Assembly: GCA_009103225.1 (NCBI GenBank)
Contig: RHPI01000772.1
Span: 490,499-554,498 of the forward strand
Direction of reading: 5' to 3'
DNA length: 64,000 nucleotides
Origin: Chlorokybus atmophyticus
Taxonomy: Eukaryota; Plantae; Mesostigma and Chlorokybus algae
The notes below the pieces were generated by a model, which made no database searches, had not been told where the DNA came from, and saw only the letters and a list, made by a program, of their open reading frames with translations. The position numbers and the translations under genes were made by a program. Numbering within the stretch: the stretch's first letter is position 1; each line of letters starts with the position of its first letter. Of this stretch, positions 1-64,000 are shown one piece after another.

Positions 1-261
1 GTACTTCTGTAAGTACTTGAAGTCTATGTGCGACAGCAAGGACAAAAGCGCGTTCTTGCAAGTCGCGACAACCTGCAGACCAGCATAGCTAGTTTGAACA
101 AAGTGCCTGAAGCTCAGGTTACACAGATGAGTCTTACGGAAGATTACGCCACGAGTCACCTCCGCCTCCACCAAGTCAACACGCACTGAGTCACCTCCCA
201 TTGATGGCCGGCTTTTAAATCATCCGCCACCGACGCCCTCTTTGCAGCAAGAGCTATCACA

Positions 262-470
262 CAAGATTTTGAGAAGTGCAGCAGCACCGATGACCACGCG
301 CTAATAGTGTTGTGCAACGGGTGTGACAACGGCATGCACTGCTATTGCCGGGACCCTCCTCTTTGCATGGTCCCAGTGAAGGTTGCTAGTGTGACAACTG
401 TCGCACCCATGGATCATCCTGAGGCGAGAGTGAGTCACTCTCGCTCCAATAGGCCCTCTCAAGAGCGCGG
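262..470 (+). pseudogene. PHD-finger remnant, probably the 3' end of a Ty3/gypsy integrase-PHD polyprotein
   Basis: Translates as EKCSSTDDHALIVLCNGCDNGMHCYCRDPPLCMVP, closely matching the PHD of E2 (CERCGSAGDNALVMLCNGCNKGLHCYCLEPPLDAIP). First Cys and C-terminal WxCxxC are lost. Confidence 0.7.
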
Positions 471-1260
471 GTGCTACAAAATGAGGGGTTTCCACTGGGT
501 CACATCAGCAAAAGGCGCTGATGGTTGAGGAATTAATATGAATTTATGCTACAATCATAACTGCGGGTTAGGTTATGGGCACGGAGGAGGTCAATTCTTT
601 GTTGGGGTGGCGTGATCGTTGCTATGGGAAATAGCATAACCCACACCGCGAGTGGGGAGTTTGCAAGCATGGAGTGGGGAAGCAGCTTCTGGAGGTGCCC
701 TCACTTTTATTGATATCTTAGTTGTCGAGGTGAACGTCCATTACAAATCATCAAGGTTCTAAGGCGTGGAACATGTGCTCTGCGTCTTACAGGGTGCCGC
801 GAGTTTAAAGGGTGTTAAGCTGCGCTAGATTCTTGAAAGGTTTACGCCTATGTCGGACTGACTAGTTTTACGAGAATGCGCTTGGTATTGCAACATCAAG
901 CTTCTTCTTGGCTCTGAGCTATCATCGGTGTGGGTGTCTGATGTGTCAAAGAGGTTGTCCTCGCCTTTAAATTATTATTAAAAGTTATTCTCAAGGCTGC
1001 ATATGGTAACATAGAGGGGCCCCTAGTCACATCCATACTCAGCCTGACATTATGCAAATACCAGCACCTGCAGCAAATCCAATACATTTACCCTAATGCT
1101 ATGGCTAAGGGGGCTGGAACTATGTGCAAAGCAGGCAGGTTCAAACTGTGGGCGACATCATCATGCTGCCAAGTTCCCATAAGGGGCCACTGGCTAATTC
1201 CCCTCAGTTAAGAGGGAACTTCATGGCATGCATGTTCTAAAGTACTAGCTGACTGTACAT

Positions 1261-4202
1261 CACCGGTAGAAATGGGTTTCGGTAAGTCAGACTGGATCCG
1301 CAACTTTGTAATGCACGGAGCCGGACATTATTTGCGGGTTTTGCAAATTTCACGGCGGATCCGTAAACACGTTGTAGCTGTAGCCAGATTTTTGTCAAGA
1401 CCTGACACAAACGGCAATCCGCCGGTGACGATCGTACGTACCAGATCCCCAACAATGTTGAGGATTGGCATTACTTTATTAAGGGTTCAGGTTGTGAAAA
1501 AGACTTGTGTAAATTGTAATTGGGATTGTGACTAGTTTATTAACAATGCGTTCACTCCCTAACGCAATTGAGAACTCGACGATAATATGTAAATGCATTT
1601 AACTTACATGCTGAAGTTGTAGACGACATCATTAAAATTGTGACCGGTTCCATCAGCGAGAGTTCATGCTTAACAAGGTTAAAACGCTAAGTTCGTTACT
1701 TTTCCATTGTTACAAACCGTAATGTGTTTTGTCGACCTCACCCCGTGGCCTATTCATGGCTTGCCCTGCGGCCTGCACCAGCAGGTGACGCATGGAGCTT
1801 AATGCAAACAGCTGCCGGTCATTTTGCGCTATAATTGTTCAAAATGGCAAGTAGATCGAAGTCTTCATCCCTAAGTGGTAAATTCCACCTTCACCTTTTT
1901 TCCTACAACAAGCCACTGGTACCGGTAGTTGTGCCTGTATGTATATGTGTGTATATATATATATACATGTCTATACTATGTATTTATGTATACAACTAGC
2001 GGTGCGGCTGATTGGGCGGGACTGGGGCGGCCGGGAGGCCGGCATTAGGGCACAAAGACACATCACACGCGCACCACAAGAGCCATCACATACGGCACCC
2101 GCGACTACTTGCCTGCCGCCCATACCGCGCAGCCCGCCTGCCTCTGATTGGTTAGGCGGCAATTATCAGCTTTCGTCCATTCGCTTTATGGAACAGATTT
2201 TACCCTTTAATAGCACATCCCCCTGTCATGCAATTGCTCAAAGTATATGCGAATGAACAATAGATTCATTCACATTGAGCACATCATGCACGATGTTAAT
2301 AACTGTACTGTACAACGCACACATATGCGTCATGTGGGCGTTGTATTGTACAAGTAATGTTTCAATGTGATCAGGTACAACTGTGTACTTGTACTGTATA
2401 GTCTACCCCCTTTAAGAGCATACTGTTTATCCTTTAAGATCGTATGCTCTTGGCTGGGTTATGCTCTTGGCGTCTAAGCATAATATGCTCTTGAACAGCC
2501 AGAGCATATATATGCTATAAACGCGGATTCATTACGCCCATCTCGCCCATTACGTCACGCGCATCACGTCGATGTTGCCATCACATTCATTACGCTAGTT
2601 ACGCGTCGCACTTTACCCATCACGCCTTGCCCATCATGCTCATCACGCCTTATGCCACACCCGTCATATGCTACTCCCTCGATGTTTAAAATATGCACAA
2701 TTGAACTTGCAAGACTTTTATGGAAAAAAATATGTTCTTTACGGTTAGTCATATTTTCTTAAGCACTAACGTTTGCCTATAAACTCTTTGGTAATCTCAA
2801 ATTGTGCCCCCCGGGCCATCACACAACCAGGTGCCCGCGATTGGAAGATTATCGGGGCCGAACAACGCCCCGGCCCCGCCTGTCTGATTGGCTATCAGCC
2901 TTTGACTGTTCGATCTGTTCAACACTTGACCGTCCTAAACGCATCCACGTCATGCAACTGCTCATATATACGCCAAATAAATATGAGTAAAAAATGAGCA
3001 CAACAAGGTGCACATGTGGCGGCACATTATTTCATATGGTATGGGCATGTAACACACTTACTAAGGTAGTAAATTAAACAATAACATTTTGACCAGGTTA
3101 CGTGCAGCGGTTCACAGTGCATAACGCAAAGGCTACGAATAGCAAAATAATGCTAACTTTAAACGCCTTATCGTTATATTTTAACTAAACGGCATATAGC
3201 GCCGTTGGACCATCGTTTAATTGTATAAACTATATAGCACATGGTGTGTAATTTTGTTAAGGGCTGTTGCCACAAAAAGGCAAAAAAATGCCATTATTTG
3301 CAAATATACTCATAAATATTTCGAAGGCATCTCAACGGCAACGCCATTCCTAATGGCAAGTCCGAGTACGGGCTTTGGGCGCTAACTTCGTGACAGTTAG
3401 CGATAATACACGCGCGTTTTGGGTGGTACGAGGTCGGGGCGGCCCCCCTACCCCAAACTTCTGCCGCCATCATTAACCATCACTTTAATTGTTTCACACC
3501 CTACCACTTAACACCAACCATTAACCGCTAACATAAAAGGGGCAGGAAACATGGCTTGAGCCGAATTAATAGTATGCATGCCGGTAGTTGCAACTACACA
3601 TAAGAAACGTCGTACAGTACACGTGTATGTATACACGTACCGTGTATTTACATAATGCCGATGTATTCAGCTGTTGGTGCATGCATCGCGTAATACATTA
3701 TTGCAAACATCTGGCTTAAAGGCAGCCACTGCTGAAGGATAAACAGTATGATGTGCAACACGGCCCTGACCAACTCGTGTCGTCATAGTCCAATTGGTCA
3801 ATGCCTAAGTTATGTATAGTTGGCTTACCGTCTTGGCCGCTATACCCGCGCAGGTGCAACTTCCGGTGGTGTAGCAATCGCTTGTTGGTGATGCATACTT
3901 TGTTTTTGCCGCAAGCTGCGGCCATGTCACTAGGATCCATCTCCTTAATGCGCGATCTAACCAACCGGAAATTATCAAAGGATGTGACCATTGTTAAGTT
4001 CATGAAAAGACGGACCGAACTTAATGCACGCCATCTACTTTACCTTGATGGCTGCTGGATACCGAACCAAGTTGTAACTAAGGCAGGCAAAGAGGCAGAA
4101 AGTAGTACCTTGATTGCCATCAGATACGTAATTTAGTTATGGCTGTATCTCTGACCAAGTTGTGGTCAGAACCAAACTATTGAGGGGCCATTTCCACCGG
4201 TG
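1261..4202. mobile_element. Non-autonomous CACTA/EnSpm-like element, copy 1
   Basis: Starts CACCGGTAGAAATGG and ends CCATTTCCACCGGTG (terminal inverted repeat). Flanks CAT/CAA match at 2 of 3 bases. 1261-1930 is homologous to 30541-31340 and to the reverse complement of 16730-17519. No transposase recognised. Confidence 0.6.
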
Positions 4203-5358
4203 CAAGTGGAGATGTGCTTGTAGAGAACTCCTCTTGAAGTTGCCATGATGGTGGATCTACCTGCAGGCTATGGCAGGGCTTTGGTTGAACTCATCATGTT
4301 TGCAGTCCTGTAAGATGTGAACCATGGCCAAGCAAAGTGTGTGAAGAAATGACACCATGACGCCACATGCATGCGCAGACAATTGAGAGTCTATCATCCA
4401 CCCCTGGCGCTCTCAGCACTACTATGGCACTATTACAATGTGCTGCCACACAAGCATTGCATATTGACAAACGAGTGGTGTACATGTGGTCATGCCCAAT
4501 GCGGACTTTGATGTCACAACACTCCATCAGGCGTATGTATGCCTAGTGTTGATAGAAAGAGATCACAAGTACACAACACAGTGTCGCTTGTGTGGGTTTG
4601 TGTTTGCTGTCCCGTCTTCGTGCTAATGCTTGCTTGCTATGCAGTTTGCAGTGGGGCTGCTTGCAGCCATGATTGCGGTCTCACACCTGCTGCTGCTTCG
4701 GTGGTGCTCTTTGCCCTTGCCGTCGCGAGTGCACCTGGCCTAGCCTGCCTCAGGTATGCCCCTCCCCCCCCCCTCCCCCCCATCACGCACACACGGACAC
4801 ACGCGCGCTCTTTTGCATGCATGATAGCATGTACTTTGTGAGGATTTGTTTCTGGAGGCATAATGCTTGTAGGGCAAGGAGGTGACTAGCATGCAACACA
4901 CCGTGTATGCCTTGGTTGCGTACACGGTTGCCTGCAGGCTAAGGCCAGCCTTTAGCGGTTGACATGATGGAACCTGGTTGTCCACTCATCCCCTGCAAAC
5001 ATTTGCATTTGTCAGACCACGCAGATAAATGTGCACGAGGGAGCATGCGCTCACCATCAGCTAATAGAACAGGGCGATGCTGCCGCCCGGGGGGGGAGTC
5101 ACAATGTGCACGGGACGGTTGCCACGAGTGGCAACCCCTGTCGCAGCACACGGCTTGCGCTTGTCTTCATCGCTGCTGCCAGAAACTGCAAGACAAGCGT
5201 CAAGCTCCGCCTTGCCCACCAGCTATGACAATTCCACATACGCCGTTGCATCGCTGCTGTCGAAGTTCAACACGTTCATCGCGCTGAAGAAAAGGTAGTT
5301 TGCGTTGACAATTGTAAATGTAAGAGGGGAGGGTGAGAGCGCATGGTGGAACGCAGAG

Positions 5359-5585
5359 NNNNNNNNNNNNNNNNNNNNNNNNNNNNNNNNNNNNNNNNNN
5401 NNNNNNNNNNNNNNNNNNNNNNNNNNNNNNNNNNNNNNNNNNNNNNNNNNNNNNNNNNNNNNNNNNNNNNNNNNNNNNNNNNNNNNNNNNNNNNNNNNNN
5501 NNNNNNNNNNNNNNNNNNNNNNNNNNNNNNNNNNNNNNNNNNNNNNNNNNNNNNNNNNNNNNNNNNNNNNNNNNNNNNNNNNNNN
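5359..5585. other. Assembly gap (N run) next to a poly-G tract
   Basis: N run seen directly. Confidence 0.99.
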
Positions 5586-8500
5586 GGGGGGGGGGGGGGC
5601 ACAAGGCTTACTCGCTGGAGCTTAGTATGCTATGGCGTCCACTTGCAACCCAAGTGGGCGACTGCTGAGGATGGGCACGGGCCCTTCTCCAAATATGTTG
5701 AACACCGACAGCAGTGGCCCATCACGCACGTAATCAACACAAACAGCCTCTTGTGTACTGTCGTCATCAACCATGTGGTTAGCAGTGCTTATGGATCATA
5801 GTTTGCGTCGGTGCGCGTGCGCGTGCGTGTGTTCACATCTGCACCTTGGTCGAAGGACATAAACCTGACACAAAAATCCCAGCTGCTGGTTGGTAATTGA
5901 GCGCTGATCGGGAGAGATGGCTCCGTAGCTGACCGAGCAGGTTGGATGCGCGCCATATGGATCCTGCCAACCCCACGACACCCTGCGCGGCATCACTGCA
6001 AGCCCCATAATACACAAGCACATGTAAGAGTCTCATCGCATGGCTTGGGCTTAGAAGTTAAAATGATGCAAGGAATGCACGCGCGCGAACGTGCGCATGC
6101 GCGTGCTTGCGTGCGCATGTATGTGTGTGTGTGTGGTGGTGGTGGTGGTGGGTGGGTGGTGGGGTGGTGGTGGGGTGGTGGTGGTGGTGGTGGGGGAGGG
6201 GGCGAGCGTGTGCACATGTGAGTGTATTTATGAATGTGCGTGCGCGCGTGACTGTGTGCGCATTCGCGGGCGTGCATATGTGCGCGCGTGTAAGCCTAAG
6301 CGTGAGCTTGAGGGTGTGTGCGCGTGCGGGTGTGCATGTGCGCAAGCACGCGGTCATCACGGTCGGAGATGAGAGTGGGGACTTCTTCTTAGCAGCCCCA
6401 CCCCCCGTGCCCCTCCGTGGGTGCCCACATTTCCTCTCTCCCAATGCCCGCTTCCCTCCCTGCTGCATTCTAAGGACCTGCTACACAAAAGCAATACTAC
6501 CAGCAGTTGCTCACAAGCATGGTGAATCACACACTTTTTGCATCTGTGCTGTCACACACGCACCTGAGGAATCGACAACAGTGCTGTACAACGCATCCCA
6601 TGTGTATGCATATGGGGGTCTGTAGCCTTCATACTGGTAATCTTCATACACAACCAGGACCACCGCCTCGGGCCAGGTGGCAGTCTGTACGGCAAAATGC
6701 GTGACATACGAGAATCCATCTCCAGCTGGATATTGAGCCGCAAAGTACACGTACTCCTTTCCGCTATCTGCATCACCACAAGAGAGCCATGAGATGTCTG
6801 TACAATGCATTGCGCTCCCTCGCACTCTCCCGAGCAAGCTGTCTCACCATCCACATCAACAGCAAACGTATTGTAGTAAGTGTAGTCAACATTGATAAGA
6901 ACGGGTTGGGCAAAGCGCGAGCTGCGCTGGTAGCGGTCAGGATGCCATGCCGCAGGCTTGCGAAACACCCCCGCGGCGTAATTGGAGCAGTTGCGCCCCC
7001 AAAAGTAAATGTTCTCTGCATGCATTGCATACGCTCAAGGTTCAAGCAGGCATCCTGGCATTGTTTCATATGCGCACCTCTGTGTCTCTCACACACGTAC
7101 CTCCTACGACTTGAAGGTTGCCAGCGTAACCGTAATAGCTACTACCGATAGCTTCCACGCTGTGGGGAGAGTAAGGGTAGGTGCAGGCTTCAAGCACCGT
7201 CACACTACGGCCAGTTGCATCGTTCCAAAAGGCAATCTCCAACCTCCTTCCAAACTCGTCATCATACGCTTGCTTGCCGGCGGGGACGGGCTTGGTGTAG
7301 AATAGCCGCCGCAGCGAGGGTGCAGCGGAGGGAAATGGGCACGTTGGCGATACAGGTGTTTGCGCCGGTGCAAGGCAAAAGTTGCCAAGGGCATAAGTGG
7401 AGGCATCCTGTGGATCGTCCACAGAGGCGAGGCTTGGGGAAGAGTCATAAGGGCCCTGTGGATAGCTTCCTTGCCGGCTTGTGCAGGTAACGTTGTTGCT
7501 GATAGGATACGCTATGGCCGCAGCACTGCATGGCGCTGATGCAGGGACATACACGTCGCAGTGCACTGAGAAGGTCACACTGTGGTAGTCGTTATAATAA
7601 GGCGCCACGGGGGTGTTTTTCGCGCGTTCGACTTGAGCATATTGGTCTGTCATATAGACATTGGGGAAGCTGAATGTGCCATCTGCATTCGTAGTTGTCG
7701 ACTGGCTGGAGTGCAACAACACCGGAGGGTACGCATAGTAATATTCATCCTCGTAATAAACATGGACATACGTTGTGCAATTCAAATGAAAAAGTGTGGA
7801 CATATGGGGAGCCTTGACTCAGTAGGTCCTGGCTCTCACCCACTGCTGAGGGGATTTGCCTGCCCTTAGCACCGAAGCGTACCTCGCCGCGCGAGACGGG
7901 GACTTGGATGCCGCTGTTGCACTTGTCGCAGAACAGTCGTCCAGAAATCACAGCCGTGGCAGCTGCACAACGCATGGGTGAAGTTGTTGTCAGCACCAGA
8001 AAGCGTGCCTAACAACTGGTGCGATACAAGGAGAAAGCCAACACACTGTCATGCAAGAAGAGGAAGCCTCCTCCTCCTTTTTCTCTGAAGACAAGGGAAA
8101 GGAGGGGGGCTCCGAATGTTCATGCTCATGTTTATGTCCATGTTTCATGCATGTCGCCTCTCTTTGTCATGTTGACAGCTGCAACTGGATGAATGCATTG
8201 GGACAGAAGTACTACAACCTTGCCACAATGCTGCCAGAGTGTTGGCCAGACACGCCATCCAGCTTCATCCATTTCTTAAACTGCACTTGTGCATTCACTT
8301 TGCCACCAAACCGGACTGACCAAGACCAGAAGTACGAGGCACGCGCAATGCCTCGCAGTTCTTCTCACCAGCAGTGAGGGGCTGGACGAGCAAAACCAGC
8401 AGCGCCGCCGCCACGCGCATCAGTGCCATGATTGCCTGCGCACTCCCTGTTGTCGTGTCAGAGCCGCAAGGTCCTCCACACACGCTTCTTGCTGAAAGAA

Positions 8501-8614
8501 GTGAGGGGCGAAATGAGTGCGAGCGTGCACACACACGGGCAACTGCAGAGAGCTCACAATCACCACCAAGCACGCAGAGCGGGGGTCAATACGCGCGGAG
8601 CTAGGCACCAGCAG

Positions 8615-8656
<42 letters not shown>

Positions 8657-9000
8657 GCACGGCACTCGCTCTGTAACTACCGACGCACCCGCGCTCTGCT
8701 AGCGGCCCGCAGGCTTCGGGCGTTGCAAGTAGGCAGGCACCGTCGCATCAGCGCCCCTCCAACTCAGCATGCATAGCCGCCGCCGCACGAGCCACAGACC
8801 ACCACCTCCGCACCCTGCGCCCCAAACTCCCTCCAAATCCCCAACTCACCCACCGACCACCACACGACCCGACACTGAGAGAAAGAAAACAATGATGGCG
8901 GCCACGACATGCCCCACGGCACTGCGTACTGTCCAAGGTACATGTTCCAAGGTACGTGTTGTACAACCTACCCCTGCTGTGTTGCATGATATACGCTGGA
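5586..9000. repeat. Left arm of an inverted segmental duplication (partner about 59200-64000)
   Basis: Reverse complement of 60380-64000 aligns by eye across exons, introns and upstream DNA. Homology resumes near 59200-59420 after an AT-rich insertion in the right arm. Confidence 0.9.
5611..8429 (-). pseudogene. Secreted protein with Pollen Ole e 1-like N-terminal domain, copy A; probably truncated or pseudogenised
   Basis: ATG 8429 (MALMRVAAALLVLLVQPLTA, signal-peptide-like). GT-AG exons about 8429-8369, 7962-7883, ~7800-7101, 7015-6848, 6767-6564, 5995-5845, ~5788-5611, collinear with copy B. Relative to B it has a 2-nt and a 13-nt deletion, a TAC>TAA change near 5622, and lacks the normal exon-3 acceptor. 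Confidence 0.7.
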
Positions 9001-10318
9001 ATACGTCGCCATAGCAAAAGTCTCTCAGGGGGATCGTTGTCCGCCCTATATACGCATCGCACACGCATGCCCAGTGGGGGGATTCCCCCACACGACGGAA
9101 GGGCCATCAGTTGGCCATCACACATCAGCTGGGGTAAAGCCGTCGTTTCCTTGGGTTGTCCGGGTCGCTGTCCGGCAAAGCCGGTCTACGCCGACGTGGG
9201 GGTTTTGGATGTCGAGAGTCTACGCTGACGCTGCTGTTGTTGACCGTGCAGATGTCTGCGCGGACCGATCTGTTCTGTCGATGCTGATCCGCGTGACCAC
9301 CCCGAACTACGAGCACTTTGGTCGGCGGTCGTAGCAGCGGTTGGCTGACCATCTCGCATTGAGGCAAACGGGTTGCATTTGCCGCCGTCAGTGTCGACAT
9401 AGGCAGGCTGCCTATGGCATGCCATAACCCTGTCTGGTGGTATACCAACCGTAGTCTACGCTTAGTTTACTACCTGACAGCGTACGATGTCCTGCACCCG
9501 CTCGGGCCTCTCCAATTCATTCACTCAGACGCCGTAGAGTGGAGTGCATTGCAACGGCTCAGATCGCGGTGCAGAGTGAATTTCGCGACTTCACTCTCTA
9601 TCACTTGAGTGATCATTTGTGATCACCATGTTGAACACACCGTTGGCTTCTGCCGGCTGCTGTAGCCAGAACTATGGCTACGGGGTGCTAACATTAGCGG
9701 CGCTGATAACTCAGAGCAGGCGGTTGCTTGTTTGAGTAATGTGGCCGTTGCAGCCGCTTGGTGCTGGCTCTGCAGGCGGCTATGGCGACGGCGGCGGCGG
9801 CATGGACGCCCCTCGACCTCCCCACCTGGAATCCCAATCTACGTTTGTGCAGCCTACTAATTCAATCCAATCTCCCTCGGTCAGGTCAGGTCCAACCTGG
9901 CATCAGCATCCTGGCCTCGACATAATTGCCGGTGTGGTTCTTTTTCTCAGTCTGCAGCGCATATTGCAAGCACGTTCGTTGTGTTGCACATTGCCGGTAC
10001 CTTCAACACAGCTGCACGCACTGACCATGCTCTACATGTACTTAAGCCAGCAGACATGCATCCAGACAAGTGCACATGTACACGCCACTCATTGAGCCGT
10101 AGACATCACTCGCGACAAAGTCACATCAAGTACTTGACCCTCGCGGCGAACCGTTACCCGGTTCTCAACAATGCGCGGAGACACAAACTTATGCACGCAA
10201 CCGCATGCAAACAGGTAGGCGTGCAAGCACACAAACACGGGCGCGCCCGCATGCAGTCAGCCCATGCACTCACATGCCCATGCCAAACATGCGCCCACAA
10301 AGCATGCACATCAACGCA

Positions 10319-10518
<200 letters not shown>

Positions 10519-13169
10519 NGTTGCTGTATAGCGTCATGCGCATGTGCGCACCGTCCTATGCCGTGGGGTGAGCTGGGCGACAAGGAGATGGGCTCCACCT
10601 CTCTTGGCACATGCACAGCCAATGAATACACTCACGTCTAGCACACATACATGCATGCACATAGACACCTGCTCACTTGCAGGCATCCCCCCCCTCTTCT
10701 CTGGCGTGAACTCTGAGCTCACATCACGCACGTACGCGCGCACACACACACACACTTAACTGAACTGTTTGCGTGCATGTGCGTGCCATTGCTGTTTGTG
10801 CTGCTGTACAAGGGCGACAAGCAGTTGGTCTCCACCTCCTCCAGCACTACACTAAGGTAGAGTGACACGCACACGCACACATGTGGCTTGTACATTGTCC
10901 TTCATTGTCATGCGCATATTCTACGCGGACACAGACACATGTGCAAGCATGAGCACGCGCTTTCACGCACAGTCACATGTGGCCATGCGGACAACTGTGT
11001 GCCTGCACACACGCAACCATGCGAGCACACACGCACCAGCATGCAACTGCACACATGAGTGCATGCGGGTGTCCATCGCAAATGATGATGCAGCACCCCC
11101 CTGCTGCTGCCTGTCTTTGCTAACAACGCCACTGGCAGCGTGTATGTGCATGTGTTTGTAATTCACGGGCTGAGCCTGTCAGTTTTACACACACAAGCAC
11201 ATTCACGCTGTAGTGGCCTGACCCCGCTGTCGTGCGCACACGCGCATACGCGTGGTGGTCACCTCCTCTGGCAGCACCGCTGGGGCGGGGGTGGCCTGCC
11301 TTGCCTACACATCCACTTCAAGCCTGATGGTGAGCACAAGGACATGTTTTTGTTAATGATGTTGTTGTTGTAAGCGTGCAGACATGAGTTGTACTGTGAT
11401 TGTTCATCTTGCGCTGCAGTCGAAGTCGAAGGCGAGCGGTAGCATTTGACGGCCGTTCACGGCACCACAACAGAGCAAGGTGGCATTGTGTTGACTGTAA
11501 TGATCTCAAAAGTTAGGTGTGTGTGCATGTGGGCACACGCATACGCACATGCGCGCGCGCACACACATTTGGAAAAAGGGCGCGCTGACTGACTCGCAAG
11601 CACGCATGCGCGCATGCACAACAAATCCCCAGACACATGCACGCAGGCGGGACCTTGAGGATGGGACCATTCTCAACAACGGTTGACAGGCTAGGTCCTC
11701 GCCAACCTCTCCTTGGGGAAGCCTACTACTCTACTCCATCTACTTTACTCTAATCTACTGTACTCCATCGCTGCAGGTTTTTAGCCTCCTCGCCGATAGT
11801 GGTAGTGTGTAATAGTGTGCGCACGCGCATACACACAAATGCACGCATGCATATACCAATTGTACACACCTGCCACTCGGCTACGCACACGCACACACAA
11901 CGTGTATATCAATGCGTGTCAGTCAATAGCAACGTAGCATGCGCGCTAATATTACATAAACTCCTTCTGCCACACAGCTATACGGTATATGCTGGGCTGG
12001 GTGTACGTTCAAGCCCAAAGTATCAATCAACAAGCTTTGGTTCCAAAGAGCTCACTTGACTTTGATGTTGATGGCAGTGTTACTGTAACATAGATTGCAT
12101 ATTGCAAATCGAACAGTTGTCGATTGAATGCTAATTGTAATTTGGGTCAACAAAAGCGTTTTCACACGTATTGTACACGTATTGTACAATGTGACAAGCA
12201 TGCGTATACTTAACTGACAGTTTGCATGGCTTTTATATTGCATGATGAGAAAAATTGCATGTTTATGCACAAGCTCTGTAGCAAAGTATTACATATATCG
12301 TGGATGCACTTTGCTCACAAGAATGTATAACGATCACCGCGGAAAACTGCATGAAAGTGGATGTGACCACTACAAGGAGCTTGCATTGTTAACGTATTTG
12401 CAAGCAACAATGCTGCAAATTTAAAACTTTTATAATTTGTTACAAGTTGATTGTGCTAATACACATACATTTATGACATGGTTGTAAGCAATGTATACAA
12501 AGTGTACAATGTATGCAAAGTACTACGATGGAGGTGTGCTAAACGTATAACAATCTTTTTTATTATGGAAATTACAATTGCTGTAAAATTGTGAAGTATA
12601 AGCCTGTACCATGCGTATGCCATCATCATTCGTATTTACATACGAACGCATGCATGTCATGCAAATGACTGTATATACCAAGAATGTTATCTTATTATAT
12701 GCACAGCTACAACTGATTATACATGAAATCAATAAAGACATGTATAAACAACGGCATTCAAATGGCAATGCTGCGATTGAGAACTTTGAAGCTCAGCATT
12801 TTTGCTGTGCAACTGCAAATGGTCCGCTGAAGTTGTTACGTGTGCACGCGTCATGCAAATAGTGACTTTGCGAAAGTCGCTAACCCTGTTCCGGTTACTG
12901 GCGGTCAGGCCATTGGGACGTTAGCAATTGATAACGGAGTATTGTGACGTTGCACCATTGAGCCTTCTAAGAATTGATGGATTCGTTGCTATTTTGCCCC
13001 GATGAACATGCGCACGAATTACTCCGTACAATCCCCGATGACCGAGTTTCGGGGGGCCCTTCGGGCCCTCAACCCACCATTTCACTCGTCAACCCCCTCG
13101 AGCGAGTGAATAAAAACCATCAGGGGTTAGGGTTAGCGGTGACTTTGCGGAAGTCGCCAACCCTAAACC

Positions 13170-13564
13170 CCTGACAAATCTGTACTTATATGCATACTCC
13201 TAAGTACGCAATTTTCACTTACAGTGTCATTACCGTATCGAGACTAAGTCTCAAGTCTTCATAGTTAAGTGATAATTGCTCAGTCATAAGCTAATGGCTA
13301 GTTTTGTTTATAAAGTGACCAAACGCGGGGTAAGTCAACTCAAAATGGATCAGCTAGTACAGGCTAATGCACTGGTACTAGGTGCCTACTAACACTAACT
13401 CACAACTGCTCAATGTCGCGTGGGACCCATGCCAATAGCCGGGGTCGATGCATGGTTGTAGGCATAGCTGAGTGGAATGCTCCCTACTGCTGGTAGCGCG
13501 GGAATGTAGACTGGCTGTAGGCATTCAGGAGAAGGTTGGCCTCTCCTGGACGGGTGGCGTGACA
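13170..13564 (-). repeat. Partial copy of a B-type terminal repeat from a relative of E2
   Basis: Ends ...GGCGTGACA (TGTCACGCC on minus; E2 starts TGTCATGCC). Shares blocks such as TTTTC(TC)ACTYACAGTGTCA and CATAAGCTAA with 18190-18300. Confidence 0.45.
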
Positions 13565-14328
13565 ATGTGATGGTCATCGCTTGTGTATAGGGAATTCATC
13601 AAAGAAGAAATCAAAACCTGTTTTGTAAGGTGGACCTTGTCATGCCTTACGAGCTCGTGCGTTATGTTGTCGGAACTCTTTGTCCCTAACATGCTATGCA
13701 TCATGAATGTATAGGTATGCGGGTGTAACAGTCACCCTAACCATGGAAACTCACACATTCGCATTCGCAAATGGCAATAAATATGGTACACGCTCTGCTA
13801 CACTGGCTTAGGCGATATGTATGTAACCTGCACATATATAAAGAAATTAACAGGCTGAATGCAAAGTGAATAGATGTATCAATCAAATTGCCAGCATGTG
13901 TGAACTTACACAAGAGAGACACTGACATATGCACACTGAATGATGACAAACAACAACTGATGAAGCTTAGGGATCAATTGCACAATGCAAGCAGTCAAGC
14001 ACAAGTACATACACACACTCAAGCAAAGCCAGCATGCATATGCAAGCACAGAGAGGACCAGACTCATAGTATAGCAGAATAGCTGGGTTACTCCGTTTTC
14101 ACTTGAACACTTGCTGTCTCAGTAAGAAACTACATGTGCATATAATATTTATATGTCCGAGCTTGCAACTCGCTGTTACACTACCGTTAAGCTAAGGACC
14201 TGTAATGCCACGGACGTACTTCTTCCAAAACCTCCCGCTCTTCCTTGCGCCTTTTTAGCTGCGTGCCGAGTTTCCCGCAATCATGTCTGCGGGCTTCCGC
14301 TCTGGTCAGTGCACCATGTTAGCAGCGC

Positions 14329-14825
14329 TGTAACACGTGGGCTCCGGCTAGTAGGCTATGATAGCCAAAGACGTTACCATGAGTGAGGTATGTCACAATT
14401 TATCCCAAATTGTGACAGTCCTCCCAATTTAACCCATGGGTTCCTCATTATCCAATTCAGTACTTATTAGCCCATGTCGCCGTGGTCACGGCCATACCAC
14501 GACCAATCTGCCCGCGGCCTTTTGGATCCGGCCATCCTCACCGCGCGACCGCTCACGCGGCCATACTATGGCCGCGTGGCGCCGAGCCAGTTTGACCTAG
14601 TAGGTCAAACTGGCTCGGCTCGCAGGTTGCGAACCTGCGCCCAGCCTAGGGCAAGCCGCCCCAAATGTTTTTTGCCCTTGGATCTGCCTTGGTCCCCTAC
14701 GGGAATTGAACTTGAGACGTCAAGCTTCGTTACCATTGTAACAAGTGGGCTCCGACCACTAGGCTACGGTAGCAAAAGACACTACCGTGAGTGAGGTCTA
14801 TCACAATATATCCCAAATTGTGACA
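14329..14825 (-). mobile_element. TRIM-like miniature LTR element
   Basis: Direct repeats TGTAACA...TGTGACA at 14329-14417 and 14737-14825 (89 bp). On minus: PBS-like TGGTAACGAAGC after the 5' repeat and GGGAGGA purine tract before the 3' repeat. Flanks AGCGC/GGCGT differ by two transitions. Confidence 0.7.
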
Positions 14826-15913
14826 GGCGTGGCCTTCCTCCGCCTGCCATGTTGTACCGCTGATGCTGTTCCTCGAGATCGACCACTACGCTCGGTATAT
14901 GCTTCTCGCTAACGAGTGTACACTGGCTGTTACAATCAGCCGAGGTCATTCGATATCGAGGTTCCCTCACAAAATAGCTGTCGTGCCTTACGAGCTCGTG
15001 CATTATGATGTTAAAACCCTTCGTTCAAACACGCTATGCATCATAAAAGTATATGTGTGCGGGTGTAACAGTCACCCTGACCATCAAAACTCACACGTTG
15101 GCATTTGCAAATGGCAAAAAGTATGGTACACGCTCTGCTATCTCTGACTTATGCTATATATGTAACCTGCTCATGTGTAAAGGAATCTACAAGCTACCTC
15201 CCTGTAAAAACCACAGGCCCTCCAAGCATTTAAAAATTTCGGTTCTCACTGGTTGTAGGCGGGCTTTCCTTGAAGCAGCTTTGCATCGGTCACAAAACCA
15301 CTTACCATTGGGTACATCAGCCAATGGTTCTAGCAATTAGAAAATGTGCCAACCGTCCTGGCACGCGTCACACAACAGCATCACATTGTCACGATCAATG
15401 CTACCGCATCCTTCGTGGTGGTGACTGCGCAGGGGGCGAAAGGTCTTTGTGCTCGGGTCGTTGCCATCCTCTACCATGGGTAGATAACACAGGGCACAAT
15501 TCTCCATGTGGTCTTTTATGGTAGCACCGGTGCGGTCTACCAATTCAAGCCCGCCCTCTGGTGGGACCTTCTTGACCTTCAAGATTTGCCGACCGGTCCC
15601 CATCTGCAAGGTGTTCTGGGTGGCGCAATGTCGATAGACATTGTCTCCTGCTTTAAACTTGTGGATGCGCGGTTGATGCCACTGCACACACGCTCATACC
15701 GCCCGGTGTCGCGGTGTTGTGCAACTTGCAAGTTGGCCATATCCATGGGCATTAGCCGCCTGAACAGTTCTATGCGTAGACAAAGAGCAGCTAGCATGGT
15801 GGCCGGTGTCTCGATGCTCACCACATGTCCCACCCGCCATCGAACGCGCAAAGGAAGCAAAGGCTCTCTGCCAAATAGAAGAAAGTACGAACTGAGAGCC
15901 CGCAGTGCCTTGT

Positions 15914-17519
15914 CACCAATAGAAATGGCCTCCCAACAGTTCGGCCTTGCCCACAAATCGAGTAGAGATCCAGCTATAACTTAATCAGGGATCCATATGC
16001 AAGCAACATATCCATTTTTGCACTCTTTGCGGCTGCAGCCACAACTTTGTTTGGTATCGAGCTGCCATTAAGGTCAACTAGCTGGTGTGCATTAAGTTTG
16101 GTATCTGTCTTTTTTTGAACTTAATAATAGCCACATCTTAAATTAAATTTTCGTTAGATCATGTATCAAGATTAATCTTAATGCATAATTTAACCAGAAA
16201 TGTTATGGCCGCAATTCGTGGCGAAAAACCAAAAGAGCCACAGTACACATGGTTTTCGTCTCGCCATCGCCGAGTTTCGAACCTGCGCGGCAGGATGTGT
16301 TGGGTTAGATCATGTAAGATTAATCTTAATGCGTGATATAACCAGAAATGTTATGGCCGCAGTTCGTGGCAAAAAACCACAAGAGCCACAGCAAACGGGT
16401 TTTCGTCTCACCATCTTTAAGGTTCGAACCTGCGCGGCAAAACCTGATAGTGTATCAAGCAACATCATAATGACCTAGCAATGGACCAGCTAGACTACGA
16501 CGACACGAGACGCCCTGCGACGCGTTTGTAAAGCATATACAAACTGCTTCAATTGTCTCACGTGCCGCAACGCATGCACCAACAGCTGCTTACAACGGCA
16601 TTATCGGTATATGTATATATATGTATATATACATACATATATATAGTCATACATATAAGTATATGGTTATATATATATATATACCGCGGTATTAATATAT
16701 ATATAGCACTTGTATCAAACAGATAAAGGTAAAGGCGGATTTTACCACTATATAGGTGACTTGGGGAGGGAGACTTTGTTCAACTTACCGTTTGTCCAAT
16801 CACAGCGCGACATTACCGGTTAATGTTTGCATTATGCGCTCTACGTCACCTGCTGGCGCAAGATTGGTTGCGGAGTTCTGGTCAAGTCTTTACGTGTTTA
16901 CCTCATGTGCTACCACAGTTTACCAACGATTATACATGCAAGTTGCAGCCTTCTACTCGCTTGCCCCGCGGCCTGCTACTAGCAGGCCACGGGGCAAGCC
17001 ATGCATAGGCCGCGGGGTTGAACCGGCAATTTGGCAATGATAAGATCATAAAATTATTATGGTTTGTAACAATGGAAAGATCGATCCTAGCGTTCCGAGT
17101 TTGTTAAGTATGAAGTCTTGTACCGTTGTTGGAACTGGTCACAATTTTAAAGATGATGTGTACAGCTTTAGCATGCAACGTGAATGCATTCTAATGTTAT
17201 CGTCGAGTCCTCAATTGTGTTAGGGAAAAGACGCATTGTTAACGAATTGTTCACAACTGTAATTGCGACTTACACAAGTCTTTCTCACGGCCTGAACCCT
17301 TGATTACGTAAACACCGAATCCTGTATATTGGAGATCCGGTACTTACAATCGTCACCGGCGGATTGCCGTTTGTGCCAGGTCGCAATAAAATTCCGGCTG
17401 CAGCTACAACATATGTACGGATCTGTCATAAAATCTACGAAATCCGCAAATAATGTCCGGCCTCGTCTATGACAAAGTTGCGGATTAAACCTTATATGCG
17501 AAACGCATTTCTACCGACA
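15914..17519. mobile_element. Non-autonomous CACTA/EnSpm-like element, copy 2, inserted in the E0 integrase
   Basis: Termini CACCAATAGAAATGG and CATTTCTACCGACA (degenerate TIR) with 3-bp TSD TGT (15911-15913, 17520-17522). Removing it rejoins GYRCTRQ..ALRALSSYFLLFG. Confidence 0.75.
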
Positions 17520-17704
17520 TGTCGCGTGCATCGGTAGCCTAAGGCCAGCCAAGTCCCAGTCGCGGTTGTCGTGTTGTCAACAGTACTTGCATAAGGCCTT
17601 CTTCACGGTCTACACTATACGCTCCGCCAACCCATCCGCTCGCGGATGATTCCACGAGGTGCGCCGGTAGTTAATGTAAGCCTTTGGTAGGAGCTTATTA
17701 AACT

Positions 17705-17935
17705 TGTCGGGTCGGGGGAAGTCAAGGGTCACACTGTTTCGGGCCGCTGCAGGGAAAGTCATGCGTGCTGGTCCTAGTGCTGCAACATGTTATAACCTGC
17801 GGCAAAAGTAAAAGATAACCCAGCTTGTATGGCGAGGAGTGCTTGGTGGAGCTGCTCCACTGTTGCTGAACACGCACATGTGGAGGCGGTGTCTTCCTTA
17901 GTATACATGCTGTGCTGTAGGACACACAGTCAACA
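17705..17935 (-). repeat. E2 repeat A2 (231 bp, 3' terminus)
   Basis: Near-identical to 18524-18754. Confidence 0.9.
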
Positions 17936-18521
17936 AGCCACTACTATAGGTAGTGGCTGTTTACACAGTTCTTTGCATGAGCGGAAAATTTGTTCCATTG
18001 TTAAGTGAGGTGAATGAGCAAGCAACACGTGGATACTATGCCCTGACTGATGACGACAAGCACACTGCAACCCGGCACACCAGGCCCACAGCGATGACAA
18101 GCACGATGCACACGCGAGCATGCACAGGCTCTCACACAGTGAGGGGGTTCTTGATAACCGGGATGGCGTGTTCGTAGTTCAAGTCGTTTCACAAGCTCTT
18201 AGTTTTCTCACTCACAGTGTCACCAACTGATCCGGTGAACAATGTGACCACTTATATAAGTCAAATCATGATTGTTCAGAACATAAGCTAACGGTCATAC
18301 GGAGGCTATTTTCACAGCGATTGTCACTCGATGTAGAACACAACTTATAACTGAACAGTTACGCGCGGTGCCTATGTGGGCTATGGTCGTGAGCTACCTT
18401 AAAGTCATGACCTAGCTACTGGTCAGGGACGCGCGCGCGTTGGTATATCGATAGGCCGGGCGACGGTTTTAATGTAGACATGCCCGATGAAGGCTGGTAT
18501 GTGTGGGCACCAGGCATGACA
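17928..18521 (-). repeat. E2 repeat B2
   Basis: Near-identical to 29817-30408. Confidence 0.9.
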
Positions 18522-18523
18522 GC

Positions 18524-18754
18524 TGTCGGGTCGGGGGAAGTCGAGGGTCACACTGTCTCGGGCCGCTGCAGGGAAAGTCATGCGTGCTGGTCCTGGTGCT
18601 GCAACATGTTGTAACCTACGGCAAAAGTAAAAGATAACTCAGCTTGTATGGCGAGGAGTGCTTGGTGGAGCTGCTCCACTGTTGCTGAACACGGACATGT
18701 GGAGGCGGTGTCTTCCTTAGTATACATGCTGTGCTGTAGAAAACACAGTTAACA
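18524..18754 (-). repeat. E2 repeat A1, preceded on minus by PPT-like AGGGGGGTGGCT
   Basis: TGTTAAC...CCCGACA, directly after the purine tract at 18755-18766. Confidence 0.9.
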
Positions 18755-18839
18755 AGCCACCCCCCTGAGCTTCTGGAGAGGTTCTAGCTTTAGAGCTCAG
18801 CTGCTAACGCAGGTGAGGAGGGCCGTTGGTGCGGCAATC

Positions 18840-19870
18840 GTCGCACCAGTACTTCTCCATGGGTATTGCGTCCAATGGGGGCTCCAGACAGTAGCAATGC
18901 AGGCCCTTGTTACAGCCATTGCAGAGCATCACGAGTGCGTTATCGCCGGCGCTGCCGCAGCGTTCACATCGTGTGCTGCGGGCGGGGCGAGGGTGCTGGA
19001 TGCGCGCGAAGCCTGCTACCTAGGGGAGGTGACATGGCGCGCAGTTCACCATGTTGTCTTTTAACCTCTCGCCATTCTGACCAAGAAGATCCAGCACTCC
19101 TGTGGGGTACACCTTGAGTACCTTGTAGACGGTGCGGCCTACGGAGGTGTCGAGCGTGTCTTTAGTGGCTGTCATGCGGTAGGCAAAGTCACCAACTTGG
19201 AACCGCCGTTGACGCTCCTTGTAGAAGCCGCTTCACACGCGCTCGTAGCGCAGAGTGTCACGGTGCTGTGCAATGCGTATGTTGTGGAAGGCCATCAGGA
19301 CGGTGTGCTCGAAAAGCGTGGCACGTGTGGTGATGTCGTGGTGCATCCAGTCGGGATCGTCGAGGTTGTCCATCACACGGTTTACTTCCTGCTGTGCACG
19401 AAAGGGAAGCAACGGCGGACGCCCAAACAGCAAGTAGTATGGGCTATGCTCGCGCAGCGCCGCCTGCTTCGACAATCGGTAGCCAAGAGCCACCCACGGA
19501 AGGTGGTCGTCCCAGGTGTTCTTCTCATTATCCAGCACGTACTCGCGGAGTGCCTTCTTAATAGTCTGCACCGTCCGCTCGGCGAGACCATCGGCTTAAG
19601 AGTGGTCACGCGAAGTACGGCAATGATCGATGTAGCATCTGTCCAGCAGAGTGTCGAACTCCCCTCTGAACTCAGTGCCCTGGTCGGTGATGACCTCAGC
19701 GCAGCTGCCGAACCGGCTGAGGACATGGGAGAGGAAAGCTTGAGCCACCCCCTTGCTGCTCTTGTCGGGTAATGGCACCAGCTCCACCCATTTGGAGAAG
19801 TGCTCGATCATGATCAGGATGTAGCGGTTGCCCCGCGCCAAGGGTGCCAAGTCTCCCAAGATGTCGAGTC
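18840..19870 (-). pseudogene. pol: E2 integrase core plus C-terminal PHD finger
   Basis: DLAPLARGNRYILIMIEHFSKWVELVP...VITDQGTEFRGEF (rve core), SPYYLLFGRPP, then CERCGSAGDNALVMLCNGCNKGLHCYCLEPPLDAIPMEKYWCDDC (C4HC3 PHD). Confidence 0.9.
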
Positions 19871-19911
19871 CCCAGCGGTAAAACAGCCAGAGATGGGGAG
19901 AGGGTGCAAGG

Positions 19912-21774
19912 TGTTGACATACACACGTGCAAGTGACACGCCAACAACATCAACACAAGAGTATGACTGCTACTGCCGCCATAGCATACGCACACATGCT
20001 ACATCGTGACCTCTGCTCTTCATTGCAACAAGTCTGGGCTTTATACCCCGCCAGTCTCTACACACGTCTACATTGGCAAGCACCGCGTGCGCTATACTCA
20101 GCCGATTGCTGTTCTGTAAGCTACGCTGTGTAGCTCACAACTAGAGCTTTTCAATAAGCTAAGCCACGCCTGCTAAGCTTATGTATCCACGAAGCTACGC
20201 AATTTCTCCCAAGGCTCTACCAAGCAGCCAGGTCCGGAGTCCGTCATGACTCGACCGTCTTGCTAAGTCTGGAGCCCACGCGCTTCTTCCTGGTACCTTC
20301 GACCCTCGACTCCTGTATGAAGGGCAAGCTGACCGGATACAAGCATCACCCATGTAATACCTTCAACACTCCCACGCGGGCAGCTTGTCCTTCAACATCA
20401 GCTCCTCCATTACTCACGCACACCGTTTGCTCTTACGCAAGCCTTTACCTTTTTTTCTCACGCCTCCATGCTTGCAGCTCCCACGGGCTCCGCAATTGCA
20501 ACCTACTTGTGCGTCCTTGTTGCTCATGACCTTGTGGTATCTTGCAACTCCATCATCAACCACCCTTGTCAATGCAGCAACCTTGCGCACACCATGGCCA
20601 TCTTCATGTCCACGTCCACATGCTTCTGCGTATAGCCTCCAAGCTTCACGCCTCCAGGATGCTCCATGTCCAGCTTCCAAGAAATCACGCTTCCAGGATG
20701 CTCATCACGCTTCCTCGCATGCACCTTCAGCCAAGCACTCCACATGCTTCAACCAAAGTACCAAGCACTTTACCGTGCTTCACCAAGGACTGCCCTCGCT
20801 CCCCTTTTCGGAAAGTCCATCAAACACTCCACCGTGCTCGACCTCAAGGGTTGCCATCTGCTCCCCTTCCTTCCACCAAGCACATCAACGTGCTTACCAC
20901 CGGTTGCCTCTCGCATTCCTTTAAGCGCTTCACCACGCTCCACCAAGTATTCCTCGCACTCAGTAACACGAGCTGACATCTTTAGCTCCCACGTATCAAG
21001 GACACCTCCTCTTCCAAGTACTTCATGTACTCTTCTTCAGTCACCAGAAAATCTCCATCATCTCCTCCTCTTGATCCATGTACTTCCGCATCTCTGTGTG
21101 GGCCACTAGTAGCTCCATCTTCACACTCCAAGTGTTGTAGTCGTCAACGTCCGGTAGTCCAATCGCAATCTTCAAGCTGTCCATGTTGGTGGCCTTGGTT
21201 GGTTGCCCTCTCTGCTCACAGACCTCACAACCCCACACTACCACAAAGCAACTACAGCTACATATACAATTGTAACACACTCCATCAACCTACACAAGCA
21301 TGTGTGGGCCCATAACCTGTTGACATACACACGTGCAAGTGACACGCCAACAACATCAACACAAGAGTATGACTGCTACTGCCGCCATAGCATACGCACA
21401 CATGCTACATCGTGACCTCTGCTCTTCATTGCAACAAGTCTGGGCTTTATACCCCGCCAGTCTCTACACACGTCTACATTGGCAAGCACCACGTGCGCTA
21501 TACTGAGCCGATTGCTGTTCTGTAAGCTACGCTGTCTAGCTCACAACTAGAGCTTTTCAATAAGCTAAGCCACGCCTGCTAAGCTTACGTATCCACGAAG
21601 CTACGCGATTTCTCCCAAGGCTCTACTAAGCAGCCTGGTCCGGAGTCCGTCATGACTCGACCGTCTTGCTAAGTCTGGAGCCCACGCGCTTCTTCCTGGT
21701 ACCTTCGACCCTCGACTCCTGTATGAAGGGCAAGCTGACCGGATACAAGCATCACTTATGTAATACCTTCAACA
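19912..21774 (-). mobile_element. Non-autonomous Ty1/copia-derived LTR element inserted in the E2 integrase
   Basis: 457-bp near-identical LTRs at 19912-20368 and 21318-21774 (TG...CA); TSD CAAGG; PBS GGTTATGGGCCC; gag-like start MDSLKIAIGLPDVDDYNTWSVKME; no pol. Confidence 0.9.
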
Positions 21775-21779
21775 CAAGG

Positions 21780-23650
21780 TGGCGCTGCGTGTGTTGAGGC
21801 TGGCACGTACCATATCACACTGCTGGCAGCAATTGACGAACCCCTGCACCTGTTTGGACAGCTCATACCACCAATATTGCGCCCTTACCATGCTGACGGT
21901 ACGCTTGACACAAAAGTGCCCAAGCTCCGTGTGGAGGGCAGCAATGATGCCCTCGCATGTGGCTGGTGTAGGCACCTCTTTGTCCTCTTTCTGGACGCGG
22001 CGGTACACTTTGTCATCCGCCCGCCGGCAGTGGTGGGTGCGCTGACTGACACGATCTTTCTCTCGTGCACTCATGTTGGAGGGAAGCTGGCCACTTTGAA
22101 GGAAGGAGAGTGATGGCTTGTCAAGCCAAATGTCCCGCCTGGTGTCGGTGGGTGCCAGCTCGGTGTCGTCAACTTCAATGTCGATCGCGTGGACGTCCCT
22201 TTGTGGTCACTGTGGGGTCGCTAGCCTCAAGGGCAGGAACCTCCTCTGTCGTTGAGGTGGTGTTGATCTGGCGCCCTGACCATGACGCGGCAGCAGCAAA
22301 CATGGCCGCCATGGTGGGAGCTGCTGCTGCGAGGCCGAGCTTGTGCCGAGCTCCGGTTGCATCGTAGGTACTGCGGTGAGGGTTGCGACTAAGGCCATCA
22401 GTGTTCTGGTTGGTGAGGCCGGCGCGGTGGTCGATCTTGAAGTCATACTCCTGCAGCAACAAGGCCCAGCGAGCAAGTTTACCTGTCAGATGTTGGTTGG
22501 TCATCAACCACTTGAGTGGCTGATATTGGTGATCAGCTGGAATTGTCGACCAAAAAAGAAAGGTCTGAAGAAGGAGATAGCCCATACTGCAGCGAGGCAC
22601 TCCCCTTCGTAGCTGCTGTAGTTGGCCTCATCGCTGTTGTTGCTTCGGCTAGCATATGACGCCACCCGATCCTTCTCGTTCTCATCGTGCTGTACCAGCA
22701 CAGCCCCCATCTCAAGTTTGCTCCAGTCGGTGTGGAGGATGAAGGGCTTGTTGTAGTCAGGACGTTGCACAATGGGAGCGGTGGTGAGCCTGCCCTTTAG
22801 CTCCTCAAACGCCTGCTGTTGTGTCCCCTTTCACACAAAATCCACCTCCTTCTTCAGGAGCTCGTTGAGGGGTCGCGCGATCTTTGCGAAGTCCTTCACG
22901 AACCGGCGATAGTAGTTGGCAAGGCCCCAAAAGGCACGCAGACGCGTAAGGTCTGTGGGAGCAGGGATAGCCGCCCAAGCCTCCACCTTTGCCTGCTGCA
23001 CGTACACACCGTGGGGCACAATCATGTGCCCTAGGTAGGGTACCTTGCGAGTGAAGAAGGTGCACTCGTCGGGGTGCACTGTCATCCCCACCCCCTTGAG
23101 TCTTTCCAGCACTTGCTCGATGTGCTGCAGGTGCTCGTCGTTACTGCGACTGAAGATGAGAATGTCGTCAATGTAGCATCGCGCGGAGTCTAGCTTCTTC
23201 AAGGCTTTATCCATGACGCGCTGGAACTTGGCAGGAGCGTTCTTCAGTCCGAAAGGCATGACCTTCCACTAATACAGCTGCCGGTTGCCCCAGAAAGAGG
23301 TCTTGTGCTTGTCCTCCTCCTTGATGGCGATCTGGTTGTACCCTTGTCGCATATCCAGGATGCTGAAGATGGTGCAGTCTGCAACATCATAAATGATACC
23401 CTCCGCAGTAGGCATTGAATACCTGTCTTGTTTGATATTATTGTTGAGGGGGCGATAGTCGCCGCACATGCGCCGGTCTGTCCAGTTGCCTGCTGAATCC
23501 TTTTTCAGGGGCATGACGGTCGCGGCCGCAAAGTCCGATGTGGACTCCTTAATCAGGCCTGCATCTAGCAGAGCCTTGCACCTCTGCTCCACCAAGTCTT
23601 CTTCTAACTTGGAGACTCGGTACTGTCTTCAAAACACCAGTTCGGTATCC
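21780..23650 (-). pseudogene. pol: E2 reverse transcriptase, RNase H and integrase zinc finger
   Basis: RMCGDYRPLN, MPFGLKNAPAKFQR, CYIDDILIFS, FILHTDWS, YEGECLAAVWA, HTELGHF...CQQC. Contains premature stops and frameshifts. Confidence 0.95.
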
Positions 23651-23959
23651 ATCAACTCGATGTTCATCTGGTAAACTGAGCAAACACCCAGTTCCCTTAC
23701 GCTGAAACTGAACTAACTTCTCCACTTGTTGAGGAGAGCCTCCAATTGTTCTCGCGTCTGGCATGTAGTCAGTGGTCCAATGGCATGGGACCAAGAGGTG
23801 GTGTTGGCGACCACTGGGATGTCCTCCACAGTGACTGGTGCCTGCTCCTCCATATGGGCGATTTCGAGGGCGGTGTGTGTCGCTTTGATCTCTTGCACGC
23901 GATCGGCCCACCCCCCTGCCAGGTGTTCGAGCTATTAAGAAGGACACATGGCGGTCTTG

Positions 23960-24960
23960 GAGAGCAAAGCACATTTCCAATAACCATACCATGCTGTTCT
24001 GATCCATGGCACGTCCCAACAATTGGCATTGCTGACTGTCGGTCAGCGTGGAACCTGTGATACTGCCTAGAGAGAAGCCCATGGGGCGTTCGCGCTCACG
24101 TGCGTTGGGTTCCTCCAGCTGGCCTGTGTTGGAATCCAACACCATGCCTGCGCCGTGGTTGCGAAAGGTGTACGATCCTGGGTAGGACACCAGCGTGGGG
24201 GAGCGCACGACGTGGTTGCCCAGGCTGGTTGCATTGGTAGAAGTGGTGATGATCGCGTCGGGTGACTGGTTGTGCAGTTCAACCAGAGTCCAGTATAGCG
24301 TCGACTATCAGAATGCGTGGACGACTGTTGTGCAGATATTCAGCAGCAAAGAGATCTTCGACTGTTGTCAGGTTGGTCCACTTGGCGCGGACGCGATAAG
24401 CACGGTAGCCATGCCGCGCTGCGTTAATTTCCAAGAGGATGCCCCAGTGAGGAGCACACCGGTCAGAACCTGTTGGTTGCGTGATGGCGCTTATCGTCCT
24501 CTGAGTGCACATTCTCGATGATGTATCTTGGAGGCCTGGACAGCTAGTTGCTCTGCAGAATTCTGATGACACGCATCAGTTCCCAGAACCGTTATGAGCG
24601 AGGATCAGCGAGCCCTTGGCCGCTGCCTGCTCTGGAGTGTCCTTGATACTCCCATCCTGCTATCAGGAGGTCGATGTTGCCCACCGCTTGGAGGTGATCC
24701 GCAGTGATTACACGGATGTCCTATGGCAGTGCCTTCAGACTGCCTTGCAGTGCCGATAGCGGCAATCGCTGCGGGTAGCAATTGTGTAGGTGGCGCAGGT
24801 GGTGGCTCAGGGCAATCTGTGCGTGTGGATCAGGGTCACAATAGAAGTACTTGGTGACCGTCGCGCCAGTGTTGAGAACAGCGGCGAGGCCACTACGTAT
24901 TCCTCCGAATAGTTCGAACACGGTTATGCCTTGTTGTCGCCGGAATACGTAAAACTCCAC
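23960..24960 (-). pseudogene. DNMT3/DRM-like C5-cytosine methyltransferase domain inside E2 pol
   Basis: Motif I TVFELFGGI (24901-24930), IV DLLIAGWEYQGHS (about 24630-24675), VI YIIENV (about 24510), VIII-like RAYRVRAKWTNL, IX/X ERERPMGF...QLLGRAMD (about 24090-24002). In-frame stops present. Confidence 0.85.
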
Positions 24961-25335
24961 TACTCCAGTGGCCACCTGGTGTTGTTCCTGCACAGCAACT
25001 TGGTCCATGTAGAGAGCGAACCATGAAATGAGCCGCGGTGTAGTGAATAGCAGATGTGCGACCACCTGTGCGCGCCAGCGGCGTTCCGCTGGTTGCTGAT
25101 GGGCCACTTCCTCAGTGGCATCTTCCTTAGACTCGTTGTATGGGATAGGAGAGTCTCGGTCCGCGTTGTGGGTGACCACCATAGATGATCTGTCAGTGGT
25201 TGCCGACAACAACCTGTGGGTGGCTGTCGCAGCTGACCTTGGGTGGGAACGAGTGCGGGCCACCAACTCGAGAGGTAGATATCCTTGAACCTCTCCGTCC
25301 TCGTCATCCCAACGAGGACAAAACCAGGCCTTTTC

Positions 25336-25662
25336 CTACCAGCAGTCCAGCCCCATGCCAACAGGGAAGTTGAAGTCATGTCCCAACAACAGGTCAAAGA
25401 ATCCTGCGTCGGTGACCACATAGTTCTGTATGACCTTGGTATTGTGGGACGGGTCCACTCCTGTCAAGCGCATGCAGAGGGCTTGCTTGGTGGTGATACC
25501 CATCACCTTGTCACGGCTGCCGGTTGCGGAGTCGAGCACGTATGGGCACGGCATCAGCTCAACACTGGTGATGCCAAGGTCACATGCGAGGTAACGTCCG
25601 ATGATGACAGGCTGGGCGCCAGAGTCCAGCATCACCCGCTTGGGTGCTTGCCCATTGATCAT
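25336..25662 (-). pseudogene. pol: E2 aspartic protease
   Basis: VMLDSGAQPVIIG active-site motif and FDLLLGHDF. Confidence 0.9.
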
Positions 25663-25699
25663 GACATGCTTGCTTGGTTGGCGATCATGGCCGTATTGG

Positions 25700-27675
25700 C
25701 GTGGATGCGCAGTCGCTTGAATCGTCGGTAGCGTGTGCGTGGGGTGTCTGCTGTTGCAGTCTCCTCCGGTGGTGTCAAGCGCAGTGCGGCAAGCGCCCCT
25801 CGCTCAGCTGGGTTTTGCGCACTTTCTTGACCGCGGCCTGGCCCAAACCGTTCTTGCCTTGGCTGTTGATAAGCACGCTGTGGCCTGGGTGCCGGCGGTG
25901 CTGCCTGCGGCTGTCCTGGTTGTAGCGCCGGGGGATTGCGTCTCTGTGTGGCCGGGGTCATTCCTGGCAGCGTGCCCAGTGGGGAAAAACTAGAGCACCA
26001 GGTGTTTGTGGGCCCGCCTCCCGTGCGGCCTGTTCTTCCACATAAGTTCAGCGCACTGCATGAGCTGCCTCCCTGACCAGTGTACCTTCCCATGTGGCTG
26101 TTGGGTTGTTGATCACGTCACTCCAGCGGTGATTCTGAGGCTTGGGCTGGAAATACACTGCGCGCAGAAGCCGCGCACTTATGTCGTGGGTGATGGTGGG
26201 GACCCTTAGGATCCCTGCCATGTAGGCATCCCATCTGCCATTGACCACTCCAACCTCCAACACCGTTGTTGCTCGCGCCCGCACAGTGAGGTAAATCTCT
26301 GGCTGTTGAACATGCTGCTCGTAGGCAGCTGCGATGCGTCTGCGTTGCCGCGCTGCTTCCACCTCTGGCAACCTCGGTATGGCCTCTTGTACTCCTTCTA
26401 AGGTGTCAGTGGCTGTCGAGGCAACCTCGTCACAGGCTTGCCGTAGTGAATGCAGGAAGGCGCCCAACCAGAACAATCTGGTGCTGAAGGCGAACAGGGG
26501 GACTGCGGGGTGATTGGTGACTAGCCAAGTCACCAGTCTTGCTCGAGCTGCATTACCACCTTCTCGCATCCCCAGCATCCGTCTCAGACCGATGCCTTCT
26601 TGTCGGTGCAGCATGGTTGCTTGTTGCAACAGGGCAGTACGTAGTTGCTATTCCTCAATTGAACATGCTCCATCTCGTTGTGTCCACCCTTGCGGTGTGA
26701 GGTAGCCTCTCCCTGGATCCCGTTGATCTTTAGGCAAGTCTTCCAACAAGGCGGGTAGCAGGGCGATCACCCCCCTGGTTTGTTGGGCCAGCGCCCTCAT
26801 CTGGTCACCATTGGGCCCACCGACAAAAGGTGTTGTACTGGATGATGGGACACGACTGTTGGTTGAAGAACGCCAGCGCGAGGATCGGTAAGGGCGTGCG
26901 CTCTTGCGTCGATTGCCGCCGATTGAATCTGTCGCCAGGTGAATGCATGTTTCAGCGCGGTGTAGCGCTCATGACTTCGAATGGTATTGAGGGGCCTCAG
27001 TGCTTCGTCGTCACCCAAAGGCATGTTGGCTGTATCAGCCATGTGCTGCTGTACGTTGGGTTGCCGGTCCCTATATGTGTCCAGTGGGTTGGGCTAAAAG
27101 GGTTGATGACAGACTGGTGCGGGTTGGCGTGGCGCCATCTGCATATCGTTGTGCAGAGTCCAGAATAACTGCAGTGCCAGCTTCAATACAACAGGCGTTC
27201 TGACAACGAAGACACGGCCTCGCATGGGAGGTGCCATGCCGGCGAGGATTTCATCCTCCAGATGTCGCTGAGTCTGTTCTGGCAGCTTGTGATATTCAGG
27301 CAGTGGGAAGACTCGATCACTGCGTTTAATGCGTGTTGTGCGCTCCCCTCCGCGCCCAAAAGCAATGGTAGTGGGATCTGCCCCACGTATGATGGTCTCC
27401 CAAGCACGCTCAGCTTGCTGACCTCGCAGGACAGCCTGAGTGACGTCGAGGACGGGCAATGTAGCTAAGCGTGTTGCTGCAGCGGCAGCAGGCTCGACAA
27501 TGGCATTGTCGGTGGTGGCGAGAGTGCCGCTCAATGGCGCGAGAGTGGTCTCAAAGCCTGGTGGCACAGGTGATTCTGCGGTTGGAGCGGGACCGGTGCG
27601 ACCTACTGCTGCAGGGTCGGTGACAGCAGTAGCTGTGGCCTGCATGCTCACCAGTGTGGGCGCGATGGCGCTCAC
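25700..27675 (-). pseudogene. Unassigned long coding region between E2 gag and protease
   Basis: Chain of protein-like ORFs (27094-27675, 26797-27042, 26048-26629, 25659-26093), some joined in frame across TAG stops. No family recognised. Confidence 0.55.
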
Positions 27676-29610
27676 TGTAGACTAGTTTCTGGTGAAATTG
27701 GAGCAGTTGCTACTAGCGCTGACGGAGTTGACGTCGTAGCCGGTGTGACCGTTGCGGTTGGTGTAGTACCACTGGTGGCTTCAGAGGAGGTGGCTGCTGA
27801 CGATGTTGCGGCTTCCCCTCGAACTCGCCGGAATGGTTGAATACGCGATGGAGTGCTGGTGTCTCTCGTGCGCTTTGGAGCCACCAGTGCCCACCGGGCA
27901 GAGCAGCAGGCGCCGTAGTCCTGCTCCTTGTCTTCCTCCAAGCGTGCCATACGTGCCATGAGGGCAGCCATATGGTCATCAGCTGGCGGTTGGGCTGGAG
28001 CCTTGGCGGCAACAGCAGCAATGCGCGGACGTTTTTCCAGTCCCTTACGCTGAGGAGGGCGATTCTTCCCCCTGTAGCCTTGCTCTTCCTTGCGAGCATT
28101 GGCGTAGTTGTTTGTGTGGTTATGGCCTCCGGTGTGATTGCTGTTGTAGCCACCAGAGTTGTTGCCGTTGTGGCCTCCAGTGTTGTTGCTGTTGTAGTTG
28201 TTGACGGGTCTCAACTCGGGGAACTTGAGCCAGCAGACTGACCCCAAATGGCCTGTTTTGTGACAGTAGTCGCAGGCCAGAGTTGAGCACTTTTTGGTGC
28301 ACTCCTTTTTGTAGTGCCCATGCCGTCCACAGCAATGACACAGCACAGGGGCAAACAAAGCAGTATGCGCTGACCGTTTCCCTTTGTCGCGTGCTGGTGG
28401 AGCGTCGCGGCCACGTTCGCGGCGCGGAGGCTCGACAGTCGTGCTGGCTATAGGCCGTGAGGCGCTGCGGTTGGTGTCGAGCACTGCTTTCTTATACACC
28501 AAGCGCTTATGGATGGCTTGTGCAGTCTCGAAAGTTTCTTTGAGCGTGTAGCCAAGGGGCCTGCTGTAGTTCAGGGTCAGGCGCGTCGACTCGCTCAGGG
28601 TGGCATCTAACTCATTGACATATACCACTGCAGCCGCCTCATCGCTAACGATCTTGCAGTCAGTGTTCTTCAACAGCCCTTCCGGTCTGGAGTACAGGCG
28701 TAAGGGGTCCTCATTGGGCTTGCGCCGGAACCGCCTCAACTCCTCCACTTTGCTAGTGGTCTGCGGTGGGAAGGTGCGACGAAGTGCAGCGTATAGATCC
28801 TTGAGTGGAGAGTCAGAGATGGCAGCACCTACAGTGATGGCTGGTGCGCGCAGTGCAACTGACCCGAGGGTGAAAGCACTGCCTCCCGCACGAGAGCCAG
28901 GTGTTGCCATAGGTAGGGGCGTGCCCACCTCAACGGCTGCAGTTTGTTGTTTTTCAAGGATGGCAGCAGAACGGTCCAGGCTCCGGGCCCGTCGCGCGGC
29001 CGTCTTGATCTCAAATTCTGCAGGGGTCAAGTTGACGATCACCAACTCCGGTTCCTCCACCTCTGCTCTGTCAATGGCTGCCGCCATGGACACCCCAATA
29101 ACTGCAGCGGGAGTGGCAGGTGGAAAGATGGCTGCTGGACTGGTAGTGATGCAGGTGCTATGGTACTGGCGAGCTCGCCATAACCATCAACTCAATGCGG
29201 TTCAGCAACAGACTTCCAGACATCATGTGCTTCATGGTCAAGATACTGAGCAGCATGTGAAAAGAGATCTCATCTAACCAGTCTTTGTTCTTCAGAGCCT
29301 GCTGTCGCATCTTGGAGTGGAACTTGATGATGAATTCGTTCAGAGAGGTAGTGCCAGCACGTCCGGAGAAGCGCAGGGACGTGGTTGAGCTGGAAGACTC
29401 CATCTCGTAGTCGTCACTATCGGACGAGAGTGGGGAAGCTCGATGCCGTGGAGTGGACAGGAACGGAGTGAAGTCGGAGATAGCACGCGAGCCCCTGCTG
29501 CTACGATCGTTGCTCCCGTCGCTGATCCGCTCGTAGGTGAAGTTGGAGGTTGGGCTCCAGCTGCTGAGGTCACCCTCGTCTATTGGAGAGAACGGGGTGG
29601 GCCTCCTCAT
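27672..29610 (-). pseudogene. gag: E2 gag with two CCHC zinc knuckles
   Basis: FSGRAGTTSLNEF gag-like start; CHCCGRHGHYKKEC and CDYCHKTGHLGSVC. Frameshifted near 29250-29100. Confidence 0.85.
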
Positions 29611-29816
29611 ACAGCTAGTCCAAAGGTGAAAGTGTATGCAGGGTAGAGTGTTTGTGCTCTACCGCCTGTCTCGATGCCGCTACCATTTACCACACTAGTG
29701 CTTGTGCGCACTGTAATGATAGTGATAACGAATGCCCAGGGATGTGTCCCCAGATACAGACTGCACTATCTGATGCAGAATGCAACGCACTCTTGAGCAA
29801 AGAGGGTGACACTGCG

Positions 29817-30408
29817 AGTCAACAAGCCACTACTATAGGTAGTGCTGTTTACACAGCTCTTTGCATGAGCGGAAAATGTGTTACACTGTTAAGTGAGGTG
29901 AATGAGCAAGCAACACGTGGATACTATGCCCTGATTGATGACGACAAGCACACTGCAACCAGGCACACCAGGCCCACAGCGATGACAAGCACGATGCACA
30001 CGCGAGCATGCACAGGCTCTCACACAGTGAGGGGGTTCTTGGTAACCGGGATGGCGTGTTCGTAGTTCAAGTTGTTTCACAAACTCTTAGTTTTCTCACT
30101 CACAGTGTCACCAACTGATTCGGTGAACACTGTGACTACTTATACAAGTCAAGTCATGACTGTTTAGAACATAAGCTAACGGTCATACGAAGGCTATTTC
30201 CACAGCGATTGTCACTCGATGTAGAACACAACTTATAACTGTACAGCTACGCGCGGTGCCTATGTGGGCTATGGTCGTGAGCTACCTTGAAGTCATGACC
30301 TAGCTACTGTCAAGGACGCGCGCGCGTTGGTATGTCAATAGGCCGGGCGATGGTTTTGATGTAGACATGCCCAATGAAGGCTGGTATGTGTGGGCACCAG
30401 GCATGACA
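29817..30408 (-). repeat. E2 repeat B1 (5' terminus)
   Basis: Starts TGTCATGCC on minus; near-identical to 17928-18521. Confidence 0.9.
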
Positions 30409-30412
30409 AACT

Positions 30413-30540
30413 CCCCTTTAAACTCGGTCCCTTTAATTGTAAGGACCTCAGCACATGCCCCAAATTGGCTAAGCACGTTGCAACAAGCTTTTGTGTACTA
30501 TTGTGCGGTGCACAAGGGCAAAACCCTGCTCTCCATGTTG
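30413..30540 (-). pseudogene. Upstream fragment of the E0 integrase core
   Basis: NVLSQFGACAEVLTIKGTEFKGEF, continuing in frame at 17700. Confidence 0.8.
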
Positions 30541-31795
30541 TACTGGTAGAATTGGGTTTCGGCAAATCAGGTTGAATCCGCAACTTTGTAATGGACGAAG
30601 CCGGACGATTTGCGGATTTCGCTTATTGCATGACGGATCCATATATAGGATGTAGCTGCAGCCGGAGTTTTATTGCGACCTGTCGCAATCGGCAATCCGC
30701 TGGTGACGATAGTACCGGATCCCCAATAATGTTGAGGATCGGTGTTTACGTAATCAAGGGTTCAGGCCGTGAGAGACTCTTGTGTAAGTTGCAATTACAG
30801 TTGTGATAAATTCGTTAATAATGCGTCATTACTTCATAACGCAATTGAGGACTCGACGATAACAGTGGATTGCATTCAAGTTGCATGCTAAAGCTGTACA
30901 CATCATTGAAATTGTGACCGCTTCCATTAACGATACGAGATTTCATACTTAACAAACTCGGAACGCTATGATGGAGATTCCATTGTTACAAACCATAATA
31001 ATTATACGACCTCATCATTGCCAAATTGCCGGTTCAACCCCGCGGCCTACTCATGGCTTGCCCCGCGGCCTGCTAGTTGCAGGCCGCGGGGCAAGCAAGT
31101 AGAAGGCTGCGACTTGCATGTATAATCATTGGTAAACCATGGTAGCACATGAGGTAAACATGTAAAGACTTGACCAGAACTCCGCAACCAACCTTGCGCC
31201 AGCAGGTGGCGCAGGGCGCATAATGCAAACATCTGCCGGTAATCTCGCGCTGCGATTGGACAAAACGGCAAGTCGAACAAAGTCTCCCTCTCCAAGTCAC
31301 CTTCATAGTGGTAAAATCCACCTTCACCTTTATCTTTTGAACACAAGTGGTATATATATATAGACATACCGCTGTATGTAAGTATATATGAAATATATTC
31401 AAATATGTATGTATATTTATAAATGTATATATGAATATATATTTATATATGTCTATATGTACATATAAATATACTTAAATGGATATATACATATACCGGT
31501 ATTGCCGTTGTACGCAGATGTTAGTGCATGCGTGATACATGCATTGCGGCACGTGAGACAACTGAGGCAGCCGTTAGGTTATATGCTTTACAAACGCGCT
31601 GCAGGGTGTCTCGTGTCGTCGCAGTCTAGCTGGTCCATTGCTAGGTCATATGCTGTTGCTTGATACACCAAGTTCTGCCGCGCAGGTTCAAACCTTAACG
31701 ATGGTGAGACGAAAACCCGTTTGCTGTGGCTCTTTTGGGTTTCTGCCGCGAACTGCGGCCATAACATTCCTGGTTAGATCACGCATTAAGATTAA
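30541..31795. mobile_element. CACTA-like element copy 3, left part
   Basis: Starts TACTGGTAGAATTGGG; reverse-complement homologue of about 16310-17519. Confidence 0.7.
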
Positions 31796-33999
31796 GTTGA
31801 TTAATTAAGTTAATCTTTTTAATACATAATATAACCAAAAACTAGGATGGAGGCTGGCAGGGCCCGTTGGAACGTGTATTAGGGTTTGGCGTTTTACGGC
31901 GCCGGCTAGGCGGTACATATGTCTGGTTGTCGTTGGCGGCGGCGGCGGCGGTCGTTCGTCCGTACTGGCGTGTGGACGTGACGGGTTGATGTGCGGCGTG
32001 GGAGCAGTCGCCGTAGACAGCCGCAGGCGCAGACGGCAGCCGAACAGCTGATGAAAGTACGTTTGCTGCCATGTGCTACGACTGTGTGACTGACACCGGC
32101 GGCGGCGATTGCTTAATATGTTCGTGTTGTGGATGTGACATGGCCGTCTGTATGATAGGTATGATGTGGTGGTGGTGTGGGGTGAGGTCAGGTGCCGCTG
32201 GTGACGACACTGGAGCAATCGAGAGTAGATTAACTACAGTTTTTTACATGTGAAGGTAGAATGGTGTTTAAGTAATTTTATCATGCTTTATGGTATTGTA
32301 CGGCAACTGTATGTGAACGATGTGAACAATGTGCAGGAGTTTTTATTCATGGCTAGTTTGTGCGAATGGGGATGTCTTTACTGTGGGTCCAATGTAAAAG
32401 TGGGTGATCTTTTCAAAGTTCGTCAGCATCTGCAAACTGCTACCTGTCGTTATTTTTATGCGGTTCCATGGTGGTGGTGAGGAGAGTGGTGCTGATATGT
32501 AAACCTTAGCCAAGGCTATTCTTTTTACCATTCAAGTAAGTTTGTGCTGTATTATCTCTATTGTATTATCTTGTTGACATTATTAGTACTTATGGTTTTT
32601 ATCATATCAGGTGGGACAGCGTCCTCGTCATGTTCGTCCATTGGAGCGTGCCTTTATGCAGCAGCCCGATTTTGTATGTGTTATTGCTATTGTAACTGTA
32701 ACATTATGTGTATGGGTTGTTGTTGTCTCATGTTGTATTATGTAGTGTGCAGGTACCTGGGCCCGAGCGAAACAAGCGTTCAAGGCATTCAAGGTATGTA
32801 TTCATGTGTTACTGTTTGTTTGGTTTTGCAATATGGTTGCAAAGTTAGTGTGGTTTGTTAATGTAGGGCAAGCAACCACTGATTGCCTTACCGGTTCCCG
32901 CTGCTGTGGAGGAAGGCAGTCCTGCCGTTCCATATGTTGTTGAAGAGGCAGCAGTGTTCAATTCATCTGCTCTGCAAGATCAGCTGGTGTCACATCGTGT
33001 ACGTGTTGGTGGTGTGCAGACAAGTGATTGCTCGTGGACATGTGTGTCTGTTTGTGATTGTTGTTCCTCATTTGTTGTTGTTGCAGGTTGTCTTGCATGA
33101 GGAACTTGCAGCTCGCGATAGGGAAGCCAGTAGGTTGCGGTTGCAAGTGGATGATATGGCGGAGATGTGGGAGGTGTCTGGTGTGATGATGCAGGAGCAG
33201 CTTGCTATTCGTGATGAGGAGAATGTGCACTTGCGGCAGCGACTGGATCATGCCCATGAGTTGATTGCAGGATTGTCGCAGCGTCTGCAACAACTAGAGG
33301 ATGCCGCGGTGCCGCGCGGTGCGGTGTCCATGTGTTACTTTTTGCTTCATGTTGTGTTGTACATACAGTGTTGCATTCATCTCGGATCTCATCTAGTGCT
33401 AATTTTTGTCATATTTTTTGTATGTCCAGATGCACCTGATGGCGTTGGTTGTACAGTGGCTTCTCCGGTTGTGCTGCACAGTGATGGCGGTATGTTGTGG
33501 GTTGTATGTGCTTGAATTGTGTGTTATGTGTTTGATATGTATTGGTTGAACAGGTGCATGTGAGGAGGTTGCAAAGGGTACAAAACAAGGGAAAACTCGA
33601 GGCAACAAAGGCAAGCCAGGGAAGAAGACTGGCAAGCGTGCTTTTGAAGAGATAGATCTTGAAAATGTGTTGTCATCTAGGCAACGCAAGGTGCGGCGGT
33701 ATTTTGTGGTGTATGCTTTGCCTTGTGGTGTGTGGTATAGTTATACGTGATGGAATCTACAGGCAAGAGAAATTCCTATGAGTATCAAATCTGGCACTGT
33801 GAGCTATATACTGCAACATGTTGCCAAGGTGGTTATCACTATCATTGAGCTGCAATTGGACGCCTTGACTTTAACAAGTAAGTTTGTTGTTGTACTCGGT
33901 TTGTGTTTTTTTGCTTTTGTGTTTGTTATTGACTGTGTGTTTCTAGAACAACACCAACTGATGGATCTTCCTACTGTGGTTGGTGCACGGTTACTTTGG

Positions 34000-34560
34000 T
34001 AAGCCTCGCACTCTACCTATGCTCTATACTTGCCCCTATCTTATTCCTTTCCTTTGCATCTATACTCAATACTACCCCTGCCTATCCTCCTATCTTCTAT
34101 CGCCTATCTCCTATTCTTATCATATTCCTACCCCTATCCCTCTTATTCCCCTATCCCTATTTCCCCTCTGCTATTTGTCTTTTTATATTTATCCCTCTCC
34201 CTATCCTCGTTATTTTCCTTATCCCTTTCCCTTCCACGCACTCTTATTCTCTATCCCCTATTTCCTATCCCTATCCTTATTTGTATCCCTTCCTATCCTT
34301 GACTCTATCCACTTTTCTCTCTCTCTCCCCCTGTTCCTATTCCTATCCCTGTTCCTATCCTCTACTTATCACTATCCTTGTTTCTTTTCCTTATGTATAT
34401 CCCCTACTCCCTATCCATTTCCGTTATTCCTATCCCTCTGCCTATCCATATTTGCATCCCTTTTCCTACTTTTCTATTCCTTTTTCTCGGTCTCCCTCTT
34501 CCTATCCCTATCCCTGTTCATATCATATCTTATCCCTTACACTGTCCTTATCCCACTGTT
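34000..34560. repeat. Degenerate pyrimidine-rich (CCCTAT-like) intronic repeat
   Basis: Visible low-complexity CCTATC/CTATCC units. Confidence 0.9.
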
Positions 34561-35954
34561 CTCTACTTTTTGCTAATTGGAAGCTTTTTTGTTGAGTTGC
34601 CTCTACCTTGCACATGTGACTAAATACGTTTGCAGTAATCGATGTCGCGGGAGTATTGAAGACGTACATTGCACATGTGTATTGTGCAAAGGGTTTTGAT
34701 ATTTGTGCACAGTGCTTTCTTGAACGATGTAGTTTATCTTGTATAGCATCGTGCAACAATGTTAGCCATGTAGGTGCTATTCGTGTGCAGCAAGTCTTTC
34801 ATATAGATCACGCTGCTTTACGTTTAAAAGTCTCGCAACTGTCGAAGGGCCCTGCTGAGGCTGTGGTTGATGAGGTATATTTGTTCCCTTTTTCTGGTGA
34901 TTGTTTGACGATGTTGCTATATATTGCTTTATTTAACCTGGTTTGTTGCACAGGGTTGCAAGCTATGCATGGAAATGCGTGAGAGGAAATCGATCAGACC
35001 ATCATACAGGTGTTGCTTGTGTGTTGCTTCGTGTTTGCATTAAATCGTGTTAATAATGTACATGTTAATAGAGGTGTTGTGGTGCATTCTGATTGGGCGC
35101 ATATGGCGGTACAAGCTATCTATCTACCTGTGTACGAGACTAGTAAGGTAAATGTCAACGCTATGGTTGTTTTGTCCTATCTACTGTTTAGTTCAGTTGG
35201 TTGTGATTTGTCCGTTTCATGATTGCGTTGTTGTTACAGGACTATGACGTGTTTCGTATCCCACTGGTAAAATTCAACAAAGGTGAGATCATGACCAGTT
35301 TAAGGGTGTGTGTATGTGCATTGTGTTAAATTCATTTAATTATGTTGTTTGTAGATAAAGCTAGGTTGAGCCACTTCCAATGGCATTGGCGACGTGGACA
35401 TCGTGTCGTTGTGGAGCGTGTTAGACAAACTGGTGAAATGAGTGTTGATATGAGCGTTCGAAGTTTACGGCGTGATATCGGCAGCATTTCCCCCTTTGTT
35501 GTTGTGTTGGATTGTGATGGTTGGTGTGAGGTAGGTTTATTAATTGTGTTTATATTATTGGGTTTGTTTGTCCTCATTGCATTGTTGTTCAGGTCAAGTT
35601 GAGTACTGCCGAGTTTTTCCGAGGCTTTGCACATGGGTATGATACCTCCGACCACACACGCAAATTCTTCAAGTTGAAGGATTGGCCAACAAAGGTTCGT
35701 TGGCATCTGTGACCAAGGAAATGATGTATTTGTGTATTGATAATAATGTTGTTTTGTATTGTTAGGCTTCTTTACAAGATGTGCTACCTGCGCTTTATGC
35801 AGATTTCAGTGACATGTTGCCTTTAAAAGAGTACACGCATCCAAACGGTGAATTAAATTTAGCCAATTATGTTCCTGAGGTATGTGTTGATTAATGTGGA
35901 TTAATGTGGTTGCATAATGTTATTGCACATTACCACGTTTTTGCTTTTTTCGGG

Positions 35955-37445
35955 GTAGGGTTGGGTAAGGTAGGGATAGATATAGGGAGAGGGATAGGGG
36001 TAGGGAGAGGGATGCAAGAGGGAGAGGGAGAGGGGTACGGTAGGGATCAAGTAGGGAGAGGCACAGGGTGAGGGATACAAGGAGGGACATGGAGAGGAAG
36101 ATAGATAGGGATAGGGACAGGAACAAGGGTAGGGAGACGGATAAGGATAGGGATAGGGAGAAGTAGGGAGGGAGCGGGAGAGGGAGAGGGAGAGGGTAGG
36201 GATAGAGATAGGGAGAGGCATAGGGCTAGGGGAGGGTTAGAAGAGGGAGAGGGAGAGGGATAGGGTTAGGGAGACGAACAGGGAGAGGGATAGAAGAGTG
36301 AGAGGGAGACGAAGAGAGAAAGGGAGAGGGAGACAGACAGCAACAGGGAGAGGGAGAGGGATAGGGTCAGGGATAGGGAGAAGGAGGGGAGAGCGGGGAG
36401 GGAAGGGGGGAGGGTAGGGATAGAGATAGGGAGAGGCATAGGGCTAGGGGGGGGTTAGAAGAGGGAGAGGGAGAGGGATAGGGTTAGGGAGACGAACAGG
36501 GAGAGGGATAGAAGAGTGAGAGGGAGACGAAGAGAGAAAGGGAGAGGGAGAGAGACAGCAACAGGGAGAGGGAGAGGGATAGGGTCAGGGATAGGGAGAA
36601 GGAGGGGAGAGCGGGGAGGGAAGGGGGGAGGGTAGGGATAGAGATAGGGAGAGGCATAGGGCTAGGGGGGGGTTAGAAGAGGGAGAGGGAGAGGGAGAGG
36701 GATAGGGAGACGAACAGGGAGAGGGATAGAAGAGTGAGAGGGAGACGAAGAGGGAAAGGGAGAGGGAGAGAGACAGCAACAGGGAGAGGGAGAGGGATAG
36801 GGTCAGGGATAGGGAGAAGGAGGGGAGAGCGGGGAGGGAAGGGGGGAGGGTAGGGATAGAGATAGGGAGAGGCATAGGGCTAGGGGGGGGATAGAAGTGG
36901 GAGAGGGAGAGGGAGAGGGAGACGAACAGGCAGAGGGAGAGAGAGAGGTAGAGGGATAGGGGTAGGGAGACGGATAAGGGTAGGGAGAAGGAGGGGAGAG
37001 CGGGTGAGGGAGAGGGAGAGGGAGAGGGTAGGGATAGAGATAGGGAGAGGCATAGGGCTACGGGGGGGTTAGAAGAGGGAGAGGGAGAGGGATAGGGTTA
37101 GGGAGACGAACAGGGAGAGGGATAGAAGAGTGAGAGGGAGACGAAGAGGGAAAGGGAGAGGGAGAGAGACAGCAACATGGAGAGGGAGAGGGATAGGGTC
37201 AGGGATAGGAAGGAGAGGGAGGGAGAGGGAGAGAGAGAGGAGTAGGATAGCGATATTGAGAGGTATAGAAGAGGGAGAGGGAGAGGGAGATGGGGAGGAA
37301 AAGGGACAAGGAGATGGATAAGGATAGGGCAGGGATAGAGATAGGGGGAGGAATAGGGAGAGGGATAGAAGCTGGAAAGGGGGAGGGAGAGGATCACGGA
37401 GAGGGAGAGGGAGAAGGAAAGGGAGAGGGAGAGGGTAGGGATAGC
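35955..37445. repeat. Purine-rich (GGGATA/GGGAGA) intronic repeat with higher-order tandem units
   Basis: Block GGGAGACGAACAGGGAGAGGGATAGAAGAGTGAGAGGGAGACGAAGAG recurs near 36270, 36490, 36705 and 37100. Confidence 0.95.
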
Positions 37446-39250
37446 GTTAGGCAGACATAGGGTTAGCGTGAGATAAGAGAGGGACTGGGTGTTTCAGATA
37501 TAGCGAGTTACATATTTTCGGAGAGTATGTGAGATGAGAATATGTTGTCACCATATTTATTTGCCGGAGCACATTCCTGCGGATTTGGGTCCGAAATTCT
37601 ACATTGGTTATGGATGCGAAGAGGAACGTGAGGTCGGGAATTCTGTTACGCATTTACACTGCGACATGTCTGATGCGGTAAGTGATTGAATTGTTGATTA
37701 TGGTAGTGTTATATGGTTTGATAACTTGGGCATCATCTATAGGTCAATGTGTTGATGTTCACTCGGGATCCATGCGGTGATGAAGTTCGTGCAGCGAAAA
37801 AGTTATCGGGAAAAGCTCGTATGCAAAATATGGTATGTATATTTGCTGACATATATTGATAGGTGTATGTCTACTTGCAATTGCCCCACTTGCCCCACTT
37901 GCAATTGTCGCTAGTTGATGATTTGTGTTAGGCATCTACTGGCGGAGCTGTATGGGATATCTTTCATCGTCAAGATGTCAACAAGCTGCGTGCATATCTG
38001 GTGGAGAATAAACACCGATTTCGTTATCTTCACAATGCCCCTTTGCAGGAGGTGATAATTACAAATCATCATGTTGTTTATGAGCTAATTCATTTGTGTA
38101 ATATTCATTTTGAGTTGTGGTTGTAGGTGACTGACCCAATTCAAGATCAGACATTTTATTTGCGTGTTGAACATTTATTGGAATTGCAAGAGCAATACGG
38201 TAAGCTGTTGGCTATAAAATGTGTTGCTATGGTTTTGTTGTTGTATGTTTAATAAGGGTTGGATTGATTGGTATCTTATTTGTCATGATTATTGATGTGG
38301 TAGGTGTTACACCTTAGCGTATTATCCAATATGTCGGAGATGCTATATTTATACCTGCTGGACGTCCACACCAGGTTCGCAATTTGAAGGTAAAGCTGCA
38401 GTCATTTTCAATCAACCCGTATTTTGTATTTGTATTTAATTCGCGTGCATTGATGTCGCAGTCTTGCGTGAAGTTGGCCATGGATTTTGTTGCACCGGAA
38501 AGTGTGGGTGAAATTTTCAAGATGACAAAAGAGCTCCGAGCATTGCCTCGAGATCATCGCGGCAAGGAAGATAAGCTGGAGGTAAGTAAGATGTGTCCCA
38601 TAAGGTGTCATATATTGTACAAATTACTGATGTTTTTCTTGCACAGATCCGACGCGTGCTGCTACATTTGGTTGCAAAGTTGGTGCAATGACATTGACAT
38701 TTGTAGATATGTTCGTAACTATGGTTTTTTATGTTAACGTGTGTCACTTTAATTTTAAGTGTGTGACGCTGCATGTGGTTGCCAAGTGCATGCCGTGGTG
38801 AGAGGGTTAATGCATGTGGTGGTGATAGGGTGAATCGTAGGGATAGAGACAGTGGTGAGAGTAGTTATTGTAATAGGGACAGGGATAGGGATAAGGATGG
38901 GCAAAGGATGGGGATAGAGATAGGGATAGGGTCAGGTGGGGATAGGGATGGGAATATGACGAAATAGGGACAGGGATAGGGTTAAGGATGGGCAAAGGAT
39001 GGGGAAAGAGATAGGGATAAGGACAGGTGGGAATAGGGATGGGAATATGACGAAAGAGCTCTTAGGGATGGGAATATAGAGGTTTGAGAATGGTGAGTGG
39101 TAGTGGAGGCATGGGTAAATGATAGGTATAGGGGTAGGGATGGAGTTAGGAATAGCTATAGGGATGAGGATGTGGGATGTATTGTTACATGCATTTTGAA
39201 CATCATATTCAGACATCAAAGGTATTACGTTATTACTACCATTGTATTGT

Positions 39251-39595
39251 TTAACGCTTACCAAAATGAGGATTTCTACGCAAACGTGCCCAAAATGCCT
39301 TGAATTTTGCTGGATTGCCTTGATCCACATTGTAGCCGTTTGGCGCGCGTGAATACTCGCGAATGAACTTGGCTTCTAAAGCATCCAGCTCGTCCTTGGT
39401 CGTAGCCCACCCCAAAGACCGCATCTCAACTTGGTTTTGAAACGGTTGAGTCACGTCCAAGTCTTGCTGCAACTTGCGAGGTGGGTGACGTCGGTGTTCA
39501 TGAAATCTTCGTACTAGGTTGCTTGTTTGTCCTATATAAACTTTGCCTTCATGTATATGCCGTAGTAGGTACACAAAACCATGACTACCCTTCAA
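39251..39595 (-). CDS. GIY-YIG endonuclease domain (predicted last exon of the RepHel gene)
   Basis: GFVYLLRHIHEGKVYIGQTSNLVRRFHEH...LEAKFI...NGYN shows the GIY/YIG, catalytic Arg, Glu and Asn pattern. Confidence 0.85.
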   Translation of the reverse strand: MKGSHGFVYLLRHIHEGKVYIGQTSNLVRRFHEHRRHPPRKLQQDLDVTQPFQNQVEMRSLGWATTKDELDALEAKFIREYSRAPNGYNVDQGNPAKFKAFWARLRRNPHFGKR

Positions 39596-41081
39596 GGCTT
39601 TGCGACGGCGCGGTTGCTGCGAGTGGCTTTGAGTAAAGGTGTTGCGGGTAGTGCGAGTGTGGCATCCATGCGACTATTGTTGAGTAAGTCACGCACCTCA
39701 TTCGCGACCTGCGTGCAAGATGTGTTTTTCAGAGCTCAACTTGTGCTTCAAATGCTACAACACATGAAGCATAGTACATACCTCATCAGATGTAGTGTTG
39801 TTGGTCTTTTTGTATTTGGGGTCTTGCTCATGGATGGCATCGAGGTAGTCAGCAGCTTCGCCATCGGAAAGTAAGTCTTTGGCCTCGTCAAACGAGCACG
39901 CCTTGTAGCAGACTACCAACTCCACCATTTGTTGGGCGCGAATTGGTTTTTGTCCAATTTCATTGTGTTTAGGGTTAAGTTCTGCGAAAACTTGATTCCA
40001 AGCCGCATAGGCAATAGTGCGTTTGGTGTTGGAGGGAAGGTCATGCCCCAAAATCTTCATGAAATGTTTGCAACCACCTAACACATCAAACACGCAATGT
40101 ATTATTAAATAAATAAAAATGTTGTAACTGTATTTTATATCATGAGGTTCATATGGATAGCACCTGTGATGATGCCAACTCCGTGTTCCTGCTTGAACTT
40201 GTCGCTAGCGCGAATGACATCTTTAATGAAGATGTCAGCTTTTGACTTCGTAAACGGGATGCTGTCGTAGTCTTCAGGGAGTACACCATTGTTGTCGAGG
40301 AGAAGCTTTTGGGCATTGGAGAGCTCCCAAGCGTCTTTGCGTGCACGCTTGCGTTGATCTGGAGCTTCCTCATGTTGTGTCTTAACCCGCTTGAAGATTG
40401 CGCGTGAGTCAAAAGAAGCTATCTGCATCAGCATGTCAGTGTTAACATATAAATAAAACAATTATATGTACATATCCATAGACGTAGAGATTGGTATTGA
40501 ATATGATGTAATGAATGCAATTGCATTGTGATTTACCTGTTACCATGGTATGGGTTGCATGTCAATGGCTTGAGGCATGTCCGTCAATGTCAACAAAGAT
40601 CGGTTAGTATTTCTTGACAACACAACATACCACAACCCGGGCACAAATGCATGTCGCATATTGATTATTGTTGGTGTATTAAGAGTAGCACCCTGTACTT
40701 TATGTCCTGTAATTGCATATGCTAGTTGTAATGGAAACGTCGATTTATAGAACGACTGGCCTTTGTGTGTATGTGTTTTATAAGTGGATCGTGTGACTAC
40801 AATGCTTTTTTAAGTGTCATTTAAACATACTTCAATAGCTGATACGCGTTCACGATAAAAGCGTAATTTTGTAACAACTCCTACAGCACCGTTGGCGGCG
40901 CCAATATTCAAGTCTAAATTAGCAAGTAAAATAACTTTAGCACGTATTGCAACTGATGTTAACATATGAAATTTGGGTTCGTTTATCCACTCTGACAAGT
41001 CAACTTCATTGGTACCATTGCTATATGGTATGATATTATGTATTTCATCTTCAGGAAATAGACTACGGATGGCTTTGTTGT
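39596..41081 (-). pseudogene. RepHel C-terminal part (Pif1 helicase motifs V/VI plus linker exons)
   Basis: KVILLANLDLNIGAANGAVGVV, FPLQLAYAITGHKVQGATL, YVVLSR. In frame with 49055 once E3 and one TSD copy are removed (QYNN|KAIRSLF). Confidence 0.9.
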
Positions 41082-42446
41082 TGTTACGGCCTAGCTACTA
41101 CAGCTGGTCATGTACAGTGTATATATAAGTTTAATTAGCGAGAGATAAAAGTTTAATGAACCTTGGTTGGATTATCTTGGTTTGTCATACAAGCTTTGAA
41201 GGCGTGTGTTTGTGTTTGAGCTTTAACACAAAGCTTTAACACGAATGCAATGCATCGCTAATTATAGGCCTGGCTAGTTAGAGCATTTGAATGCATCTGA
41301 TTAGAAGTGGTTGACTAGGGATTACCCTATTCATGAATGTATGGGCGTCTTGAGTAGGAAGATAAAAGCACATGGCTTTAGTATAATGATTTATTAACGC
41401 GATGTGGGCTTATGGGGCCAATCGCGTGAAACATCATAGGAAAAAGCATGTGTAATTATAAGGTTCATTTAGGCCAATCCAAGGCGGCTTATTTGGATCA
41501 GATGAATAGAGCAAAGTAGCCTACCTTAGGGTGAACAAAAAGGACTTCGCGAAATGAGTTCGCGAAGGGGTTGATTCACCTGTGAAGTGAATCAACATAG
41601 TGAACTAAAATAGTTCACTGGTTCAGTTACGAACATGAACTAAAATAGTTCACTAAGAGTTCGTGAGTGAACTAAAATAGTTCACTGGATCAGTTACGAA
41701 CATGAACTAAATAGTTCACTGAGTTAGCTACGAACATGAACTAAAAGTAGTTCACTAAGGGTTCGTAGTGAACTAAGTGAACTAAGTGAACTAAGTGAAT
41801 CACCCTAATATGAGGGGACTAATAGAAGAGGGAGCCAAAAGTGAATCACTGGTGAACTAAATTAGTTCACTAGTAGAGTGACTCATAAAGCCGACAAGGT
41901 AGTGAACTAAAGTTGATTCACTAGTGAATCAACTATTAGATCACTTCGCGACGCGACGTCGCGACAGAAAATCGGCTAAGGCATTTGCCCCCTCCCGCGT
42001 GTGCCGATACGCAGCGCGTGACAGCGCCGCCTACCATGGCCGCAAGCACAAAAATCGCGGATTAGCATTATTGGACACTTTGCAGAATGCCAGTGAACTA
42101 ATGCCGGGTGAACTAAACTAATCACTTGGGTGAGTGAATGGGGATCTGGTAGAAGGCTTCGAACCAAGTAGGTCTTAGCCAAGATAGTTCCTAGTAAAGC
42201 TCATGGCGATGGATTTCGCCATAAAAAAGGAGCCAGTCGCGGGTGGAGGGTAGCCGCCGCACGACTTGAGCTCTGGGCTTTTGGGGCTAAGGTAGGGGTA
42301 CCTAAGCTAGGTGACCATAACCCTTAAGTTGCCAAGTAGTTGTTCATTCAACGAAAGGTGGTTAAGGGAATGTACAGTCACTACATGTAAAGTGTGTGAT
42401 CACTGTACATAGTTTTGGTGATAAATACCCCCCGCCCGGCGTAACA
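41082..42446 (+). repeat. E3 5' LTR
   Basis: Highly similar to 47689-49054. Confidence 0.97.
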
Positions 42447-42534
42447 GCTGGCCTCGGAGCTTGGACATACGATTTTGAACCACTCAGGCCGTGGTTTGGG
42501 GCCACTTTGATTCGGAAATTAGCGCTTCCGAAGC

Positions 42535-43771
42535 GCATGCCGAAACAACGCCGGATTGGAAATTATCACAAGTGGCGTGAGACTTTTAGTAGTAGCGCCA
42601 GTGAAGAAGATTACCGCGAAAAAGAAGCCTATTTCAAAGAAAAAAGGCTAGTCGCGGCAATGGCGGAACAAGCGGAAGCTTCGAATCCACCGATTCCCCA
42701 GCTAGGGAAAAAGATGGAACGAAGAATAGCCGAGTTGTCGCCAAAGTACAAAAAAATAGCCTTGGCTTGTTGCAAAGAAGGCAAAAAGGCCAAGCAAGGC
42801 ATCTTGAGGCTAGTGAAGAACCTCGAGAAGAATGAGGAGGAGCTCACGCGCCTCCGTGTCCTTGGGGAGCAGAAAATGAAAAAACTCGAGGACAAAATAG
42901 ACTCGGTCCAAGTAGGACCAAGTACCAAGTATTTTTAAAAATTCCCCCGGCATGGACAGGCAAAAAAGGGGAGGATATAGACGCTTGGTGGAACCAAGTC
43001 GAAGTGACTTTGGCTACGGTTCTAGAAAGGCAAAGGTTGGGTTTTGCCGCGGGATACTTAGGTCCAAAACCACTTCAGTTGTGGAAGGACCATAGGTCTC
43101 ATTTGGTTGAGCCCACCTTTGAATCCCTAAAGGAGTTTTTGTTTAGCCAATATAGGACAGTGGACCCCGGGCTTGATGCCAGGGATAAGCTATCCGATTT
43201 GAAACAATCGGGCAAGTTGATCACGGAATTTGTGAGCCAATTCAACCTGTTAGCGGCTCAAGCTGCAAATGGGGGAAGGCCACTAAGCCTGATTGAAAAG
43301 GCCAACCTATTCATTCGAGCCTTGGATTCTAAGCTCCAAAAGCAACCAGATATTATGAGGTTGCAAAAGACCGATATAGAGTGGACTCAGGAGAAGTTCA
43401 CGGAGCTTGAGAATACGGCGAGATGGGTCGGCCGGAATTTGGCTAGCATTAACAAAAGGGATAGAGAAGAGGGTGGAGACAAATCCGGGGGAGGAAAGGG
43501 AAAGAAAAGAAAAGGATTTGCCCCTCAATCGGAGATGGAAAGTCCGGTTGAAAAGGAGAAGTCTTCAAAGACCCCTCTAAAGAAAAAGGGTAAAAAGCCG
43601 TTTGGCAAGAAACCCTTTAAGCCAGCCTACCAGGGCAAGGCAAGACTCTCCAGTGAAGAGAAGGAGAGAAGAGCTCGGGAAGGTTTATGCTTCAATTGTG
43701 GCGAAAAGGGGCATATAGCCTCCAAGTGCCCGAAGAAGGGAGCAAAGCCGACCGAGGATCCCACCAAGTGA
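42535..43771 (+). pseudogene. gag: E3 gag (one 1-nt frameshift near 42935)
   Basis: PPAWTGKKGEDIDAWW, LKQSGKLITEFVSQF, and CFNCGEKGHIASKC knuckle. Confidence 0.9.
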
Positions 43772-46700
43772 CGGTGTGGGGTGGTTGCTTGTATAGGAAC
43801 GGCGCCAAAGGAGCAAAGTAGTGGGCGACTTGAGAACAATAGTTGTATAGCTACAACGATGAAGTTGCCTATGAAATGCGATGTTTGTTTTGGGAATGAG
43901 TTTGAAGATTTGCCAAGAATTAATTCACTTGAGGTAGGGCATGAGCGAATTCTCATATGCGTGCCACTTCGTGAGTTAACAAGTACTTTGACAAATTATT
44001 GGCAACTAAAGCAAACTAACCCCGAAATTAAGGCGTGTGTTCTAACACCCAAATATTATGGTAAGTGGAAAAGGTTGTTAGGCGGTATGCGCCGTATGGG
44101 CACATTACCAAGGGCCAAATCATCTTTCGCCACTGACTTGCAAATATGGTGTGATGATGCAAGTGATCGCCGAGGTTCACACATCAATCCTAGGCTAAGT
44201 ATGGTCTTCGATGCATTAGTGAATGAGAGGGCGTGTGGTGTCTTAGTTGACACTGGTGCCTTAGAAAATTTCGTAAGTGCCGAATTGGCAAAAAGGGTCT
44301 CGGCCACCATTGAAACTACCAATGCTAGGGCAAGCCTAGTAGGTGAGTTACATTGTGAAGTAAGTGGCGTGACAGAGTTGCTAATTCGAATGGGGGATTA
44401 TAGGACCAAAATTAAGCTGTATGTGGTCAAGTCCCTTATTCCAGGCATAGACGTGATATTAGGTGATAGTTGGCAAAAGCACGTGAAGTTAGAATTGTCA
44501 AGCGTGCCACCTTCTATTACAATCACACAAGGTGACAAGCGTTTCGCTTTGACACCTAGTATGAACCGTAAGCCTAACAGAAGGAGTAAACCCACCATCG
44601 ACTCAGTTGATCAATGGTTAAAGGGTGACTCTGAATTGGCTGTAGGTTGCCTAAGCATAGTGGGGGACTTGGAAGAGTCAAGTGAAATTGATTGGGAAAA
44701 GGTACACCCGGTGGTGAGGGAGTTTATGGATATATTCTCCGCGGATCTACCAAGTGCACCGGCAAATAGGTTTGTCTCCCATTTAATCCCACTAAAGAAA
44801 AGGGCTGGGCCTCCGCCGATAAGGCCATTGTATAGGCTAAGTCCCAAGGAACGAGATGAAGCAAAGAAGCAGGTGAACTATCTCTTAGAAAGGGGTTTGA
44901 TAGTCGAATCGCAAAGCCCCTATTCGGCTAATGTAATTTTTGCCGAAAAGAAGGGAGGCAAGCTCTGAATGTGTGTTGATTATTATTATAGGTCATTAAA
45001 TGCACAAACGGTGATGAATGCCTTCCCCTTACCGCGTTTGGATGATTTGTATGATCAACTAGTTGGGAAGTCGTGGTTTAGCACCCTCGACCTAACTAGT
45101 GGTTATCACCAAATACCTATCGCGATAGAAGATAGGTATAAAACAGGGTTAAAAACCCCTATAGGTCATTATGAATATACGGTGATGCCATTTGGCTTAT
45201 GCAATGCGCTGGCCACATTCCAAGCGGTAATGAATGAAGTATTTAAAGAGGAGGTAGGGAAATTCGTCCTAGTGTACTTGGATGATGTTATTGTATTTTC
45301 AAGTACAAAAGAGGAACATGAGCTTCATTTACGAAAAGCCTTGAGTATGCTAAGGGAGCATAAGTTCTTGGCGAATTTCAAGAAGTGTGACTTCTTTGCT
45401 AGGGAAGTAGAGTACTTGGGTAATATTGTAAGTGAAGAAGGAATAAAAGGCGATCCAAAGAAACTCGAAAGAATTAAAGACTGGGCTGTTCCTAAGAATG
45501 TAACGGAATTACAGAAATTTTTGGGGTTTTGCCTATGGTTCCGCCGTTTTATGTTAGGCTATTCAATTATAGCCGCTCCACTCACTAGTTTGACAAGTAC
45601 CCGAAAACCCTTCGAATGGGGTCCTAAGGAGCAACAAGCCTTTGAAAGGCTTAAGGCTGCTATGACCTTACTTCCGGTATTGAAGTTGCCGGGAATGGAC
45701 AAGCCATTTGAGGTAATAAGTGATGCCTCTTTGGCAGGAACCGGGGCTATACTAGTGCAAGAGGGGCATCCAGTAGCCTTTGAGAGTTTCAAGTATAAGC
45801 CCGCGGAGAAGAATTACTCGACCACCGATCAAGAATTATTAGGTGTTGTGAAAGCGTTGCATAGATGGAGGTGTTGCTTAGAGGGGAGGCATTTTAAGGT
45901 GATAACAGATCACAACCCCTTGGTACACCTAAATACGCAACCTAATTTGTCGCGACGCCAAGTAAGGTGGCATGAGTATTTAGTGCGATATGATTTTGAT
46001 TGGGAATATAGGCCAGGTAGGATAAATGCGGCAGATCCTTTAATTGGCATCCCGCGTTATCCGAGGATTTGGCGTTACTTGCATTGGATTATGTGAGTGA
46101 CATTCCTAACCAAATAATCGCAAGTTATACTAATTGCCCGGAGTTCCTTTTGGAATTCAACCAAGTGTTAAAACCACATGGGGCATTTTGGTATAAAGAT
46201 GAAGAAAAGATTGCGGTTCCAATGGATGGGTCACTTAGGTCAAAGGTGATTGAAGAATCACATAATCCCCCTTACCGTGGCCATTTTGGTATAAGGAAAA
46301 CTACCGAGTCTTTTGCTAGAAGGTATTGGTGGCCGACCTTAAGAATTGATGTCGAAAGCTTTGTAAAGAATTGTGACTCATGCCAAAGGAATAAATCCGT
46401 AAGGACAAAACCGGCCGGGAAATTACAACCTTTGCCCATACCAGAGGGGGCTTGGAAGTCAATGTCTGTTGACTTCATAGTCCAATTACCTAAAACGGTA
46501 AAAGGGAATAATGGAATGGTTGTATTTGTAGACCGGTTTAGTAAGGTTGTTCACTTAGAACCAACTCCTCCAAAATTTACGGGCGAGGATTTTGCCCATG
46601 CCTTTTTCAGGAGATGGTACGCACAACATGGGATGCCCGTGGATATGATTTCGGATAGGGACTCGCGGTTCACTTCCGCCTTTTGGCGTGAGTTATGTGA

Positions 46701-47529
46701 TACATTAAATTTGGATAATAAGTTATCCACCGCGTTTCATCCTCAAACAGATGGGCAAACCGAGCGTGTGAATCAGACAGTGGAACAACTATTGAGGCAT
46801 TACTCACTAAAGAATATTAGAGATTGGGATACATATCTCCCTTTCGTTGAGTATGCCATCAATGATTCAGTGAATGAGTCAACGGGGATGACACCACTTT
46901 ATACTGGTTATGGCCGCCATCCATTGAGTCCAGTTGAGGCTTTAATGGAGAATATGGGGGCTAGGAAAAGAGTCAACCCCTCGGCTCAAATTTTGGCTCA
47001 ACGATTAGGGCAGGTGCAAAATGAGGCCAAGAGGGCCTTATTAGCAACCCAAAATCGTATGCGTCAATATGCCGATGCCAAGAGGGCAGAGGCCGTGTTT
47101 GAAGTGGGACAAGAAGTCCTACTTAGCACAAAGAATGTGAGGATGGAGTCTCTCGATGGGGCCCGAAAACTATTACCCCGATGGCTTGGACCATTTAAGG
47201 TAGTAGAAAAGATAGGGGCTGTGGCATTCAAGTTAGAATTGCCACCGAGTCTTAAGATACATAATGTATCTCATGCCTCGCTATTGAGAACCTATCACTC
47301 AGATGGGTCGGTGCAGCCACCACCACCCCCAATGTTTATAGAGGGAGATTGGGAGTATGAAGTGGAGGGTATAATAACCCACAAAGGCCGGAAAGGCAGA
47401 TCTCCCAGTTACTTTGTGAAATGGAAGGGTCATTCGTTCGAAGCATGTGAATGGATTGATGAACCTAACATGCGAGCACCGCTTCTGATAAAGAAATATT
47501 GGAGGGAGCTAACGGTTGCCCAAAGATGA
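43772..47529 (+). pseudogene. pol: E3 pol: protease, RT, RNase H, integrase, chromodomain
   Basis: VLVDTGA; YLDD; SDAS; HNPPYRGHFG...CDSC; SDRD; FHPQTDGQTERVN; YEVEGIITHK...YFVKWKG. TGA at 44966 (expected Arg) and a frameshift near 46045. Confidence 0.97.
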
Positions 47530-47688
47530 AGTCCAGGAAGGTCCATTTCTGAAGATATATATTTTCCGCCTTTAGAAGTAGTTCCACGTTTTGACCTATC
47601 AAGTTACTGGTCATGGCTTGTCTTCCTAGGTTGGAAAGCGTGGAGAAAGAAATTGAGCAGAGACGCTCAATAACTAAAGGGGGAGCAT

Positions 47689-49054
47689 TGTTACGGCCTA
47701 GCTACTACAGCTGGTCATGTACAGTGTATATATAAGTTTAATTAGCGAGAGACAAAAGTTTAATGAACCTTGGTTGGATTATCTTGGTTTGTTATACAAG
47801 CTTTGAATGCGTGTGTTTGTGTTTGAGCTTTAACACGAATGCAATGCATCGCTAACTATAGGCCTGGCTAATTAGAAGTGGTTGACTAGGGATTACCCTA
47901 TTCATGAATGTATGGGCGTCTTGAGTAGGAAGATAAAAGCACATGGCTTTAGTATAATGATTTATTAACGCGATGTGGGCTTATGGGGCCAATCGCGTGA
48001 AACATCATAGGAAAAAGCATGTGTAATTATAAGGTTCATTTAGGCCAATCCAAGGCGGCTTATTTGGATCAGATGAATAGAGCAAAGTAGCCTACCATAG
48101 GGTGAACAAAAAGGACTTCGCGAAATGAGTTCGCGAAGGGATTGATTCACCTGCGAAGTGAATCAACATAGTGAACTAAACTAGTTCACTAGTTCAGTTA
48201 CGAACGTGAACTAAAATAGTTCACTGGTTCAGTTATGAACATGAACTAAAATAGTTCACTGGTTCAGTTACGAACATGAACTAAAATAGTTCACTAAGGG
48301 TTCGTAAGTGAACTAAAATAGTTCACTCGTCCAGTTACGAGCATGAACTAAAAGTAGTTCACTAAGGGTTTGTAGTGAACTAAGTGAACTAAGTGAACTA
48401 AGTGAATCACCCTAATATGAGGGGACTAATAAAAGAGGGAGCCAAAAGTGAATCACTGGTGAACTAAGTTAGTTCACTAGTAGAGTAATTCATAAAGCCG
48501 ACAAGGTAGTGAACTAAAGTTGATTCACTAGTGAATCAACTATTAGATCACTTCGCGACGCGACGTCGCGACAGAAAATCGGCTAAGGCATTTGCCCCCT
48601 CCCGCGTGTGCCGATACGCAGCGCGTGACAGCGCCGGCTACCATGGCCGCAAGCACAAAAATCGCGGATTAGCATTATTGGTCACTTTGCAGAATGCCAG
48701 TGAACTAAATGCCGGGTGAACTAAACTAATCACTTGGGTGAGTAAATGGGGATCTGGTAGAGGGCTTTGAACCAAGTAGGTCTTAGCCAAGATAGTTCCT
48801 AGTAAAGCTCATGGCGATGGATTTCGCCATAAAAAAGGAGCCAGTCGCGGGTGGAGGGTAGCCGCCGCACGACTTGAGCTCTGGGCTTTTGGGGCTAAGG
48901 TAGGGGTACCTAAGCTAGGTGACCATAACCCTTAAGTTGCCAAGTAGTTGTTCATTCAACGAAAGGTGGTTAAGGGAATGTACAGTCACTACATGTAAAG
49001 TGTGTGATCACTGTACATAGTTTTGGTGATAAATACCCCCCGCCCGGCGTAACA
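47689..49054 (+). repeat. E3 3' LTR
   Basis: Highly similar to 41082-42446. Confidence 0.97.
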
Positions 49055-52000
49055 GTTGTTGTACTGTATAACATCATGAACATGAGAGCAAATTGTAATA
49101 GTATTTGCAGTAAAATTGCTTTCCCATGAACCATTCATGATACAAGAATGCAATGTATCTTCTACTAGACCTTGTGAAGGAACTTCACTACGAATGACAT
49201 TAAGAAATCTCAAGTATTCTTGATCAGAATCATGACGAATAGATGTGTTAAGTGCATGTTTGTGAGCAACATTCCAATAATGACTATGTCCATTATGACA
49301 CTTATCACAAGGTTGTGTGTTCTCACCACGACTATGTTTGCAAACCGGTGGTAGTTGTTTGTGATCACCAACAAAAATGATTTGAATCCTTTCTACAAAT
49401 GTTGTTGGGGCATATAGCTGCCGAACGCGCAGAAATAACAAATTAATGATCTCAGCAGTTAACATGGAGTATTCGTCAATGATAAAAACTTGAGTAGCAT
49501 TCATTATAGCATAACGCGTGTCTATGGGTGATAAATATGGTAAGAAACTGCCAGCACAAGGTATTCCAAAAGCAGTATGAACAGTGCGTGCAGTTGTACT
49601 CAATCAAATAGCTGCAGCTCCTGTAGACGCACATAGCATAACTTTTAATCCTAGATTTCGTAAGTGATATGTGGTCTTTTTGGTTAAATACGTTTTACCG
49701 GATCCCGGTGTCCCCGATATAACATGAAAACCCGAGTGTTGTGAAATAATGTGATCAAAGACACATTGTTGCTCGGGACTTAACAGGCCATGTGCAATAT
49801 CTTGAAACTCATGAACTCAACCTAATGCTTCAATCTGTTGTTGTGTTACAATTTCGTTGATGTGCAAATCATTCATATTAGGAATGTTGGTTGTTGTAGT
49901 ATCAACTGATTGTTTTCCAACCATTTGCAAAAAGTAATTGTTGTATTTGATACTCCGTAAATAAGTGTTTAGTACAATAGGTGATAATATGTTGTTCCAA
50001 AGTGTAGGTATTATCATCCAAATACCCACGAATAATGCATTCATCATAATACGAGCGTTGTTTATTGTCATCACTTAATAACTCATGCTCACTCCTAAAA
50101 TGAACTTTGCTTAATAGATGATTGAAAAAGTATCCTTCCATGTTATGCACAGGATGACAATCTGTAAATTTGACAATCTGTGGTTCTTTTAGTTGATTCA
50201 CAACAAACCCCAGTGAGTCAATTAACGTGTCTTTGGGCAGAACGTACCGTGAGGAGTTGTTGACACCTTTGGTGCGATGATATTGACGAAAGTACTCGAA
50301 AAAGGACACCAACAAGTTCCTGTGGGCGTGCACAATAAATGTCAATTGAATGTATCACAACATGTTGAGCACCTTGTAATAGTGTGGTACGCGATAAAGG
50401 CATATGAGAGTCGATGTAAATCACACGGCTTGATTTTTGAATAATAGGTATTTCCAAGCAAGTCATAGCAGCTTCAGATGGAGATAATGGTTTGGACAAG
50501 TACATGGCACTAATAAATCGTAATGCGGTATCTGATAAACCATTCAATCCCAACGATTTTGCATTGTCAATATTAATGTTTAGTGCCCCAAGCGGTTCAG
50601 TCTTCATAGTGTACTTAAGTATATATAAAGACCAATTATCATTTGTCACCTTCTGTACATTACAATGTGCACCCCATAAAAGTAACAACGACGTATGATA
50701 TGGAACAACATTACGATCTTGATAACGTGGTCGGTAATAATCATAACGTTTACTATTGCCATTGAACTTAGCTACACGCTCTGATTGTGTATCATATGGA
50801 AAACCATAACGACATTCACTATTGAAAGCACGACAACCACTTCCGACGGGGCTACAAATGTGTAATTGCTTTTTCCTTACATACTCAAATAACACACGTT
50901 GGTACATGTCAGTTGGTGGAATTATGGTTTCAGTGTTATCATCATACTGTCCCGGTATGAATGCAACAATCTCATTTGAAACACGTTCAATATCGTCTTG
51001 AGATAACCATAACATAACATGAGCATGTAAAGACCCACGATGTTGAGTTTCATAACGTATCACGTAGTGTTCTACATTACCTAAAATTTTCTTGCGAATG
51101 ATGTATGCTTGAAAAAACACTGTAAAACGATGATGAAATAATCTGGCACATTCAATGGTGCATCACGCCATGTAAAGTTTAAATCGATGTTTTTGAGAAA
51201 GTTTTAAACGTCAACAATTTCGGGCCATTTGGTTTCGCTTACTTCATCAGCAGTTAACGCGACAAACAGCGTAGGCATACCCCAATGATCAACCAAAGTA
51301 AGTAAGTCACCCAATTGTGTGCGATGCCCACTGGGTGATCCGATAATAGAACTAGGAATTTTGTACTTGATGATATAACGAACAGCATCTTCATCTGATG
51401 AATTTGGGAGATCCTTGCGATATTTCATGATGGATTTGTTCAATAATATGGTGCGACATTGAGTAACCAACATCAGGGCTTGACGGATGTGATACATTAA
51501 TAGTATGTAAGGTTTATACAAGGTGAACATGGAAAAAGCCATGGAACAACGCATTTGAATATAATCAGTAAAATGACGTATATGTACACCTTTAAAACTA
51601 CCAACACCTTGTGGAAATAACATTGGAAATTTGTACTAGCCTCAGAGGAATGAATTAAGATTGTATGCGCATTGGTGGCACGACAAGTTAAACCACCAGC
51701 AATAAAATTATTGGGTATATGTGTGTTGTTGGTGGGTGTCTCAATATGAAGTAATGTGGTCAGAACGTGTAATCTTTCTTGATTATTAACTACATTGAGT
51801 AAACCACGACGACATTATTCTCGCACAATGTGTTCAACTATCGTACTAGGTGCAACCGGTACTCCACTGCAAATAGAAGGATATTCCAACATGGTTAAAT
51901 ACTTTCTGACATGTGCATTGGTAATGAGCAATTCACTAAGTACTTCATGAAATGATGCAGGAACGTGATCAATGTTAAAGCAATAATTGTCCCACACAAT

Positions 52001-52454
52001 TAGTGGTCCTTTAAGGAATTAAGGAACTTGTCCCCAACATACCAACACCATAGCTATGTGGACCTTGACTGTCCAAACGAATGCTTGTATTAAAAAGTCC
52101 CAAATATTGTACAGCAACGGGATGTTCAGATAATACTTTGCGCATATATTCAGTAGAGTACATGACGGTGTGATGTCTTCGTGACGATTTATTGTGACAT
52201 GTTTGACAAACTCGCATTGAGGTGGGTGTACGTGTAAAATCACCCATGAACATGTTCGCAATAGCGTAAGGAGGTATCTCATGATTAAGATCATATAACT
52301 TCATTTGTTTGCGTTGAAATTGACCAAATAATGTCACACCACAAAGACCACAACATTGCATGTCTCCAATGAACATGTGTTGCTCTTCAATCCATGTGGA
52401 AAGTTGTTGGGTTGAGTAAGTCCAAGAAGAGTTGCCAACATCAACATTATCCAT
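49055..52454 (-). pseudogene. RepHel N-terminal part: Cys-rich region, HUH Rep endonuclease, Pif1 helicase
   Basis: CCGLC...CQTC; MLFPQG; WGMPTLFVALT; RYETQHRGSLHAHVMLW (HUH); YILKYTMK; Walker A ISGTPGSGKT; Walker B FIIDEYSML; IIFVGDHKQLPPV. Several stops and frameshifts. Confidence 0.93.
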
Positions 52455-52879
52455 GTTTCACCAATCATGTGTTCACTCAAAGTCCAATAACCAAATGTCA
52501 CTACTCCTAATAACACACCTGTGCCACTCAAGTAGCCACAAATGCCCACCGCCACAACGTCCGCGCCAACAGCTACGCCGCCACCAGCTCCAAACCCTCA
52601 ATAAAATTGAGCTTGAAGGGCGTTATGTTGAGAAACGTATGTGTAGTAACATGTTTTTGATTGGTGATTATGTTTTTTGATTGGATATGACAATATCATG
52701 CCTATTTACATTGCAAGAGATTACACAAGCTCAACTCCTATTGGTTCAATCATAATCAGAAACAACCAATCGGCGACGGAGAAAATATTGTTAATCACAA
52801 TTACCACTATGCTTACCCCTATCAAAATCCCTACAACTACCCTATCAGTACGATTATTGACTATTGTCAACTTCGCCAA

Positions 52880-53290
52880 CTTCGCCAACTCCGTGAACAC
52901 TATCCCTATTGCCGTCCCGGTCTCTTTCCGCATTCCAATCCTTATCCTTACTGTTCGCGCAACACACTTGGGCAGCGTAGGATACTAATAGTGCCACTGA
53001 TATTATCCCTATTCTTGTCCCTATCCCTACCAGCGGACACTATCCCTATTGCCGTCCCTGTTTTTTTCTCTATTCGGATCCCTATCTCTACTGTTCGCGC
53101 AGTTGGGCGGCGTAGGATGCTGATAGTGCCAAAGGCATTATCCCGATTCTTTGCCTTATCCCTATTGCCGTCCCTATCTCTTGGCCTATTCGGATCCCTA
53201 TCCCTTCTGTTCGCGCACACACTTGGGCGGCGTAGGATACAAATAATGCCAAAGGAATCATCCCTATTCTTTTCCCTATCCCTATCGCAC
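52880..53290. repeat. Degenerate CCCTAT-type tandem repeat upstream of RepHel
   Basis: Repeated ACTATCCCTATTGCCGTCCC and CGCACACACTTGGGCRGCGTAGGAT blocks. Confidence 0.8.
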
Positions 53291-53499
53291 TATCGACACC
53301 TTACGCCGACTTTAGGGTGCCGCGCAAAACGCGGGCCAACAAACAACGCACGCAAAACGGGTGCCGACTACCGCGGTAGGGCATCACCTTTAAAATGCCT
53401 GGTTGCGCCTGGTATCGACATAATCGATGCTTGACAAATAGCAAAGAAAATACAACGTCGACAAAGTCGGATACCTTTTAACATTGACAGCCTAATAAG

Positions 53500-53728
53500 T
53501 TTAAGATGTGGCCATTATTAAGTTCAAGAAAAGACGGATACCGAACTTGATATACACCAGCTAGTTGACCTTAATGGCAGCTCGATACCAAACAAAGTTG
53601 TGGCTGCAGCCGCCAAAAGTGCAAGAATGGATATGTTGCTTGCATATGGATCCTTAATTAAGTTATGGTTGAATCTCCAATTAATTTGTGGGCAAGGCCG
53701 AACTGTTGGGGGGCCATTTCTACCGGTG
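53500..53728. mobile_element. CACTA-like element copy 3, right part
   Basis: Reverse-complement homologue of 15914-16145; ends CCATTTCTACCGGTG. Confidence 0.7.
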
Positions 53729-56700
53729 GAGTAGGGGAGAATGGTGCGTGTACAAGAGTTATTATGCTGTCGTTTTCTTATGCATTGGGTCTGAACCACA
53801 GCAACATGTATGATATCCTTCAACGCATCTTACATACTCCAACCATCGGGCTATTGCTGCCTACGCCACTGTCACTACTTGCCTTCCTCCTACTGATACA
53901 CACGCATGCAAGTATTCGTATTATCATCTGCACCATGGCAATGGTTACTCGTTAGCCTCTACATCGTTGGTGACAGCAGTAGCAGCAGACCAACTGAACT
54001 CCCCCTTTCTCGCCCCACCGCTCACTCAAAGTCTCTCCGCTCATCTTCAACGCAGTGCAATCACCATTGCCCGGCAGCACTGCGTAATAAGGATATGAGT
54101 AGCTGTTGCGCAACATTGTAACAGGCAGTGGCCCATTCCACCATGCGCAAGGCTGGTCGAGTGGGCCACCGTTTGTTACATGAAAAGAGAGGATATAGGT
54201 GATCTCCGTCTGCATGATCCGCTGACTCAATAGCTCGATCTACTTATGTCAAGCAATGAAGCCTTATAGCCCTTGATATATACAAACGTACATATATATA
54301 AACATACATGTAGCCGCGTCACGCTTATAGCAGGGAATTCTCTACGCGGTCAAGATTATTTTTATGCCCATAGCTGTTCGGCAACCTGAAGCAGGCAGTA
54401 CATGTCTGTGGCGGTCCCCACTCAAATTCATGCCACTTGAGATTGAAATGTAATTTGGGTTATGATGGCTTATCGAATCAAGTAGTATCAGTATGTAATA
54501 TATTAGCGCCACCTGAGGAAAGCACAAGGAAAGCACAGCTTGCGTGCATGCACGTCATTGCATGACATTGCATCATGACACGATGTGTTTGCACAATATT
54601 AAGGTGTTTTATTAACACCCCAACTCGGTTAAAAAACATTTACAACTTGCCACGCTTGTTAGCAGATAACGAGCAGATTAGGGTTGGGAGATATGTAAAG
54701 TCAGCTGGCAGCCACAGTCGCACTGCCCACTTGCTGGCGGTGACTAACTGTGGCATACAGTTGGTTGGTCATGCGCTGTGGGTTTGTGGGAGTGTTGCTG
54801 GTACCCACAGGTGCGTTGCTAGCAGGGGGTTTGGGCTAGCCCCTTGCGGCCTTACTTGCTGCTGCTTACTGCTTGTTGGTTGCCAACGGCAAGCATAGCA
54901 TTTGCTCCACATGATTGTAGCATGCGTGTGGAATCACTGCGTATTTTTTGTATTATGATTAATGTACAATCTACCCTCGCTTTTGTCATGTCCGTTAATA
55001 GAACAACCCCGCCATATGTTGGACGCAAATGTTATGCGACCGATGTCCGTCTGCTCCCATGCCTTACTGCACGCACATAAGCCCCGCTCGCATAGTGTAG
55101 CTACACTATGCAACACACAGCTAGCGGCTGGCTGTCTGTTGCGTGTGATTCGGCAATTCACCATGTTTGATGACGCAGTAACTATAGCGTGTAATCAATT
55201 AGCGTTACATGGTAGAGTGGATTAGTTAGAACGAGGGTGAGTAGTGGCGGCATGTCTTTGGGGTATGGGGCCTGCCCCGACCTCGTACCGCCAAGAACGC
55301 GGCCGATTTAACCACAAACTGTGCTGCAATTGCATCGAATCCCTAGCGATTTTGGGTCGCTGTTGAACAGCAGTTGCCGCTGAATTAGTTTTCAGCATCT
55401 TTTACGCATCTCAGCAATGACTGGCCAAATCGCTGCCTTTTTAAGCAATGATTGTTGTCACCGTTGCGATCTCATTTGATCAAATTCAAGCGTGACCAAA
55501 TGGTGACCTAACGATGCAAATTTTCGTTTAGTTGAATCTTAACATTACGGTAATTTAGGTTAGCATTATTTTGTAGTTGTAACCTTGGCATTACTGACTG
55601 AATATTTTAGCACGTACCGTGGCCTAAACGTTATGTTAATTATTAAGTTTTGAAACGCTTAACTGCAGGTTGCTAGCCATATTGCGCCATATTGCAACAG
55701 ATGTGCTTCATTTTGCAACACATCTGAGATATCAACATGTAGCATTGTATCTCCATATTTATCAATATTATTTCTGTTACACATTAAAAATGATCAACCT
55801 GCAGCCATAAGCGGCCACGTATGCAGAACTGTGCTTAATTTTACATTTTATGGCATGCGTTTTAACAATTGGATGTGCTTTGGACGGCCAGGATTGTTTA
55901 GGCAGATCTAACGGTGTAACGCTTGTACTCGCCGCCTAGCCAATAAGAAGCCGGGCCGCACATACTGCCGCGCAGCCCGGCAGTCGCGGGTGCCGTGTGA
56001 TGGCCCGACCAAACAGCCGCACCACACATCTCGGCACGTAACGTGGCAGAAACGTTAGTACTTTATGTATTATCTTAATACATGTGGGACATGTTCAGAT
56101 CATGTAAGCCATGTGAAACTATTTATATACTATATTATATATTATGTATAATAGATTGCGTGTATCATATATATTATGCATACACAATTACCTATATATA
56201 TAACATTTTATATATAACATTTTATAATATTATAGTATTATATGCATAAAATCTGCACACAAGCCACAACAAGCGTGGGAGCCAGTCAGTCAGCAAATCA
56301 GCATGCACACACATGAGTACGCATGCATGCGCACAAGTACGCATGCATGCACACAAGCAGTCGGAAGCAAGGAGCCAGCTAGTGTGTGCACAAACAAGTG
56401 TGCGTGCTCAGCAACCAGCCAACCAGTCAGTGTGCACACACACAAGTACGCATGCATGCACACAAGCAATCGGAAGCAAGGAGCCAGCTAGTGTGTGCAC
56501 AAACAAGTGTGCGTGCTCAGCAACCAGCCAGTCAGTGTGCACACACACAAGTACGCATGCATGCACACAAGCAGCATGCGCACAAGCAGTCCGAAGCAAG
56601 GAGCCAGCCAATGTGCACACAAACAAGTGTGCGTGCTCCGCAACCAGTCAGCCAATTAGCGTGCACAACACCAACAATACGAAATACACATGCATGCACA

Positions 56701-56829
56701 CAAGCAACAAGCACTGCTTGTACACACATGTATGTTACATGTGTGTACAAGCACAAGCAGTCAATGCACATCACTCAGCACCTGTGGGCGCTTCTTCATA
56801 TCTACATCCACCCACTCCACGCACATATC

Positions 56830-58454
56830 TTCATTCATCCACCTTTCTTGTTGGCGTAGATGTGCATGCCCGGCACCTTGAGGTCGCGCGGCACCATCTT
56901 CCGCTTGAGCACAACAAGAGGAGGCAGCTTGGAACCATCAGCACAAACTGATAGAACAAGGGTAAAGCTCGCCTTCTCATGACCGTTCGTTGTCATGGGC
57001 ACAGTTCGTGCGCCCCGCTGATGCAAAGTCTTTAACGACAGCATGTCAAGCACTATCGGCACCTCATCCATGTTGATAATCTGCCACAAAGTGTATGATT
57101 ATCATTTGATTGCTTGCTTGCTTGCTTGTGGTTGATCAAGCAATTACTCTACAAAATGCACCTGTTGCATAGTGTACTTGTTCTTCTTCCACATGCCATC
57201 AACAAACAACCTAAAGGATGTCATAATCTCTGCTTGCTGAGCAGGCGCTCTCTGGTCCACCTTCGTGCGAGCACGCACGACAAGATCGTGGCGTTTGTAA
57301 AAACGCACTGCCTAGTTTAAGGAGGCGTTAACGTGCACATGCTTGTCGGGTGACTGTTCGCTGGCCTCTGCGATCAGCTGCTTCGCAAGCGCCTGTTTGA
57401 GCATGTACACATAAGCACAAGCAGTCAGCAACGAGTGTAAGTGTACAAGCTTTCAGTGTAGCAATCAGTGTATGTGCACAAGCAGTCAGCAATGATTGCG
57501 TGGGTATAGGCACAACCACTCAGCAAGGAGTGTGTGTGTAAGTTAGCAAAGAGTGCGTGGGTATGTGCACAACCACTCAGCACGAATTGCGTGTGCATGT
57601 ACACAAGCAGTCAGCAATGAGTGCGTGTGCATGTACACAAGCAGTCAGCAATGAGTGCGTGTGTAAGTTAGAAAGCAGTCAGCAACGAGTGCGTGGGTAT
57701 GCACAAGCAATCAGCAAGGAGTGCGTGTGTACAAGCAGTACCTGTAGCATCTTCTGCGAAACAGCAAGGCCAAGCATGCGCTTGTCTTTGACAAAGGCGA
57801 ACAACTGCTCCTCCATGTCTAGGAATTGTGGTTTGCGCCCACCTGCATGTCAAAGGGCAGCACCACATTCAATAGTGCATGTTGATGTTTACACTCCATG
57901 TTGTAAGTATATTGCACATAACGTACCCCCTTGCAAACGGAAGGCAGACCTCAAGCTGCTCGTGATGTTAATGCCCTGCTTGATTCATTCACGAATGCTT
58001 TTCGGATAGACATCATGCTCACGTGCTGCAGCCTTCACCCCAATAAGGCGTGCCCGATGCAACATCTTCAGCTACACACACAACCTTTGCATTAGCTGCT
58101 TATTAATGTCGAGCATGTGTTGAACAGGTGCACAAGCAGACACTACCTACGCTGACACAAAACACGCAAGCAAGCATTACCGAATGCACATCTTTGACTT
58201 ATTGTGAATTGACGGCGCGGGTGCCTCTTATTCTTTTAACAATTGCTCTCACGTGCGCGCTGCTTTGCAACCACCCCATCTAGGCGCGCCTCACGTGCTG
58301 CTTGGTCTGCCTTGCCCTTATCAGCAGCTGCGGCAGCAACAGCAACGGCGACTGCAGCCGCTGCCGAGACCACTTCAGCAGCAGCGGCTGCTGCCGCTGC
58401 TTCCTCCTCAAGCCGGCGCATGCTGGTCTGCCTTGCAGCAGCCCGACCAGCCAT
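56830..58454 (-). pseudogene. pogo/Tc1-mariner superfamily transposase (BrkDBD-like, Tc5 HTH, DDE_1), intron-containing, truncated
   Basis: Exons give RRQFTIS|LKMLHRARLIGVKAAAREHDV..SIRE*IK, GRKPQFLDMEEQLFAFVKDKR, N*AVRFYKRHDLVVRART, NMDEVPIVLDM...GHEKASFTLVLSVCADGSKLPPLVVLK. Two conserved Trp codons are stops. Possible 5' TIR CTGTATTTACCGG ends at 58701 next to TA. Confidence 0.85.
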
Positions 58455-60627
58455 TTGCCACCGCCGCCAGCCACACCGCCCTCAACAACCACACCGCCCT
58501 CCACAACCACACCGCCGCCAACCACGCAGTTGGTCGCCCCCAAGGATGAGATTTGCGTAAGAAAGGCGCGAAAGGCGGCAACCCCTGCTACCAAACATAG
58601 TCCCCCCCTTTCAATAATATCCCCCCCCCGAATACAATACCCCATATTGGGGGGGGGGGGGACACTATAAAAAGGGGGGGACTGTGATCCGGTAAATACA
58701 GTATACATCATGTATAGTTTNCACTTATGATACATATATATATATCTAAATTATTATTAATTACAATGCATATTATTGTATGTAGTCATCATTGCATACA
58801 GTTATTAAGATTATCAGAAACAAAGTGTATATCATTCGCATATATTTGAGCAGTTGCATGACGTGGGGATGAGCTTTGGACGGTCGCGATTTGTTTTGAC
58901 AGATCGAACGGCCGATAGCTATTGCCGCCTAGCCATGAGAGGCAGGCGGGCCGCGCAGCCCGGCAGTCGCGGGTGCCGTATGGCACACGGCCGTCGTGCG
59001 TGGTGCGCGTGTGATGTGTCTTGTGTGATAATGCCGGCCGGCCCAATCACACGCCCAATCAGCCGCACCGCTAGTTCTATTGGCTCATTGCCAATTGTTG
59101 CCTTCTTGCTTGTTTGCACTGTTTTGTGGTCTGTGTTCTACCCTAGACATATACCGTACTGCCACGAAGTACTCGTTATGTTTTGTTTGACCTTCTGTCA
59201 TGTGGGCAATAGGCATCGAGCATGGTGCTGTTGCTGTCAACGAATGAAAAAAAACTCAAACAGTTCGTATCAGTACGGTATCTTGGAAAGTACTTTGCCC
59301 AGGAGTCCAGGGAGGAAGGCACGCGCGGTTTTAGCGCGCGTGCTACGGGGCATGTCGCGGCCGCCATCATTGATTCTTGCTGTCAGTGGCGGTGTGGTGG
59401 TCGGTAGTGTTGGCTGCTAACCAGTTGACCATTAATCAAGTTAATAAGGTTAACGTTAACCATTATCAGAGGACAGCAAAGGTTATCGGGTTAGCGGGTT
59501 ACGTTTAATTACACTTACTTCCCAGTTACACTTGCACGACATTAAGTGCAATTCGCTGAGTTACGTAATTCAGTTTTGGTTATAATATGAAATACAGTTT
59601 GTGTTACGACACATGAAATACCTGGTACCTTGTGATGCGAGTTGTAAGATCTCTTCATGGTATATCGTCGATTATTCGTAAAAATATACGGTAACGTGTG
59701 GTATATACCTTTACTTACATCCGAATACATGTACATCTACATATATAAGCAAGACTGTATGTACGTTGCATAATATACATATGTAAATTTGTATGTGTAT
59801 TGATGTACACATGTGAATACATCAAGTTCATACATATCATGGACATGAAGAGGTTTATACATAAACAATATATACTTATGTAAATTATACATATGTATAA
59901 TGTACAAATGATAAAATAAAACATTCATGTATGTGTGAGATGATGTGTTTGATGCTGATAGACGTGTGCATTATAAGCATGTATGTATTGTGTACATATA
60001 TTACATTACATGCAAGCAAGTAATTGCGTTGTAAGATTCTTTTATCACATACGTAATCATCTCGACACATACATGTTTAAAGTTTATTCACAATGGGTTA
60101 CTTGCACACGCGCTTAATGTAAGTAGGTATGTATATGTGTGATTATGACATAATCATTATGGTCATCACATACACCCTATATATTATGCAAAAATATGGG
60201 CATTAGTGCGAAAAATAATAAAGTTGCTTAAAACCATGAACTTGCACACCAGCTGCAAAGACCTCATCAAGAGCCATCGTTTGCGCCTACTTTTATTACA
60301 AACTGTGACCGTATGAGAGATTAATCTGGCGTTAACATTAACCTATTAACCACTAACCGGCCCCTGCAGGTGGTTAATGCCCAACACTGGTGAGTGGCGA
60401 AAGGAAGTCGGGGTTGGGCGTTGGTAGCGTTTGGGGCGCACGGTGCGGTGGTGGCTGTCTGTGCATGCTGAGTTGGGGGGCGAGGGGCGCTGATGTGACA
60501 CGTTGCCTGCCTGCCTGCTTGCAACGCCCGGAGCCTCTGCGGGCCGCCAGCAGAGTGTGGGTGCGTTGATAGTAACAGAGTGAGTGCCGTGAGTGCTGCT
60601 AGCTGCTGCGCCGCTGTTGCTTTCTGT

Positions 60628-60846
60628 NNNNNNNNNNNNNNNNNNNNNNNNNNNNNNNNNNNNNNNNNNNNNNNNNNNNNNNNNNNNNNNNNNNNNNNNN
60701 NNNNNNNNNNNNNNNNNNNNNNNNNNNNNNNNNNNNNNNNNNNNNNNNNNNNNNNNNNNNNNNNNNNNNNNNNNNNNNNNNNNNNNNNNNNNNNNNNNNN
60801 NNNNNNNNNNNNNNNNNNNNNNNNNNNNNNNNNNNNNNNNNNNNNN
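60628..60846. other. Assembly gap (N run)
   Basis: N run seen directly. Confidence 0.99.

Positions 60847-60925
<79 letters not shown>
60847..60925. repeat. (TC)n microsatellite; orthologous to the (AG)n at about 8620-8655
   Basis: Seen directly. Confidence 0.97.
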
Positions 60926-60931
<6 letters not shown>

Positions 60932-61114
60932 GCTGGTGCCTAGCTCCGCGCGTGTTGACCCCCGCTCTGCATGCTTGGTGGTGATTGTGAGCGCTCTGCA
61001 GTTGCCCGTCTGTGTGCACGCCCGCACTCATTTCACCCCTCACTTCTTTCAGCAAGAAGCGTGTGTGGAGGACCTTGCGGCTCTGACGCGACAACAGGGA
61101 GTGCGCAGGCAAGC

Positions 61115-63974
61115 ATGGCGCTGATGCGCGTGGCGGCGGCGCTGCTGTTTTTGCTCGTCCAGCCCCTCACTGCTGGTGAGAAGAAGTGCGAGGCATTGCG
61201 CGTGCCTCGTACTTCTGGTCTTGGCCAGTCCGGTTTGGTGGCAAAGTGAATGCATGCACAAGTGCAGTTTAAGAAATGGATGAAGCTTGATGGCGTGTCT
61301 GGCCAACACTCTGGCAGCATTGTGGCAAGGTTGTAGTACTTCTGTCCGAGTGCATTCATCAATGGCAGCAATTAACATGACACAGAGAGGCGACATGCAT
61401 GAAACATGGACATGCACTTGAGCATGAACATTCAAACCCCCCCTCCTTTCCCTCCTCGTCAGAGGAAAAGAAGGAGGCTTTCTCTCTTTGCATGTGTTCA
61501 GTGTGTTGGCTTTCTTCTTGTATTGCACCAGTTGCTAGCCACGCTTTCTGGTGCTAACAACTTGAACTATGTGTTGTGCAGCTGCCACGGCTGTGATTTC
61601 TGGACGACTGTTCTGCGACAAGTGCAACAGCGGCATCCAAGTCCCCATCTCGCGCGGCGAGGTATGCTTCGGTGCTAAGGGCAGGCAAGTCCCCTCAGCA
61701 ATGGGTGGCCAGGACCAACTGAGTCAAGGCTCTCTATATGTCCACACGTTTGCAACATGTTTCTCTACACATGTGCGAGAGAGCGAGCCCAATGACTTCT
61801 AGTTGTTATATCATGCGTGTGCAGGTGGTGCTGAACTGCGCGACGTATGTCCGTATCAATGGCCCAGATTCTTCTTATTATTCTAATGTCCATCCGGTGC
61901 TGTTGCACTCCAGCCAATCGACAATTACAAATGCAGATGGCACATTCAGCTTCCCCAATGTCTTTATGACAGACCAATATGTCGAACGCGTGAAAAACAC
62001 CTCCGTGCTGCCTTATTATTACGACTATGAAGGCATTGTGGACTTTCCAGTGCACTGCAACGTGTATGTCCCTGCATCAGCGCCATGCACTGCTGCGGCC
62101 ATAGCGTACCCTATCAGCAACAACGGTACCTGCACAAACCGGCAAGGACGCTACTCTTATTACTCTGCCTCAGGCCTCGCCTCTGTGCACGATCCACAAG
62201 ATGCCTCCACTTATGCCCTTGGCAACTTTTGCCTTGCGCCGGCGCAAACACCTGTACCGCCGACGTGCCCATTTCCCTCCGCTGCGCCCTCGCTGCGGCG
62301 GCTGTTCTACACCAAGTCCGTCCCCGCCGGCAAGCAAGCGTATGATGACGAGGAGTTTGGAAGGAGGTTGGAGATTGCCTTTTGGAACGATGCAACTGGC
62401 CGTAGTGTGACGGTGCTTGAAGCCTGCACCTACCCTTACTCTCCCCACAGCGTGGAAGCTATCGGCAGTAGCTATGACGGTTACGCTGGCAACCTTCAAG
62501 TCGTAGGAGGTACGTGTGTGAGAGACACAGATGTGCGCAAATGAAACAATGCCAGGATGCCTGCTTGAACCTTGAGCGTATGCAATGGCAGAGAACCTTT
62601 ACTTCTTGGGGCGCAACTGCTCCACTCGCGCCGTGGGGGTGTTTCGCAAGCCTGCGGCATGGCATCCTGACCGCTACCAGCGCAGCTCGCGCTTTGCTCA
62701 GCCCGTTCTCATCAATTCCAACTACACTTACTACAATACGTTTGCTGTTGATGTGGATGGTGAGACAGCTTGCTCGGGAGAGTGCAAGGGAGCGCGATGC
62801 ATTGTACAGGCATCTCATGGCTCTCTTGTGGTGATGCAGATAGCGGAAAGGAGTACGTGTACTTTGCGGGTCTATATCCGGCTGGAGATGGCATCTCGGA
62901 TGTCACGCATTTTGCCGTACAGACTGCCACCTGGCCCGAGGCGGTCGTCCTGGATGTGTATGAAGATTACCAGTACACAGGCGAAAGAAGCCCAGGATAT
63001 GGATGGGATGCATTGCACGGCATTTTTGTCGATTCCTCAGGTGCGTGTGTGACAGGACAGACGCAAAAGTGTGTGATTCACCATGCTTGTGAGCAACTGC
63101 TGGTAGTATTGCTTTTGTGTAGCGGTTCTTAGAATGCAGAAGGGAAGGAAGCGGGCATTGGGAGAGAGGAAATGTGGGCACCCACGGAGGGGCACGGGGT
63201 GGGGCTGCTAAGAAGAAGTCCCCACCCTCATCTCCAACCGTGATGGCTGCGTGCTTGCGCACATGCACACCCACACGCGCACACACCCTCAAGCTCACGC
63301 TTAGGCCTACACGCGCGCACTTGCAAGCGCGCACATGTGCACGCGCGCAGATGCGCACACAGTCACGCGTGCACGCACATTCACAAATACACACCCATGT
63401 GCACACGCACGCACACTCACATGTGCACACGCTCGCCCCCTCCCCCCCACATACAAGCGCACCCAAGCACGCGCACGTGCGCGTGCGCACTCTTTGCAAA
63501 AATCTGACTTCTAAGCCAAAACCATGCGATGAGACTCTTACATGTGCTTGTGTATTATGTGGCTTGCAGTGACGCCGCGCAGGGTGTGGTGGGCTTGGCA
63601 GGACACATTCAGGTATACCGCGTATCCTTCTTCAACCTGCTCCATCAGCTACGGAGCCATCTCTCCCGATCATCGCTCGATTACCAACCAGCAGCTATGG
63701 GACTTTTGTGTCAGCTTTATGTCCTTCGACCAAGGTGCACATGTGAATGCACGCACGCGCACCGGCGCAAACTATGATCCATAAGCACTGCTAACCACAT
63801 GGTTGATGACGACAGTACACAAGAGGCTGTTTGCGCTACACTATAGCCTTGATTACGTGCGTGATGGACTACTGCTGTCGGTGTTCAACATATCCGGAGA
63901 AGGGCCCGTGCCCATCCTCAGCAGTCGCCCACTTGGGTTGCAAGTGGACGCCATAGCATACTACGCTCCAGCCA
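61115..63974 (+). CDS. Secreted protein with Pollen Ole e 1-like N-terminal domain and probable beta-rich C-terminal region, copy B (continues beyond window)
   Basis: Phase-consistent GT-AG exons 61115-61175, 61582-61661, 61825-62509, 62592-62759, 62840-63040, 63570-63734, 63786-63974 give one open frame. Signal peptide, then ISGRLFCDKC...VVLNC...TNADGTFSF, matching the Ole e 1 GxxxCDxC / C / TxxxGxF pattern. Domain call is by eye. Confidence 0.8.
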
Positions 63975-64000
63975 GTAAGCCTTGTGCCCCCCCCCCCCCC

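Follow-up and report, generated by a model that had tools for sequence, protein, structure and literature searches.

A decayed Ty3/Gypsy remnant in Chlorokybus atmophyticus and the permuted repeats and junction palindrome of its relatives

A degraded element at the locus

The window analyzed here, a stretch of 64,000 nucleotides from a Chlorokybus atmophyticus contig (RHPI01000772.1), holds two related retrotransposons, one inserted into the other (Table 1). On the evidence of its sequence, the outer one, E0, is what remains, in decayed form, of the 3′ end of an old Ty3/Gypsy copy with a PHD-finger integrase; it is a degraded witness, which belongs to an older family, distinct from that of E2, the complete element nested within it. 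The parts of E0 follow one another on the minus strand in the order proposed by an earlier, sequence-only reading of this DNA: PHD finger, purine tract, repeat A1, the dinucleotide GC, repeat B2, and repeat A2, each at or near the place assigned to it there. Both A copies claimed in that reading are present but had been drawn 5 bases too short: A1 runs from 15196 and A2 from about 13857. B2 does start with TATTTT at 14976 and does contain a TRIM, and the second A, which had been described as diverged, is 83.9% identical to A1 over 217 aligned columns (23 transitions, 12 transversions; K2P distance 0.185); the self-BLAST match between the two A copies (E = 4e-56) indicates that their likeness is not due to chance. 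B2 is so called from its position, the window holding no B1; a TATAAA lies at about 14153 within it. The purine tract, AGGGAGG, is likely a decayed A-G6.

Upstream of the repeats, the E0 integrase survives in three decayed pieces that are 36-71% identical to the rve integrase of E2 and are separated by E2 and by a dispersed repeat; the piece that carries the PHD finger is frameshifted and has stops. Self-BLAST, tblastn, and a search with word size 7 found no E0 B1, reverse transcriptase (RT), or gag in the window. At the 3′ end, a candidate half of a target duplication adjoins A2, and the other half falls outside the window.

The TRIM within B2 has 89-bp LTRs that are about 85% alike, a decayed 5-bp duplication (ACGCC/GCGCT), a PBS-like TGGTAAC..., and a purine tract; a near-perfect inverted repeat occupies positions 14554-14619 of its interior. 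Its summed contig depth is 25-51 (runs X2, X1) versus 1-5 in the adjacent bins. Over the E0 repeat bins, summed depth in the X1 and X2 contigs is 0-2 versus about 100-290 over much of E2; these contigs yielded no E0-family copies, a lack of cover that is uninformative on their existence. No relatives of the E0 repeats occur among all 97 loci fetched from related elements (see below); a 23-base pattern from the E0 A end has 0 matches in viral contigs, and a protein scan of viral contigs gave 41 candidates, none of which was confirmed.

Table 1. Positions of E0, E2, and their parts in the window
Feature	Position	Strand	Remarks
E0 integrase, piece upstream of the E2 insertion	30408..30479	-	tblastn with E2 integrase, 71% over 24 aa, E 8e-7
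E0 integrase core, downstream of the E2 insertion	17520..17705	-	best tblastn E with homologues 7e-14
E0 integrase C-terminal part and PHD finger	15277..15908	-	tblastn E 8.5e-38
E0 PHD finger	15408-15283	-	Pfam PF00628, E 3.8e-7
E0 polypurine tract AGGGAGG	15197..15203	-	from sequence; a G-run precedes A in E2 and relatives
E0 repeat A1	14979..15196	-	...GGCACGACA, GACA end; starts directly after the purine tract
E0 GC spacer	14978-14977	-	from sequence
E0 junction GACA-GC-TATT	14973..14982	-	two transitions off the lineage palindrome GACAGCTGTC
E0 repeat B2	13858..14976	-	from sequence; 1119 bp in all, about 617 bp once the TRIM is subtracted
TRIM in E0 B2	14329..14825	-	LTRs 14825-14737 and 14417-14329, TG...CA
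E0 repeat A2	13638..13857	-	...GGCATGACA, GACA end = element 3′ end; 83.9% identical to A1
ACCT, candidate half of a 4-bp target duplication	13634..13637	+	sequence only; reads AGGT on the minus strand
E2, complete element	17705..30408	-	inserted in the E0 integrase
E2 repeat B1	30408-29817	-	
E2 predicted self-priming pair, 15 bp	29805..30112	-	30112-30098 complementary to 29819-29805
E2 repeat A1	18759-18524	-	preceded by a purine tract, followed by GC
E2 exact palindrome GACAGCTGTC	18518..18527	.	sole exact match in the window
E2 repeat B2	18521-17928	-	594 bp
E2 repeat A2	17941-17705	-	237 bp

The element nested within E0

E2 has the coding order gag-PR-DNMT-RT-RH-INT-PHD. Its pol contains Asp_protease_2, RVT_1, RT_RNaseH, and rve in succession, which is the Ty3/Gypsy order; the rve match (PF00665) is above the cut-off, and Ty3 Gag-Pol matches at E 2e-8. 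A C5 cytosine methyltransferase stretch (24960-24481, minus strand; PF00145, DNA_methylase, E 3e-6) lies between the protease and RT. No recombinase family was found in the stretches of E2 scanned, with 25.8-27.6 kb lying outside them. E2 ends in TGTC...GACA and is flanked by the duplication AGTT (30412-30409 and 17704-17701). The divergence of its A pair (0.044) and of its B pair (0.047) is alike and is about one quarter of the E0 value, in agreement with the nesting of E2 in E0.

Among the run contigs, the E2 repeats have many diverged copies, and two contigs cross the purine tract into the A start; a loose end at the E2 palindrome (see below) was not seen among the matches listed, and the contigs thus neither support nor refute the ends. 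A 1.9-kb LTR element without pol (19912-21775; LTRs 98% alike, duplication CCTTG) sits inside the E2 integrase; X1 and X2 contigs skip this insert.

Is E0 an independent second example of the same architecture, as the sequence-only reading had it? The layout and the GC spacer are indeed the same, A1-GC-B2-A2 in both elements, with net lengths of 617 (E0) versus 594 (E2) for B and 218 versus 237 for A. The repeats themselves are unrelated, as that reading claimed: the score between the A repeats is reached by 207 of 300 shuffles, and that between the B repeats by 40 of 300. E0 does, then, represent a separate family, but not an independent origin. The integrase-PHD regions of E0 and E2 are 39% identical over 133 residues (a value as low as the 31-43% identity of E0 to other families), and the two elements are sisters in the tree (97/91 support), a grouping with long branches that the tree program flagged as possibly false; this identity and placement argue for shared descent rather than a second origin.

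Other elements in the window

An ordinary chromovirus (41082-49058, plus strand; gag-PR-RT-RH-INT-chromodomain) has 1.4-kb LTRs that are 92% alike, TG...CA ends, and a 5-bp duplication, GTTGT. Because this element is found in the same window, the odd layout of E0 and E2 is not a property of the assembly. A third PHD-finger remnant (223-408, plus strand) is 54% identical to the E2 PHD over 37 aa; no A/B repeats follow it in self-BLAST, and a near-palindrome at 393-402 falls within a PHD-coding stretch and is attributed to chance.

Dispersed non-coding repeats, 73-90% alike, occupy 1262-1898, 3981-4222, 15909-17515, 30545-31795, and 53500-53752; two of the copies flank the E2-bearing part of the E0 integrase. 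Strongly skewed purine/pyrimidine tandem tracts occur in 32000-41000, and a minus-strand stretch at about 40.6-41.0 kb resembles, by eye, the end of a PIF1/Helitron helicase. A gene-like region is duplicated in inverse orientation (5586-8788 and 60443-64000), the two copies being mostly 87-91% identical.

A family of families

Relatives were sought with the E2 integrase-PHD, which has 235 homologues, 34 of which were aligned as the basis for fetching loci; the hosts named are Klebsormidium, Calypogeia, Marchantia, Sphagnum, and, by gene label, Chromochloris. The 97 loci comprise 80 of 474 confirmed metagenome loci and 17 genome-bin loci. Analysis covered 86 of them, sorted into 21 nucleotide families; L087-L097, partial integrase matches at 28-38%, are left out of all counts. 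L081-L086 are eukaryote-type retrotransposon loci within records titled as bacterial or archaeal bins, a placement that is likely to be binning contamination.

Four separate families carry the full A-GC-B-A tail: those of E0 and of E2, family 0, and family 3 (L082). In family 0, which has 55 loci, 27 carry A-GC-B-A after the G-run, 19 have a single A and then stop, and the remaining 9 are truncated or lack a visible A. A G-run lies directly before A1 in E0, E2, and their relatives, where the purine tract of a Ty3/Gypsy element is expected. Ten families display only the G-run and the palindrome described below, with neither A2 nor B1 visible, which is likely to reflect the collapse of young repeats in short-read assembly. 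Copies that begin with B, end with A, and have 4-bp duplications are known from E2 and family 0; ordinary identical LTRs at both ends were seen in no family, the contigs showing both ends for few of them. Terminal 100% overlaps in L019 and L081 were considered as LTRs and dropped, being taken as assembler circles. L053 has a family-0-type G-run, A, a variant of the palindrome, B, and A about 2200-2870 bases past its family-1 integrase match; this arrangement may be a nested neighbor or a chimera.

A palindrome at the A1/B2 junction

What is the GC spacer? It is the center of a 10-bp palindrome, GACA-GC-TGTC (GACAGCTGTC), exact in E2 and slightly altered in E0. The sequence-only reading guessed that the TATT of E0 came from TGT, and the palindrome supplies the context for this guess: with the junction only two transitions away, TATT is most likely a decayed TGTC. 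One of these changes, G8-to-A, is also present in 6 of 27 family-0 junctions. Matches to the motif with 2 mismatches are not above chance in the window (21 versus 30 expected); the E0 near-palindrome carries weight because its position coincides exactly with the end of A1. Among the 27 family-0 junctions picked by script, 26 have a 2-nt spacer, as does, by eye, the 27th, which had been mis-picked.

The exact palindrome has a strong positional preference. Within 4 kb of the integrase matches, there are 18 hits in 221,435 downstream bases and 0 in 231,908 upstream bases. It is present in 12 of the 21 families, or 12 of the 18 for which 1 kb or more of downstream sequence is available, and is absent within 4 kb in the other 6 informative families; 29 control palindromes of the same composition matched 0-1 family each. 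Together with the tail found in four families, this spread sustains the earlier claim that the layout is a heritable feature of the lineage and not a one-off rearrangement, and A-GC-B-A as a lineage trait is supported.

Could the A-B-A of E0 nevertheless be a local accident, such as a tandem duplication or a nested solo LTR, unrelated to insertion? The B1 and the duplication of E0 are out of sight, and its junction departs from the palindrome at two positions, as such an accident would allow. Against it, the near-palindrome falls exactly at the end of A1, A1 begins at the purine tract, the net B and A lengths match those of E2, and three other families have their repeats in this same order; we regard an accident as very improbable.

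A predicted self-priming site

Complementarity at the boundary of B is, as far as sequence can tell, a signature of Tf1-type self-priming. In E2, the predicted site at 30112-30098 lies 32 nt after a TATAAG, its partner is at the B1 boundary, and 0 of 100 shuffles are as good. Of 13 B copies, 10 have a best stem to the B boundary that begins 26-35 nt past a TATA-like box, and in 8 of the 13 the stem beats all 100 shuffles; in the other 3, the best stem is a different one, and the repeats may be collapsed in the contigs from which the two family-3 cases were taken. The pairing is kept in E2, family 0, and family 3 despite three unrelated sequences, and matching changes between L081 and L005 preserve it. 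The end of E0 B2 gives no pairing signal (99 of 100 shuffles are as good), as expected from the loss to view of B1 and its flank. A tRNA primer site after E2 B1 was also considered and was dropped after comparison by eye with tRNA ends.

Element ends and a variable joint

TG...CA ends with a target duplication in the range of 4-6 bp are found in E2 and, with three or four of four bases matching, in 6 of the 8 distinct two-A copies of family 0 in which both ends are visible. Among these 8, the 4-bp duplication is perfect in 3, has one mismatch in 3, is ambiguous in 1, and is absent in 1 (the ends of L069 and L050 were read by eye). Only the 3′ CA can be seen in E0. In E2 as in family 0, B comes first and B-A last; since the inserted copies do not have two identical LTRs, these elements are a variant rather than typical members of Ty3/Gypsy. 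A starts right after the G-run without a conserved TG and so does not qualify as an integrase end at that point.

The A1-GC-B2 junction is fixed, whereas at least 7 different forms of the joint between B2 and A2 occur among 20 distinct copies (the 27 two-A loci of family 0 minus 4 duplicate and 3 partial loci); a further copy, L007, has lost most of B at this joint. Within a copy, A1 and A2 are closer to each other than they are between copies (p 5e-5). The variation of the joint and the likeness of A1 and A2 could come in part from subfamilies, gene conversion, or short-read assembly.

Three single-A loci of family 0 have a visible 5′ end, and a clean 4-bp duplication is seen only in L038 (ATGG/ATGG); the flanks of L001, also with a single A, have no 4-bp duplication, and its right end is apparently a few bases past GACA. 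The single-A copies could be insertions of 1-LTR circles, recombinants between A1 and A2, or products of assembly collapse.

A probable route from permuted repeats to insertion

If inserted copies do not have two identical LTRs, how might such an element be copied? In LTR elements, plus-strand DNA begins at the purine tract; as the tract adjoins A1, plus-strand DNA should begin at A. The purine tract, the priming site, and the fixed versus variable joints indicate that a permuted repeat undergoes ordinary LTR reverse transcription. As deduced from decayed or assembled DNA, the full mechanism that we consider probable is that the ends of a two-LTR cDNA, in which the LTR is A-GC-B, are joined and that integrase then opens the upstream palindrome. 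In B1, transcription would start about 30 nt past the TATA box, and the resulting RNA would prime the minus strand with its 5′ end in a Tf1-like manner. The minus strand would then jump to B2, and the plus strand would begin at the purine tract, yielding A-GC-B-internal-A-GC-B; it is this cDNA alone that is predicted to have two identical LTRs. The end of B would be joined to the start of A by end-joining or microhomology, either in a 2-LTR circle or during post-insertion repair. The DDE integrase would cut after CA on each strand of one palindrome and insert the element with a 4-bp stagger; the GC would stand for the two bases that retroviral integrases remove. Opening of the upstream palindrome would generate B-internal-A-GC-B-A with a 4-bp duplication, and the next cycle would require only B1 and A1-GC-B2, with A2 supplying the right-hand end.

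The mirror form, B-A-GC-B-coding-A, was found in 0 of the 11 distinct copies with a visible 5′ end (10 from family 0 plus E2). A free symmetric circle is therefore unlikely, and the mechanism has to include a bias, as yet unexplained, toward the upstream palindrome. Speculatively, this bias could arise if the upstream LTR were the first to become double-stranded and the first to be bound.

The joining step could also be different: A2 might be added when RT jumps between templates a third time, moving from the end of B to the start of A, without host end-joining. The joint has shared sequence of 14 nt in E2 and about 5-7 nt in family 3, as a jump, like joining by microhomology, would leave; a jump is also imprecise and, if coupled to integrase loading, could account for the missing mirror form. 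The joints of family 0, by contrast, share 0-3 nt, have deletions and a few untemplated bases, and resemble end-joining; we consider the jump unlikely. Its product would still have to be opened at the palindrome, so it differs from the end-joined intermediate, which we prefer, in the joining step only.

Relation to known systems

A split-repeat Gypsy element is already in print. The legend to Fig. 4c of de Mendoza et al. (2018; PMC5890265) describes KnitGypsy-Dnmt3 of Klebsormidium nitens as having Gypsy domains and the repeats of DIRS elements, whose structure is given in Fig. 1e as A-coding-B-A-B. The elements described here are similar: DIRS-type split repeats are found on a Gypsy element, complete in E2 and as three 3′ repeats in E0, and the pol of E2 includes a cytosine methyltransferase, a likeness that does not imply the same subfamily. 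In contrast to the present lineage, passages of that article on KnitGypsy-Dnmt3 report neither a palindrome or an end sequence nor a target duplication, a priming site, or a mechanism; its main text does not use the word PHD. The best homologue of the E2 integrase-PHD is K. nitens P0005 (E 9e-137), which falls among the lineage families in a tree without an outgroup; its identity with KnitGypsy-Dnmt3 is not implied. A search of the literature other than subscription papers, theses, and Repbase reports found no published account of the palindrome, the priming, or the integration route.

PAT and Ngaro elements, as outlined in PMC7192593, also have split direct repeats; three of these repeats lie side by side at the 3′ end, and an internal junction among them mirrors the element ends. 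They encode a tyrosine recombinase, in contrast to the rve/DDE integrase of E2 and E0, and differ from the lineage, on that outline, in its TG...CA ends, 4-bp duplications, purine tract, and self-priming site. Could the lineage nonetheless replicate in the manner of PAT and Ngaro, with RNA that runs through A2, the joint inherited on this RNA, and a unit-length circle rebuilt on the A-GC-B junction and inserted? The repeat order is the same as described for these split direct repeats (PMC7192593, PMC5890265), and the commonest family-0 joint is shared by 8 of the 20 copies, as inheritance on RNA would allow. Yet the joint differs between copies, the purine tract before A1 and the self-priming site after B1 are ordinary signals of LTR reverse transcription, and the elements have an rve integrase and 4-bp duplications; this route appears improbable, and an end-joined two-LTR cDNA remains our preferred reading.

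The predicted self-priming site of E2, family 0, and family 3 recalls that of the chromoviruses Tf1/sushi and Tcn1, whose primer site is described as complementary to the 5′ end of their own RNA and not to a tRNA (PMC4600332, PMC6317226). Unlike these elements as described there, E0 and E2 have a PHD finger and no chromodomain (the same scan found Chromo in the window at 46021-47529), and the repeats are permuted instead of forming two identical LTRs. Gypsy-7a_cRei, an active Gypsy element of the alga Chlamydomonas reinhardtii, likewise has a PHD finger and an LTR drawn in subparts; according to the legend to Fig. 6A, the right LTR ends in 8 bp that are absent from the left one (PMC9940879).

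The closest parallels to the proposed cutting step come from retroviruses. Foamy virus integrase is reported to cleave a palindromic LTR-LTR junction (PMC1180852); for HIV-1, cleavage of a palindromic LTR junction by integrase has been reported, and 2-LTR circles can feed integration (PMC4372172). The lineage has in common with these systems a retroviral-type integrase and a palindromic CA/TG junction, the cutting of which is here only proposed. In foamy virus and HIV-1, as these reports present them, the palindrome is made by ligation of cDNA ends and belongs to a side route; in the present lineage, the LTR itself carries the palindrome as a templated sequence, on which all complete copies end.

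Implications

The contribution of E0 is that the layout was already present in an old, separate family before E2 inserted. For the lineage as a whole, we lean, a little less firmly than for the mechanism itself, toward a widespread green-lineage Gypsy clade in which the integrase sites have moved from the cDNA ends to a templated LTR palindrome, so that the element would always insert, by means of a DDE integrase, from an end-joined intermediate resembling a 2-LTR circle, in convergence with the split repeats of PAT and Ngaro. Tools that demand two identical LTRs are likely to miss such elements or to set their bounds wrongly. It is, as these reports frame it, a long-standing question if a joined LTR junction can serve a retroviral-type integrase as its normal substrate (PMC1180852, PMC4372172). 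If the proposed mechanism is true, this clade would represent a natural, obligate form of a joined-LTR integration route that is disputed for retroviruses, and the internal 10-bp palindrome that ends every complete copy would provide a defined substrate, together with its enzyme, for addressing that question.

Follow-up and report, generated by a model that had tools for sequence, protein, structure and literature searches.

Analysis of a 64-kb stretch of Chlorokybus atmophyticus DNA (the window) revealed an insert of ~21.7 kb (21.66 kb, positions 31842–53499) filled by two genes, a decayed RepHel gene and a multi-exon gene with a KDM3-type JmjC domain (Table 1). The insert, here called the block, interrupts copy B of an element with 15-bp terminal inverted repeats (TIRs; CACCGGTAGAAATGG). 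Copies A and C of this element have the same outer ends as copy B and run uninterrupted where copy B holds the block, providing two empty paralogous sites within the window. The absence of the block from these copies indicates that the DNA carrying both genes was inserted and is not a host locus, and the placement of the JmjC gene inside one inserted block with RepHel is thus supported. None of the three copies contains a transposase, and a 3-bp duplication (ACA/ACA) was present at copy A only. The edges of the block are uncertain by ~10–45 bp on the left (31796–31850) and by ~8 bp on the right.

Table 1. Positions of annotated features in the 64-kb window.
Feature	Position	Strand	Remarks
Flanking element, copy C	1262–4222		continuous, uninterrupted
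Flanking element, copy A	15909–17516	reverse	continuous, uninterrupted
Flanking element, copy B, left arm	30542–31841	+	interrupted TIR element; by comparison with copies A and C
Inserted block	about 31842–53499	-	absent from copies A and C; no terminal repeats
Possible N-terminal exons of cargo gene	32229–33512	+	putative assignment
CCCTAT-type array	33990–34600		upstream of JmjC exons
KDM3/JMJ25-type JmjC part of cargo gene	35355–38691	+	10 exons, 343 codons
JmjC exons 1–5	35355–35530, 35593–35694, 35766–35879, 37570–37677, 37743–37832	+
JmjC exons 6–10	37932–38051, 38127–38199, 38304–38389, 38462–38581, 38647–38691	+
AGGGAG/ATAGGG satellite	35984–37435		218-bp higher-order unit; intron between JmjC exons 3 and 4
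ATAGGG-type array	38872–39055		91 bp x 2; in 560-bp spacer between converging genes
RepHel gene, decayed	52457–39254	-	Helitron_like_N, PIF1 and GIY-YIG matches
GIY-YIG nuclease ORF	39254–39673	-	downstream of helicase; Pfam PF01541, E 4e-12
Two overlapping stop-free stretches	39758–40461	-	between helicase and GIY-YIG; no family match
PIF1-type helicase, C-terminal part	40543–41081	-	one in-frame stop, 40810–40812
Nested Ty3/chromovirus LTR retrotransposon	41082–49054	+	LTRs 41082–42446 and 47689–49054, 92% alike
RepHel N-terminal region, Rep and first helicase half	49055–52457	-	at least 3 stops, at least 4 frame changes
CCCTAT-containing 135-bp tandem array	52897–53300		upstream of RepHel
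Flanking element, copy B, right arm	53500–53752	+	interrupted TIR element; by comparison with copies A and C

An earlier note on this DNA had described a JmjC gene converging on RepHel about 560 bp away, both within an interval that splits a repeat copy, with a common CCCTAT/ATAGGG repeat and similar decay, and each of these observations was borne out. The GIY-YIG ORF terminates in a stop codon at 39251–39253, 560 bp from the last base (38691) of the JmjC stop. The block holds 74 of the 79 ATAGGG/CCCTAT motifs of the window, in four arrays that lie on both sides of both genes; short palindromes continue from the last array to 53499. The satellite at 35984–37435 showed very high word depth in reads. 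With one stop in 343 codons for JmjC, and at least four stops and at least four frame changes in ~1250 codons for RepHel (in addition to the LTR element), the density of lesions per codon is similar for both, in keeping with an intact state of the two at the time of insertion.

The RepHel gene and the ends of the block

The RepHel gene was recognized by a Helitron_like_N match (E 2e-10) and by HAH (HUH motif) and Y-I-L-K-Y (Y-x-x-K-Y) motifs within 50221–51162, together with a weak match of Rep to the Helraiser structure 7LCC. Downstream of Rep lies a helicase with PIF1, AAA_30 and Pif1_2B matches that is collinear with six relatives (L001–L006), followed by GIY-YIG in the same order as in two of them (L002 and L003). 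A chromovirus, flanked by a 5-bp target duplication (GTTGT at 41077–41081 and 49055–49059), splits RepHel at a point where the helicase of the relatives is unbroken, and without it the block measures ~13.7 kb. An exact look-up of the reverse transcriptase ORF returned nothing on record, and the GIY-YIG ORF, scanned against metagenomes, gave no match. When the GIY-YIG ORF and a piece of JmjC were compared with a set of 5.8 billion proteins, matches reached only 37–53%. The distant metagenomic relatives with RepHel and GIY-YIG end with GIY-YIG and lack JmjC; comparison of L002 with L003, made to define the element ends, detected no DNA similarity.

The block ends look Helitron-like in three respects: there is no TIR and no LTR, and the minus strand, which is the RepHel strand, ends with CCATCCTAG followed by T, that is, CTAG and then T. 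No terminal inverted or direct repeats were found between the two ends, where inverted repeats did not exceed those of shuffled sequences, and no local inverted repeats were found close to the ends. Of the marks of HLE1-type elements (5′ TC, a 3′ hairpin with CTRR, insertion between A and T and no target duplication), neither a 5′ TC nor a 3′ hairpin better than shuffles was present at these ends, whose positions are uncertain by 10–45 bp. The HLE2-type combination (12–16 nt TIRs, T-T insertion and DUF6570) was lacking, with no TIRs at the block ends relative to shuffles and no DUF6570 found. The insertion junction showed no clear target duplication; over a candidate 10–12-bp (Mutator-like) duplication the two sides agree at 9 of 12 positions, without TIRs.

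A KDM3-type JmjC gene inside the block

When 78 plant KDM3 proteins were searched against the window with tblastn, matches fell on the plus strand only, at 35351–38593. A ten-exon model was built for this gene, with GT-AG borders at all introns and no frameshift. The model agrees with the multi-exon gene, the HCD at 37657–37665 and the distal His at 38369 noted previously, and contains a single in-frame TAG at 38315–38317. An alternative acceptor at 38316–38317 that would skip the TAG was rejected, as it breaks the frame. The spliced product, with X at the stop, matched angiosperm JMJ25-like proteins in blastp (E 1e-97, 41–46% identity), and the closest solved structures were human KDM3B and JMJD1C. 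Both the Fe(II) triad H-x-D...H (T-H-L-H-C-D at 37648–37665, distal His at 38369–38371) and the 2OG-binding Thr are kept (residue set from PMC9029850), and one intron position is shared with land-plant KDM3 genes. Of 73 columns with high conservation in plant KDM3, 22 are altered, including the SWEP/WRA block. An exhaustive representative search with JmjC returned ordinary angiosperm KDM3 genes, and P0168 and P0169 were found to lie on simple contigs of a JmjC gene or transcript, with no RepHel in their surroundings.

The N-terminal zinc-finger/RING region of plant KDM3 was not detected upstream of 35351 by tblastn, and Pfam gave only a weak C2H2-like match there. The candidate N-terminal part comprises this zinc finger (32229–32477, E 0.022) and a coiled coil at ~33050–33330, for which an Atlas search with the ORF returned generic coiled coils only. 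The cargo gene does not represent a complete KDM3: a KDM3 catalytic half follows an N-terminus that appears to be of another kind.

Only one copy of the JmjC-RepHel block is readable in full, and this copy of the element is dead. Three low-coverage DNA runs, which cover the sequence in patches, gave two variant read contigs over 38121–38543, 97–99% alike, neither of which equals the other or the window sequence, with exact agreement in other stretches. These variants hint at further copies. A look-up of sequencing runs listed no RNA run. The presence of the TAG in a variant contig as well implies that at least some copying postdates the death of the gene.

Proposed origin of the putative cargo gene

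We propose, with a probability of roughly 0.45, that the block is a dead copy of a Helitron-like element whose KDM3-type cargo countered silencing. The original element would have been a single large rolling-circle transposon of ~13.7 kb, before the chromovirus hit the helicase, encoding RepHel, then GIY-YIG, and a second, converging multi-exon gene at the 3′ side. A JmjC domain of the JMJ25/IBM1-like KDM3 type would have been acquired at the DNA level, introns included, to form the C-terminal half of the cargo gene, with an N-terminal half that is not KDM3-like and may consist of a zinc finger and coiled coil. The active element may have retained the gene because its product took H3K9me1/2 off the element's own chromatin, which would weaken heterochromatin-based silencing of the element. 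The parts of this proposal differ in strength: the JmjC gene is probably the cargo of a mobile unit, the chance that this unit is the Helitron itself is somewhat better than even, and an anti-silencing role for the product is tentative and on the unlikely side. The earlier note's rolling-circle element with a captured, silencing-countering eraser thus holds insofar as JmjC and RepHel share one insert, with two empty sites and Helitron-like ends, and needs amendment in that the catalytic half alone, not a whole KDM3, would have been captured.

An unlikely alternative, and the one that survives best, is that JmjC is genuine Helitron cargo but a mere passenger, a fragment taken up by read-through of the 3′ end and useless to the element. 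Its position at the 3′ side is where read-through capture puts DNA, and the missing N-terminus, the altered conserved positions and a stop common to a variant contig are all consistent with a passenger. Against this, the ten exons have stayed in frame with all splice sites intact and a single stop, despite a neighbouring RepHel that is equally old and damaged, and the catalytic residues are retained. In addition, identity between JmjC and each of the plant KDM3 proteins retrieved, a set lacking the host's own, is only ~45%, so that the capture may not be recent.

We consider it quite unlikely that the locus is a composite, in which JmjC belongs to a separate nested non-autonomous element, or in which a long form of the 15-bp-TIR (putatively CACTA-like) element (30542–53752) carries a dead Helitron and JmjC as loads. 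The outer ends common to the three copies allow copy B to be read as the long form, from which A and C would derive by deletion, and such a reading would also accommodate both the missing 5′ TC and 3′ hairpin and the relatives that stop at GIY-YIG. However, the stretch between the two genes contains nothing of the flanking element, both genes are flanked by one shared repeat motif, and searches of the JmjC half gave neither a second pair of ends nor a second transposon gene or protein domain.

Finally, an ordinary host gene or pseudogene merely beside a Helitron would fit the plant-type KDM3 sequence and introns, but this reading was rejected on the two empty sites and is close to refuted, as JmjC lies entirely within DNA missing from both paralogous copies, lacks the N-terminal half that a KDM3 normally has and is represented by variant copies in reads.

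Relation to known systems

Maize and other plant Helitrons capture host gene fragments with introns, which are usually short, chimeric and decayed. The proposed Helitron cargo of Chlorokybus resembles these captures in the DNA-level uptake of exons and introns downstream of RepHel, and differs in that its ten in-frame exons span the whole catalytic domain. Transposons are silenced via H3K9 methylation and DNA methylation, and we know of few countermeasures that they encode, namely VANC of Arabidopsis and the TET/JBP genes of fungal transposons. VANC is carried by a TIR transposon; it has no known enzymatic domain and, to our knowledge, did not arise by capture of an enzyme from the host.

VANC, encoded by the Mutator-like VANDAL elements, counters epigenetic silencing of its own family, and the non-coding regions of VANDAL hold repeated target motifs (PMC5735166, PMC10398659). 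The proposed parallel would lie in a transposon-encoded anti-silencing protein combined with repeated motifs in the element. Extending this analogy, the Helitron lineage could have a modular effector slot, in which a converging gene encodes a DNA-binding and dimerising N-terminus of zinc finger and coiled coil that recognises the element's own ATAGGG arrays, its fusion partner being a KDM3 JmjC in one family and a RING ligase in a sister family; such targeted self-stripping of heterochromatin would follow VANC logic with a captured host enzyme, an arrangement that we regard as improbable. Fungal DNA transposons (Kyakuja/Dileera/Zisupton and others) encode TET/JBP dioxygenases (PMC12730594) and thus also pair a mobile element with a 2OG/Fe(II) dioxygenase whose activity can remove a mark of silencing; there, however, the mark is 5mC on DNA rather than H3K9 methylation, and enzyme family, transposon class and host are all different.

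Among Helitron-like elements, the HELIANO report describes HelenPi572, a Proto-Helentron from Phytophthora infestans that encodes SET and TIR domains, and the HLE2 family HelenSM92 of Sphagnum magellanicum, with RepHel and GIY-YIG, short TIRs and T-T insertion sites (PMC11417382). HelenPi572 likewise bears a histone-modifying enzyme domain, but SET is a writer, whereas the Chlorokybus cargo is a KDM3-type JmjC, of the H3K9me1/2 eraser type, in another host kingdom. HelenSM92 shows that a streptophyte RepHel element can hold GIY-YIG as stable extra coding capacity; in contrast, the Chlorokybus insert has no TIR at its ends and no DUF6570 was found in it, and the main text on HelenSM92 reports no JmjC (PMC11417382). 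With the plant host KDM3/JHDM2 demethylases (IBM1/JMJ25, JMJ24–29; PMC9029850), the cargo shares its JmjC identity, iron- and 2OG-binding residues and an intron position, and differs from them in its missing zinc-finger/RING region, its location within inserted transposon DNA, its stop codon and its changed conserved positions.

No Helitron-borne KDM3 is described in the literature that we searched, and the earlier note likewise knew of no Helitron-borne H3K9 demethylase. The dead copy has value as one member helping to define its family. If the proposal is correct, a rolling-circle element that kept an H3K9 demethylase would represent a direct enzymatic counter-defence. It would also clearly exemplify how a chromatin enzyme of the host can be turned on it, in an alga closely related to land plants, where the KDM3 family makes its first appearance.

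A Helitron-type gene set and a KDM3-type domain in one inserted block

A single block of inserted DNA, at about 31842-53499, brought in both a Helitron-type replication gene set and a KDM3-type catalytic domain. The flanks of this block, 30542-31841 and 53500-53752, are parts of a repeat with 15-bp TIRs (CACCGGTAGAAATGG) and together make up copy B. In copy A (15909-17516, reverse orientation) both arms are joined directly, and they are likewise joined in copy C (1262-4222), which has an unrelated insertion at another place. The block is thus absent from two paralogs; the earlier note had placed both genes inside an interval splitting a repeat copy. The left edge is uncertain because of a palindrome and a 14-bp indel there, and the imperfect 9/12 repeat at the block junctions is indistinguishable from chance.

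The 15-bp-TIR repeat is non-coding, has three copies in the window and contains an internal palindrome at about 31774-31838. Copy A carries a 140-bp tandem duplication (16153-16439) and is the only copy flanked by a 3-bp duplication (ACA). Near both window ends lies a 3-kb inverted duplication (5586-8788 against 64000-60443, 87-91% alike), each arm of which adjoins an assembly gap (N runs 5359-5585 and 60628-60846).

Two converging genes occupy the block except for about 0.4 kb at one end and 1 kb at the other. The JmjC stop ends at 38691 and the GIY-YIG ORF stop lies at 39251-39253, a distance of 560 bp that agrees with the gap of about 560 bp noted earlier, and the ATAGGG/CCCTAT repeat said to be shared by the two genes proved largely confined to the block, which holds 74 of the 79 motifs in the window, in four arrays flanking both genes. 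The JmjC half yielded no further transposon protein domain. No inverted or direct repeat common to the block's ends rose above shuffled controls; a TIR or LTR element would be expected to show one, a Helitron would not. The RepHel-strand end reads ...CCATCCTAG, followed by T, which fits a CTRR terminus; a 5' TC was absent, and no 3' hairpin was better than shuffles. From this one copy, we infer that the block is probably a single element. The RepHel-proximal end (53300-53499) is also dense in palindromes, e.g. CTACCGCGGTAG and CCGCGCAAAACGCGG.

Alternatively, copy B could be the long form of the outer TIR family and copies A and C its deletion derivatives. The 15-bp TIRs would fit the HLE2 type as HELIANO describes it (PMC11417382), but the TIR is not followed by a conserved stem-loop, the flanking nucleotides differ from T-T, and a search for the HLE2-related DUF6570 did not find it. 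Whether the block is itself the element or copy B is the long form, the JmjC gene and RepHel lie inside one mobile unit.

The RepHel gene and its nested chromovirus

The helicase part of RepHel is split by a Ty3/chromovirus with LTRs 92% alike and a GTTGT duplication at both flanks, and RepHel relatives have an uninterrupted helicase at this insertion point. Both LTRs contain tandem repeats of 34-35 bp (TGAACTAAAATAGTTCAC...), at 41601-41776 and 48170-48383. The Rep resembles the HLE1 Helraiser only distantly. Over about 1250 codons RepHel has at least four in-frame stops and at least four frame changes, some of which introns could account for. The earlier description of the two genes as similarly decayed is fair, since RepHel has about one stop per 300 codons and the JmjC part one per 343. 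RepHel and the KDM3-type domain were probably both open when the block arrived.

Features of the inserted block
Feature	Position	Strand	Remark
Weak C2H2-like match	32229-32477	+	E 0.022
Clear coiled coil	about 33050-33330	+	
AGGGAG/ATAGGG satellite	35984-37435		218-bp higher-order unit; inside JmjC intron
GIY-YIG ORF	39673-39254	-	E 4e-12
Two unassigned stop-free stretches	40461-39758	-	
PIF1-type helicase	49816-49055, resumes 41081-40543	-	
Ty3/chromovirus	41082-49054		inside helicase; gag, protease, RT, RNase H, integrase, chromodomain
Rep	between N-terminal region and helicase	-	HAH and Y-I-L-K-Y
RepHel N-terminal region	52457-51680	-	

The KDM3-type gene

Analysis by tblastn with 78 plant KDM3 proteins gave a single + strand match region, 35351-38593. 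The model built from the DNA and KDM3 alignments has 10 exons, with all introns GT...AG, and 343 codons without a frameshift; its sole internal stop, TAG at 38315-38317, falls at a conserved Trp position of plant KDM3 proteins. In the model, H-C-D (37657-37665) and the distal His (38369) were found exactly where first reported, and the Thr three residues N-terminal of the first His is retained; the KDM3/JHDM2 residue set comprises H, D and H with T and K (PMC9029850). The spliced product (X for the stop) matched angiosperm proteins named 'lysine-specific demethylase JMJ25-like' at NCBI (E 1e-97, 41-46% identity), and pieces of it gave human KDM3B and JMJD1C as top solved-structure matches. An intron after V-R-N-L-K has the same location in unspliced angiosperm ORFs. 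The product retains 51 of 73 columns at least 90% conserved across plant proteins, and the S-W-E-P...W-R-A block near the JmjC domain start is degraded.

Upstream of 35351, tblastn found no counterpart of the N-terminal ~900 residues that plant KDM3 proteins have, including the cysteine-rich zinc-finger/RING part, indicating an incomplete KDM3 gene. Only the C2H2-like match and the coiled coil were seen there on the + strand, and these are putative exons of the JmjC gene.

Relatives, a proposed capture and a putative anti-silencing role

For neither the JmjC piece nor the GIY-YIG ORF did protein and metagenome searches return a close relative. The relatives nearest to RepHel (44-50% identity) came from two JGI metagenomes, where they sit on eukaryotic contigs. 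Two of these loci, L002 (GIY-YIG at 14929-15270) and L003 (14019-14330), both 45% identical, have RepHel followed by GIY-YIG on the same strand. A GIY-YIG domain is also reported for a Sphagnum family in HELIANO (PMC11417382). JmjC was absent within 10 kb of the metagenome relatives. From the shared order and this absence, GIY-YIG is old in this Helitron lineage and JmjC a later addition.

Low-coverage DNA runs yielded exact contigs for the GIY-YIG and helicase parts. For 38121-38543 they gave two read contigs, 1.4-3% divergent from the window and not identical to each other. One has TGT at 38363 (Cys, the KDM3 consensus in A-G-C-P-H-Q) versus CGT (Arg) in the window, yet carries the TAG at 38315 as well; the sample thus contains at least two dead forms of this exon that are nearly identical. 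These reads hint at further near-identical copies of the JmjC gene, some perhaps made after its death. Satellite-related words reached word depths of up to about 2,660 in these runs, compared to about 3 for unique stretches, indicating that the AGGGAG/ATAGGG repeat is very abundant genome-wide.

The literature library searched contained no paper linking Helitrons with KDM3 or JmjC cargo. The HELIANO main text gives 20 captured domains without naming JmjC, and the proto-Helentron described there carries SET, whereas the cargo here is JmjC (PMC11417382). The nearest idea to a Helitron with a KDM3-type gene is that of the TET/JBP-bearing fungal transposons.

We propose that JmjC was captured at the DNA level through read-through of the element's 3' end, which fits the position of the gene 3' of RepHel/GIY-YIG and its retained introns. 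Removal of H3K9me1/2 is an established activity of plant KDM3 proteins (PMC9029850). The product would have removed H3K9 methylation from the element's own chromatin, and the eased expression of the element may be why the gene was kept. In the most daring reading, by analogy with VANC, which targets repeated motifs (PMC5735166), the N-terminus would target the demethylase to the element's ATAGGG arrays. The copy in the window is dead, and the putative demethylase may have had an anti-silencing function.
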